Both the position numbers and the translations under genes were made by a program. Below, piece by piece: positions 1 to 64,000 of a stretch of 64,000 bases of DNA. The notes beneath the pieces are model-generated. The model was not told the DNA's origin and made no database searches. It worked only from the letters and a program-made list of their open reading frames with translations. This DNA comes from Chthoniobacterales bacterium (GTDB lineage: Bacteria; Verrucomicrobiota; Verrucomicrobiia; Chthoniobacterales; Chthoniobacteraceae), in contig JBBQZX010000025.1 in NCBI GenBank assembly GCA_038207335.1, positions 1 to 64,000 on the forward strand, given 5' to 3'. The first letter of the stretch is position 1. Every line of letters begins with the position of its first letter.

Positions 1-912
1 AAGCCGGTCGCCGGCCGCGCGCCATTGATCGTAGCGCGATGAATCCGCAGCCACCGACTTGGTCTGCAAGGCAAACAGCGACGCAAACCCCGCCGCATTC
101 GCGGTGATCAGGCGAGGTGGGCGTGAACTCTCCGCCACCGCGCCGAAACCTTCCTGCAAACTCTGCTTTGTAGAGCCAGTCGCCGACTGGAACTCCACGC
201 CGCCTTTGAAGACATGCAGCTCCGTCGCGCGCTCCTTCACATCGAGCCCGAACACCGTGCCGAGATCGGTCACGTTCATCTGCGGAGTCCGAATCTGAAA
301 CCCGCGCGCTTGCGGCGGCACCTCGGCCGTGAGTCGGCCCGCGCGGCAGGAGGCTTCACTCGGTGAAATGATCTGCAACTCGGCCGGCCCCTCGATCACC
401 ACCCGCGCACCACTATAAAAAACCACCTGCGCCAGCCCCGATTTGAGCCGCAGCCAGCCGGGTTCCAAAGGCGCGCCGAGTCGCGGCGCACTGTCCTGGG
501 AACTCCACTGGGCTTCCACCGCACTGTTCAGCATCGCCACAGCGTTGCTCGTCGCCCTCTTGCGCTCGCCCGGCTGCGAAGCGTGCCATCCCCACCACCC
601 GCCCGCCAGCAGAGCAACCGACGCGGCCAACGCCGCCGCCCAACCGAGCACCTGCCGACGCACAGGCTGGGTGGGTGAAAGTGGGATGACATTTTGCAAA
701 GCAGCGCTTGTCTCCTGCGCCGCCGCGACAAAAAGGTCCGGCTCGGAAGCCAGTCGCGAATGCAGCTCGATGCGGAGAATGTATTCGTCGCGAGCCCTAG
801 GATCGCGGCGGAGCAGTTCATTCAACGCCCGCGCTTGATCCTCCGAAATCGAACCGTGGCAGACATCCGCAACCGCTTCGTCGAATTCACGCGAAGGAAA
901 ACCCAGCTTCAC
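1..912 (-). CDS. FecR-family anti-sigma factor, membrane anchored (partial; runs off the left edge)
   Basis: Not in the ORF track. Manual translation from GTG at 912, which overlaps the sigma factor stop (GTGA): MKLGFPSREFDEAV...; TM segment WAAALAASVALLAGGWWGW; FecR-like LRLKSGLAQVVFYSGARVVIEGPA...VTDLGTVFGL...LHVFKGGV. Lies directly downstream of an ECF sigma factor. Confidence 0.8.
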   Translation of the reverse strand, partial: MKLGFPSREFDEAVADVCHGSISEDQARALNELLRRDPRARDEYILRIELHSRLASEPDLFVAAAQETSAALQNVIPLSPTQPVRRQVLGWAAALAASVALLAGGWWGWHASQPGERKRATSNAVAMLNSAVEAQWSSQDSAPRLGAPLEPGWLRLKSGLAQVVFYSGARVVIEGPAELQIISPSEASCRAGRLTAEVPPQARGFQIRTPQMNVTDLGTVFGLDVKERATELHVFKGGVEFQSATGSTKQSLQEGFGAVAESSRPPRLITANAAGFASLFALQTKSVAADSSRYDQWRAAGDRL

Positions 913-1466
913 GGCGTGCTTCCCTCCGGTTGCGCCGCATTCTCGATGCAGGCCTGAAGCGTGAGGCGCAGCCGCTGAAGCGATTTGTAAATGGCCGCCA
1001 CGGTTCGGCCAGAAATTGTCGCCAGCTTCTCGATGCCATCGTGGCGGTAGTAATATCCCTCGATCAGCGATAGTTGCTCCTCGTGTAGTTTGCCTAGGCA
1101 TCCTTCCAAATGTCCCAGCCGCAGATCCAATTCTGGCCGCAACTCCTGACGACGCTGGGCCAGTTCCTCGGCCAGCCCATTCTCCAGCAAGGCCTGCCAG
1201 CGCTGGCGTCGTTCGAGCCATTGCCGTGTCTTGTTCAACGCGAACCGGCAAGCCCACGGGGTGAATGGCAGGCTCGGATCATACGCGTCGAACTTCTCCC
1301 ACAACACCAGTGCCGTCTGCTGCACGATGTCCTCCGCATCCGCCATATTCGGCACCAGCGCCGCCACGTAGCGAAAAACCTCCCGCTCGCTCCGCAGAAA
1401 CAGCGAAAGAAACCGCTGCTGCGCCGCCGCAGGATCTTCAAAATGGCGCGTTGGGTCTGGGGACAT
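909..1466 (-). CDS. ECF sigma-70 family RNA polymerase sigma factor
   Basis: DAEDIVQQTALVLWEKF (region 2), FTPWACRFA, and region 4 HTH LATISGRTVAAIYKSLQRLR. ATG at 1466 preferred over the upstream TTG. Confidence 0.9.
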   Translation of the reverse strand: MSPDPTRHFEDPAAAQQRFLSLFLRSEREVFRYVAALVPNMADAEDIVQQTALVLWEKFDAYDPSLPFTPWACRFALNKTRQWLERRQRWQALLENGLAEELAQRRQELRPELDLRLGHLEGCLGKLHEEQLSLIEGYYYRHDGIEKLATISGRTVAAIYKSLQRLRLTLQACIENAAQPEGSTP

Positions 1467-1686
1467 GCTTGAGGCTGTATTTTTACTTCCAGCCAACCGT
1501 CAGTTTTGGACAAATAATTTTCAGAAAATCTCCGATTTCCTGTTCCAGCGCTAATTCCCGTAGGGTTGGCAGTGAGGTGCGGCCCGGTTTGCGTCTGAGC
1601 TCTGAGGGCCGAGTCCATGCGCCTGATAATCCGCTCGATGTTCGGCGCCGTGATCTGCGCACTGGTCACGCGCACGACGGAAACGC

Positions 1687-2075
1687 TCATGCCCACAGAT
1701 TTCGGTCGAGAGTGCGGTATAGAATCGCTTCGCCGTTGTGCGGCGCGAGGACGTTTTCCTGACCGTCGAGATCGGCGATTGTGCGCGCGACTTTGAGGAT
1801 ACGATCGTAAGCGCGGGCACTGAAATTTAGTTCCGACATCGCGATCTGCAGCAGCCCTGCGGCGTCTTCGACCAATCGGCAGCGCGCCTTAATCATCTTC
1901 GCCTACATGCGCGCGTTGCAGCGAACTTTGCCGCCCGCAATGCGCTGCTTTTGCCGCCCGCGCGCCGCCGATGGCTCGCTCACGAATCGCGGCCGACGGT
2001 TCGCCCGACTCGCCACCGGAGAGCTCGCGGAAAGCAACTGCGGGCACGTCGAGATGGATGTCGATGCGGTCCCGT
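1687..2075 (-). pseudogene. comM: Decayed 3' fragment of comM (YifB/Mg-chelatase family)
   Basis: [17 protein letters not shown]...RCNARM*AKMIK...[20 protein letters not shown]...[10 protein letters not shown]. Matches the C-terminus of 6732..8264, with a frameshift and an in-frame TAG; no 5' part. Confidence 0.9.
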
Positions 2076-2140
2076 AAAATCGAGTTTCCACAGCAACCCG
2101 CCAACGCGTTCCCATTCATCATCCTCTGCCCGGCCCGGAA

Positions 2141-5100
2141 CTAGAGGTTGTCGTAGTCCAGAAACTCCGTGCCGGCCGGAACCGCGACGAAAGGCCCTCT
2201 CACCTGCACTTGAAGCGCATATCGGGCTTGCGGGATGAAATTGCTGGGCGCGCTCAAGCTAAGCTTTTTGGCGGCGATCAAGCCATCGATGGGGATCTCG
2301 CCCTGCGCGAAGTCATACACTCCATTGAAATTGGCATCGATGAAGCGGAAGCGCTGGGCGCCTAGTTCGTTGAAGTCCGCGATGGCACCGACGATGTGCG
2401 CGGCCGCGAAATCGGCGGGCAGGAAAATGGGCTGCGACGAGGGCGGAAAGCTCAGGACATCGATCTCGGATACCCCGAATCCCCCGGACTGGCTGGTGAC
2501 GACGGTCAGGGCGCTGAATTCCTGCCCTTTGATGATACTCTCACCGAAGAGGAAATTGACATTGTAGCTGCTCCGGAGGCCGGCGGTCACGGTGACGTCT
2601 TCTCCCACGGCCTGCACCCCGGTGAGGTCGTTGATCGCCGTCTCCACTTGAAAAGGGGTGGCATTGAGGGGAATTCGGACGGTGACTTCCGGGCCGAAGC
2701 CCACATCCACGTAAAGGACAAATCCGCCGACGCCGACGACATCGACGTTCTGACTCTTCGAGAAATAGCCCGGCGCCACGGCTGGAACTCCCGTGGCCGA
2801 GAAATCGAAAGCACGCTCGGCGGTGATGGCTCCCTGATCGCCCGCACTGCGGAAGGAGATTTCGAATCCGCCGCCAGCAGTGGAGGTCACCGTCACGCCA
2901 TTGAACACGCTGTTGTTCGGATTGCGATCGTCGATGTTCGGCAGTTGATTCAAAGCGAGCGCCACAGCCGCCGGGGCGTTTCCGGTGAGGCTGGCAGTCT
3001 TTTCGATCCCGAGACCGCTGATCAACGGCCGATTGCCGGCGGAGTTGAAATAGACGGTGAAGCTCTGGCCGCCTTTATCCAAAGCGTTGGGATTCACCGC
3101 GTTGTCCACCAGAGTCACGCCACCGGCGCTCTGGATCGAATTCAAACCGTTCAGGGCACTCTGAATCGTCGCGGTGTCGGCATTGGCGTCGATCAGGCCC
3201 GTGGTCTGGCCGCCGTAGGTGAGCTGGAAAGTGGTGAACCCACCGTCCGGCTGCAGGCCGTTGGGGGCATTGGAGCCACCGAGGAGCCGGGTGATGGTCT
3301 GTCTTTCCGGGATGCTGGCAGTGCCGTCCACGGTCGTCGTCACGGACACGATGGGGTGGAAAGTAAGGGCGAATTGAGTTTCGGCCCCGCCATTGACATC
3401 GGCCAGCAGACCGGGCCCGGGATTCAGCACGATGTGATCGACCTGCTCGACCAGCCCCGGCGCGCTTCCTTTGCCGGCGACAATCGCGGAGATGCTGTCG
3501 GCCCGGATGAATTGGACGTTGCCCGCCAGACCATCCTTGGTGCCGCCCGCTCCACCGAGGCCGGCGAAGACTCCACCCATTGTGGAATAGCCGTAGTCCT
3601 GACCGGTTTTGACGCCGATGTCGTGATCATTCACCTGGACGTGCGTCACGCTGCCGCCTTTGCCACCCTGGAGGCGGCCCGGAGCGCCATCGCCGGCGGC
3701 TAGGCTTCGGATGATGATGCTTGGGCCCACGCCCGTCACCGTGAAATTGCTCACCGAGCCGCCGGCCGCCCCCTTGGCCGTGTCCGTTGCCCCGGAAGGC
3801 GAGCCCGCATTGCCCGCGTTGCCGGCGACCACGGACAGGATGCTGGCCGGAAAGATGGAATCTTCGGGACCGCCGATAATCGACACCTTGGAAATCGAAC
3901 CGCCCGCGGAGTTCCGGGCGCTTGAGCCAGCGCCGTTGCCCGCCTGAAACACGGTGGACCCGCTGGCCGCGGGACCGGTGATTGATGAGATGGAGCCGCC
4001 GGCCCCGGCGCTCTGGCCCGACGCCGCGACGCTGCCGCCGCCCGCTTGCACCAAGATCGCGCCGCTGGGGATGGGGATGCCCGTGGAACCGCCGTAGGCG
4101 AACTGAGTGATGGAGCCACCGTGACCGCCATTGGAGCCGTTGCCGGCCTTGATCGTGAGATTGCGGCTGGCGAAAAGTCCACTCGGTTTGGCCCCTTTTA
4201 CGCCAGTGATACTGCCGCCGGTGCCGGGTTTCGCGCCCGTCGCCCCCGCATTGCCGGCGATCACGAGGCCGAAGCTGTCCGCCAGTGCGTCGAACGGAAG
4301 GTCGCCTTCGCCCGCCAAGACACGCGTAGCCAGCAAGGACCCCCCGTTGCCGGCCGCGCCGCCGCCGCCATTGCCGCCATCGCCCGCCGTGAGGGCGACC
4401 GAGCCCGCGGCGACGACCGACGTTTTGGCGATGGAGCCTCCCGCCCCGCCACTCGAAAGATTGCCCGGGGCGGTGCCTCCATTGCCGCCGGGATCAACGA
4501 TGACTTGGACATACACGGGCGTCTGGGCACCGTAGATGCCCGTCGCGACGAGGTTCAGCCCGGCCACCTGGCCACTCGCCCCGCCGTTTCCAGATCCGAG
4601 GTTTTTGCCGCCTTTCCCCGTCCTGATCGTGTGAGTGAGATCGACCGTGGTGATCGTGGAATTCAGCAGCGAGCCCCCTGCGGCCGCAGTCGCTCCATCG
4701 CCCCCGGCTCCGGTTCGTAGAAACGCGTTGCCGCTCAAATGGGTCGCCGCGCCGCGGCTATTGCTGTCTTGGATCACGAGTCCCGTGACCGAACCGCCGA
4801 TGCCTCCCGCGCCGCTCACGCTGTCGCCGCCATCGGCCGCCACCCCGCTATTTACGTTGAGGGATGAGAAATCGGCCGCCCCCACCGTCTTGAGACCGGC
4901 GATATTCCCGCCCCGGCCGCCTTTCCCCGTCGTGCCGTTGCCGCCAGTGCCGGCATTGGCGACCACGTCGCGGGCAAAGATGCTGGCGGCCTGCAGGATT
5001 TTGATGTCGCTCACGGAGCCGCCATCGCCCCCGGCTTTTCCGCTGCTGCCATTGCCGCCGAGCACGGAGAGACCGGAGCCGAGCAGCGCGACGCCGGTGA

Positions 5101-6484
5101 TCGAGCCGCCCTTGGCCCCAAGAGCGTTGGCGCTGGCCAAACCGCCCTCTCCGGCATCAACGACAATTTGGGCGTTCACGGCATTGAGGGCATTATTTTG
5201 CACCGCTCGATTCAGGATCTCCACCTTCGAAATGGCACCACCCGCACCGGCCTGGACGCCATCGCCCGCCAAGGAAGAGCCGCCGCCACCGCTGACGACG
5301 TCGATATCGTTGCCCGCCGCATTGTCTGTCGCGAGAGCGATCCGAACGGCCGACACCGCACCACCTGCACCCGCTATCTTGCCGTTGCCTCCGAATCCGG
5401 CGTAGAGAGCCACCTGTTCGTGCAGCAATTCCCCGCTAGGTTTGCCGGCCTTCGTGTAGCCGATAAAAATGGAAGACGCCGCGCCCCCCGAGCCGGCGGT
5501 GCCAGCCGGAGCAGCGCCACCGTTACCCGCCAGTAGAGTGATGGCTTCAGTGGAGTTATCGGTGGTCCCCGCGATGTAGAGACCTTGCAGTTTGCCCCCG
5601 GCTCCGCCCTTCGGCTTGGCCGCGCCGGGGATGGCGTCGCCGCCGTTCCCGGCCAAGAGGAACAGGCCATTTGCGTCGCCGAGGATTTGGATATTCGTGA
5701 GCGAGCCTCCGGCCGCGCCCTCCCCGCCGTTCCCGGCCGCGATCGTGCTGATGGCCGTGGTGGTGAGATTGGAGATGGAGGGACCGGCCTGGCCACTGGC
5801 CGGAGTGAAGGTCAACGGAGCGCTCAGCGGCACGCCCGGGAAGAAAGCGAACTTTTGCTCGACCGTCGCGGAACCAGCCCGGACGTCGGTGGCACTCGTG
5901 AAAGTAGCCTTGGCGATGCTCCCCCCGGTGAGGATTTTCCCGGAGATGACGCCCGCGGAAAGGGACACGATCCCCTGGTCCGCGAGGACGTGATTCGTGG
6001 TGACCTTGTCATTGGCCACGTCGAAATTGCTCACGACATCGGCCCCAATGTTCCCTTTGACGACGAGGCTCACCTTCGACCCCAGCGCCAGACCCATCAG
6101 CTCGTCGCGCTGGATCTCGTTGTCGTGATTCTTGTCCTGAAAAAAAGCCACGATCGTCCCACCTTTGACGGTGAGAAATTCCTCGAAGGTGCCGCCCGGC
6201 CCGGCGACATCGATGCGATTGTAAGCCTTCCCCGCACCCAGCTCGACATAATACGTGCTCGCCGTGTGCCCGACCGCGTTGCTGATGGCATCCGTCCCCG
6301 TCGCCATATTGACGAATGGGGAATCGGAATACTCGGTATCCGTCGAACTAAGGACGAGGCCGACCTGAAGGGAGGCGGGAGCGATGCGACTTTCCAAGGG
6401 TTCAATCCCGGGAGAAAGTGAGCGCACGGTGGAGGCGGGCAAACCCTTGGAGCCAACCATGGGGAGAGTATTAAAATTCCGCAT
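2141..6484 (-). CDS. Large glycine-rich secreted/surface protein with an LEPR-XLL-type N-terminal motif
   Basis: IEPLESRIAPA near the N-terminus (PVC extracellular-protein motif) and many AGxGGxG...GGxGGSI units. Start placed at the ATG of MRNFNT; the longer ORF start overlaps comM. Confidence 0.75.
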   Translation of the reverse strand: MRNFNTLPMVGSKGLPASTVRSLSPGIEPLESRIAPASLQVGLVLSSTDTEYSDSPFVNMATGTDAISNAVGHTASTYYVELGAGKAYNRIDVAGPGGTFEEFLTVKGGTIVAFFQDKNHDNEIQRDELMGLALGSKVSLVVKGNIGADVVSNFDVANDKVTTNHVLADQGIVSLSAGVISGKILTGGSIAKATFTSATDVRAGSATVEQKFAFFPGVPLSAPLTFTPASGQAGPSISNLTTTAISTIAAGNGGEGAAGGSLTNIQILGDANGLFLLAGNGGDAIPGAAKPKGGAGGKLQGLYIAGTTDNSTEAITLLAGNGGAAPAGTAGSGGAASSIFIGYTKAGKPSGELLHEQVALYAGFGGNGKIAGAGGAVSAVRIALATDNAAGNDIDVVSGGGGSSLAGDGVQAGAGGAISKVEILNRAVQNNALNAVNAQIVVDAGEGGLASANALGAKGGSITGVALLGSGLSVLGGNGSSGKAGGDGGSVSDIKILQAASIFARDVVANAGTGGNGTTGKGGRGGNIAGLKTVGAADFSSLNVNSGVAADGGDSVSGAGGIGGSVTGLVIQDSNSRGAATHLSGNAFLRTGAGGDGATAAAGGSLLNSTITTVDLTHTIRTGKGGKNLGSGNGGASGQVAGLNLVATGIYGAQTPVYVQVIVDPGGNGGTAPGNLSSGGAGGSIAKTSVVAAGSVALTAGDGGNGGGGAAGNGGSLLATRVLAGEGDLPFDALADSFGLVIAGNAGATGAKPGTGGSITGVKGAKPSGLFASRNLTIKAGNGSNGGHGGSITQFAYGGSTGIPIPSGAILVQAGGGSVAASGQSAGAGGSISSITGPAASGSTVFQAGNGAGSSARNSAGGSISKVSIIGGPEDSIFPASILSVVAGNAGNAGSPSGATDTAKGAAGGSVSNFTVTGVGPSIIIRSLAAGDGAPGRLQGGKGGSVTHVQVNDHDIGVKTGQDYGYSTMGGVFAGLGGAGGTKDGLAGNVQFIRADSISAIVAGKGSAPGLVEQVDHIVLNPGPGLLADVNGGAETQFALTFHPIVSVTTTVDGTASIPERQTITRLLGGSNAPNGLQPDGGFTTFQLTYGGQTTGLIDANADTATIQSALNGLNSIQSAGGVTLVDNAVNPNALDKGGQSFTVYFNSAGNRPLISGLGIEKTASLTGNAPAAVALALNQLPNIDDRNPNNSVFNGVTVTSTAGGGFEISFRSAGDQGAITAERAFDFSATGVPAVAPGYFSKSQNVDVVGVGGFVLYVDVGFGPEVTVRIPLNATPFQVETAINDLTGVQAVGEDVTVTAGLRSSYNVNFLFGESIIKGQEFSALTVVTSQSGGFGVSEIDVLSFPPSSQPIFLPADFAAAHIVGAIADFNELGAQRFRFIDANFNGVYDFAQGEIPIDGLIAAKKLSLSAPSNFIPQARYALQVQVRGPFVAVPAGTEFLDYDNL

Positions 6485-6731
6485 GACGAGACCGTGGGTC
6501 GAGTGAGACGTTGGAAACCGGGGAACAGGACTATTCCTGCCACCAATTTTTCCCAAACGCCAATGCAATCGCAAACGGAAACAAAGTTCGTTTCGGCGGA
6601 TGACTGGGCGCAAAATGGAGCCTTGCGCCTCAACCGAAGGGTCCTTCCTGAAAAGGTGACTGGAGTTCCAGCGGCAACTGATCTTCGCGTGCACGATTTC
6701 CGCGTCGGGCTTGACCGAGCGCGTCGAATGT

Positions 6732-8264
6732 CTAAGCCCAGAGGTTTCGGTCCAGCGTGCGATACTGAATCGCCTCGGCAACGTGCTCGGGTAGGATCGA
6801 TTCCTTTCCGTCCAAGTCGGCAATCGTGCGTGCGACTTTCAGGATGCGATCGTAAGCACGGGCACTCAAGTTGAGTTCGGTCATAGCCATTTGGATCAGC
6901 CCGGCGGAGGCTTCGCCGAGCGCGCAGTGAATCTTGATCATCTTCGCGGTCATCCGCGAATTGCAGCGCGTTTTGGTCTTCGCGAAACGCGCGCCTTGCA
7001 CCGCTCGCGCCGTCATCACCCGCTCGCGAATCGCGGCGGAAAATTCGCCGGGCTCGGTGCCGGCAAGTTCGCGAAACTGCACCGCGGGCACTTCCAGGTG
7101 AATGTCGATGCGATCGAGCAACGGCCCGGAGATGCGCTGCCGATACCGCTCGACCTGCTGCGGGCTGCAGCGGCACTCGCGTTTCGGGTCGCCAAAATAG
7201 CCGCACGGGCAGGGATTGAGAGCACAAACCAAAATAAAGTCGGCTGGAAAAGTCATCGAGCCGGATGCGCGCGAAATGTTCACGCGGGTATCCTCCAGCG
7301 GCTGTCTCAAAACCTCGAGTGTGGAGCGTTTGAACTCCGGTAGTTCGTCGAGAAAAAGCACGCCGTTGTGCGCGACGGAAATCTCGCCGGGACTCGGAGT
7401 CGCTCCGCCACCGATGAGGCCGACATCGGAAATCGTGTGGTGCGGCGCGCGAAACGGTCGCACGGCCACGAAAGCATTCTCGGCCGTGAGCAGCCCGCAG
7501 ATGCTGTGAATCTTCGTGCTCTCGATCGCCTCTTCGAGCGTCATCGGTGGCATCACGGTTGGAATGCGCTTAGCGATCATCGATTTGCCGGAACCCGGCG
7601 GTCCGAGCATCAGGAGGTTGTGACCACCGGAGACGGCGACTTCGATCGCGCGCTTCACATGGTACTGGCCACGGACGTCGGCGAAATCGAGGTCGTAATT
7701 TTGGTGTCGCGCGAAAAACTCACTCAGGTCCTCACGCACGGCCGTAAGCGGTTGTTTCCCGAGGAGGAACTCATACGTTTCGCGCAGATTCCGCACGCCA
7801 TAGACCTCGATGCCTTCCACCATCGCGGCCTCTCGCGCGTTCTGCTCCGGCACGACCACCGCGCGCTTTCCGCGGCGTCGGGCTTCGATCGCGATTGGCA
7901 GTACGCCCTTCACCGGTCGCACCGCGCCGGTGAGCGCGAGTTCGCCGACGAAGCAGTATTTATCGGCGTCCGGCAGCTCCACTTCCTCGCTCGCCGCAAT
8001 CATTCCGAGCGCGATCGGCAGGTCAAAGCTCGGCCCTTCTTTCTTCACATCGGCGGGCGCAAGGTTGACCGTCATCCGCCCGCGCGCCCAGCGGTAGCCG
8101 CTATTGCCGATGGCCGTCGTCACGCGGTCCTTGCTCTCTTTCACCGCGACATCGGGCAAGCCGACCACGACGATCACGGGACTGCCCGCGCCCGCATTGA
8201 CCTCGATCTCCACCTCGTACGCATCAACCCCAAAAACAGCTGCGGAATAGACCTTGGCAAGCAC
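6732..8264 (-). CDS. comM: ComM / YifB family Mg-chelatase-like AAA+ ATPase (competence helicase)
   Basis: [21 protein letters not shown], Walker [34 protein letters not shown] Zn motif, [21 protein letters not shown] start (MLAKVYSA). Confidence 0.95.
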
Positions 8265-8293
8265 GGCAGCGGAGAATCGCAAGCGGCTTTCGA

Positions 8294-8311
8294 AAAGCAA
8301 AGTTTTGCTTT
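8294..8311. promoter_or_regulatory. Perfect palindrome AAAGCAAA-GT-TTTGCTTT upstream of comM; candidate operator
   Basis: 8-bp perfect arms with a 2-nt spacer, AT-rich, about 30 bp upstream of the comM start. Function inferred. Confidence 0.4.
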
Positions 8312-8397
8312 AAAGACAGCAAAACGACGCCCGGCAAATGTGTCATTCCCACCCAAAAGCCCCCATGACTTCGTCGTGCTGGCGTCGCCCTCGCTTC

Positions 8398-8806
8398 AAC
8401 CCCTGCCCGTGCGGCTACTTCGGCGATCCGAAACGCGAATGCCTGTGCAGCCCGCAGCAGGTCGAGCGGTATCGCCAGCGCATTTCCGGGCCGTTGCTCG
8501 ACCGCATCGACATCCACCTCGAAGTGCCCTCCGTGCAGTTCCACGAGCTCTCCAACGCCGTGCCCGGCGAGTCGTCGGAATCGATGAGCGCAAAAGCAAA
8601 TCAAGGCCCACTGCGCGCTCAGCGAAGAGGCCAGCGGACTCATCCAGCTCGCGATGTCCGAGCCGAACCTCAGCGCCCGCGCCTACGACCGCATCCTGAA
8701 AGTCGCGCGCACCATCGCCGATCTGGACGGCCAGGAGAATCTCCAGCCGCACCACCTCAGCGAGGCGATCCAGTACCGCACCCTCGACTGCAATCTGTGG
8801 GCCTGA
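8398..8806 (+). pseudogene. comM: Second decayed comM 3' fragment, inverted relative to the intact gene
   Basis: [44 protein letters not shown]..., then an internal deletion and frameshift near 8580-8600, then KQIKAHCALSEEASGLIQLAM...[20 protein letters not shown]...YRTLDCNLWA*. Confidence 0.92.
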
Positions 8807-8851
8807 AAAGTTGAGGTTCCAGCGACACGCGCATTCGTGAAAATTGCGCCA

Positions 8852-10180
8852 ATGCAAAACCACTTCTGCGCGGTCTTTTTGAAAATCGGTGCCTGCTGCG
8901 CGTTGCTAAACGCGCTCGTCGGCTGCGAGTCGCTTAGCCACTATCCGGCGGGCGGATCGCCCGACCGCGCATTCATCACGTATTGGCCGGATGCCGGAAA
9001 GCGTGGCGGACTGCGCCTCGCGGTGAAGGATCTCATCGACATGAAAGGCGAGGTGACCACAGCGGGGTCCGAATATTTCGCGAAAAGCGCGCCGCCTGCA
9101 AAGCGCGATGCCGCCTGCCTCGCAATCGCACGAGAGCGAAATGTGGCCATCGTGGGAAAAGCGAATACCACGGAGCTTGCGATCGGCGTCTCGGGGATCA
9201 ATCGCTATTTCGGCACGCCGAAAAATCCTCTCACCCGGCGACGCAACTTGATCCCCGGCGGCTCCTCGTGCGGCCCCGCCGTAGCGGTGGCGAGCGGCAT
9301 GGCGGATGTGGCGTTTGGTACCGACACGGGCGGCTCAATTCGCGTGCCTGCGGCGTGTTGCGGCGTCCTCGGGCTGAAGACTACGTTCGGTCTCATCCCG
9401 CTCGACGGCGTCTATCCCATCGCGCCGACGCGGCTCGATACGATCGGGCCGCTGGCAAAAGATATGCCGCGGCTTGTGCAGGGGATGGATTTGCTGCAGC
9501 GCGGTTTTGCGGACCGGTATCGCGCGGCGGTCGCGGCGCGTCCCGCGGCCGGGCGGATTAAAGTCGGGCGTCTGCGCGTGCCGGGCGCCGATCCGAAAAT
9601 CGAGCTCGCGATCGACGAGGCACTTGCCGCGGCCGGGTTTCAGGTCGTCGAGCTCGGCAACGATTTCAAGAAGGCGTGGGTGCAGGCGGAGAAAGATGGG
9701 AACACCGTTTCGGCATCTAGCGCGTGGCTTTCGGATGCGAAATTCCGCAGCCAGCCTGGCATTCGGACGAGGACGAAAGCCGTCGTTGCGCTGGGCCAGT
9801 TTGAATACACCGTGAACTATCGCGACGCGCTTCGGCGGATTCCCGCGTGGCGAGTCACGCTCTCGCAAATGCTGCGACGCGTGGATTTCATCGCGCTGCC
9901 AACGATCAAACAACTCCCGCCTACGCTCCCACTTTTCGGAGGCACCGCGCTTTTCGAGGCAAAAGTCCTGACGATGCAAAACACCGTCGCGGTGAATCTG
10001 GCGGGCAACCCCGCGCTCGCGCTGCCCATCCCCGTCGCGGACCGCCGCGTGCCAGTCACGAGCCTGCAATTGATTGGCCCGCGTCTCGGCGAAGCGCAGC
10101 TCCTGAACGCCGCGCGCCTCGTCGTGACCGGCCTCGCGACTCCCGGTCCACACGGCCTCGCGGCAGCGCGGCGGCGATGA
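8852..10180 (+). CDS. Amidase signature (GatA/FAAH-like) enzyme, probable lipoprotein
   Basis: LAVKDLID (Lys), GGSSCG and GTDTGGSIRVPA (Ser-cisSer-Lys triad); N-terminal lipobox-like ALVGC. Confidence 0.88.
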   Translation: MQNHFCAVFLKIGACCALLNALVGCESLSHYPAGGSPDRAFITYWPDAGKRGGLRLAVKDLIDMKGEVTTAGSEYFAKSAPPAKRDAACLAIARERNVAIVGKANTTELAIGVSGINRYFGTPKNPLTRRRNLIPGGSSCGPAVAVASGMADVAFGTDTGGSIRVPAACCGVLGLKTTFGLIPLDGVYPIAPTRLDTIGPLAKDMPRLVQGMDLLQRGFADRYRAAVAARPAAGRIKVGRLRVPGADPKIELAIDEALAAAGFQVVELGNDFKKAWVQAEKDGNTVSASSAWLSDAKFRSQPGIRTRTKAVVALGQFEYTVNYRDALRRIPAWRVTLSQMLRRVDFIALPTIKQLPPTLPLFGGTALFEAKVLTMQNTVAVNLAGNPALALPIPVADRRVPVTSLQLIGPRLGEAQLLNAARLVVTGLATPGPHGLAAARRR

Positions 10181-10191
10181 GGAAGTAGCCC

Positions 10192-10956
10192 ATGCATCCC
10201 CTCCCTTATCTCCTCCGCGCCGCGCTCGTCCTCCTTTTCGCCGGCAGCGCGCTCGGCGCCGAGTCCCCCGATGAACTGATGAAACGTGGCGACGCCCTCG
10301 ACCAGCGGCTCGCGGCTGGCGAAGCGCTGAATTTTTACCTGCCCGCAGAAAAGCTTGAACCAAAGAACGCACGCCTCCTCACCCGCATCGCCCGTCAGTA
10401 CCGGCATCTCATGGCGGATGCGCCATCGAATGCCGAGAAACTGCGCCTCGGTAGCATCGCGCTCGACTATGACAGGCGCGCCGCCGCAGCCGATCCCAGC
10501 GACTCGGACGCACAGCTTTCCGTCGCAATCTCGCTCGGAAAAATGCTGCCGCTTCTCGGCTCGAAAGCGCAGGTCGAGGCGTCTCCACGCATCAAGGCCG
10601 CGGCAGACAAAGCTCTCGAACTCGACCCGCGCAATGACCTCGCATGGCACATCCTCGGCCGCTGGAATCGCATCCTCGCCGACGTGGGTGGGGTGAAGCG
10701 CGCGCTCGCCGGAGTCATCTACGGATCGCTCCCCGTTGGCTCTAACGCTGAGGCCGCGCGCTGCCTGGAAAAGGCGGTTGCGATCAATCCGAACCGCCTC
10801 ATTCACTACGTTGAACTCGGCCGGATTTACGCACAGATGGGGCGAAAGGACGACGCCCGCGGGATGCTGAAAAAGGGTCTCTCCATGCCCAGCCTCGAGA
10901 AGGACGACCCCGAGGCTAAGAGCCAGGCACGGGACGTCTTGAAGCAACTTCGGTAG
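10192..10956 (+). CDS. Secreted TPR-like helical repeat protein
   Basis: Signal peptide (ALVLLFAGSALG-A); TPR-like ADKALELDPRNDLAWHILG and LEKAVAINPNRLIHYVELGRIY. Confidence 0.75.
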   Translation: MHPLPYLLRAALVLLFAGSALGAESPDELMKRGDALDQRLAAGEALNFYLPAEKLEPKNARLLTRIARQYRHLMADAPSNAEKLRLGSIALDYDRRAAAADPSDSDAQLSVAISLGKMLPLLGSKAQVEASPRIKAAADKALELDPRNDLAWHILGRWNRILADVGGVKRALAGVIYGSLPVGSNAEAARCLEKAVAINPNRLIHYVELGRIYAQMGRKDDARGMLKKGLSMPSLEKDDPEAKSQARDVLKQLR

Positions 10957-10999
10957 AGTTGAGCTCCAGATCCGGCGAGGTATCAGCGCGTGGAAACGC

Positions 11000-12934
11000 T
11001 CACACCCCGCCGATGAACTCGCGATGCCAAAGCTGCGTGGCGACGACCGCGCAGAGGCCCATCTCGACGGACAGGCGCGGCATCGAGCCGACGCGCATCT
11101 CGCGGAATGCGCGGCGCCAGTGGGTTACTTGTTTCACATCGAAATAGCCCGTTTTGCGCAGCGCCGCTTCGCTCAAGAGCTCGGCCACGAATGCCGGCTC
11201 GGGGTCCATGTGAAAGCTGTCCAGCGGCGCGCGGAAGATGACCTTATGCCGCCGTGCGATCGATTTCGGCACCCACCGCTCGGCGAGTTGCCGCAGGAGA
11301 TATTTGTCCCGAAAGCCGCGCAGTTTCCAGCTCGGGTGCAGCTTCGCTGTGAAGTCGAACACATCTTCATCGAGAAACGGATACCGCACTTCGACCGACG
11401 AATTCATCGCCACACGGTCGCCTTTCGCCTGCAGTAAATGGCCCGCGAGCGTCACGCGGCCTGCGACCCAAATGCCGCGATTTAGCGGGTGCCATCGCTT
11501 CGCACGCTCGATCGGGAATTGCAGATCGGCCCACGGATTCGACTGTGCCAAGACTTCGCGCATCGATTCGGAATAAAATCGCAGCTTCGAGATCGCGAGC
11601 AGCCCGTAGGCATCCACCCACGCGTTTGGCCCGCCGACCGATGCCTCAACCGTGTGTCGCCACGAGGCCGGATAGTGCGGCACATTTTGCAACCGCAAAA
11701 AGCCTCGCCGCGCAACATCCGCGAGCGGCAGTCCGGGAATCGCATTCAGCACGCCGATGATTTTAGCGAGTTTGTACCAAGGGTATCCGAGCAGCCACTC
11801 GTCCGATCCCTCGCCCGTAAGCACAACTTTTTGGCCGCACGCGTGGACCTTTCGCGCGAGCTGCAGCAGCGCCGCGCAGGAGGTATCGATCACCGGGGCC
11901 TCCGCCGCTCGGATCAGTTCAGGATACGTCTCCAGCGCATCGCTCGCACGGAAATCCTGCACGATCGGCGGTTTCGTCCCGACGTGCCGCGCGGTCTCGT
12001 TTGCGGCATCGAGCTCATCGAGCTCCGGCGAGTCCACGCGGATCGTGTAGGTGTTGATGGCGGGGCCTTTCAGGTGGCACGCGAGCGCCACGATCATGCT
12101 GGAATCCACCCCGCCGGAAAGATACGCACCGACCGGCACATCGGCCCGCAGCCGCTCCTCCACGGCGTGCAGCAGCACCTTTTCAAAATCATCCACCACC
12201 CGCTTCGGGTCGCCGCGCTCTTCATCGCCGGCGTCCGGAAAATTCATTTCCCAGTAAGCCCGCTCTTCGATTTCCGCGCTATTGCCGGTTCCGGCCGATG
12301 GTGAGATTTCGAGAAAATGACCCGCTCGCAGAAGCTGCACCTTTTCAAAACAAGTCACCGGACCCGGCACGGCGGCGAATGTGAAAACGTGATCAAGCCC
12401 GCGCCGGTCGGGCCGCACCGGCACCATGCCGGAGGCGAGCAGGCCCTTGATCTCCGACGCGAAAAGCAGCCAGTCGCCGTGGCGGCTCCAATACAATGGC
12501 GCGATGCCGAACCGATCGCGCCCGAGCAGCAGTCGCCGCCGCTTTTCATCCCACAGCGCGACCGCGAACTGTCCGCGCAACCGCGCAAAAACATCGGCGC
12601 CGGCTTCTTCGTAAGTGTGCGGGATTATCTCCGTGTCGCAGTGCGTGCGGAGGCGGTGGCCGCGCGCCTCCAGTTCCGCTCGGCGCTCGGCGTGGTCGAA
12701 AAGCTCGCCATTGAAGACGACGGACACGTCGCCCGATTCGTTCGACATCGGTTGCTGCCCATCCGCGAGGCCGACGATGCTGAGCCGCCGCATCCCGAGC
12801 GCGAGCCCCGGCCGCACCAGGTATCCCTCCTCATCCGGGCCGCGATGGATGAGCGCGCGCGTCATTTTTTCGATGACGCCGGAAGGCACCGTTTGGTTGC
12901 TGGAGAGTCCGATGATGCCTGCGATGCCGCACAT
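11000..12934 (-). CDS. asnB: Asparagine synthetase B-family glutamine amidotransferase
   Basis: N-terminal MCGIAG, HRGPD, RRLSI, FNGE, YLSGGVDSS, LTGEGSDE, EVRYPFLD. Confidence 0.92.
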   Translation of the reverse strand: MCGIAGIIGLSSNQTVPSGVIEKMTRALIHRGPDEEGYLVRPGLALGMRRLSIVGLADGQQPMSNESGDVSVVFNGELFDHAERRAELEARGHRLRTHCDTEIIPHTYEEAGADVFARLRGQFAVALWDEKRRRLLLGRDRFGIAPLYWSRHGDWLLFASEIKGLLASGMVPVRPDRRGLDHVFTFAAVPGPVTCFEKVQLLRAGHFLEISPSAGTGNSAEIEERAYWEMNFPDAGDEERGDPKRVVDDFEKVLLHAVEERLRADVPVGAYLSGGVDSSMIVALACHLKGPAINTYTIRVDSPELDELDAANETARHVGTKPPIVQDFRASDALETYPELIRAAEAPVIDTSCAALLQLARKVHACGQKVVLTGEGSDEWLLGYPWYKLAKIIGVLNAIPGLPLADVARRGFLRLQNVPHYPASWRHTVEASVGGPNAWVDAYGLLAISKLRFYSESMREVLAQSNPWADLQFPIERAKRWHPLNRGIWVAGRVTLAGHLLQAKGDRVAMNSSVEVRYPFLDEDVFDFTAKLHPSWKLRGFRDKYLLRQLAERWVPKSIARRHKVIFRAPLDSFHMDPEPAFVAELLSEAALRKTGYFDVKQVTHWRRAFREMRVGSMPRLSVEMGLCAVVATQLWHREFIGGV

Positions 12935-13109
12935 AGAGTTGTCCCACTACTTCGGGCCTCGTCCACGGCGCAACCGTCTTTTTTGGCGCCTAAGTGGAAG
13001 TCCGTAGGATCAACCGCTTTCCAGATTCCGAATCGTCTTTTTACAGTCCACAGAGATGCGCGCGATCCGAGCGCGACCTTGACGTTATAAATCCGCGCCC
13101 GAAATCTTC

Positions 13110-13730
13110 ATGCAATCCATAGGCTCAATCCTTTCCCGCGTTGGCGAAAAAATCTTCCCGTTCCGACTCGCCATCGGTCTGGCCATCGCGCTATTCGCGC
13201 TCGAGTGGCTGAGTCCTCGTCCGTTCTTCGCCCCGCACTATCGCCTGCTCCACGGCCTCGCGTTGCTCGTGATCGCAGGGGGGCTCGCGCTGCGGGCGTG
13301 GGCCGCCGGGCACGCCGGAGGCCACACGCGATCCGGCGAGATCGAGGCGGGGTCGCTTGCCACGGGCGGCCCATTCGGCCACGTCCGCAATCCCATCTAC
13401 GTCGGCAGCATGTGCCTCGGCTTGGGCATGTCGCTCCTCATTGGCGACCCGTGCGCCCTTCTCTTTTCGGCGATCGCCTTCACCATTCTCTACCTCGCAA
13501 TCATCCCAGCTGAGGAGCGCTTCCTCAGCATGCGTTTCGGCTCTGAATACGCCGCCTACTGCGCATCGGTCCCGCGCCTTTTCCCCAGGCTCACACGGTG
13601 GAAAAATGACCCACCAATTCGGTTCCGATGGCGCGCCGCCGCCGGCGAGTTCTGGATTTTCCTCATCCTCGTGGCGATCTACGCGGCGCTCTTGTTCGAG
13701 GAACATTTGGACGCGATCGGACTCTCGTAA
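13110..13730 (+). CDS. Isoprenylcysteine carboxyl/phospholipid methyltransferase (ICMT/PEMT) family membrane protein
   Basis: LATGGPFGHVRNPIYVG and EERFLSMRFGSEYAAYCASVPR motifs; multiple TM helices. Confidence 0.85.
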   Translation: MQSIGSILSRVGEKIFPFRLAIGLAIALFALEWLSPRPFFAPHYRLLHGLALLVIAGGLALRAWAAGHAGGHTRSGEIEAGSLATGGPFGHVRNPIYVGSMCLGLGMSLLIGDPCALLFSAIAFTILYLAIIPAEERFLSMRFGSEYAAYCASVPRLFPRLTRWKNDPPIRFRWRAAAGEFWIFLILVAIYAALLFEEHLDAIGLS

Positions 13731-13825
13731 AATGCAACCGGGGACTATTCCCGGGGGCGAAGATCGCCCCTTGTCAGACTTCTGTTCCACCCCGAACGTC
13801 CGCGCTCCATTTTCACCACGCTTTT

Positions 13826-21472
<7,647 letters not shown>

Positions 21473-21483
21473 GAGACACAGGG

Positions 21484-22815
21484 ATGCCCGACGACAAACG
21501 CGCCCGGCTGAAGCAATGGCTCGCCAGCGGCGAGGCTCGGCTGCATCCGCTCACGTTTCCACAGCGCGAATTGTGGGAGGCCTCACCCGCGCCTCCGGGC
21601 GATGCGTCGAATCACATCTGCTGTATCATCAAAGTCCGGGGATCGGCCACCACAGGGGATTGCCGGGCGGCGCTGCAGCTTGTCGTCGATCACCAAGAGG
21701 CGCTGCGTCTTTCGTTTTTGCCTGGAAAGGACGGGCCGCTTCAGCTCGTGAGGCGCAACGCTGAGGCGAATGTCCGCTTCCGCGATTTGTCACCCGCCGA
21801 CGGCCAACCTGAGGCGATTGAGGAACAGGCACGCGAGATTTTTTGCGAGCCATTCGACCTCCTCCAAGGGCCGCTTTACCGTATGGAGGTGATCCGGCGC
21901 AGCGAAGGGGATTTCGTCATGCCCCTCGCGATTCATCACGCGATCGCCGATGGCTGGACACTCGGGATTTTCGTTCGCGACTTGTGCGGCGCGTATCTCC
22001 AGCGAGCAATGGGTGCAAAGGAAACCCCGCCCGCGCTCCCCCTTTCCTACACGGGCTGGGGGGCCGAGGAGGGTGCCTTTTGGACGCCGCCCGAGCTTGA
22101 AAAGCGCGCCGCATTTTGGAGACCCGCACTCGCCGGATCGCGCAGGCTCTGGAACTCGTCGTCGTCGCCCGAGCCGCTCCAGCACAGGGTCTTCGAGCTA
22201 CCTATGGAACTTGCGAAAGCAGCGCGCAGGGTCGCGAAGCGCACCGGAGCCACACTTTTCTCGACCCTGCTCGCGGTATTCCAAATCACGCTATTCAAAC
22301 GCACCGGCGAGACGGACATCGTCGTCGGCTCACCCGTCGCAAATCGCGCAAAGCAAGCCGTTCGCGAGACGATGGGCTATTTCTCGGGCGTCGTGCCACT
22401 GCGCAGCGAGGTCGATCCAGCTCGCACATTCGCCGAGAGCCTGCGCGGCGTGCAGCAGATGACCGTCGATGCTTTTGCCAACGCGATGCCCTTCGCCGAA
22501 CTCGCGCGCTCGCTCGGCGAACCGGGCGCTCCCGGCCGCAACCCGATCTTCGAGGTCCGCTTCGCCTTGCAAAATCATCCAGTGCCCGACATCGCGATGC
22601 CCGGTCTCTCCGCCCAACTCCGCATGCGCTCAACCGGCACGCCGCGGTGCGATCTCGCGTGCGAGATCACCGAAAAGGGCGAAGCGCTGGAAGTTGTCTG
22701 GCTTTTTCGTCCGCACCTCTTTTCGCTGGATGACATCGGCGAATTGAATCGCATCTTTCATTCCGTACTCGTCGCCGCCTGCCGCGCGCCCGACGAACGC
22801 TTGAACGCTCAATGA
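21484..22815 (+). CDS. Stand-alone NRPS-type condensation domain protein
   Basis: PLTFPQRELW, HQEALR, PFDLLQGPLYR, catalytic HHAIADGW, DIVVGSPVANR, RNPIFEV. No A or T domain. Confidence 0.92.
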   Translation: MPDDKRARLKQWLASGEARLHPLTFPQRELWEASPAPPGDASNHICCIIKVRGSATTGDCRAALQLVVDHQEALRLSFLPGKDGPLQLVRRNAEANVRFRDLSPADGQPEAIEEQAREIFCEPFDLLQGPLYRMEVIRRSEGDFVMPLAIHHAIADGWTLGIFVRDLCGAYLQRAMGAKETPPALPLSYTGWGAEEGAFWTPPELEKRAAFWRPALAGSRRLWNSSSSPEPLQHRVFELPMELAKAARRVAKRTGATLFSTLLAVFQITLFKRTGETDIVVGSPVANRAKQAVRETMGYFSGVVPLRSEVDPARTFAESLRGVQQMTVDAFANAMPFAELARSLGEPGAPGRNPIFEVRFALQNHPVPDIAMPGLSAQLRMRSTGTPRCDLACEITEKGEALEVVWLFRPHLFSLDDIGELNRIFHSVLVAACRAPDERLNAQ

Positions 22816-23774
22816 ATTCCACGATCCTCGAAGCCTCCGAAACCGATGCGCCCGAGCCTCACTGGTTCGCTCGCGCTGCATTCCCGGTGATTTCCCTGGC
22901 CTCGATCACCGTCCTCGGGACGCTCGGTTTCGCAGTGAATCGCGCACTGTATTTGCTGGCCGTGCCGCTCGTTTTGCTCACAGGCCATTTTATGCACGGG
23001 CAGCTCATCGGTTTTCACGAAGCCTCGCACGGCATGTTGCGCAAAAGCCGCCGGCTCAACGAAATCGACGGGATATTCATCGGCGTCCTCAGCTTCATGA
23101 GCTTCACGCTCTACCGCGCTGCGCATCAGACGCACCACATGCATCTCGGCACGGTGCGCGACGAAGAACTTTGGCCATTTGTGCTTCCGGAAATGCCGCG
23201 CTGGCGACGAGTTCTCGCCGCATTTCTGGAGCTTTTCGTTGGGCTCGCATTCACGCCATATCTCTTCCTCCGCACCTTCTTCCGCGCAGGTTCGCCGATC
23301 CGAAGCAAGAGGGTGCGCCGCCGGGTTTGGGCTGAACTGGCGTTGATCGCGGGCTTTTGGATCATCTTCCTTTCCTCGATCGCGGTGTTCGATTTGTGGA
23401 AATATTTCCTCTGGATGTATCTGGCGCCGTCGATCATCGCGGGCAATTTGCAGAGCTGGCGTAAATACATCGAGCACGTCGGGATGACCGGCTCCACCAT
23501 CCGCGGCGGCACGCGCAGCATCGTCGCGGAGGGTCCAATCGGGCGGCTCGTTTCATTCACGCTTTTGCATGAGCCGTATCACGGCGTGCATCATCAGCGC
23601 GCCGGATTATCGCACGCAGAGCTTCCGTTTTTTGCCGCCGATCTCGCACCCTCCGAACCGGATGAATTCGCGCCTTTCCCGAGCTACCGCCACGCGTTTT
23701 TGCACCTCATCCGAGAGCTGGGCGACCCGCGAGTCGGCGCGCAATGGCGCCGCGCGAACACGGCGCACAAGTGA
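22812..23774 (+). CDS. Membrane fatty acid desaturase/hydroxylase family
   Basis: Three His boxes (HEASH, HQTHH, HGVHH) and TM helices; ATGA overlap with the C-domain gene. Confidence 0.9.
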   Translation: MNSTILEASETDAPEPHWFARAAFPVISLASITVLGTLGFAVNRALYLLAVPLVLLTGHFMHGQLIGFHEASHGMLRKSRRLNEIDGIFIGVLSFMSFTLYRAAHQTHHMHLGTVRDEELWPFVLPEMPRWRRVLAAFLELFVGLAFTPYLFLRTFFRAGSPIRSKRVRRRVWAELALIAGFWIIFLSSIAVFDLWKYFLWMYLAPSIIAGNLQSWRKYIEHVGMTGSTIRGGTRSIVAEGPIGRLVSFTLLHEPYHGVHHQRAGLSHAELPFFAADLAPSEPDEFAPFPSYRHAFLHLIRELGDPRVGAQWRRANTAHK

Positions 23775-23852
23775 TTTCAGAACCAGTCATGCGCGCCGCG
23801 GCGATTCATCTTGGTATGCGACCCCTACGGTCGAATCTCTCCACCCACTGAC

Positions 23853-24578
23853 GTGCCACAAGACACCGAAACAGCATCCGCGTCCGAGCGAATTTTCGAG
23901 GCTGCGGGGCTGAAGAAAGATTACGACGACGGCCAGGTGCAGGCGCTGCGCGGGCTGGATTTTCAGATCGATCGCGGCGAATTCGTCGCGATCGTCGGCC
24001 CGAGCGGATGCGGAAAAAGCACGCTGCTGCAAATGCTCGGCGCACTCGACCGGCCGAGCGCGGGCTCGCTTGCCTACAGCGGAAAGTCGCTCGGCGACAT
24101 GGCCGATGCCGCTGCGTATCGCGCCCGCGAGATCGGCTTCATCTTCCAGGCGTTTCATCTGCTGCCGACTTTCACGGCGCTGGAAAATGTGCAAATCCCG
24201 ATGTTCGAGACGGACCGTCCGCTCGCGGAGCGAAAAGCGCGCGCCATCGAGCTGCTGACCTCGGTCGGGCTTGCACAACGGCTCGATCATTTCCCATCGA
24301 AACTCAGCGGCGGCGAACGGCAGCGCGTGGCGATCGCGCGCAGCCTCGCCAATGAGCCGTGCGTGCTGCTCGCAGACGAACCTACGGGCAATCTCGACAG
24401 CGAAAGCTCACTCCACATTTTGACCCTCCTCACGCGGCTGCACGCCGAACGGCGCATGACGCTCGTGCTCGTGACGCACGACATGACCGTGGCCCGCCGC
24501 GCCTCGCGCGCGCTGCGGATGAAGGACGGTCGCATCGTTTTCGACGGCAGCCCCGCGGAGTTGCACGCGGAGATTTAA
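23853..24578 (+). CDS. ABC transporter ATP-binding protein (LolD/MacB-like)
   Basis: GPSGCGKST, LSGGERQRVAIAR, LLADEPTGNLD, VTHD. Start codon uncertain. Confidence 0.92.
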   Translation: MPQDTETASASERIFEAAGLKKDYDDGQVQALRGLDFQIDRGEFVAIVGPSGCGKSTLLQMLGALDRPSAGSLAYSGKSLGDMADAAAYRAREIGFIFQAFHLLPTFTALENVQIPMFETDRPLAERKARAIELLTSVGLAQRLDHFPSKLSGGERQRVAIARSLANEPCVLLADEPTGNLDSESSLHILTLLTRLHAERRMTLVLVTHDMTVARRASRALRMKDGRIVFDGSPAELHAEI

Positions 24579-24579
24579 A

Positions 24580-25695
24580 ATGACTTTTTTCTCCGTCATC
24601 CTCCGCGGGCTTTTGCGTCGGCCCGTCCGCACCGCGCTCACACTCGGCGGCATCTCGATCGGCATCGGCGCGGTCGTCGCGCTCGTCGGCATGTCGCGCG
24701 GATTCGAGACGAGCTGGACGGATGGAATGAAGTCTCGCGGCACCGACATCGTGGTCAACAACATGGGCACCTCGCTCGTGCCGAAGCCATTTCCCGCAGC
24801 AGTGCGCGACCGCATCGCGGCGCTGCCTGGCATCGCGGCGACTTGCGAAATTCTGGTCGAACTCGAGAGCGTCGAGAGCGCAGACATGACGATCATCTCG
24901 GGGCGCGAATGGGGCGGATTTTCGTGGGGCAATCTGAAGCCGGTGGAGGGACGCTTGCCGCTGGATGCCACGGAAAAAGCGGCGGTGCTCGGCAAGTCGG
25001 TGGCTGAGATTTTAAAAAAGAAAATAGGCGACCCGATACAGATCGAGACGGAGGAACTCACCGTAGTCGGGATCGTCGATGGCGGCGCAGTCGTGGAAAA
25101 TGGATCGGTGATCCTGTCGCTGCCGCTGCTCCAGCAGATCACAGGGAACGAAGGTCGCATCAACATCATCGACGTGCGGGTGGCGCCCGGCTCGAACGAG
25201 GCGGCGGTGCGCGCGCTGTGCGACGAGATCACGCGGCGGGTGCCGGAGGCGCGCGCGTCGCCGGCGGATGAGCACATTCGCAACAGTCAGAGCTTTCGCA
25301 TCATCAACGCGATGAGCTGGGGCACGTCGCTGCTCGCTGTGCTCGTCGGCGTGCTCGGCGTCATGAATACGATGCTGATGACGGTCTTCGAGCGGCGGCA
25401 GGAGATTTCGATCCTGCTCGCGATCGGCTGGCGGCGCGCCCGCGTCGTGCGGATGATCCTGTGCGAATCCGCGCTGCTCGGGTTCTTCGGCGGCATCGTG
25501 GGCTCGGCACTCGGCGTCGCCGGGATGAAAGCGCTCGAGAAAACGCCGGCGATCCGAGGTCTCTTGAAGCCGGACCTGAGCGCGGGACTCATCGCTGCAT
25601 CGGTCGGCATCGCGGTCGTCGTCGGCGTTGTCAGCGGGCTTTACCCGGCGTGGCGCAGCTCGCGGCTGAGCCCGGCCGCGGCGCTCCAGGGCTGA
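24580..25695 (+). CDS. ABC transporter permease (MacB/FtsX/LolE-like)
   Basis: RRPVRTALTLGGISIG, large periplasmic loop, NTMLMTVFERRQEISIL, GLYPAWRSSRLSP. Confidence 0.9.
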   Translation: MTFFSVILRGLLRRPVRTALTLGGISIGIGAVVALVGMSRGFETSWTDGMKSRGTDIVVNNMGTSLVPKPFPAAVRDRIAALPGIAATCEILVELESVESADMTIISGREWGGFSWGNLKPVEGRLPLDATEKAAVLGKSVAEILKKKIGDPIQIETEELTVVGIVDGGAVVENGSVILSLPLLQQITGNEGRINIIDVRVAPGSNEAAVRALCDEITRRVPEARASPADEHIRNSQSFRIINAMSWGTSLLAVLVGVLGVMNTMLMTVFERRQEISILLAIGWRRARVVRMILCESALLGFFGGIVGSALGVAGMKALEKTPAIRGLLKPDLSAGLIAASVGIAVVVGVVSGLYPAWRSSRLSPAAALQG

Positions 25696-25735
25696 GCGCA
25701 CCGCCATGCCGGGCGCGCGCGGCGAATAGACTTTC

Positions 25736-26500
25736 GTGAATACACTCCTCCGCACCGCCGCCGCCGCCCTCGTCTCTGTCGCATTCGCCAGCGCCGCCGA
25801 GCCGGAAATTTCCGCGGCTGAGCTTGCCGGCCGGCTCGCCGCAAAGCAGCAGGACGGCTCCTCGCTCATCCACTTGAAAATGGACAACTCGGGCGCGGCG
25901 GGGGGCACGCTTCAGCTTCAGATCAAGTCTCGCTCAACCCCCGGAGGCGCCGAGCTCGTCTATCAAGTCCTCTGGCCAAAGGAGCGCAAAGGCGAAGCCG
26001 TCCTCTTGCGCCGCTCCGAAAATCAGGCGGCGACCGGCGCGGTCTTCACCCCGCGCGGTGGGGTACAGGGCCTCGGCCCAAAGCGAATCGACGAACCGCT
26101 CTTCGGCAGCGCATTGTCCTACGAGGACGCGATCGAGAACTTCTTCGCGTGGGGCCAGCAGGCGATCGCCGGTATGGAAACTGTCGATCGCGTGCCGTGC
26201 CAAATCCTCGAGTCCAAACCCGGCCGCGGCGACCACTCCTACTACACCAGCGTCCGCACTTGGGTGGACACGCGCCGCATGGTCCCGCTCCGCGTGGAGA
26301 AATACGCGCGCTCCGACAAGCCCGTCCGCTGGATCGAAACCACGCGCGTCGCCAACGACGACAACGGCCGCCCCGTCGCGGCGAACATCACAGTCCACGG
26401 TCCCGGCGGTGCCACCACCGACCTCGATGGCTCAAAAATCAAGCACGGCGCAACATTCACCGATGAGGAATTCACGCCCGATGGATTGAAAAATCCGTGA
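25736..26500 (+). CDS. Outer-membrane lipoprotein-sorting (LolA-like) periplasmic protein
   Basis: Signal peptide; PKERKGEAVL, LFGSALSYED, CQILESKP, YTSVRTWVD...PLRVEKY, as in LolA-like proteins found next to MacB-type ABC genes. Confidence 0.78.
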   Translation: MNTLLRTAAAALVSVAFASAAEPEISAAELAGRLAAKQQDGSSLIHLKMDNSGAAGGTLQLQIKSRSTPGGAELVYQVLWPKERKGEAVLLRRSENQAATGAVFTPRGGVQGLGPKRIDEPLFGSALSYEDAIENFFAWGQQAIAGMETVDRVPCQILESKPGRGDHSYYTSVRTWVDTRRMVPLRVEKYARSDKPVRWIETTRVANDDNGRPVAANITVHGPGGATTDLDGSKIKHGATFTDEEFTPDGLKNP

Positions 26501-26538
26501 GGCTGCCGCAACGCGGCGAATGCTCGTCGCTCTGAAAG

Positions 26539-26568
26539 AACCCCCCGCCCGTGTGGCTACTTCGGCGA
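26539..26568 (+). repeat. Isolated comM core sequence (att-like); direct repeat of 8398..8426
   Basis: aaccccccgcccgtgtggctacttcggcga vs aacccctgcccgtgcggctacttcggcga: 27 of 30 aligned columns identical. Preceded by atgctcgtcgct (MLVA), resembling the comM codons just upstream of NPCPCG. Confidence 0.8.
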
Positions 26569-26959
26569 AGCCGTCTAGTTGCCGCCACCCTGAGACACCA
26601 CATTCCCACCGCCTTGGGCGACGAAGATGACGCGGTCTCCGCGAGCGGGAGGACTCCGACGCCGTTGGTCAGTGCGAAGCCGTCGGTGACGGCGATCATC
26701 ACGCCGTGCGAGGAAACGCTCAGGCTGTTCGTAGGACCGTCGAGGTCGGTGTGATTGTGGCCGGAGATTGCGCCGCCGATGCCGTAGGAAAGACGCCGAG
26801 GCTTTCCCCGCCCAACCAACGTAATTGCCGGACCGCACGTTGGTGGAGAGCACGCGCGCGACCGCGGAAGCCGCGTTATGGGCGGAAACATAGGAAGGGG
26901 CGGTCTTCGATGGTAAAGGCGTCGAAATCGAGCCCCCGGCGACACTGCGCTCCCTCGGG

Positions 26960-27163
26960 TTGACCGCACGCGAGGCGGAAGTGCTTCATTGGATGACCGA
27001 AGCCGAGAGCAACGGAGACATCGCCAAAATCCTCGGCATCAGCATCCGCACCGCTGAAAAACACGCGGAGCGGATCTTCGCCAAGGTCGGCGCGGAGAGC
27101 GGGCAAGCCGCGCTTTTGCACGTGGCTTGCCTTTCCACGGGAGTGGCACTACGGCATCGATGA
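26960..27163 (+). pseudogene. Truncated LuxR-family HTH regulator (C-terminal HTH only)
   Basis: LGLTAREAEVLHWMTEAESNGDIAKILGISIRTAEKH. An in-frame TAG lies about 20 codons upstream; no sensor domain. Confidence 0.65.
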
Positions 27164-27296
27164 AAGGATGCGCTGAGAACGCTCGCCGTAGCCTTTACCG
27201 AAGCCGCCCGGCGATCGAGGCTCACGACGCGCGTCTCTGCGAGAACGAAGCCGTGGGGTTCCGAAGTTTAACTGCCGTTGGAAACTCAGATCTAGC

Positions 27297-29012
27297 CTAG
27301 TGGTCTTCCGCGGTCATGCGGAGGACTTCTTCGAGGGTGGTGATGCCTTGGCGCGCTTTGTCGATGCCGACCATGCGGAGGGTTCTCATGCCTTCGGCGA
27401 CGGCTTGGTTTTTGATGACGGCGGCGCTGGCTCGTTTGACGATGAGGCGGCGAATGGCTTCGGAGATGGGGAGCACCTCGATGATGGCGGCACGGCCGAT
27501 GTAGCCGCGTTTTTTGCACCGCTCGCAGCCGACGCCGTGGTAGAAGACGGCGCTTTCGTCATGCTCCATCTCGAGTTTTTCGAGAAGTTCGGCTTCGGGG
27601 ACGAATTCGTCGCGGCAGTTCGGGCAGATGCGGCGGACGAGACGCTGGGCGCAGGTGAGGAGGATGGAGGAGGAGATGAGGAAAGGCTCGATGCCCATAT
27701 CATCCAGCCGGGTGATGGCGCCGGCCGCGTCATTCGTGTGGAGGGTGGAGAGAACTTGGTGGCCGGTGAGTGCGGCTTTGACGGCGATGTCTGCGGTTTC
27801 GTTGTCGCGAATCTCGCCGACCATGACGATGTCTGGATCCTGCCGGAGGATGGAGCGAAGGGCGTCGGCAAAGCCGAGGCCAATGTCGGCTTTGACGGCG
27901 ACTTGGTTGATGCCCTGGAGCTGGTATTCGATGGGGTCCTCAACGGTGACGATGTTGTACTCGGGGCTGTTGAGCTCGCTGAGGACGGAGTAAAGGGTGG
28001 TGGTCTTGCCGGAGCCGGTGGGGCCGGTGACGAGGATCATGCCGTGGGGGGCATCGACGGCTTTTTTGAAGGTGCCGAGGGTGTAGTCGTCCATGCCGAG
28101 CTGGTCGATGCTGCCGCTGAGTGCGCCTTTATCGAGGAGTCGGATGACGATTTTCTCGCCGTGAATGGTGGGCAGGATGGAGATACGGAGATCGACCTCT
28201 TTTCCCGAGACGCGGATGCGGAAGCGGCCGTCCTGCGGGAGGCGACGCTCTGCGATGTCGAGGCCGGCGAGGATTTTGATGCGCGATGCGATGGGCATCT
28301 GGAGGGCCTTGGGGGGACTGCTTGCTTCGATGAGGTTACCATCGACGCGATACCGCAGCTTGAGCATTTTCTCAAAGGGCTCGATGTGAATGTCGGAGGC
28401 TTTTTCCTTGAGCGCTTGGACTAGGATGAGGTTGACGATCTTGACGACAGGGGCGTCTTCGCTTTCGACTGCGAGGCGGTCGAGGTCGATTTCTTCGCGG
28501 TTGTGTTTGACCTCCTCGACGGTGTCGGCGACCTGCTGCGCGGCGCTGCGCAGGACCATATCCATCTGACTGCTGGAGGAGCCGACGCCGCTGAGGGCCT
28601 CCATGACACTTCGCTCGGTCGTGATCATGGGGATGATCTCGAGCTTTGTGCGCTGACGGAGGTCGTCGAGGGCGAGGACGTTCAGCGGGTCCGCCATCGC
28701 CACGAAGAGCTTGTTCCCGAGGCGACAGACGGGAGCGAGCTTGTAGGCGCGCGCCATGTCTTTGGGGACGAGCTCGATGACTTCTTCGGGGATCCGAAGT
28801 TTGGAGAGATTGATCGGCGGCGTATCGAGGCAGCGGCCCATGGAGATAACCATGTCCTGCTCGGTGACGTACTGCTTGTCGGTGAGCAGCTTGAGAAGCC
28901 GTCCACCTTGCTTTTTCTGAATTTCGACGGCTTCGGCGAGTTGAGCCGGGAGAAGGAGGCCGTCTTCGATCAGAACGTCGGCGATGCGTTCGCCAAAAGA
29001 TTTAATGCTCAT
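27297..29012 (-). CDS. pilB: Type IV pilus assembly / T2SS GspE-PilB family ATPase
   Basis: ASDIHIEP, LDIAERRLPQDG, GPTGSGKTTT, LRQDPD, STLHTN, CPNC...CERC Zn motif; MshEN-like N-terminus. Confidence 0.9.
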   Translation of the reverse strand: MSIKSFGERIADVLIEDGLLLPAQLAEAVEIQKKQGGRLLKLLTDKQYVTEQDMVISMGRCLDTPPINLSKLRIPEEVIELVPKDMARAYKLAPVCRLGNKLFVAMADPLNVLALDDLRQRTKLEIIPMITTERSVMEALSGVGSSSSQMDMVLRSAAQQVADTVEEVKHNREEIDLDRLAVESEDAPVVKIVNLILVQALKEKASDIHIEPFEKMLKLRYRVDGNLIEASSPPKALQMPIASRIKILAGLDIAERRLPQDGRFRIRVSGKEVDLRISILPTIHGEKIVIRLLDKGALSGSIDQLGMDDYTLGTFKKAVDAPHGMILVTGPTGSGKTTTLYSVLSELNSPEYNIVTVEDPIEYQLQGINQVAVKADIGLGFADALRSILRQDPDIVMVGEIRDNETADIAVKAALTGHQVLSTLHTNDAAGAITRLDDMGIEPFLISSSILLTCAQRLVRRICPNCRDEFVPEAELLEKLEMEHDESAVFYHGVGCERCKKRGYIGRAAIIEVLPISEAIRRLIVKRASAAVIKNQAVAEGMRTLRMVGIDKARQGITTLEEVLRMTAEDH

Positions 29013-30031
29013 TTTTCTGCGAGGCGGAGACCGCTGGAGCTAGACCCAGTGCTTTCCAGTGAATCGGACGGGAGACTAATGCGGAAAGTCTCGGCGAGAG
29101 CGCGGACGACGGCGCGCGGGCTGGCAAGGTGCCACTGGATGTTATAGTCGAGCATTTGCTGGACTGCGTCCTTGCCACGCGAGTCGAAGGGATTCGCGGT
29201 GGCGATCATAATGGTGCGGCTGATGACGTCGAATGGAACGATGAGGCGGCTGAACATGATGGCCTCGGGGAGCATTTTGACGACCTGTCGATCGACCTCG
29301 TAGTATTCGAGAGGGATGTAGGCGAATTTCGAGCGGTCGAGCATGCCCGAGAGGAGCGTCTCGAGATCGACGGAGCCAAGGCGCACAAGTTCATCGAGGA
29401 GCGAGGCGGCGAATGTGCCTTCCGCGAGTCCGCGATTGTGACGCTGCACGCGGTCGCGGGCAGAGATGACTTGAGTTTCGTCGGCAAGCTTGTGCTGGAT
29501 GAGAAATTTGGCGAGCGACTCGCTGCCGTCCTCGGTGAGGGAGGCCAGGAGGTCCTCGACTCGGGCGGGGCCGCTCGAACGCCGGGAATCGTGGCGGAGG
29601 GTCTGGGCCGTGGTGATGAGCGTGCCGCCGTCGCCAGCGACCTCGGTGGCTGCGGAGAAGCCCTGAAAGTCGAGATTAATGGCGATGGGGACTTCACCGT
29701 TGGGCGTACGGACCACGCCGGCCTTTTTCATGCGCTCCTCGACTTCGCCGAGGGAAGCCATCACCTCGGGATTGTCGGGATCATGCTCCAGGACGCTCTC
29801 GAACTCGAGGACTGCCGAGGAGAAATGCCCGAGCTCCATGTAGGTCTCGCCCAGCCGCCGGGAGGTGGAGAGCATCTTGTCCATCTGGCCGAGGCGAAAG
29901 AAGGCGTCCTTCAGGATTTCCATCGACTGGCTGTCATTGGGATTTGCCTGCACGATGACCTCGAACATCTCGATGGTCTGGATGAGCTGCTCCTGCTCTT
30001 CCTTGGGCAGGGTCGATGGGCTGGAATTCAT
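29009..30031 (-). CDS. TPR plus GspE/PilB N-terminal-like domain protein, no ATPase domain
   Basis: N-terminal TPR-like helices; C-terminal VVKMLPEAIMFSRLIVPFD...IMIATANPFD resembles the PilB N-domain; overlaps the pilB start. Confidence 0.65.
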   Translation of the reverse strand: MNSSPSTLPKEEQEQLIQTIEMFEVIVQANPNDSQSMEILKDAFFRLGQMDKMLSTSRRLGETYMELGHFSSAVLEFESVLEHDPDNPEVMASLGEVEERMKKAGVVRTPNGEVPIAINLDFQGFSAATEVAGDGGTLITTAQTLRHDSRRSSGPARVEDLLASLTEDGSESLAKFLIQHKLADETQVISARDRVQRHNRGLAEGTFAASLLDELVRLGSVDLETLLSGMLDRSKFAYIPLEYYEVDRQVVKMLPEAIMFSRLIVPFDVISRTIMIATANPFDSRGKDAVQQMLDYNIQWHLASPRAVVRALAETFRISLPSDSLESTGSSSSGLRLAEK

Positions 30032-30048
30032 GGGCTGGAGAAAGGGTT

Positions 30049-30064
30049 AGCCAATCTCGTGCCC
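30049..30064 (-). promoter_or_regulatory. Possible sigma-54 (-24/-12) promoter of the pilB operon
   Basis: Minus strand GGGCACGAGATTGGCT has GG-N10-GC spacing, with two mismatches to TGGCACGnnnnTTGCW. Confidence 0.3.
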
Positions 30065-30321
30065 ACAGGGGGTAGTTCCTGAAATTGAGAGGGAATTTTT
30101 CCACGCGAACGCAACGAATCGGGCTGAGAAAATAATTGCACCAAGTGAGCCGCACACCTATATCCGGCGCGTGAAATTTCTGCATCGGTGGCAAATCTGA
30201 CGGGCTCGGGCCTGCTCTCGCGAGCGGCCCGGTCGTCGCCACCCGTGCGCCGAATCAACGCCCGATGCCCCCCGCTGGAGCATCGGGCTTTTTCTTTCCA
30301 CCGCTCCCTCACCTTCAACCC

Positions 30322-30702
30322 ATGACTCCGACTTTAAAATACAACTCCGACGGCCTCATCCCCGCGATCGTGCAGGACGCGACGACCGGACGCGTGCTGA
30401 TGATGGCGTGGATGAACGAAAGCTCGCTGCAATCGACGCTGGAAAGCGGGCTGATGCACTACTGGAGCCGCTCGCGGCAAAAATACTGGCTCAAAGGTGA
30501 GACGAGCGGACACACACAGCGGGTCGTGCGCTGGTCGTCGGACTGCGATGCGGACACGCTTCTCTTTGAAGTCGAGCAGCACGGCGGTGCCTGTCACACC
30601 GGCTTCGAGAGCTGTTTCTTCCAGACATATCTGCCCGACGGCACGCCGCTGCCGATCGCCGAGGAAAAAATCTTCGACCCCGAGAAAACTTACGCCGGAT
30701 GA
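30322..30702 (+). CDS. hisI: Phosphoribosyl-AMP cyclohydrolase
   Basis: [23 protein letters not shown]...[22 protein letters not shown]. Confidence 0.95.
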
Positions 30703-32207
30703 ACGCACCTATTCCTATCAAGCCGAGCCTCGCGGAATTCCGCGAACTCGCACAGCAGGGCAATTTGATCCCGGTTCACACAGAGTTGATTGCCGATGCC
30801 GAGATGCCCGTGTCGGCGTTTCAGAAAGTCGAGCACGGCAGCTTTTCGTTCCTGTTCGAGTCGGTGGAAAAGAGCGATCAGGCAGGCCGCTACTCTTTCG
30901 TCGGCACCGCCCCACGCGTCACGTTCGAGACCCGCGGACGCACCATTCGCATCACCGAAAACGGATCGGTGCGCGAATTCGAGACCGCGACCGATCCGCT
31001 TTACGAGCTGGAAACGCTTATGCAGCGTTACCGTTATGTCCCCTCGCCCGCGCTCGCCGATGCGCGCTTTGCCGGCGGCGCCGTCGGCTATCTCGGCTAC
31101 GATGTCGTTCGCTTTTTCGAGCCAACGATTCCCGCCGCGCCACCGGATCATCTCAAGCTACCAGAGAGCTTTTTCTTCCTCGCAGAAACGCTGATCATTT
31201 TCGACCACCGCACGCGGCGACTGCGCATCGTCTCGAATGCCTTTGTCGAAGCCGACGCGGACGACGCCTATGCCGCTGCGGTCGCGCAAATCGAAATGGT
31301 GGTCGCGAAGCTCGTACAACCTGCGCATCTACCCGCCATTTTTGCGAATCGAGATCTCAGCGAGCGCGATAATTATTCGTTTCACGGAAACACGGAGCCC
31401 GCTGAATACCAACAGATGGTCCGCGAAGGTCAGGAGTTCATCCGCGCGGGCGACGTATTCCAGTTCGTCCCGTCACAGCGATTTCAGACCGACTACACCG
31501 GCGATCCGCTCACGCTCTACCGCACGCTGCGTTACGTGAATCCGTCGCCCTACATGTTCTGCCTGAAGTTTGCCGGCTTCGCGCTCGTCGGCAGTTCGCC
31601 TGAAGTCCACGTCCGTTCCATCAATGGCCGCATCGACATTCGCCCCATTGCCGGCACCCGCCGCCGCGGAGCCGACGACGCCGCGGACGAAGCGAACGCC
31701 GAGGAGCTTCTCGCCGATCCGAAAGAACGCGCCGAGCATCTCATGCTCGTCGATCTCGCGCGCAACGACGTCGGTCGCGCGGCGGAGTTCGGCAGCGTGA
31801 AAGTCAGCGACTTCATGACGATCGAGAAATACAGCCACGTCATGCACATCGTCTCCAACGTCCACGGCACCTTGCGCCCCGACCGCACGGCTTACGACGT
31901 GATGCGCGCGACCTTCCCCGCCGGCACCGTGAGCGGCTCGCCGAAAGTGCGCGCGATGCAAATCATCAACCAACTCGAAAAGAGCAAACGCGGCGTCTAC
32001 GCCGGTGCTGTCGGCTACTTCGGCTTCGACGGAAACAGCGACTCGTGCATCGCGCTGCGCACTGTCGTTTTGAAAGACGGACAAGCCTACGTCCAGGCAG
32101 GTGCTGGAATCGTCGCCGACTCCGTCCCTGCTTCCGAAGATCAGGAATGCCGCAACAAAGCCATGGCCATGATGGACGCCATCGCCCTCGCCAAACAAAT
32201 CCGCTAA
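30699..32207 (+). CDS. trpE: Anthranilate synthase component I
   Basis: FLFESVE...[53 protein letters not shown]. Confidence 0.95.
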
Positions 32208-32216
32208 CCCGCCGCC

Positions 32217-32780
32217 ATGCTCCTCGTCATCGATAACTACGACTCGTTCACCTACAATCTCGTCCAGTATTTCGGCGAGCTTGGCGCGGAGCTTTTGGTG
32301 AAAAGGAACGACGAAATCACACTCGACGAAATCGCCACGCTAAAGCCCGAGCGCATCGTCATCTCACCCGGGCCATGCACGCCAAATGAAGCCGGCATCA
32401 GCAACGACGTGATCCGTCGTTTCGGCGCGACTACACCCCTTCTCGGCGTCTGCCTCGGGCATCAGTGCATCGGACAGGTCTTCGGCGGCGAAGTCGTCCG
32501 CGCGGGCCGTCTCATGCACGGCAAAACCTCACCCATTCAGCACCGCGGAGAAGGCGTCTTCGCAGGCCTGCCGAGTCCCTTCGAGGCCACTCGCTACCAC
32601 TCGCTCCTCGTCAGCCGCGAGAGTTTCCCCGACGCCCTTGCCATCACCGCCGAGACTGCGGAAGGCGAAATCATGGGCTTGCGTCACAAAGAAATGCCAA
32701 TCCACGGCGTGCAATTTCACCCTGAGTCCATCCTCACCCTCGAAGGCAAACGCCTCCTGCAAAACTTCCTCCGTCTGTAG
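32217..32780 (+). CDS. trpG: Anthranilate/aminodeoxychorismate synthase component II (glutamine amidotransferase)
   Basis: [36 protein letters not shown]. Confidence 0.95.
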
Positions 32781-32782
32781 CG

Positions 32783-33400
32783 TCAGAGTCCGCCCGCCTG
32801 CGCCAGCACCGCGACTCGATCGGCCACCACGCGCACCTCCACCGGCGCGCCCATCTCGCGCTCCATGCTCGTCATCTCCACCCCGACGATACCGCACGGC
32901 GTGATGTGTGAAAATGGCGCAAGATCGCCGCAGACATTCAGCGCGAAGCCGTGCATCGAAATCCAGCGCCGCACCCCCACCCCGATCGAAGCGATTTTCC
33001 GCTCGCCGACCCAGACACCCGTGAACCCCTCGCGCCGCAAGCCGGCAACTCCAAAACTATCCATCGCCTCGATCAAGAGCCCTTCCAACCGCCGCATGTA
33101 GCGGTGCAAATCCTGCCCACGCGACCGCAAATCCAAAATCGGATACCCCACCAACTGCCCCGGCCCATGATAAGTCCCCTGCCCGCCCCGGCTGATCTCC
33201 ACGAGCGGATGCGGCAGCGCCGCCACATCCCCGAGGCTCGTCCGGTCCGGTCCCCGCCCGATCGTGTAAACCGGCTCGTGCTCCAGCAGCAACAGCTCTT
33301 CGTCCGCCCCCGGCTCCGCGATTTTCCGAGCCACTAACTCCTCCTGGAGTCCGAGCGCAGACTCGTACAGAACGCGACCGAGCCAACGGACATTCAGCAT
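32783..33400 (-). CDS. lipB: Lipoyl(octanoyl) transferase
   Basis: LLEHEPVYTIGR, RGGQGTYHGPGQLVGYP, KIASIG, HGFALN, ITPCG. Confidence 0.95.
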   Translation of the reverse strand: MLNVRWLGRVLYESALGLQEELVARKIAEPGADEELLLLEHEPVYTIGRGPDRTSLGDVAALPHPLVEISRGGQGTYHGPGQLVGYPILDLRSRGQDLHRYMRRLEGLLIEAMDSFGVAGLRREGFTGVWVGERKIASIGVGVRRWISMHGFALNVCGDLAPFSHITPCGIVGVEMTSMEREMGAPVEVRVVADRVAVLAQAGGL

Positions 33401-33453
33401 AAAATTCCGACCATCGAGGAAATGAAATGCCGCATGAAGCGACCATCTTCACC

Positions 33454-33474
33454 TCCTAAATCCTAAATCCTAAA
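33454..33474. repeat. Heptamer tandem repeat (TCCTAAA)x3 between lipB and ruvC
   Basis: tcctaaa tcctaaa tcctaaa, read directly from the sequence. Confidence 0.8.
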
Positions 33475-33476
33475 CT

Positions 33477-33980
33477 CTAAATTCGCTGCATTTCTCCAAT
33501 CCCGCGCGCCGCCGTCTCTGCCGTTTGAAAATGTGTGATCCCGATTGCCAGCGCATCTGCCGCATCCGCCGCCGGCGTTTCCGTGAGCCCGAGTAGCGCA
33601 CGCACCATGAAGCCGACCTGCGCCTTGTCCGCTCCGCCGCGTCCGACCACGGACTGCTTCACTCGCCGCGGCGCGTATTCATAAATCGGCAACCCGCGCC
33701 CCGCCGCCGCGAGCAGCGCCGCCCCGCGCGCCGTCCCGAGCGTGATCGCCGTCTTGTAGCTCTGCACAAAAATCACCGCCTCGAAAGCCGCACACTCCGG
33801 CTCATATTCACGAAGCACCTCACTCACACGCTCGTGAATCGCCACGAGACAACCCGAAGGCAAAAGCTGCGCATGATTCTTGATCGTCCCATACGTCAGC
33901 GCGCGAATCTTCCCGCCCACTTTTTCCAGAACCGCATAGCCAGTTCCGCGGAGTGAAGGGTCAATCGCTACGATGCGCAT
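33477..33980 (-). CDS. ruvC: Holliday junction resolvase RuvC
   Basis: IVAIDPSLRGTGY, FE, ARG, EYAPRRVKQSVVGRGGADKAQV, DAADALAIG. Confidence 0.95.
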   Translation of the reverse strand: MRIVAIDPSLRGTGYAVLEKVGGKIRALTYGTIKNHAQLLPSGCLVAIHERVSEVLREYEPECAAFEAVIFVQSYKTAITLGTARGAALLAAAGRGLPIYEYAPRRVKQSVVGRGGADKAQVGFMVRALLGLTETPAADAADALAIGITHFQTAETAARGIGEMQRI

Positions 33981-34030
33981 TTCCGCGACCGTATGCGCTC
34001 GGAGTGAAAGTGGGAAGTTCGCGAGAAAGG

Positions 34031-34306
34031 CTACTCTCCCGCCTCCATCAAGTCATCCAGCACATCCAGCATTGTCGGCGTGCAGGCCGACTCCGGGAGG
34101 TGCATCACCTCCGATCCGTGCTGGATTTTGTAGCTCTGCCGATCCGGCTGTCCCGGTTCCTGCACGCCCTTGAGCGCAGCGGCCGCGCGCAACACCTCAT
34201 CGAGCCCAGCCATCACTTTCGGATCCAGCGCATCCATATCCACCGACGCGTGGGTGCGGATGTTCGCGAAGCCGCCGGAGCGTTCGATGTGAAGCATATT
34301 ACCCAT
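34031..34306 (-). CDS. Emfourin-like protealysin inhibitor
   Basis: IERSGGFA N-terminus and PDRQSYKI motif; small gene immediately downstream of a protealysin-like protease. Confidence 0.8.
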   Translation of the reverse strand: MGNMLHIERSGGFANIRTHASVDMDALDPKVMAGLDEVLRAAAALKGVQEPGQPDRQSYKIQHGSEVMHLPESACTPTMLDVLDDLMEAGE

Positions 34307-34335
34307 CTTTTCGACTAGAAAAGCAGATAGAAGGA

Positions 34336-34400
34336 CGCTCGCAAAGCCGCAAAGGCGCGATCGACTCTCCGATCTTTGAACCTTCGCGTCTTTGCGAGCG
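34336..34400. repeat. Intergenic inverted repeat (REP-like hairpin)
   Basis: Left arm cgctcgcaaagccgcaaagg; reverse complement of the right arm is cgctcgcaaagacgcgaagg (18/20 match); 25-nt loop. Confidence 0.75.
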
Positions 34401-34408
34401 AAACTCCT

Positions 34409-35527
34409 TCAGACAACGATGCCCACAAGATTCCACGCACGGCGAGTGAAGAGCAGTTCCATACTGCCCGCGCCGTAAAGCGTGCGCGCGCTCTCCAGCG
34501 TCTTGTCGGCAAAGTCCGCAAAGGTCGCCTGCGGCTTGTGCAGCTTTTGCAGCGCGTCGTACCAGATCGCGCCTGCCTTTTCCCAAGCCCGTCCGCCGAG
34601 ATACTGGGCCAGCAGGTAGAAGCAATGGTTCGGAATTCCAGAGTTCGTGTGCACCCCGCCATTGTCATCTGGCGAAGAGATATAACCCCGCATGTGGTAT
34701 GGCTGCGGATCGACTCCCAGCATCGGGTCATCGTAAGCCGTGCCCGGAGCGCGCATCGACCGAATCGCCTGCCCACGGATGCCTGGCGCAAGTATTCCCT
34801 CGCCCACGAGCCACGTCGCCTGATGCGCCTCCTGCCCCTTCTTGTATTGCTCCACGAGCACGCCGAAGACATCGGCTAGGTGTTCGTTCAAAGCTCCTGC
34901 CTGATTTTGATACACCAACCCGCCGGAAAACTGCACCACACCATGAGTCAACTCATGCCCGATGACCGACAAAGAAAGCGTGAAGCGATTGAAAATCGTC
35001 CCATCGCCATCGCCATACGCCATCTGATTCCCGTCCCAATAGGCGTTGTCGAACTTTCGCCGAAGATGCACGCTCGAGTTGATCTTCAATCCCAGTCCGT
35101 CGATGGAGTTGCGATTGAAAACATCGAGGTAGAATCGAAACGTGTCGCCTGCCCCGTCATAGGCTTCATCCACAGCGACGTCGCCCGTCGGCTTGCCACC
35201 TTCTTTTCGTACTGAAGTCCCCGGCAAAGTCGCGCGGTTCTTCGCGTCGAAGACTTCGCGATTCGGCACCGACTTCCGCGGCGCTGCCGGTGGCGCGGCG
35301 AGCACGCCTGCGAGCGGAGCGGCAGCCATCGCCTCCATCCGCTCTTCGCGATAGGCATGGGCATTCGCCTGCATTTCCGCGGCCATCGCTTTGACCTTCT
35401 TGTCACCGCGGAGTTTCATCGACTCCACCATATAAGGCGGAATGATGCATTGAATGGCCGACCGCCCGCCGAAGCAGCACGAACAGCCAAGCCGATGGAG
35501 ATTTGAAGTAAATGTTCTAGCTTTCAT
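34409..35527 (-). CDS. Protealysin-like M4 metalloprotease
   Basis: Short propeptide CIIPPYM, NAYWDG..M.YGDGDG, HELTH, GALNEH.AD, DNGGVHTNSGIPN. Confidence 0.93.
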   Translation of the reverse strand: MKARTFTSNLHRLGCSCCFGGRSAIQCIIPPYMVESMKLRGDKKVKAMAAEMQANAHAYREERMEAMAAAPLAGVLAAPPAAPRKSVPNREVFDAKNRATLPGTSVRKEGGKPTGDVAVDEAYDGAGDTFRFYLDVFNRNSIDGLGLKINSSVHLRRKFDNAYWDGNQMAYGDGDGTIFNRFTLSLSVIGHELTHGVVQFSGGLVYQNQAGALNEHLADVFGVLVEQYKKGQEAHQATWLVGEGILAPGIRGQAIRSMRAPGTAYDDPMLGVDPQPYHMRGYISSPDDNGGVHTNSGIPNHCFYLLAQYLGGRAWEKAGAIWYDALQKLHKPQATFADFADKTLESARTLYGAGSMELLFTRRAWNLVGIVV

Positions 35528-35606
35528 TTTGATGTGTTTGTTGAGTCGTGGTTACTAGCATTCTGTTTCTGTGTCTTGATTTGGTTCTTTTGCATCACGG
35601 TGATCT

Positions 35607-38393
35607 TCAAAATGTCTTGAGCAGTTCGATGACTGCTTCTTTGTCCGCGTCCGTCATCGATTTGAAGGAGTCGAAGTAATGCCCCTTGTCCATGACGAAG
35701 TCTGGGCAGCGGCTGACCTTCATGAGTTCGGGAGCTATTTTCTCCCGCATGAGTTTTTGCGCTGCTTCCTCCGAAAGATGTCGGGACTCGATCTGTGCCA
35801 ACGTCACGAGCGTGTCCTTGAATGTCCCCCTCAATAGCTTCGGATCGGCGTCCGGGTTGAGATTCGCAAGGAGACTGACGGGGGTGCCTTTTGGAATAGG
35901 CCCCAACCGCAAGTCGCCGAGCTTGCCACCGAGGAAGTAGAGGAACAATCCGACGAGCAACGCCGCAAAGATCGAGATGTAACCCAGCCATCGGCAGCGT
36001 CTCGCAGCTAAGAAGCAAACGAATGCAACAATCAAGAGCACAGCACTCGGAACCCAAAGCCAGCGGTTCCACTTCTTCAACCGGGGGAGATAACCTTTCA
36101 AGTGCATCAATCCCGGCAATTTCGCGACGATTGCTGGAACTTGCTCGGCGGGTAGAGTGAGGTAGGTCACGTCTGATGTGCGCCAGATGAGACCGTGGTC
36201 GCGCTTTAGCCGTTCCGGCGTGGCGTCGTTGTAGCTCGAGCCGCTCGTGCGCGGTGTGAGCAGAAGCAGCTTGCGCATCGCATCTTCAAACGCGTCCAGA
36301 CGTCCATCGAGTGAAGGATCTCCTGTATAGAGTCCGAGGCTGTTGTTGTGCAGCAACGGCGCTGTGGCCCACACGGAGATGAGAGATGGGACGCGATAGA
36401 ATCCAACGCCGCCGCCGCCGTCGGGAGCTAGATTGGTCTTGTGACGCGGCGTGTAGGTTTCCTCCTTGTCTTGGAAAGGGTCGAAGTAGCTGATCGCCCC
36501 GACCGCTGGCATCTGTTGGTAGCTGTTCGATGTAAAGTCTTCCCATATGTGCCCGTGAATCCCATTAGTCGCGACCGCGCGCTGAGAGTTGGTACGCACG
36601 ATGGTCACCGGGATGCGGTAGTCGGTGGAGAGATAGTTATCGCGCCAGAACTCCGGTTTTTCCACCTGCTCAGCCGCCCATGACTGATACTCCGGATCTT
36701 CGATCCAGTGATTTGGATTGTGGTCCCACGGCTCACCTTTCGCCGCCCAGTCGGCGAGTTCCTGCTGTCTCGGGGGAGGCTGGATGCTGGAGTGACACAC
36801 GACACACTGCCCGGCGAAGACTTTGCGACCCAAGGCGAGCTTTGAGACGTCGATGTGGCGCGCGCGCACGGTGCGATCGTTGCCCGCGGCTTTGGAAGCC
36901 TTGTCGCCACCGCCATTTGCCGCGAGCAGCGGCATAGGAGACGTGATCTTCAAGAAGTAATCGCGAAGCGGCGCGACACGTTCCTGCGTGGCCTGCCAAT
37001 AGACGGAGTGCGCTGCGCAGTCGCTGATTAGGAAGGGGCTCTGCGGCTGGAATCCGACCAACGGGCGGTGCAGGCGCGTCCACTGCTCCCAGTAGGTTCC
37101 GATGTTCAGATAGACCCGTGCCAATGCACCCCATGCGCCGATCGAATCCGCGCCGTCGAGAAGAACCCGCGGCACGGGTCGCGTGGTGCTATTCGACTTG
37201 CCCAACGGCTCGAGAAGCTGCGCGGCACCCAGCTTATCCCACAAATCTTTGGGCACTTTGTCGTTCTTCGTTGGATCGAGAAAGTCGAGCTCGCCTGTCT
37301 GCGGATTGCGCTGCCAGACATGCGCTGGGGCATTCGCGGGGAGATGCTCGGTTGGGTTGCCCCAAACGCCGGGCTGTGTCGCGCTGGCGTGCGAGATACC
37401 CTCAGGAGGATTGACCAATGCTCTTACGACTCGCTGCGGTAGGGCAAAGATCGCGTTCATCGCGTTCGGATTGCTGATGTTATCCGAGGCGATGAGCGAG
37501 GTATCGACAGTGCCGGGCGGTTGGCTGTCGAGCAGGTGATAGACGAAGTTGTCCCGCGGCAGCAGGTTGCCAAAGATCGCGCGCACGCGGAGATACTGCG
37601 CGCCGATGTTGCCTGAAATATTTTCCCAGCGCGGCTCGGCGACGTTTGGGGGGGGATTCAGCGGGTGGAAGGAGGCGTGGCAGAAAGCGCAACTCATCCC
37701 AACGCGATACGGGCGCACGAGCGACGGATCATTATAGTAGCTTGGATCCTCATAGTATCGCTTCGCATCCCACTCCTTCTCGGCTTTCGCAAAGTTTGGA
37801 TTGTTAAAGATTCGGAGTCCTATGACGCCGCTTGATCGACCGTAGATTTTCTCTGGAATGTCGTTCGCGCTCCCGCCGGTTGGCACGTCGATCCACAGAC
37901 CGTATCGATCGGGCGCCTGCGCTTCCTGCATTCCCGGCTCATTGATGATTCCCGCGCTTTTGAAACGCGTCGCGCGTATGCGACTATCGACAAGTTTCAA
38001 CAGGTCGGTGAAGCCGTAGCTATTGCCCGCTAACCAGTCCCAGAAGCCTTCATTCCCACCGCACCAAAGCATCCACGTGTTGCGTCCGAGGATTTCGTTC
38101 GGGGTCTCGACGGGGTCGCGGAGAGTCCCCGGCACGGTGGCGGGTGCCTTGTCGAGGAATTGATAGACCGGCAGCGGCTCTGCGCTTGCGCTCGCGGTGA
38201 TGTCCATGCCTTTCAGGAAGTTGGACTTCTCCTTCGTCACTTCATATCGGAAGTAACTCGCGTCCCATCCACTCGCTTTTGCCTCGTCGTCCGGCGCGCC
38301 CGCCGCCGTCGGGTGATCCGCGCGATGACAGCCGTCCAATAGCAAAACCATGACGATAAGAGCGAAATGGCGAGCGGCTGCGCGGGGTGACAT
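35607..38393 (-). CDS. Large di-heme c-type cytochrome (RoxA/bCcP-like superfamily), exported and membrane anchored
   Basis: Two CxxCH motifs (CAFCH, CVVCH); YRVPSLISVWATAPLLHNNS motif; N-terminal lipobox-like LLDGC; two C-terminal TM helices. Confidence 0.7.
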   Translation of the reverse strand: MSPRAAARHFALIVMVLLLDGCHRADHPTAAGAPDDEAKASGWDASYFRYEVTKEKSNFLKGMDITASASAEPLPVYQFLDKAPATVPGTLRDPVETPNEILGRNTWMLWCGGNEGFWDWLAGNSYGFTDLLKLVDSRIRATRFKSAGIINEPGMQEAQAPDRYGLWIDVPTGGSANDIPEKIYGRSSGVIGLRIFNNPNFAKAEKEWDAKRYYEDPSYYNDPSLVRPYRVGMSCAFCHASFHPLNPPPNVAEPRWENISGNIGAQYLRVRAIFGNLLPRDNFVYHLLDSQPPGTVDTSLIASDNISNPNAMNAIFALPQRVVRALVNPPEGISHASATQPGVWGNPTEHLPANAPAHVWQRNPQTGELDFLDPTKNDKVPKDLWDKLGAAQLLEPLGKSNSTTRPVPRVLLDGADSIGAWGALARVYLNIGTYWEQWTRLHRPLVGFQPQSPFLISDCAAHSVYWQATQERVAPLRDYFLKITSPMPLLAANGGGDKASKAAGNDRTVRARHIDVSKLALGRKVFAGQCVVCHSSIQPPPRQQELADWAAKGEPWDHNPNHWIEDPEYQSWAAEQVEKPEFWRDNYLSTDYRIPVTIVRTNSQRAVATNGIHGHIWEDFTSNSYQQMPAVGAISYFDPFQDKEETYTPRHKTNLAPDGGGGVGFYRVPSLISVWATAPLLHNNSLGLYTGDPSLDGRLDAFEDAMRKLLLLTPRTSGSSYNDATPERLKRDHGLIWRTSDVTYLTLPAEQVPAIVAKLPGLMHLKGYLPRLKKWNRWLWVPSAVLLIVAFVCFLAARRCRWLGYISIFAALLVGLFLYFLGGKLGDLRLGPIPKGTPVSLLANLNPDADPKLLRGTFKDTLVTLAQIESRHLSEEAAQKLMREKIAPELMKVSRCPDFVMDKGHYFDSFKSMTDADKEAVIELLKTF

Positions 38394-38580
38394 TGGCAAA
38401 AGAGGAGCGCCGCCCGCGGACCAACTTTCCCCACGAGGCTGGCGGATGATTTCTAGGCAGCCGCGCGCCGCCCGTAAATAGGTGGAATCACCCTACGCTG
38501 CGAGTGACGGAAATGAGGAACTCGCACAACGTTTCGTCTCGTTGCCTAATCCGCGCGAACTTCCAGGATTCGTTTTTTCG

Positions 38581-39912
38581 GTGACCTTCCAATCCACATT
38601 CACTCGCCTCGCGGCTACTTTCGCGGCGCTGCTTTGGGCACCGTCTGCGCCCGCCGCGCCGGTGAGCTTTCGCGACGATGTCGCGCCGCTACTCCATCGG
38701 CGCTGTGGGGCGTGTCACGGCGAAGAGAGCGCGAAAGGCGGTTACCGGCTCGACACTTTCGCGCGAATGGCGAAGGCGGGAGACAGTGAACTGCCATCAC
38801 TCGTGCCGGGCAAATCGGGGGACTCCGGGCTGTATAATCTTCTCGTAGAGTCCGATGCAAACGACCGGATGCCTCAGAAAGCCGAAGCGCTGCCTGCCAC
38901 CGAAATCGCACTCGTGCGCCGCTGGATCGACGAAGGCGCGACGCTCGATGGGGGTAAGCCGGAGACGCCGCTCGTGGAATTTGCGCGCGCGACTTTACTC
39001 CGGCCCGCGCCGGGAAAATACGCACATCCAGCACCCGTCACCGCGCTCGCATTCAGCCCGGATGGCACACAGCTCGCCGTCTCGGGCTACTACGAAGTGA
39101 CGCTGTGGGACGTGGCTACGGGCGCGCTAGCGCGCCGCATCGGAGGACTGCCGGAGCGCATCACCTCGATCGCGTGGAGTGGAAAAGCGAACCTCCTCGC
39201 AGTCGCCGGAGGCTCGCCTGCGCAGTGGGGCACGGTCGCGATGGTCGATCCGGGGAGCGACTTTGCGGTGCGTCTGCTGTGTGACCTTTCCGAGACGGCA
39301 CTGAGCGTCGCGTTTAGCCCCGACGGCTCTCGGCTGGCGGCCGGCTGCGGTGACCGGACGATTCGCTTTTTTGACGCAAATAGCGGCAAGCAGACCCGAG
39401 TGCTGCGACAGCACGCCGACTGGGTTCAGACGGTCGCGTTCAACTTCGACGGGAGCAGCGTCATCTCGGCCAGTCGCGACCGCACGGTGCGCCTCTTTAA
39501 CGCCGCGACAGGCGAACTCGCAGCGACCGACGCCGAGCACGATGCCGCTGTGCTCGTGGCGGCATTTTCGTCGAGCGGCTCGCAGGTTTTCTCGATGGAA
39601 AAAGGGGCTTCGGTGCGGTTTTCGGAACTCGATTTCGACAAGCCGAAAAAGATCGAAATCGGCGCGCCGCTGCAGACGCTCGCGCTGGCACCCTCGGGCG
39701 TGGTCACGGGCGATGCGCGGGGAGTCGTGCGGGTGAATCAGCTCGCCGATCGGAAGCAGCTTTTTGCGCTGATGGGGCACGAAGATTCCATCGATGCGCT
39801 AGCGGTGTGCAGCTCGGGAAAAATCGCGAGCGGCAGCCACGACGGCGTCGTGTGCATCTGGGATTTGGCCTGCGGAACGTGGACGCAGCGGTTCATCGCC
39901 AGCCCGCTGTAG
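38581..39912 (+). CDS. Planctomycete-type cytochrome c domain plus WD40 repeat protein
   Basis: VSFRDDVAPLLHRRCGACH...MP...WIDEGA, followed by WD40 repeats (AFSPDG, HADWV, SGSHDG..IWD). Confidence 0.88.
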   Translation: MTFQSTFTRLAATFAALLWAPSAPAAPVSFRDDVAPLLHRRCGACHGEESAKGGYRLDTFARMAKAGDSELPSLVPGKSGDSGLYNLLVESDANDRMPQKAEALPATEIALVRRWIDEGATLDGGKPETPLVEFARATLLRPAPGKYAHPAPVTALAFSPDGTQLAVSGYYEVTLWDVATGALARRIGGLPERITSIAWSGKANLLAVAGGSPAQWGTVAMVDPGSDFAVRLLCDLSETALSVAFSPDGSRLAAGCGDRTIRFFDANSGKQTRVLRQHADWVQTVAFNFDGSSVISASRDRTVRLFNAATGELAATDAEHDAAVLVAAFSSSGSQVFSMEKGASVRFSELDFDKPKKIEIGAPLQTLALAPSGVVTGDARGVVRVNQLADRKQLFALMGHEDSIDALAVCSSGKIASGSHDGVVCIWDLACGTWTQRFIASPL

Positions 39913-39924
39913 CCACGACCCCGG

Positions 39925-42690
<2,766 letters not shown>

Positions 42691-42796
42691 AGATTTAGCA
42701 AGTCCAAAGCCCGCGACCTTTCAGAGTTTAGCCCGAAAATCGAACGGCGTGCTCCAGAGTCATGGAACACGCCGTTGCGAGAAAAGTTGGCGGCGC

Positions 42797-43096
42797 TCAG
42801 AGCCCCGGGATCGCCGGTGCCATCGGCGCGGCTCCTGCGCCCGGATCGGCCGGCAGCGCAGCCTCGCCCATCGCGGGAGGCGGCAGACCGAGCGCGTCCG
42901 GCGCGGGTGCGAGATTGCCGGGAGCGGCATCGAGCGGCGTGATCGGCTCATCGATTTTCGTCGGCTTCGGCGGCGGCGGGACGAACCGGTTGCGACGGTT
43001 CGAATACATGTCGCTGTAAATGGTTTTGCAGCCGGTCAGCGTGACGGCGACGACGAGGAGGAGGAGAAAGCAACGGGATGGGCGGGACATGCGCAT
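42797..43096 (-). CDS. Small proline-rich lipoprotein
   Basis: Lipobox LTGC after a hydrophobic stretch; Pro/Ala-rich tail. Confidence 0.6.
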   Translation of the reverse strand: MRMSRPSRCFLLLLVVAVTLTGCKTIYSDMYSNRRNRFVPPPPKPTKIDEPITPLDAAPGNLAPAPDALGLPPPAMGEAALPADPGAGAAPMAPAIPGL

Positions 43097-43283
43097 CGTT
43101 ATTGTGATGCGCTCGCGCCTCGTCAACTCCACTCGTGCGCAAAGTGGAAAAATGTGGCGCTTTGGGAGCCGGGATCGGTGAGCACGCCAGCGCGCACCCC
43201 TCAGGAATTTCTCCATTCTCCCTAAAACGCCGACTTGCGCGCGCGTGAGATCGACGATCTTGGCTTACGCGCGCTCCTCCCGC

Positions 43284-43317
43284 AAAAAGCGAAAGGCGCG
43301 ATTTCTCGCGCCTTTCG
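43284..43317 (-). terminator. Rho-independent terminator
   Basis: cgaaaggcgcga-tttc-tcgcgcctttcg hairpin with an adjacent A5 (U-tract on the minus strand), downstream of 43345..44811. Confidence 0.8.
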
Positions 43318-43344
43318 GAAAACTGCTCGGAACGAAGCGCGATG

Positions 43345-44811
43345 CTACTTCGTCGTCGGCATGTAACGGTAGAAAACCTCGAGCATCAGCACGCACAGCG
43401 TAGTACGGTAGTAGGGACCCGCGCCCTCACCTTTGGTCTGCAACTCACCGCCTGCGCCCCCTTTTCCACCGATCGGTGGCCAGGAGCCATCGGGGCTCTG
43501 GTTGTCGGCAATCTCATCCTGAAACATCCGATTCCACGTGCTCCACGCGGTACCGCCATACATTAGGCATGCCTGCGTATTGTAGTACCACGCGTAGAGA
43601 TTCGCGGTGTCCGCTTTGTATTTCACCGGTTGCTCCTTCTTGCTCTGTTCGAGCATGAACTCGATGCCTTCCTTCACGACCTTGTCCTTGTCCTGCTTCC
43701 AGAAATAGGTGCACAGCACGCCGACGCCCGTGAGGCTGTAGCGATCCTCTGCTTTGCGGTATCCAAAGCCGCCTTTCGGCCCCTGCACGCGCTTGAGATC
43801 CAGCATCGCTTTGTCGAGCGCTTCGTCCACGCCTTTGATCCCGAGACCGGTGAGATGCGCCGCTTTCAACGCCTGAATCTCCCATCCGCTCACCGAGGTG
43901 TCGCTGTCGGGACCTTTGGTGAAGCCGTATTGCCAGCCGCCGTCTGGTGCCTGTCCATCGACGATGTAGCCCACCGCCTGCTTGAGCAGATCGATGTAAC
44001 GATCATCCTTCGTCATCGTGTAATATTCGCCCATCGCGTAGGTGGCGATGCCGTGCTCATAGACGCCCGCGTTGCCGCCCCAGCCGTCATTCGTGAGCGA
44101 CATGCGGCCCTGAAATTGCGTGCCTTCTTTCAAAAGCCAATCGAGTCCCTTCTTCACCGTCGGCCCGAACTCCACGGACTCCGGCGTCTCCCCGTGCCCA
44201 AGGAAGCAGAGGATCGCAAGGCCCGTCATTGCGGGCTTGTGCTCGCCGGCCCACGATCCGTCCTCGCTCTGATGCTGCTTCAGCCAGCGCAGGCCAGCCA
44301 TCACGGCTTTCTCGCTCTTGTCTTTGCCGTTGTTTTTCGACATCGCCATCATCCGCGCCGTGCCGCCCGCGCGTCCGGCCATCGTCGCCGGGAGGCCCTT
44401 GCCGCCGGCTCCGCCGCTGAGGCTTTTCGGCATTTCGACCATCTTGACGTCACCGATCGCCTTCATCACGGGCATCGGTGCGGCGGCCATCTGAAATGAA
44501 GTCGCCACGGTCGTCGTGCTCGTGATCGCATTGACGCTCGGCGCGCTGACGGACGGCTGCTCCGGCGTGAATGTCTGCGGGGTGAGTTCCGGCTGTTGCG
44601 GTGGCGGTTCGGATGAAGTTTCGTTGCCGACGATGCCACCCGTCGAAGTGAAGTCGGGCGGCTCGACGTAGGCTTTGAAGAGCACGACGCTCCCGCCGAC
44701 GATGACGAGGATGACGTGGAGCAGCAGCGAAAACGTGAAGAATCGCGACGCCGCGAGTCTTTCTTGGATGCGCCGGGTGAGCGGTTTTTTGGGGGCTTCG
44801 TCCATGTTCAT
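43345..44811 (-). CDS. Prenyltransferase/squalene-oxidase repeat (QW motif) alpha-barrel protein, N-terminally anchored
   Basis: WLKQHQSEDGSW, QAPDGGW, QSPDGSW repeats; TM segment SLLLHVILV; DSDTSV rather than a DxDD cyclase motif. Confidence 0.8.
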   Translation of the reverse strand: MNMDEAPKKPLTRRIQERLAASRFFTFSLLLHVILVIVGGSVVLFKAYVEPPDFTSTGGIVGNETSSEPPPQQPELTPQTFTPEQPSVSAPSVNAITSTTTVATSFQMAAAPMPVMKAIGDVKMVEMPKSLSGGAGGKGLPATMAGRAGGTARMMAMSKNNGKDKSEKAVMAGLRWLKQHQSEDGSWAGEHKPAMTGLAILCFLGHGETPESVEFGPTVKKGLDWLLKEGTQFQGRMSLTNDGWGGNAGVYEHGIATYAMGEYYTMTKDDRYIDLLKQAVGYIVDGQAPDGGWQYGFTKGPDSDTSVSGWEIQALKAAHLTGLGIKGVDEALDKAMLDLKRVQGPKGGFGYRKAEDRYSLTGVGVLCTYFWKQDKDKVVKEGIEFMLEQSKKEQPVKYKADTANLYAWYYNTQACLMYGGTAWSTWNRMFQDEIADNQSPDGSWPPIGGKGGAGGELQTKGEGAGPYYRTTLCVLMLEVFYRYMPTTK

Positions 44812-44962
44812 AAGGAATAGGTTTTGAGGGTTGGTGTCAATGACTGGCGACGGCGTATGCGAGTTGTTTTCGAGTGCGAATCACTGAGCGATACGGCGGG
44901 GGCGCGCGGGTTATTAGAAGGTGGGATTACCTTTCGCGAATCCGGCTCCGGGGAATCGCCAC

Positions 44963-45433
44963 TCACCCGACCAGCTTCGCCTCGTGCTTTGCCAGCACTT
45001 TCACGAAATCCGCCGACGTCTTCGCCGCGCGCAATTCCGCCTCCGAATCCGGCTGCCGCAACACACGTGAAAGCAGGCCAATGATTCGCAAATATTCGGA
45101 ATCAAGCGCAGGCGGGAGGCCGATGCAGAAAAAATACCGGATTGGCCGCGCGCAGCCCGGGAACAAGATTCCCGGCTCGACGCGTCCGGCGCTCATCACC
45201 ATGCCGGTCACCGCGACGGTGCGCGCGTGCGGCAGGCAAATCTCGAACTCGCAGCCCGCCTCCGCGGCGCACGGCGCGGCGGCTCGCAGCGCGGCGGAGA
45301 GTTTCGCGAAATCCACAACCTCCTCGTCATTCCGCAGCAGCTCGATCACTTCCCCGATCGCCCCATCCGCTGAATCCGCGGACAGCCCGAGCACCACATT
45401 TTCCGGCAGCATGGTCTCCGAGATCGTAATCAT
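44963..45433 (-). CDS. PTS EIIA (Ntr/fructose-type) domain protein
   Basis: ICLPHART phospho-His motif; EYLRIIGLLSRVL. Confidence 0.8.
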   Translation of the reverse strand: MITISETMLPENVVLGLSADSADGAIGEVIELLRNDEEVVDFAKLSAALRAAAPCAAEAGCEFEICLPHARTVAVTGMVMSAGRVEPGILFPGCARPIRYFFCIGLPPALDSEYLRIIGLLSRVLRQPDSEAELRAAKTSADFVKVLAKHEAKLVG

Positions 45434-46296
45434 ACGGCAGTCCCACTCAGCTTCAATTTCTGCCGAAGCACCTCGAAAAAGCTCATCCCCGGCAGCATCG
45501 CAAGCGAGAGCCGATGCGGCGCCTTCGTCACGCGAATCCTGTCCCCTGGCTGCACGCGGGTCGCCGCCTGCCCGTCGAGAGTGAGGAAAATTTCGCTATG
45601 ATCCCGCGACGGCGCGATCTCGATCGCGGATGCATCGCTCACGATCATTGGCCGCATCGTGAGCACATGCGGGCAGATCGGCGTGATGACGAAAACGCCG
45701 CTGTTCGGCGTCAGCACAGGCCCCCCAGCGCTCAGCGAATACGCCGTCGAACCCGTCGGCGTCGCCACGATGAGCCCGTCGGCGTTGTATTCGGAAAAGT
45801 TCACGCCATCGATCAATACGTCGATTTTGATGAGTCGCGAAAGTTCGCCACGGCTCACGACCGCGTCGTTCAGCGCCGTCTCCGCGAGCACGATTTTCCC
45901 GTCGCGCCACAGTTCCACCGCGAGCAGCGCCCGCTCGCTGAGCCTGTAATTTCCAGCCTCCAGCGCCGACACCGCACCCTCCCAATCTGCAGAGCTTACC
46001 GACGTGAGGAAGCCGAGCGATCCGATATTGATCCCGAAAATCGGCGGCAGCCGGTGCGACAACTCATGCACGACCTGCAGCAGCGTCCCGTCGCCACCGA
46101 GCACGATGAGCAGCTCGCACTTTTCAGCCATGTCGCCCGTCGTAGCGGAGGAGGTTGCGCCGATCAGCGCCGCCGTTCTTTTCTCGAGCAAAATCTCGCG
46201 TCCATGCCGTGTGAATGCTGTGCACAGGCTGCGCGCCAGCTCGGTCGCGCCCGGCTTTCCCGCGTTCGCGATCAGACCGAATGCGCGCGCAGACAT
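45430..46296 (-). CDS. nadK: NAD(+) kinase
   Basis: LGGDGTLL, GINIGSLGFL, ALND, DGLIVATPTGSTAYSLSAGGP. Confidence 0.95.
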   Translation of the reverse strand: MSARAFGLIANAGKPGATELARSLCTAFTRHGREILLEKRTAALIGATSSATTGDMAEKCELLIVLGGDGTLLQVVHELSHRLPPIFGINIGSLGFLTSVSSADWEGAVSALEAGNYRLSERALLAVELWRDGKIVLAETALNDAVVSRGELSRLIKIDVLIDGVNFSEYNADGLIVATPTGSTAYSLSAGGPVLTPNSGVFVITPICPHVLTMRPMIVSDASAIEIAPSRDHSEIFLTLDGQAATRVQPGDRIRVTKAPHRLSLAMLPGMSFFEVLRQKLKLSGTAV

Positions 46297-47018
46297 GCGA
46301 GAAATTCCTTGTTCCCCTCCCCGCCGAGGATCGGCGATTCGATGCAGCCGAGCCACTCCCATCCGGGCGTTTCTTCGGTGAAAGTGCGGATTTTTTCAAC
46401 CGCCCGCGCGTGCAGCGCAGCGTCACGCACGACTCCGCCGCGGCCGACTTCGTTTTTGCGAAGTTCAAATTGCGGCTTGATCAGCGGGACGATCACGCCG
46501 TCAGCACTCACCACTTCGCGCGCGGGCGGCAAGATCAAAGTCAGTGAGATAAACGACACATCGATCACGCAAATCGACGGCGCATCTGGCACGTCGGCGC
46601 GCGTAAGGTATCGCGCGTTCAGCTTTTCGCGAACGACCACGCGCGGATCGCTGCGAATCTTCCAGTCGAGCTGCGAATGTCCGACGTCGATCGCATACAC
46701 TTTCGCCGCGCCGTGCTGCAGCAGGCAGTCCGTGAAGCCGCCGGTCGAGGCACCGATGTCGAGGCAGATTCTGTCCGCCGGCTCGATGGAAAATTCGCGC
46801 AACGCCGCCTCCAATTTCAACCCGCCGCGTCCGACGTATTTGTCCGCCGCTTTCACCGCGATCGCTGCGTCCTCGGCGACACGCGTGCCCGGTTTGTCGA
46901 TCACATTTTCACCGACCGTCACGCTGCGGGCCATGATCGCACGCTGCGCTTTTTCGCGGCTCTCGCACAGCCCGCGCGCGACAAGTAATTGGTCGATACG
47001 GACTTTCGTCTGCGTCAC
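46272..47018 (-). CDS. tlyA: TlyA-family rRNA 2'-O-methyltransferase
   Basis: S4 domain RIDQLLV, YVGRGGLKL, LDIGASTGGFTDCLLQ, DVSFISL, LIKPQFE, GNKEF. Confidence 0.95.
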   Translation of the reverse strand: MTQTKVRIDQLLVARGLCESREKAQRAIMARSVTVGENVIDKPGTRVAEDAAIAVKAADKYVGRGGLKLEAALREFSIEPADRICLDIGASTGGFTDCLLQHGAAKVYAIDVGHSQLDWKIRSDPRVVVREKLNARYLTRADVPDAPSICVIDVSFISLTLILPPAREVVSADGVIVPLIKPQFELRKNEVGRGGVVRDAALHARAVEKIRTFTEETPGWEWLGCIESPILGGEGNKEFLACLRAHSV

Positions 47019-48418
47019 GGGGAATACGGAACGGTGCCGTTTTTATCCACCACGTATCCGCGCTCTCGAATGTATTTTTCGCCCGGGAGAAAAGCGTCGC
47101 CATTCGCGCGAAGCTTCTCCTGAAGCTGGTCCGCGAGCTTTTGGTGGATTTCGGCGGACAATTTTTCACCGACGAGATTGTGCAACTGATACGGGTCGGC
47201 CTCGTTGTCGAAAAGCAGCCACGGTCCGTCGAGATCGCGGACGTAAGTGTAACGCGCCGTGCGGATACCCCGGTATTCTTTTCCGCCATTTCGCCGCTCG
47301 AATTCTCCAAAAGGCGCGACGCAAGTAATCACCGTTGCGCCGTCTCCCGGCGCCTCGCCGCCGCGCAAATATCCGCTGAAATCGAGACCCTCGACGCTCT
47401 TTGGCGCAGACACTCCGGCGAGCCCGAGCAGGGTCGGCATCACGTCCTCGGAATTGATCGGCACGGTGAGTTCCTTCGCCTGCTTTCCGAGCCCTGCGGG
47501 CCAGCGAATCAGCATCGGCACCCGCGCGGATTCGTCCCACGGGCGTTGCTTTTTCCACTGTGCCTGCGAGCCGAGCATCGCGCCGTGGTCGGCGCTGAAA
47601 AGCAGGATCGTGTTCTCTTCCAGACCGCTTTTTCGAAGCGTCGCGAGGAGCTGGCCCATCGCATCGTCGAGCGCGGTGCAATGGGCATAGTATCCTGCGA
47701 GATTTTTCCGCGCCTCCGCCTCGACTTTCGCGGGAACATTTGGCCGCAGCGTGAGTCCGTCAGCCTGATAAAGCGCCCGATAGGCCGCCGGCGCAGTGAG
47801 GTAGGGATTGTGCGGCGGACCCCACGCGAGCCAGAGCAGAAATGGCTTCTCGGATTTCGCGTGCGCGTCGAGGTATTCGCAAGCGTCGCGGGTCTGCGCC
47901 AGCGCATCGTAGCCGTTCCAGAGCAGCTTCTCCGGGGCGTCGGCATAGTAGCTCGAGTGATTGTAGTCATGGGTGCACTCGAGCACTTTCCAGTAGTCGA
48001 AGCCCTGCCTCCGCTCACGCGGGATGAAGGCCGAGCGGCCATGCCCGTCGATGTGCCACTTGCCGATCGCGGCGGTGTCGTAGCCTTCGGCCTTCAGCGA
48101 TTTCGGCAGCGTCGCAGCGTCAGGTGAAAGTGGCACGTCATTGAGGAAAACGCCGTGCGTGAGCGGGCGCTGGCCGGTGAGAAGCGACGCGCGCGTCGGC
48201 GAGCAGACGGGCATCCCGGCGACTGCATTCACCATCCGAATGCTCTCCGCCGCGAGCGCATCGAAATTTGGAGTTTTGACATTTGGATCGCCGGCGAATC
48301 CGAACGCCTGCTCCCGCCACTGGTCCGCGAGGACGACTACAATATTCGGCTTTTTCTCCGCACCGAAAAGGGTGCAAGCGGCGAGCAGCGAGGCGAATAG
48401 GAGGGCGTGAATTTTCAT
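47015..48418 (-). CDS. Secreted formylglycine-dependent sulfatase
   Basis: Signal peptide, KPNIVVVLADQ, CSPTRASLLTG, GKWH, PPH, DHG. Confidence 0.92.
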   Translation of the reverse strand: MKIHALLFASLLAACTLFGAEKKPNIVVVLADQWREQAFGFAGDPNVKTPNFDALAAESIRMVNAVAGMPVCSPTRASLLTGQRPLTHGVFLNDVPLSPDAATLPKSLKAEGYDTAAIGKWHIDGHGRSAFIPRERRQGFDYWKVLECTHDYNHSSYYADAPEKLLWNGYDALAQTRDACEYLDAHAKSEKPFLLWLAWGPPHNPYLTAPAAYRALYQADGLTLRPNVPAKVEAEARKNLAGYYAHCTALDDAMGQLLATLRKSGLEENTILLFSADHGAMLGSQAQWKKQRPWDESARVPMLIRWPAGLGKQAKELTVPINSEDVMPTLLGLAGVSAPKSVEGLDFSGYLRGGEAPGDGATVITCVAPFGEFERRNGGKEYRGIRTARYTYVRDLDGPWLLFDNEADPYQLHNLVGEKLSAEIHQKLADQLQEKLRANGDAFLPGEKYIRERGYVVDKNGTVPYSP

Positions 48419-49839
48419 TTCTTTGGAGCGCGATAATTCGAGTTTGGCGTCATCATCTGCGCATCGACGCTGTCGCGCCAAGCGCGCAGCCGCTCGAGCA
48501 TCGCGGCAGCGCGCTTCGGCTCGCGCGCGGCGAGATTTTGCGACTCACCGATGTCTTCCGGCAGATGGTATAGCTCGACGCTTTCGTCCTCGAAATTCTC
48601 GATCAGCTTCCAGTCGCCGAGCCGCATCGCGCCGCCAGGACCGCCGCCTTGATTGCTGTAGTGCGGGTAGTGCCAGAAAAGCGGGCGCTCCGGCATCGTC
48701 TCGCCGCGCAGCAGCGGCGCGAAGCTCACGCCATCGAGATGCTGCTCCGGTCGCGCCGGGAGTCCGCACATTTCCAGAAATGTCGGATAGAAATCCGTCG
48801 AGATGACGGGCGCTGCCGACACGCTTCCGGCCTTCGTCACGCCCGGCCATTTTACGATCAGCGGCTCGCGGATTCCGCCCTCGTAATTCCACCCCTTGCC
48901 CATCCGCAGCGGCAGGTTCGAGGTCGGCGTACCCTCCGCCGTCGAGAGCCCGCCATTGTCCGACATGAACACGACGATCGTGCGATCCGCGAGCTTCAGT
49001 TCGTCGAGTTTTGCAAGCACGCGCCCGACGCTTTCGTCGAGGCTCGCGACCATCGCCGCGTAGATCGGCTTGTCCTGCACCGTGCGCACCTGCCGCCCGT
49101 GATCGCTGATGAATTCAGGCTCCGCGGACGATGGCATCTTCGCGAGCTTCGCCTTGAAGCGCTCGACGAGCTCCGGTTTTGCCTGCTGCGGATTGTGCAC
49201 CGCGTAGTGCGAAAAATAGAGCAGGAACGGCTGCTCGCGCTTCTCCTCGATGAATTTCAGCGCCTCGTCCGTGAGCCGGTCGGTGAGATATTCGCCGGGC
49301 GGCCCATCGGGCAGCGTGGGGATTTTATACGGGCTGAAATACGACGGCGGATGCCCGAGCGAGCAGCCCCCGAGATTGAGATCGAAGCCCTGCTTTTCAG
49401 GAAAAAACTCCGGCCCGCCGAGGTGCCACTTTCCCAAAAAGCCGGTCGCGTAACCGCCAGCCTTCATCGCCTCCGCGACCGTGAATTCCTCCAGCGGCAA
49501 CTCACCGCGGATCACGGGACGCTTGAGCTTTTGAGTCGGTCCATCGGGGCGTCCCGGAAGCCAATCCGTGAGATGCAGCCGAGCCGGATATTTGCCGCTG
49601 AGGATGCTCGCGCGAGTCGGCGAGCAGACGTTGCAAGCTGCATACGCATCCGTGAATCGCACGCCTTGCGCCGCGAGTCGGTCGAGATTCGGCGTCTCGT
49701 AAAACGTGCTGCCATAGCACCCGAGGTCGCGCCAGCCGAGATCGTCGGCAAGGATGAAAATCACATTCGGCGGCTGCTCCGCGGCAGAAGCGGAAAACGT
49801 GATGAGAAGAAGGAGAAGCGTCTTGATGCAGGCTTTCAT
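48415..49839 (-). CDS. Secreted formylglycine-dependent sulfatase
   Basis: Signal peptide, PNVIFILADDLG, CSPTRASILSG, GKWHLG, SDNGG, YEGGIREP. Confidence 0.93.
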   Translation of the reverse strand: MKACIKTLLLLLITFSASAAEQPPNVIFILADDLGWRDLGCYGSTFYETPNLDRLAAQGVRFTDAYAACNVCSPTRASILSGKYPARLHLTDWLPGRPDGPTQKLKRPVIRGELPLEEFTVAEAMKAGGYATGFLGKWHLGGPEFFPEKQGFDLNLGGCSLGHPPSYFSPYKIPTLPDGPPGEYLTDRLTDEALKFIEEKREQPFLLYFSHYAVHNPQQAKPELVERFKAKLAKMPSSAEPEFISDHGRQVRTVQDKPIYAAMVASLDESVGRVLAKLDELKLADRTIVVFMSDNGGLSTAEGTPTSNLPLRMGKGWNYEGGIREPLIVKWPGVTKAGSVSAAPVISTDFYPTFLEMCGLPARPEQHLDGVSFAPLLRGETMPERPLFWHYPHYSNQGGGPGGAMRLGDWKLIENFEDESVELYHLPEDIGESQNLAAREPKRAAAMLERLRAWRDSVDAQMMTPNSNYRAPKK

Positions 49840-50033
49840 GATTGGGCGGGAAAAAGGGGCAGAGGTCTCGCGCATAACACCACGAATCGCTGAAACGCGC
49901 ACCGAATTCCCTCCCCTCCTCAACCAGCCGCTCAGCCCAGCCGAACTCAACGTTGCCCACGCAGCCTTCGAACAATTGCGTGCGGAGTTTGCTTCTTCCC
50001 ATCCGCCCGCGTTCCGCTATTTCTCTGCGCCCC

Positions 50034-50792
50034 ATGCCGAAAGCCGCGCGCTCCGCGAAAAAGTCCCCAAAGGCGAAATTCCGCCGCATCGTTTTGAAGG
50101 TCAGCGGCGAGGCGCTCCGCGAGCCCGGCAGCGGCGACGTCATCTCGCCGCAAATCGTCGGGAGGATCGCGAAACAGATCAAGGAAGTGCACGAAATGGG
50201 CGTCGAGATCGCCATCGTCATCGGCGGCGGAAACATCTGGCGGGGCCTCTCCGCGAGCCATCGCGGCATGGAGCGCACCACCGCGGATTACATGGGAATG
50301 CTCGCGACCGTCATCAACGGCCTCGCCCTTCAAAGCCAGCTCGAGGAGGTCGGCATCGCCACGCGCGTGCAGACCGCGATCCCCGTGCAAAGCGTCGCGG
50401 AGCCCTTCATCCGCCGCCGCGCCATGCGGCATCTGGAGCTCGGTCGAGTCGTAATTTTCGTCGCCGGCACTGGCAACCCGTTCTTTTCCACCGACACCAC
50501 CGCGGCCCTGCGCGCGAGCGAAATCGGCGCGGAGGTGATCCTGAAAGCGACGAAGGTCGATGGAATCTACACGGCCGATCCTTTCAAAAATCCGAAGGCG
50601 AAGAAATACGACCAGATCACCTACAGCGACGCGCTCGACCAACGACTCTCTGTCATGGATTCCACCGCTTTCACCCTCTGCATGGACAACAAAATCCCGA
50701 TCGTCGTCTTCGACATGATGACCGAGGACAACATCAAAAACGTCGTGCTCGGCAAGAAGGTCGGCACGCTTGTGTGCGATACTTCACTTTGA
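50034..50792 (+). CDS. pyrH: UMP kinase
   Basis: [42 protein letters not shown]. Confidence 0.96.
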
Positions 50793-50795
50793 AAT

Positions 50796-51356
50796 ATGGA
50801 CCCTGACGAAACTCTCCTCGAAACCGAAGCCACGATGGAAAAAGGCTTCGAATACATGGTGCATGAATTTTCCGCCGTGCGCACCGGCAAGGCCTCGCCC
50901 GCGCTCGTGGAAAACATCGACGTCGTGGCTTACGGCTCCGCGATGAAGCTCAAGCAACTCGCGCTCATCACCACGCCTGAGCCGCGGCTGCTCGTCATCC
51001 AGCCGTTCGACGCCTCGACCATGCGCGACATCGAAAAGGCGCTGAAGGAATCCAAGCTCGGGATCAATCCCGCGGTCGATGGGAAAATCATCCGCCTGCC
51101 GATCCCGCAGCTTTCTGAGGAGCGGCGAAAAGACCTGATGAAAGGCATCAAACAAATGGCCGAGGAGGCGCGAGTGCGCATCCGCTCCGCGCGACGCGAC
51201 GGCATCGACGCGCTGAAAAAAGGCGAGAAAGACGGCTCAGTGAGCGAGGACGGACTCGTGAGCTACGAAAAGGAAATTCAGAAACTCACGGACGGCTTCG
51301 TAAAGAAAATCGACGAGTCGTTCGCGGCGAAAGAAGCCGACATCATGAAAGTCTGA
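50796..51356 (+). CDS. frr: Ribosome recycling factor
   Basis: VRTGKASP, LGINP..DG..IRLPIP.LSEERRK; follows pyrH. Confidence 0.96.
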   Translation: MDPDETLLETEATMEKGFEYMVHEFSAVRTGKASPALVENIDVVAYGSAMKLKQLALITTPEPRLLVIQPFDASTMRDIEKALKESKLGINPAVDGKIIRLPIPQLSEERRKDLMKGIKQMAEEARVRIRSARRDGIDALKKGEKDGSVSEDGLVSYEKEIQKLTDGFVKKIDESFAAKEADIMKV

Positions 51357-51359
51357 CGC

Positions 51360-51836
51360 ATGAAAAAGCTGCTCACCCTCGCCTTCACTTTCACTCTCAC
51401 GGCCTCGCTTTTTGCCGAGGTCGTCCATCCCGCCGCAGACTTCACCTTCCCCGGAATCGGCAACCGCAACGCATCGCTGCGCGGCCTCCGCGGGCAGGCC
51501 GTCGTCCTCGTGATGACGGACAAGCCGGAAGCGCGCGCCTTCAAAAAGCAGCTTCGCAATCTCGAAGACATCTACCAGCAATTCGCGAGCAAACAGGTCA
51601 TCTTCGTCGCCGCGCTGCGGAGCGGTGAAGGCCCGATCAAGACCGACATCCCGTTCAGCATCGCGAACAACGGCGCGGCAGTCGCCACCGCGTATGGCTT
51701 CGAGAGAGGCTTCGCAATCGCGATCATCGGCAAGGACGGAAACGTCGATTACCAGACAACGAAGGTCTGCACCGGCGAGCGCGTGCGCGACGTCGTGCAG
51801 AACTCTTTCGCCGTCCAGTCACCGGCCCGGAAGTGA
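51360..51836 (+). CDS. Secreted thioredoxin/peroxiredoxin-like fold protein without CxxC
   Basis: Signal peptide, AADFTF...SLRGLRGQAVVL, IIGKDGNV. Confidence 0.55.
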   Translation: MKKLLTLAFTFTLTASLFAEVVHPAADFTFPGIGNRNASLRGLRGQAVVLVMTDKPEARAFKKQLRNLEDIYQQFASKQVIFVAALRSGEGPIKTDIPFSIANNGAAVATAYGFERGFAIAIIGKDGNVDYQTTKVCTGERVRDVVQNSFAVQSPARK

Positions 51837-52294
51837 GCGCGCCCACGCGCATCGCCGTCATCGCCGACACGCACGACCGGCTCCCGCCACACATCCTTCC
51901 ATCGCTCGCCGATGCCGATGAAATCTGGCATCTCGGCGACGTCTGCTCCCCCGCCCTGCTCGAAAAAATCGCGCAACTCGGCCCTCCCTTGCGCATCGTT
52001 CGCGGAAATTGCGACGACTGCCTCGACTGGTCGCTGACCCTCGATTTTCAACTCGCCGGCCACCGCATCCACCTCGTCCACATTCCGACTCGCACCGCCC
52101 CCGCCGGCTGCGACCTCCTCCTCCACGGCCACACGCACGTCCCTCGCGACGAGATGGTCGGCACCACACGGTTCCTCAACCCCGGCTGCATCACCCGCCC
52201 AAATCTCGGCGCCCCCGCGAGCTACGCCCGGCTGGAGCTGTCGCCCGACACAGCCCCGAAATGGGAGCTGAGACTCGTTCGCCCCGCGTCTTGA
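51833..52294 (+). CDS. YfcE-like metallophosphoesterase
   Basis: IADTH, HLGD, VRGNCD, HGHTH, NPG. Confidence 0.9.
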   Translation: MSAPTRIAVIADTHDRLPPHILPSLADADEIWHLGDVCSPALLEKIAQLGPPLRIVRGNCDDCLDWSLTLDFQLAGHRIHLVHIPTRTAPAGCDLLLHGHTHVPRDEMVGTTRFLNPGCITRPNLGAPASYARLELSPDTAPKWELRLVRPAS

Positions 52295-52342
52295 GACGTA
52301 CGCGCGGCCTTCGTATCAGCGAAAGCCCCGATTTCGACGCGC

Positions 52343-55300
52343 TCAGTTCGACAGCACGCGCAGGCGGATGAATCGTTGGGGCTGCTCAGCGGGGGTGATT
52401 GTGTCGCGCATGAGAATGGTTTCGGTGCCGTCGCCGTTGTTGACGGGTGTGCCGATCATGACCGCTCCGTCGAGGCTCAAGGGGCTTAGGCTCGGGCCGG
52501 CATCGACATGGTATTCAAGATTCAGGGCACTGGTGTTGCGCCGGAACTGCAGCGTGAGAAATGGGCCGTCGGCTCCGTCTTTCACGAAGCTCGTGCTCAT
52601 CGCGCCGGCAGCATCGGCGACGAGCGGATCGAGGCCGTAGGCGAATTCCCAGAAATTTGTGAGGCCGTCGCGATCCGGGTCAGCGCCACTCACTCCGTAG
52701 TCGGGATCGGCGATTTGCGCGGGTGTGAATCGGTAGCTCTGCCAGTTGGAAAAAGTCGTTGGCGGCAGCAAACCCGGGTTGCCGCCGGTGGTGACGGAGG
52801 CGCGCCAGTTTGACGAATCGTCGGCATATCCAAACCAGTTGATCCGCTCAAGCGAGGGGCCGGAGCCGTCTGGCGAAGTGGGCCACGGCGCGGTGTCGTC
52901 GAAAGTCACGGCATCGACATCGACGTAGGCGAGCGGCTGGCCGTTGACCGGCGCGAGAGGCATTTGGACGGCAGTGCGCTCCCCGGCGTTGCTGAGCGTC
53001 CCGGGATAAGAGTAGATCGGAACCGCTGACGGGATGCCGTATTTCATGCGGAAAGCGGCAGGCGTGATCGAGTTCGGGACGAACAAAACGATCTGCCGCG
53101 GCGCGATCGTGATGCTCTGCGGCAGGGTGTAAAATTCATCCGGCGCGACGGTCCCCAAGCCGGCAATACGCCAGGTATTCGCAGGATTTGCAGGGTCGAA
53201 TAGCAGGACGGGCGCACTCGTGATGTTGCACAACTCGAGGAAGTCGTCGTTCGGCGGAGGGTAATTGTACATGATCTCCGTGATCACAATCGGCCCTACT
53301 CGCAGGCCGGCGTTCACCGTGCCAAGCGTCACGGAAGCCAGCGGCAGCCAGCGTGTCGCGCCGCCGACGAGCACGGGGCCTACGCTCACGCCGGGCGACG
53401 CCGGAGCGTATGCGACGATGTTTGAATAGCCGGTGAGATTCCCCGACGCGTCACCGGAATTCAGCGCAACCGTGCCTCCGCTCGCACTGAGTGCGAAGTT
53501 CCCCGGCAAGCCCGGCTGTGCATTGAATGCACTCTCATCGATGACGAGATAGCCCCCTGCCGCGATGATGGTATTCGCCGGAATGCGGAATTTTTTTGGC
53601 GTCGCAGACGTGTCGCTCAGCCACCAATTCCCGCAATCGACTGGCTGCGCCGTGGGATTGAAAATCTCGATCGCATTGACCTGCGGTGCGACGGCAGTGG
53701 CGAGGAATTCGCTAAGGACCAGCGGCGGCGTGGGCGCGGTCGGATCGTCCGCGCCCGGCGAACCGCCGACATTCGCGCTCGCGCGCCAGTACGACGGGTT
53801 GTCGGGATTCGGGTTCGAGTTCGGATTCACCGGCACGAGCGAAAAGCCACTGCCGTCCGGCGTCCCCGGCCACGGCGGCACGCTCGCGGCGGTGCCGTAT
53901 GTCACAGACACGATTACATTTCCTGCGACGTCGCGCAGGATCACAGTCTCGCCGCTGTTCTTGAGACTCGTGTTCGGCCCATAGCTTCCCGCGACCGGCA
54001 CGTTCGGATATTTCGTGGCAAATTGAGCCGCGTTTTTCGCCACTACGGCAAACGCTCCGGGTGCAAGCGTCGCATTCGCCGGGAAGGTAAATGCGATGCC
54101 GTCGGTAAAGCTCCAGCCATTCAGATTCACAGTCGTCGAGCCCGCGTTTTTAAGTTCGATGAATTCAAACTCATCGCCGTCCACGACCGGCTGCGCCTGG
54201 CTCGGCGGATGATACATGATCTCCGTCACGAGCACCTGCACCGCTTGGGTCGCGGTGAAAACCGGATCAACGAGCGGGCTCCATTCGCCGTTGGAGTTGC
54301 GCACGCGCGCCTTGAGTTGAGTCGATTGGCTGATCGGAATCGCGCCGGTGTACTGCGTCCCGGCGATCCCGCCGCCAACCGCGCGCGGGTCGGCGCCGTT
54401 CGTCGTGTAGTAGATCGTTCCCGTGCCGTTCGGATTGCCCATCGTGAGCATGAAATTCGCGCCGACTGTGCCGCCGAATTGGCTAAGTGTCGGCGCCAGC
54501 GTCGCGGGCCAGAGATTTTCGGAAACGAAAAATCCAGTGACGAATCCCCCTCCAGTCGTGTCGTCAGTGAAGCCGGTGAAAAGCGCGGTGCGGCGGCTCG
54601 GGCAGTTCGTAATCGAGCCAGTGGTGCCACCCCCGGAATAAGTGTAGCGCGAAGTCGTCCCCTGCCCGTTCAACCAGATATTCATGAACTGCGAGACGTT
54701 CTGATTGAGCACTTCCGTCATGATCGGCTGCACGCGCGCTGCAAGCGTCGTGAAGAGGCTTTGCAAATTCGCGTCGGTCAGCACGCCGCCGTTGAAGAAA
54801 TGTTTCTGAATGCGATCCGCGAAAAGCAGCCGCCACTCGGGGCTCGCTGCGAGCGTCGTGTAGAGCAGCTTCGCCGGGATCGTTTCGCTGGAAACGCTGC
54901 CGCTGCGGATGTCATTGAAAATCTTGTATGCGGGATTGCGGCTGAATCCGCCGTATCCACCCTCACCATCCCAGACCGAAAAGCGGTAGAGCCCGTTGGT
55001 CGAACGCTCGCGATCCATCACGTAGTTATTGCCCGGCCAGTCAGCCATCGCGGCATGTGCGTTGAGAATGATGTAGTCCGCGATATTCACCACATCGACG
55101 CGCTGCTGTAGCCCCTGATAATCCGTCAGCGAGCCGGTCGCGTGCGTCTTCGCGAAGTTCACGAGCTCGTTGTACGCCAGAGTGTCGCCGTCGGTGATCG
55201 CCGTGATATTGCGCACGTCGAACTTCAAATCGCTGTTCCGCGCCTGCTGAAACCACGGCTCCCGCGGCCGCTCGCAGATGTTGAAGAAGCCCTTGAAAAC

Positions 55301-57898
55301 GCTGTTGATGTAAACATTCACGAACTCGCCGCGCACGGTCACCTGCCCCATCCCGAGCATGAGCCGTCGGCAATATTCGTCGCGGATGAACGGGTTGCTG
55401 ATGTCGTTTTTTCCAGCGCGCAGGCGGATGTTTTCGTACTGCGAAACGGTCGAGCCCGGGACGAGCGGATACTGCAGCGGGCTGCTGCCGACGTCGTTTC
55501 GGAAGAACAGATTGATCTGCGGCTTTTCTGTCGAGCTGACCGACCATCGGCTGCTGTTCGGTGTGGCATTGTTCTGCTGCGCAAGGATATAGCGCTGGCG
55601 CGAATACGGGCTACCGGCGCAACGGATGAACGCGCCATTCCGCAAGTCCGGCGTCGCATCCGTGTGCAAAATCTCGATGCCGATTGGCCGCTCCGCCGGT
55701 TTCCCCGACTGCATCGGCGCGTTGTAGAGTGACGGATTTTCCGCAGTATTTGGCGGCGACAGGGTCGTCGCATCCGGGTGACTGCTCCAGATCGCGCCGG
55801 TGTAATTGACGGGGCCGTTGGCGGCAGTTGTGTTGTTGTTCACGATCGCAAAGACCCCGAACGGCCGGTAAAACGCCTGCGCCGAATCTCCCGTCAGGCA
55901 GAACGCCGGCAAACTCTGCTGCGCCGCCGTCCGTGCGATAAGATACGTATGCGTAACAGTTTGCGACGGCACGTAATTCGTCAGAAACGCGCGCAACCGC
56001 AGCGCCGTGTTCGCACTGAGCGTGAGCGAAGTTGCCGCCGGGCTCGTGGCCGTCGGCTCGCTCCCATCGGTCGTGTAGCGGATCGTCGCGCCCGTCGTCG
56101 CGCAGGTGAAATTCACCGTCGTGCTATTGCTATAAAATCGCCCCGGCACGCTCACCGCGGGCGTCGCCACGACCACGTTGAAGAACGTCCCCGCATTCGC
56201 CGCGCCCGGCGTCGCCGTGTCGCAGTATTTCCAGTTCCCACTCCCATCCCGCGCGTAGCTCTGAAACGTGTACTGCTTCGGATACGCCGGGCTGAGCGCA
56301 CTCACGAGCGCTCCTGCCGGTCCCGTCAGCGCGAGGTAGTCGCCGCTCGCGCTCAGCTTGAAACTCGCGTGCAAAAATCCGCCCGCGACCGGTGCCGTAA
56401 CATCCGCGCCATCGCAGATCACCACGAGGTATCCGCCCGCCGGGATCGTCACATTTGGGAACGACCATTTCAGCGAATTGCCCGGCTTGTCCGTAAGGTG
56501 CCAGCCCGTCAGGTTCACCGGGCTCACGTCGTTGTTGTAGAGTTCGACCCAATCGTTCGCGGAGTCCGGCCCCTCCGGCCCCGACGGGTCTTCTTCGCCT
56601 GTCAGATTCGGCACCGGCTCGCTCACGCCAGCGAGATATTTCCACTGCCCGTTGTTCGATGCGAGCGCAACGCCCGCATTGGTTTGCAGGTCCGCTTTCA
56701 TCAGGAAATCGGCGTTCCCCGCCGTGTAATTATGCGTCTGGATCGCGAGCACATTTGCCCCGCTCACGAGCACTTTCGCAGCGACGTCGATCGTGATCGT
56801 CTCCGTCTGCACGCTCGCGTCGCCATCCGCCACAGCATCGTGCCGCGTGAATGTATTCGGCACCCCGATGCGTCGGCGCGCCACCTCCACGCCATTCAAA
56901 TACGCCACGAAGCCATCGTCGTAACTCACCAGCAGCTTCAGCGGGAGGGTGTCCGCCGCCTGCGTCGTCGTCGCATTGAAAATCACGCGCTGATACAGCG
57001 ACGGCGTCACATTCAGCAGTGCGGCCTGCACATTCGTCCCGATCGTCCCTACCGAGCCAAAGCCAAACGGCCCCCCACCAATTGACCACGCGCTGTCGTC
57101 GAAATTCAGCAGCCCCCACGGCACATTCTGCCGCCCGGAGCCGAGTTGCGCCGGGTCGAATAGATTCCCAGACGGCTCCACAACGCCCGGGAAATATTTC
57201 CACGCGTCGTTGAAATTCACGAGATTCACCACCGGCGCGCCGCTGATTCGAAGGTCCGCTTTTGCGTAAAAATTCGCGTCCGCCGCGTACGCGTTCAGCG
57301 CATGAATCGCGAGCACGTTCGTCCCCGCCACCAGCCGCGCCGATGCCGTGCCGACGCTGATCGTCTCGGTCGTCGTCGTCGTCGGGATCGTCGCCGTGCC
57401 CGAGAAAATCTCTCGATTGTAAGCCGGCTGATCGTGATAAATCAGCTTGTTCGCCGGCCCGCCATTTCGCCGCGCGATCTCGACGCCATTGAGATAGGCC
57501 ACAAAGCCGTCGTTGTAATCTAACACGAGCTGCACCGCATCGGGCCGCGCCGCATCGCCCGCGCTCACCGCAAAGCTCTTCCGCAAATAAACCGTCGGCG
57601 TCAGATACTGCATCGCCGTCTGCAGGTTTGTCGCGATCGCGGTCGGCCCATTCGTCAGAGTCCCGTATCCAAAAGGCCCCTGCCCCGTCTGCCAGCCTGC
57701 ATCGTTGTAAGCAGCCTGATACCAGCGTGGCCCCGTGCCCACCTGCGGCACGCCATTCGCATCCCACTGCAGCAGCCGCTCCGAGGAGTTCGCGACGAGT
57801 TCGTTTAAAATCACATCGGCGTGCGACCGAGCGCCCGCCGCGAGCGACAGCAGGAGACAAAAGCACAAACGAAGCGCAGCGAGGGGGGACACGTGCAT
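52343..57898 (-). CDS. Large secreted CotH kinase-domain protein with lamin-tail and Fn3-associated domains
   Basis: LTD motifs (ILNELVA, DWVELYN, EIMYHP..EFIELKN); RYTTDGSEP; CotH-like DWPGNNY...WDGE; C-terminal DPDRDGLTNFWEFAYGLDP...FIRLRV. Confidence 0.85.
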   Translation of the reverse strand: MHVSPLAALRLCFCLLLSLAAGARSHADVILNELVANSSERLLQWDANGVPQVGTGPRWYQAAYNDAGWQTGQGPFGYGTLTNGPTAIATNLQTAMQYLTPTVYLRKSFAVSAGDAARPDAVQLVLDYNDGFVAYLNGVEIARRNGGPANKLIYHDQPAYNREIFSGTATIPTTTTTETISVGTASARLVAGTNVLAIHALNAYAADANFYAKADLRISGAPVVNLVNFNDAWKYFPGVVEPSGNLFDPAQLGSGRQNVPWGLLNFDDSAWSIGGGPFGFGSVGTIGTNVQAALLNVTPSLYQRVIFNATTTQAADTLPLKLLVSYDDGFVAYLNGVEVARRRIGVPNTFTRHDAVADGDASVQTETITIDVAAKVLVSGANVLAIQTHNYTAGNADFLMKADLQTNAGVALASNNGQWKYLAGVSEPVPNLTGEEDPSGPEGPDSANDWVELYNNDVSPVNLTGWHLTDKPGNSLKWSFPNVTIPAGGYLVVICDGADVTAPVAGGFLHASFKLSASGDYLALTGPAGALVSALSPAYPKQYTFQSYARDGSGNWKYCDTATPGAANAGTFFNVVVATPAVSVPGRFYSNSTTVNFTCATTGATIRYTTDGSEPTATSPAATSLTLSANTALRLRAFLTNYVPSQTVTHTYLIARTAAQQSLPAFCLTGDSAQAFYRPFGVFAIVNNNTTAANGPVNYTGAIWSSHPDATTLSPPNTAENPSLYNAPMQSGKPAERPIGIEILHTDATPDLRNGAFIRCAGSPYSRQRYILAQQNNATPNSSRWSVSSTEKPQINLFFRNDVGSSPLQYPLVPGSTVSQYENIRLRAGKNDISNPFIRDEYCRRLMLGMGQVTVRGEFVNVYINSVFKGFFNICERPREPWFQQARNSDLKFDVRNITAITDGDTLAYNELVNFAKTHATGSLTDYQGLQQRVDVVNIADYIILNAHAAMADWPGNNYVMDRERSTNGLYRFSVWDGEGGYGGFSRNPAYKIFNDIRSGSVSSETIPAKLLYTTLAASPEWRLLFADRIQKHFFNGGVLTDANLQSLFTTLAARVQPIMTEVLNQNVSQFMNIWLNGQGTTSRYTYSGGGTTGSITNCPSRRTALFTGFTDDTTGGGFVTGFFVSENLWPATLAPTLSQFGGTVGANFMLTMGNPNGTGTIYYTTNGADPRAVGGGIAGTQYTGAIPISQSTQLKARVRNSNGEWSPLVDPVFTATQAVQVLVTEIMYHPPSQAQPVVDGDEFEFIELKNAGSTTVNLNGWSFTDGIAFTFPANATLAPGAFAVVAKNAAQFATKYPNVPVAGSYGPNTSLKNSGETVILRDVAGNVIVSVTYGTAASVPPWPGTPDGSGFSLVPVNPNSNPNPDNPSYWRASANVGGSPGADDPTAPTPPLVLSEFLATAVAPQVNAIEIFNPTAQPVDCGNWWLSDTSATPKKFRIPANTIIAAGGYLVIDESAFNAQPGLPGNFALSASGGTVALNSGDASGNLTGYSNIVAYAPASPGVSVGPVLVGGATRWLPLASVTLGTVNAGLRVGPIVITEIMYNYPPPNDDFLELCNITSAPVLLFDPANPANTWRIAGLGTVAPDEFYTLPQSITIAPRQIVLFVPNSITPAAFRMKYGIPSAVPIYSYPGTLSNAGERTAVQMPLAPVNGQPLAYVDVDAVTFDDTAPWPTSPDGSGPSLERINWFGYADDSSNWRASVTTGGNPGLLPPTTFSNWQSYRFTPAQIADPDYGVSGADPDRDGLTNFWEFAYGLDPLVADAAGAMSTSFVKDGADGPFLTLQFRRNTSALNLEYHVDAGPSLSPLSLDGAVMIGTPVNNGDGTETILMRDTITPAEQPQRFIRLRVLSN

Positions 57899-57984
57899 TG
57901 AGCAATTCATCGCGCATTTTGCGCGGAGGGCAACACGCGGGTGCGAAGCCGGAAGATTCCCCGAAAACCGAGGAACTCTCCGAT

Positions 57985-60426
57985 TCAATACGTCAGCTCA
58001 GCCGTCGCCTTGCACGCCGCATCGCTCGTCACCCGCACCCAGTATCCCGCAAACCCCGCCGGAAACTCATGTATCACCTTCTCCCCCACTGGCACTGCGA
58101 ACGTTCGATACGGCTCCCAAGTCCCATCCCCCGCGACGTCCAACTCCACCGTCACATGCACAGCCTGCGCCGCGTCGTGCGACAGCGTGAGCACCTTGTG
58201 ATCGTAGCCGCGGAAAAGATACGGGTCGCTCGGCGTCCCCGCCGTCACCGCCGTCTCATGCCAAGGCCCACCGTGGCCCGTCGGGCGGCCGAGCGACCAC
58301 AGATCATCCACCGCCCCGAGCCACAGCGCCGCGTGCCCGTCCTCCGACCGGATGATGTGCTCGCCAGCTTGGTCATCCGCCGACACCCCGCTCAGCACAA
58401 GCAACCCGCGCCACGAGCAGTAGTCCGTGATCCGCAGCCGATGCGTCGTGATCGGTCGCATCTTGATGAACCCGCCCGCATTCTCCGCCGGCAGCTCATA
58501 AAACGTCCCCTCCGCCTGAAAAAGATCGCGCTCCGTGCACACCTCGCGATCCACGCGCAGCGGCACCGGCCCTTCTTTTTCAAAAGCCGCATCCCCGCGC
58601 GGCAGACGCCAACGCCGGCCCGCATCGTCGATCACCAGCACACTCGCCGCATCCGCCGAGATCACCCCGCGCGGCACCGCGGCATTCTTTTTTAAATATT
58701 CGTGCGCCTTCGCATCCTCCACCCGCTTGAGCTGCAGGTCGGCTCCCAATTCGTAATAGCCCACCCGCGTTTCTGCCGAACCCCTCACCTCACTCGCTGA
58801 AAACGCCAGCGTCCGCAGATTCTCCCCGCGCGCCCGCAGAATGCCGCCCGAGTAAGCCTGCGCATCCACTTTCGCCAGCCCCGCAAACCGGGCATCCGGC
58901 TCCGTCCCGCGCGTGTCCGCATTCGAGAAATGAAACACCGCACACACCTTTTCCGCCGCGCGATCCGCCCGCAGCCGCACCCACGCCCCCTTTTCCTCCG
59001 CCGTAAAATTCACCCACACATTCCCCTTCGCCGACACCTTCACCTCGCGCAGCGGCTTCCACGTCCCATCACCGGCATCCGTCTCCATCGCAAAAGTCAC
59101 TGCCTCCGCCGAGCCATGCGCCAGATGCAGCCCGCGCCTTTCAAACCCCGAAAACAAAAACGGGTCCGACACCTCCCCCGCCTTCACATCATCGTGCAAC
59201 CATACCGACCCTTCGCCCAGAGGCGGCCCGAAACGATCCAAATCCCCCGGCGCCACAAACCACAGATTCGACTGCGACTGCCCCGGCCCGATCAGGGCCC
59301 CCTTCACCCCGCGCTTGTTCAGGAATTCGCTCTTCGCCGCATCGTCGCACCCGAGCACCACCCGGTCGCCCCACCGCGCGAAATCCCCGACCACCTTCAG
59401 ATACGTCGAGCGAGGCGCGATCCCCGCCGTATTCCCCGCCGAGAAAGTCCGCGGAAATTTCCAAAACTCCCCGTGCATCGTCATTAGCAGCGGCCCCTCC
59501 CCGATCTCGCGGATGCGCGGCCACTCCGTATTCCAGCCGTGCGCCCCGTCGTAGCAGTGCGAAGTCTTCGGCAGACGAAAAGCGCGCCATTTCCCGCCAT
59601 CGAGCAGCATCAAAATCAGCGAGCGGTGATCGAACCCGATGCTCCACATCGGCAGCCCCTCCGCCCCCGTCGGCCGAATTCCCTCCGGCCCAGTCACATC
59701 CGTGAATTGATTCCGCCGCACCACCTTCCATCCCTCCTCCGCCTTCCCGCTCCACTCCGCCAGCGCCCCCGTCGGCGTCGCCGGGTCCGTCAGCGCCGCC
59801 TTCGCGTGATCGCCATTGTTCGCATACACATACCGACCCTGCCCCGAGTAAAACCCCTTCCCGTGATAGCCCGGCAGGTCCGAGTGCCGACCCTCCTTCC
59901 GCTGCTCATCCGCCCACAACTCCTTCACCTCCAGTGACTTCACATCCACCTCATAAACCCCCTCCTCCATCGTCGCATACAAAATCTTCCCTGCCGGTTC
60001 CTCCAGACTCCGCGCCATCCCCGTCAGCCTTCCGAACATCTTCGTCGGCGGCACCACGCGCACATGTCGCTCCCCATCGATCACATACGGCCCGATGAAA
60101 AGCTGCCCCGACTCCCCGTGGACCATCCGATTCGCCGGCGTCCCCCCCAGACTCTCCGAGCGGATCGTTTGCGCCAGCGCCCCATTGATTTCATAGAGCT
60201 TATCCGTCGAGCCCAAGGGCTTGTGCGGCGCATAAGTCACCACCCACAACCGGTCCGCCCACGGCACCACCGCTCCCGTCCCACACTCCCCCTCCTCATT
60301 GAACATCGCCAGCCCCGGATAAATCCCACTGAACCCCCGCGGCATCCCCGTTTCCTCCCCCTCCACAAGCGTCGCGAGTGAAAGTGTGGCGCAAAAAACG
60401 AATCGAGTGAGGAGGGAAAGTTTCAC
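57985..60426 (-). CDS. Secreted hypothetical protein, probably beta-rich
   Basis: Long ORF with a signal peptide from GTG 60426; an internally repeated SDP(F/Y)LF.G motif; no family recognised. Confidence 0.65.
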   Translation of the reverse strand: MKLSLLTRFVFCATLSLATLVEGEETGMPRGFSGIYPGLAMFNEEGECGTGAVVPWADRLWVVTYAPHKPLGSTDKLYEINGALAQTIRSESLGGTPANRMVHGESGQLFIGPYVIDGERHVRVVPPTKMFGRLTGMARSLEEPAGKILYATMEEGVYEVDVKSLEVKELWADEQRKEGRHSDLPGYHGKGFYSGQGRYVYANNGDHAKAALTDPATPTGALAEWSGKAEEGWKVVRRNQFTDVTGPEGIRPTGAEGLPMWSIGFDHRSLILMLLDGGKWRAFRLPKTSHCYDGAHGWNTEWPRIREIGEGPLLMTMHGEFWKFPRTFSAGNTAGIAPRSTYLKVVGDFARWGDRVVLGCDDAAKSEFLNKRGVKGALIGPGQSQSNLWFVAPGDLDRFGPPLGEGSVWLHDDVKAGEVSDPFLFSGFERRGLHLAHGSAEAVTFAMETDAGDGTWKPLREVKVSAKGNVWVNFTAEEKGAWVRLRADRAAEKVCAVFHFSNADTRGTEPDARFAGLAKVDAQAYSGGILRARGENLRTLAFSASEVRGSAETRVGYYELGADLQLKRVEDAKAHEYLKKNAAVPRGVISADAASVLVIDDAGRRWRLPRGDAAFEKEGPVPLRVDREVCTERDLFQAEGTFYELPAENAGGFIKMRPITTHRLRITDYCSWRGLLVLSGVSADDQAGEHIIRSEDGHAALWLGAVDDLWSLGRPTGHGGPWHETAVTAGTPSDPYLFRGYDHKVLTLSHDAAQAVHVTVELDVAGDGTWEPYRTFAVPVGEKVIHEFPAGFAGYWVRVTSDAACKATAELTY

Positions 60427-60539
60427 CCACCCAGCATTCTTTTCCCCGCCCCGATTTGTCACGCCTTCAGAGTGAAAATCGCGCCTCGTTCCCACCGCGA
60501 CCCTTCCGTGAAATCGCACGCCACAATCGCGCCCGCCGC

Positions 60540-60624
60540 TGCCGGTGACGGGACTCGAACCCGTACGGCGTTTTCACGCCAACGGATTTTAAGTCCGTTG
60601 TGTCTGCCATTTCACCACACCGGC
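60540..60624 (-). tRNA. tRNA-Leu (anticodon UAA)
   Basis: GCCGGTGTGGTGAAATGGCAGACACAACGGACTTAAAATCCGTTGGCGTGAAAACGCCGTACGGGTTCGAGTCCCGTCACCGGCA: cloverleaf, long variable arm, TTCGA T-loop; CCA not encoded. Confidence 0.96.
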
Positions 60625-60745
60625 TAACAGAGTAAAAATGCGATTCTACAGGATTATCTCCTACGCGTGTTCTACTTTTTGCTCGTGAAACGGCAAGCAA
60701 AGAGCAGGTGAGCACCGCAGTCTTTCATGCGTTGCGTTTAGCGGT

Positions 60746-60901
60746 GCGAAGGTTGCCCGCAACCGGAAAGTCCGCGCGCTCTGGAAACGAGGGGAGCGCC
60801 GCTACCTCAAATCGAAGTGGAAGGCGCACATCCAGTTCGAGGAATACAGGCGCCGAGACCGCGTGAGCATCAGCGTCGAGCGGCGACAGGCGAGTGCGTA
60901 G
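60746..60901 (+). pseudogene. Possible remnant of a tyrosine integrase N-terminus
   Basis: Start-less frame AKVARNRKVRALWKRGERRY... beside a tRNA. From recall it resembles N-termini of verrucomicrobial tRNA-associated integrases; unverified. Confidence 0.3.
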
Positions 60902-61026
60902 GGGATTGAAGCCAATCTGAAGTTGAACCCAATTAAACGACCCAACTGTTTTCCAGCCGATCTAGGACGCAAGTTTGGGCACGAAGACTTTAGCTGCGGT
61001 GAGCTCCTCCACCGAGCGCGCACACG

Positions 61027-64000
61027 TTACGGCAGGCTCAGGACGACCCGTCCGCCGAGGGTTTTCCCCGGGAAAAAGCCGAACGCCAGCCCGCTCTTGG
61101 GCAGGTAAACGCCTTTGCCGGTGACGGATCTCACGATGCCCGGCACCGCGACGGTGAGGGTGAATCGGCCGGTTTTCGCCGTGGTGACTTTCCACGTTTT
61201 CAGCGAGCCGGTGGGGACGGCGGGGACTCCGGTGGTCACCATCACGGCGTTGGTTTCCGTGGCGGCGAGGTTACCGCCGGAGAGCGTGAGCGTGCCGGCG
61301 CCGGCAAAGGTGAGCGTGCCGGGATAGACGCTGCCGGTGGTGGCGAGGTAGGTATTCACGCCGCCGAGCAAAAAGCCTTTGGCGGTGGCGGGCTGGGGCA
61401 GTTTTTGCCAGATGAGATCGCCCGTGAGGTCGGTGGCGACGAGATCGGACAGGGTGAGTTCGCCGCCGACGATGGCCGGCGGTTTCGGCCCTTTAGCGGT
61501 GGCGAAAAAGGCGAAGGTGGAATTGTCGCTCAGCCGGGTGCCGGCGCTAAAGGTGGTGCCATCCGGCAGCGTGCCAGCGACGGTGACGGCGCCGGTGGCG
61601 GTGATGCTGGCCGTGCCGTAGCCGCCGCCGGTGATGGCGATGTCCACGGGGGCCAGGATGAGGTTGAGCTTGCGCGCGGTGGCCGTTTTGACCGTGGGCC
61701 GCAGCGTGCCGGTAAAGGTGCCGCCCATGGAGGCGAGGCTGAGGCTGACGCTGCCGTTCGCATTGCGGGTGAGGGTGAGGTAGCCGAGCTTTGTGAAGAC
61801 GGAGCCGGTCGCGCCCGCGGTGGGGAGGGAGACTTTCGCGCTCACGGGCACGGCACCGCCGCGCAGCGCCACGGTGGCCAGCCCTTTTGCGGAGAGCGAG
61901 GCGGAGGCATAGCCCACCAGCACGCCCTGCGCATCCGCGATGAGACCGCTAAAGGCGGTGGGCGAGAGCACGGGGGCGGCGGCGGTGACGGTGACGGTGC
62001 CGATGCCGGTGGCGGAGGCGTCGCCCTGGACGGTGTAGGTGAAGGTGCCGGTAAAGCCGGCCGGCGCCACGAGCGTGCGGCCCTCGATCCTGATGAGGGG
62101 ATCGCTCACGGAGACGATGGTGAGGCCCTGGCCAAAGAGGTTGTCGTTCACCAGCACATCGATGCGGGTTTCGCCCTCGCTGGAAATTGCCGTATCCGCT
62201 GCGAGGGGCGCGGCGCCGCCGGCCGTAAGCGCCAGGGTGAAGGTGGGCTGGCTGGGATCGTTCGTCGTGAAGGTGAGGGTGTCGTTTTCCGAGCCCGTGG
62301 CCTGCGGCGTATGCCGCACGCTGAAGGTCGCCTGGTCAAAGCCGGGCACCGTGACGGATGAGCCGCTGGGAAAGTCATAGGCGGTGCCGGTCGCGAGAGT
62401 GCCCGAAACGGTGAGCGGCTGGCTGCCGAGATTTTGCAAGGTAAAGGTATTCGTGGCGGTGACGCCGGCGAAACCGTCGGCAAACGAACTGGTGGCGCCG
62501 GAGGTCACCTGGGAGTTTATCTGCGAGAAGCGCCACACGGCGAGTTGCGGCGCGGTGGCCCAGACGACCAGGCCGGCGGCGCTGGTGAGGGAGCCGATAT
62601 TGCCGAGGAAGGTCCGATCACCCGTGGCCAGGTTCACCTGGAAGAGGGTCACCCCGGAGCCCGAGCTCCCCTGGAGATAGCCAAAGCCCGTAGCGACGGC
62701 GCCGGAGTTGGCGACGGCTACCGGGGCGGGAATGGCGAATCCGGCGCGGCCGCCGAGTGCCCCCAGATTGAGGCTCAGCGGCGAGCCGAGCACACCGGCA
62801 TTGGACGGGCTCTGAATGAAGAGCGTGGAGGTGGTGGCGTTGAAGGTGTACTCGGTGGTGACGCCGCCGATAAGCGACTGGCCAAAGCTATTGGTATAGG
62901 CGGTCGCATGCCCCGCGCTGCTTCCGCCGTTGAGCGCCCCGTCGGTATTGATGCCAGCGACGGCGCCGGCGGCGCCGCCATTATCGCCATCCACTGGGGC
63001 GCCGGTATTTGGGTTGACGCGGAAATTCAGGCCGCTGCCGGTGACCACGCGCAGGCGATCGACGGTGGGGTTGAAATCGAGCCCGTAGCCGACGCTCGGG
63101 TCCGGGAGATCGACCTTAACGCTGCCATTCGTGGTGAAGGCGATCTGGCCCGTGGTGCCCACCGCGGTAGCGGCGCCGGTCTGCGGATCGAGGAGATAGA
63201 GCGTGGCCGTCTCGACTCCTTGGGTGGAATTCACTCCCAGGCCGTAGAGTTGGCCCGTTTGCGGACGGGCGGCGATCGCCACGATGGTTTCGCCGGCATC
63301 CTTGCCGTTGATGGACTGAGTGGTGACGGTGCCGGGCGTATTGGGATCGAAACGCACGAACTCGCCCGTAGTGGCATTGAGCGTGATCGCCGCGCCGAGA
63401 TCCGGGCACACCGCCGTGCTGCGCACGGCCAGCGGCACCGCCCCCAGCGACGTGACGACGCCGGTGACTAGATTGACGCGATAGAGCTTGGTGCTGCCGC
63501 CCTCCGTGGCTACGAGCAGCCCGCTGCCGCTGCCCACGGGGCTATTGCCGGCCGGGGCATTCACCCGGGGCTCGATATCGAAGCCGCGCACGGCCTCCAG
63601 AACCAGTGGGGCGCCGCCTAGAGTGAGCGGCACGGCGGAAGTCTGCGTGCCGGTATTGGGCGGCTTCTGGATGTAGAGCGCATTGGTGCCGGTGGCCACG
63701 GTGTAGAGCGTTGTAATGCCGCCATTGTTCGGGCCGTTATTCGTATAGGCGGCGCCTTGCACGTGGCCGGTGATGCCATTGAGGAAGCCATCGGGATTCA
63801 CGCCCGCCTGCGAGCCGGCCGCGCCGCCGAGATCGCCATCCACGGGGCCTCCGGTATTGGGGTTCACTCGGAAATCGAGGCCGCCGGCCACCACCACGCG
63901 CAGGCGATCGGCCGCGGGGTTGAAATCGATGTTCCAGACGACATCGACGGGATCCTCGAAATCGATGCCACTGGCGCCATCGAATGTGAAGGTGATGCTG
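61027..64000 (-). CDS. Large surface protein with tandem DUF4394-like domains and Ig-like domains (partial; 5' end beyond the window)
   Basis: DFNPAADRLRVV and DFNPTVDRLRVV, RP.TGQLYGL, AYTN motifs; FTLQNLGSQPL and IDVLVND Ig-like segments; frame stays open to 64000. Confidence 0.8.
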   Translation of the reverse strand, partial: SITFTFDGASGIDFEDPVDVVWNIDFNPAADRLRVVVAGGLDFRVNPNTGGPVDGDLGGAAGSQAGVNPDGFLNGITGHVQGAAYTNNGPNNGGITTLYTVATGTNALYIQKPPNTGTQTSAVPLTLGGAPLVLEAVRGFDIEPRVNAPAGNSPVGSGSGLLVATEGGSTKLYRVNLVTGVVTSLGAVPLAVRSTAVCPDLGAAITLNATTGEFVRFDPNTPGTVTTQSINGKDAGETIVAIAARPQTGQLYGLGVNSTQGVETATLYLLDPQTGAATAVGTTGQIAFTTNGSVKVDLPDPSVGYGLDFNPTVDRLRVVTGSGLNFRVNPNTGAPVDGDNGGAAGAVAGINTDGALNGGSSAGHATAYTNSFGQSLIGGVTTEYTFNATTSTLFIQSPSNAGVLGSPLSLNLGALGGRAGFAIPAPVAVANSGAVATGFGYLQGSSGSGVTLFQVNLATGDRTFLGNIGSLTSAAGLVVWATAPQLAVWRFSQINSQVTSGATSSFADGFAGVTATNTFTLQNLGSQPLTVSGTLATGTAYDFPSGSSVTVPGFDQATFSVRHTPQATGSENDTLTFTTNDPSQPTFTLALTAGGAAPLAADTAISSEGETRIDVLVNDNLFGQGLTIVSVSDPLIRIEGRTLVAPAGFTGTFTYTVQGDASATGIGTVTVTAAAPVLSPTAFSGLIADAQGVLVGYASASLSAKGLATVALRGGAVPVSAKVSLPTAGATGSVFTKLGYLTLTRNANGSVSLSLASMGGTFTGTLRPTVKTATARKLNLILAPVDIAITGGGYGTASITATGAVTVAGTLPDGTTFSAGTRLSDNSTFAFFATAKGPKPPAIVGGELTLSDLVATDLTGDLIWQKLPQPATAKGFLLGGVNTYLATTGSVYPGTLTFAGAGTLTLSGGNLAATETNAVMVTTGVPAVPTGSLKTWKVTTAKTGRFTLTVAVPGIVRSVTGKGVYLPKSGLAFGFFPGKTLGGRVVLSLP

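Follow-up and report, generated by a model that had tools for sequence, protein, structure and literature searches.

Did the 18-kb polyketide cluster of this Chthoniobacterales genome (G000) arrive as a unit through comM? The cluster lies between two comM pieces and is without integration or transfer genes. The original prediction took the direct repeats at its edges for att scars of a single island. We analysed the locus within the window, that is, the first 64,000 nucleotides of contig JBBQZX010000025.1 (C25), which carries the following features.

1687..2077, minus strand: another decayed comM 3' remnant, repeating the tail of the intact gene in direct orientation, on the far side of a 4.7-kb gene
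6732..8264, minus strand: intact comM/yifB (TIGR00368 above cut-off), whose target site is also intact and which faces the left scar head to head
8374..8397, plus strand: attP-derived (P) arm of a comM-targeting large serine recombinase (LSR) family, assigned by arm matrix score; with the core it forms an attR junction
8398..8426, plus strand: left comM core, crossover placed at 8407-8408 by symmetry
8398..8807, plus strand: comM 3' half pseudogene, frameshifted; the intact half is longer by about 76 nt
8837..10180, plus strand: amidase (PF01425), first cluster gene, 30 bp past the comM remnant
10192..10956, plus strand: TPR protein, from the family scan of ORFs
11000..12934, minus strand: asparagine synthase-like amidotransferase (AsnB; PF00733, TIGR01536 above cut-off)
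13110..13730, plus strand: PEMT/ICMT-type methyltransferase (PF04191)
13628..21472, plus strand: highly reducing type I PKS (KS-AT-DH-MT-ER-KR-ACP, by domain families)
21484..22815, plus strand: stand-alone condensation domain (PF00668)
22812..23774, plus strand: fatty acid desaturase (PF00487)
23811..25695, plus strand: LolD/MacB-like ABC ATPase and permease, by family matches
25736..26500, plus strand: LolA-like protein (PF17131), last cluster gene
26520..26568, plus strand: right comM relic, consisting of an upstream arm, the core (26540-26568) and 19 bp of comM 3' arm; not an attL
26578..27163, no strand assigned: gene debris
27297..29012, minus strand: pilB, whose 3' end adjoins ilvD in G005 and G008

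Homologues of the PKS align from about residue 66, and its true start probably lies near 13826. GC and GC3 show no clear shift between the cluster and its surroundings.

The repeat itself is as originally described. The left copy (8398-8426) and the right copy (26539-26568) are direct repeats with 27 of 30 columns identical and one gap, and the right copy begins 38 bp past the stop of the LolA-like gene at 26500. In an ungapped comparison, with the right copy read from 26540, 26 of 29 positions are identical. The gap between comM piece and cluster is 30 bp on the left (remnant to amidase) and 19 bp on the right (LolA to relic). A core common genome-wide would have spoken against island edges, and the proposed genome-wide search rules this out: within the 5.17-Mb assembly only 8398 (plus), 26540 (plus) and 7217 (minus) lie within three mismatches of the 29-mer core, the last of them inside the intact comM, 110 bp to the left of the left copy. 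The fourth-best site has seven mismatches and is not comM. A backwards-pattern control for the core matched in 1 of 151 genomes. Contigs assembled independently from what is probably the source run bridge both junctions with no differences. Among the 15 of 21 contig joints listed there was no 8398/26540 joint, a comparison of contigs only that has no bearing either way on excision; no RNA dataset with this stretch was listed.

The claim that comM is an insertion hotspot also holds in related Chthoniobacteraceae, where the gene is an LSR target at its NPCPCG motif. Five relatives (G014, G037, G119, G126 and G162) have comM cut at this motif with an LSR nearby, and the enzymes at split comM genes combine PF00239 and PF07508. 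G126 contains a complete 30.4-kb LSR element in comM whose arms are symmetric at 24 of 29 positions. Two LSR families, class I and class II, insert into this motif at points 3 bp apart. A short motif, putatively a binding motif, is common to the arms, where it precedes the core box by 22-23 nt (class II) or 18 nt (comM). The offset would be 4-5 bp, but the motif stands at a greater distance from the crossover than that of LI integrase; in the portion of PMC3783163 available, the attP motif is displaced about 5 bp outward relative to attB. Furthermore, direct-repeat comM 3' halves, 73-91% identical, flank cargo in six relatives (G022, G082, G099, G118, G131 and G163), and probably also in G156, where the contig is broken.

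The 24 bp in front of the left core match the attP arm of the comM-targeting LSR family. They score 15.7 bits against a matrix from five arms of LSR-bearing genomes (2.9e-6 of genome positions score as high) and 20.1 bits against a ten-arm matrix (3.9e-7 reach that score), the class II arm set having been built after the likeness to the left arm was seen, with the left arm itself outside the training set. The G163 arm scored -4.9 when left out of the matrix. Read in reverse, the G126 attL arm is identical to the left arm at 19 of 29 positions. Because these 24 bp match the attP arm of the LSR family, the left copy is an attR scar, composed of element P arm, crossover and comM 3' half. That 3' half (8398-8807) groups with the local congeneric comM of G000, G005 and G008 (support 90/95) and not with the cluster's closest relatives, though not decisively: forcing it together with genus g35 was not rejected (AU p=0.085). 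Scraps of comM are scattered in G000, four in all; a comM 5' remnant lies on contig C12.

The right copy has a different anatomy. Beyond the crossover it matches the left copy's 3' arm at 18 of 19 positions; keeping these 19 bp of comM 3' arm rules it out as attL, and it matches the G126 attL arm at only 10 of 34 positions. Its upstream arm, taken as a P arm, scores -14 to -18 bits ungapped; with gaps, p is 0.02-0.10 as a P arm and 0.15 as a B (comM) arm. Neither a clean P arm nor a clean comM arm is significant without gaps, and the arm is too decayed to classify. The comM-like MLVA codons reported before the right copy are present at 26520-26531, but they do not share the core's reading frame (offsets +1 and +2 nt), and as a comM arm they are not significant alone (gapped p=0.15). 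A comM 3' arm is present in both copies, and in the left one a P arm occupies the place of the host 5' half; they are therefore two comM-3'-type relics, comparable to the comM arrays of at least six relatives, rather than an attL/attR pair. Thus one half of the att-scar claim stands, the left copy as attR with its P arm, while the other, a right-hand attL completing a matched pair, does not.

As had been stated, there is no recombinase in the window: none of the recombinase families, and none of the transposase families, was found in the 43 ORFs scanned. A genome-wide arm scan of the assembly (94.7% complete) gave no other arm beside a comM core and no attL. The genome's one PF07508 LSR (PF00239 and PF07508, contig C46) shares 22% identity with the class I enzyme, and the class II query did not match it at E<=1e-10. 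The ten tyrosine-recombinase matches are all off contig C25. A recombinase acting in trans, which the original prediction had allowed for, was rejected on these grounds, the C46 enzyme being distant from both comM classes. Against species-representative contigs, the class II LSR returned its own record and nine weak matches only.

The surroundings of the locus have been rearranged. An empty site joining the comM region to the pilB region, suggested as a check, was found neither among ten pilB loci of congeners nor among the comM loci listed. In the two closest congeners, at about 85% DNA identity, pilB is joined to ilvD. Because the pilB 3' end adjoins ilvD in G005 and G008, a rearrangement breakpoint lies between pilB and the right relic. 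The debris reported after the right copy is there: a frameshifted fragment (minus strand) of a secreted-protein gene, which shares 70-73% identity with genes of contig C24, together with a LuxR HTH fragment (plus strand, PF00196).

The cluster looks foreign in its sequence relationships and seems not to be shared by descent with the nearest congener. Whereas pilB, ilvD and other housekeeping proteins of G000 and G005 are 93% identical, their cluster proteins are 52-77% identical, and a G000+G005 clade for permease and LolA was rejected (AU p=5.8e-75). A LolA orthologue occurs in 1 of 10 congeners, and a LolA-like match in 56 of 150 family genomes. Genus g35 alone occupies three places on the permease+LolA tree. 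The gene-tree conflict could be one of old paralogy and differential loss. Because the cluster is common in the family and its neighbours vary from genome to genome, it is moved or lost by routes other than comM. None of 138 other cluster-end loci showed a link to comM or an LSR: it was lacking at all 29 LolA and all 29 amidase loci from the family and at all 80 LolA loci from metagenomes, and longer stretches around relatives' copies gave neither comM nor LSR. Relatives with the cluster in the same gene order and without comM repeats, which the original prediction had named as evidence against itself, were seen, and this largely tells against it.

With middling confidence, we favour the explanation that the repeats are stacked, decayed right-hand junctions of LSR islands at comM, and that the polyketide cluster is stranded cargo without a recombinase. 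The left piece carries an arm matching LSR-island junctions in relatives, and for this reason the cluster may well be what repeated insertions left behind; its delivery through comM is plausible. Serine-integrase islands would insert one after another at the NPCPCG site. After an older event, the cluster would have been bounded on the right by a junction and on the left by a fresh comM 3' half, which is the layout comM, cargo, attR plus 3' half that relatives show. This layout could have arisen through comM repair deleting the LSR end, or through RecA-type integration via the 3' half. A second LSR element would then have split that comM, creating the left attR, and a later inversion and deletion would have removed the second element and left the scar and the intact comM head to head. 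In its present state the unit is probably immobile. In a more elaborate and rather doubtful version, comM-LSR elements come with a comM 5' half or spare gene of their own and invert or reconnect the halves, so that the host regains a working comM while cargo accretes between displaced comM tails. The PKS cluster would have been delivered in this way, and 7217-8398 (1.2 kb, between inverted cores) would be a minimal relic of an invertible comM module. In G162, a conjugation coupling gene accompanies the comM 5' half or spare gene.

It is also possible, at a lower probability, that the left attR is real and the cluster came unrelatedly, by illegitimate recombination or rearrangement in an old hotspot, the right relic being a comM scrap at the breakpoint by pilB. 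The absence of comM from all 138 other cluster-end loci, the varying neighbours, the comM scraps in G000 and in relatives, and the loss in G000 of both the pilB-ilvD and the comM-sigma-factor adjacencies of relatives would all fit. However, both scraps lie within 30 bp of conserved end genes, in the same orientation, and both start at the LSR site; the same bracket surrounds other cargo in at least six relatives.

We consider it unlikely that one circle of arm, core, comM 3' half and cluster integrated once, via the core of about 30 bp, into a truncated attR scar beside debris and pilB. This modifies the original idea that the cluster brought its own comM 3' replacement, and it would yield the observed order in one step, with the 30-bp direct repeat as the integration duplication. 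Thirty base pairs is short for RecA, which counts against the model, as does the grouping of the left 3' half with local comM. Moreover, attR is not a normal integration substrate, and the available portion of PMC3783163 gives no recombination between other pairings.

The literal original model, a matched attL/attR pair of one island excisable by a recombinase elsewhere, is highly improbable and largely refuted by the comM-3' character of both copies. The direct orientation, the unique core and the genuine LSR target agree with it. Yet in relatives attL follows the comM 5' half and retains at most some 3 bp of comM past the crossover, whereas here a P arm is found at the left copy and a comM 3' arm at the right one, and the genome's only PF07508 LSR fits neither class. 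Finally, chance likeness or an assembly artefact is scarcely credible for the right copy, despite its shortness (29 bp) and the high GC content of the genome, given the seven mismatches of the nearest non-comM site, the backwards control and the identical bridging contigs.

Mg-chelatase/ATP-dependent-protease (comM/yifB) genes are the target of 12.4% of predicted site-specific integrases in the available part of Durrant et al. 2022 (PMC10083194), and the LSR-borne phage sr1WO of Wolbachia also targets a gene of this type (PMC9203015, in part). The left copy is the attR of such an element, at the same target gene family. What differs from these elements is that this genome (assembly 94.7% complete) is without matching LSR, attL or intact element, and that two tandem comM-3'-type junctions stand here with an inverted intact comM. 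CIMEs and tandem accretion (PMC5704250) and the Dehalococcoides ssrA islands (PMC3146451), as far as the accessible portions describe them, likewise involve recombinase-less cargo between target-gene-end repeats, stacked at one attB. However, CIMEs keep attL and attR, and integration regenerates the target end (PMC5704250), whereas LSR insertion splits comM and the right site here is mutated and truncated, so functional att sites do not stand at both ends. AbaR/Tn6022-type Tn7-like islands share the hotspot gene (PMC11472951, in part) but insert by transposase; here no transposase family was found in the 43 window ORFs, and the junction arm is of LSR type. Islands of this kind are also listed under PMC10293859 and PMC11014353. 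Heterologous DNA transforms less well once comM is lost, and recombinational repair has been suggested for Acinetobacter (PMC11472951, in part). We found no description of duplicated or tandem comM islands, nor of the cluster, in the literature covered, mostly main texts of openly available papers.

That LSRs very commonly insert into comM is established knowledge, and the scar itself is therefore ordinary. The attP, attL and attR arms of two LSR families at one motif are readable in this family, with the G126 element as a ready test case. In soil and sediment Chthoniobacteraceae, comM is repeatedly broken and re-made, with arrays and inverted halves as the outcome; this is relevant to the conflict of mobile elements with natural transformation. 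The end genes of the cluster, which combines a highly reducing PKS, condensation domain, AsnB, desaturase and Lol-like export, occur in about one third of family genomes. Should its arrival through comM prove right, the cluster would illustrate how accretion at a competence gene can spread a large set of biosynthetic genes.

The original prediction read two direct repeats of the comM core, which codes for an NPCPCG motif, as the att scars of a single island. The repeat itself was recovered as described: left and right copies agree in 27 of 30 columns when gapped (26 of 29 ungapped), and the right copy lies 38 bp past the LolA-like gene. The genome-wide search of the core that it had proposed returned three sites with at most 3 mismatches, the runner-up having 7. 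The comM pieces of this genome (G000) and the intervening cluster are as follows.

1687-2077, comM 3' remnant
6732-8264, minus strand, intact comM (TIGR00368), holding the third core site
8398-8426, left copy of the core
8837-26500, cluster of ten genes: amidase; TPR; AsnB; methyltransferase; PKS (KS-AT-DH-MT-ER-KR-ACP); condensation domain; desaturase; ABC ATPase; permease; LolA-like
26539-26568, right copy of the core
contig C12, comM 5' remnant

The assembly comprises 5.17 Mb in 53 contigs and is 94.7% complete. Contigs from the probable source run, a sediment metagenome and the one listed run that contains this DNA, span both junctions with zero differences, which argues against misassembly and has no bearing on excision. 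The window covers C25:1-64000. The start of C25 overlaps the end of C12 by an exact 141 bp (window 1-141). At its far end, outside the window (89556-89771), about 215 bp are common to C10 and to C46, there beside an unrelated large serine recombinase (LSR), which suggests a repeated element at contig breaks.

Among 40 relatives, comM stops at about residue 355 in four, and in three comM 3' halves begin at or slightly ahead of the NPCPCG motif. LSRs (PF00239 and PF07508, mostly with PF13408) adjoin or sit near such cuts; the NPCPCG motif is an LSR target in the family. According to PMC10083194, 12.4% of predicted site-specific integrases target the comM gene family. The core pattern matched in 133 of 151 family genomes, with two or three matches in 16 of the 151, G000 included; some of these represent a second full-length comM. 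In class I junctions (G014, G016, G017, G022, G099, G100, G118, G156 and G162) the crossover falls on the first Cys codon. In class II junctions it lies 3 bp beyond, where the second Pro codon begins, as deduced by symmetry. One class II element is complete:

G126:C31:36185-68142 (L131-L133), complete class II LSR element in comM, 30.4 kb, attP readable

Its order is comM 5' half, attL, convergent LSR, cargo, attR and comM 3' half, with arms symmetric at 24 of 29 positions. The element carries a Cas4-Cas1 fusion gene with large ORFs beside it. In a class I comM-LSR element (G014:C2:1-5768, L007), TIR-domain genes (PF13676 and ThsB-like PF08937) adjoin the LSR and are probably defence cargo. 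Target-motif variants were NPCACG in G139 (L134, C1159), NPCA at the cut in G119 (L136, C27) and NPCKCG in the genus g35; they alter the inferred class II crossover bases, and comM of G119 is cut there all the same.

The 24 bp preceding the left copy scored 15.7 bits on a class II arm matrix of five arms (two each from G126 and G037, one from G119), attained by 2.9e-6 of genome positions, and 20.1 bits (3.9e-7) on a ten-arm version, versus -38 on the comM-arm matrix; the left arm was outside the training set, but the set was picked after the likeness had been noticed, and its member G163 fails leave-one-out. With an attP-derived arm (P arm), a crossover and a comM 3' half, the left copy is, on these scores, an attR that closed an element lying on its left side. 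Beyond the crossover, the right copy shares 18 of 19 positions with the comM 3' arm of the left copy, against 10 of 34 with a real attL arm, and is therefore not an attL. Without gaps, its upstream arm scored between -14 and -18 bits; when a single gap was allowed, p was 0.02-0.10 for a P arm and 0.15 for a comM arm. The right copy is either an attR in decay or a scrap of comM. The scar interpretation is supported for the left copy; for the two copies as a matched pair bounding one island it is not. A genome-wide arm scan found no second class II arm adjoining a comM core. A short motif common to both arm types is displaced outward by 4-5 bp in class II arms relative to comM arms, recalling the 5-bp attP/attB shift of PMC3783163, but farther from the crossover; we take this as a lead only.

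The original prediction let the recombinase be either lost or active in trans. The single PF07508 LSR of G000, on C46, shares 22% identity with the class I enzyme, and a class II query did not match it with a cut-off of E<=1e-10; no LSR matching either comM-targeting class was found in the 94.7% complete assembly.

From its domain content, the candidate product of the cluster would be an exported, amide-linked, methylated and desaturated lipid. A literature search found no published description of such an HR-PKS, condensation, AsnB, desaturase and Lol-like cluster. Roughly one in three of 150 family genomes has the cluster's end genes: LolA-like matches occur in 56 (one of ten congeners; a few distant at 29-33%), amidase matches in 54 (none of ten congeners). 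Gene order is conserved, at times split or interrupted, while neighbours vary among the genomes examined. In the best 29 non-self genomes per search, no comM, core or LSR lay near LolA (0/29 loci; downstream sequence of 300 bp or more in 25) or near the amidase (0/29; upstream sequence of 300 bp or more in 27). None was seen either at the 80 metagenome LolA loci covered, out of 114; 61 of the 80 had 300 bp or more, and 20 had 5 kb or more. Relatives carry the cluster in conserved gene order without comM repeats at the fetched loci, which goes largely against the original prediction.

In a permease+LolA tree of 27 rows (four excluded with the permease missing or cut, two further loci unused), G000 groups with G075, G013 and six g35 genomes (99/95); its near congener G005 falls in a different starred clade, and constraining the two together was rejected (AU p=5.8e-75). 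This conflict fits transfer of the cluster, old paralogy being a possible source as well. The left comM tail groups with comM of G000, G005 and G008 (90/95, unstarred); forcing it with g35 was not rejected (p=0.085).

No empty site for the cluster was found in relatives. The predicted comM-pilB junction is absent from G005 and G008, where pilB is followed by ilvD. In G000 ilvD is on C10, and the sigma-factor gene that neighbours comM in six relatives is on C27; both flanks of the region are therefore rearranged.

comM-LSR scars are a known class, and this feature is a member. Most likely, with roughly an even chance of being right, LSR elements inserted one after another at comM and left the cluster behind as cargo; the accreted region would then have been reshuffled and become fixed. 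It behaves like the accreted, recombinase-less islands described in PMC5704250 and PMC3146451, but that model needs two functional ends, which the feature lacks. The second reading, a tentative alternative, is that the cluster came along an unrelated route and landed in a hotspot rich in comM scraps; the comM-free loci of relatives speak for it, and it takes the left attR as a real scar. One-step insertion into an old attR is improbable, ranking below both. A live attL/attR pair is the least credible of these four, given the comM 3' arm kept by the right copy.

Other cargo lies between direct-repeat comM 3' halves (73-91% identical) in G022, G082, G099, G118, G131 and G163, and probably in G156; that of G163 is a sulfate-uptake and assimilation block. 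Within the window, 110 bp separate the start of the intact comM from the arm of the left copy. A 1.2-kb segment (7217-8398; comM 5' half and P arm) lies between inverted comM 3' halves (195 bp, 84% complementary), and its flip would connect the comM 5' half with the broken tail; among the joints listed for the source-run contigs, none had the flipped form. The remnants at 1687-2077 and at L090:4932-5324, a locus of a relative, both start at an LDRID motif, downstream of an intact comM and in direct orientation; the motif may mark one more breakpoint or target site. A Gly-rich ORF of 1560 aa (2141-6823), flanked by the intact comM and the window's 3' remnant, had no match in Pfam or NCBIfam, and its N-terminal motif also occurs in other large proteins of G000.

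In G008 and G162 an intact comM points away from an attR, at distances of about 18 kb and 15 kb, respectively; in G163 an intact comM points away from a partial one. In G162 (C55:1-80000, L076-L079), two related elements hold a comM 5' half together with a T4SS coupling-protein gene (PF10412), as a 3.3-kb block in two copies 86.5% identical. One of the copies has been made up to an intact comM, and the other, joined to an LSR, forms an attL that points away from its attR; two attR are present in the region. This orientation is as attP x attB inversion would leave it. The G162 arrangement suggests that comM halves are carried by elements and inverted, and it points to a possible route to the head-to-head comM layout of the window, with the order of events deduced.
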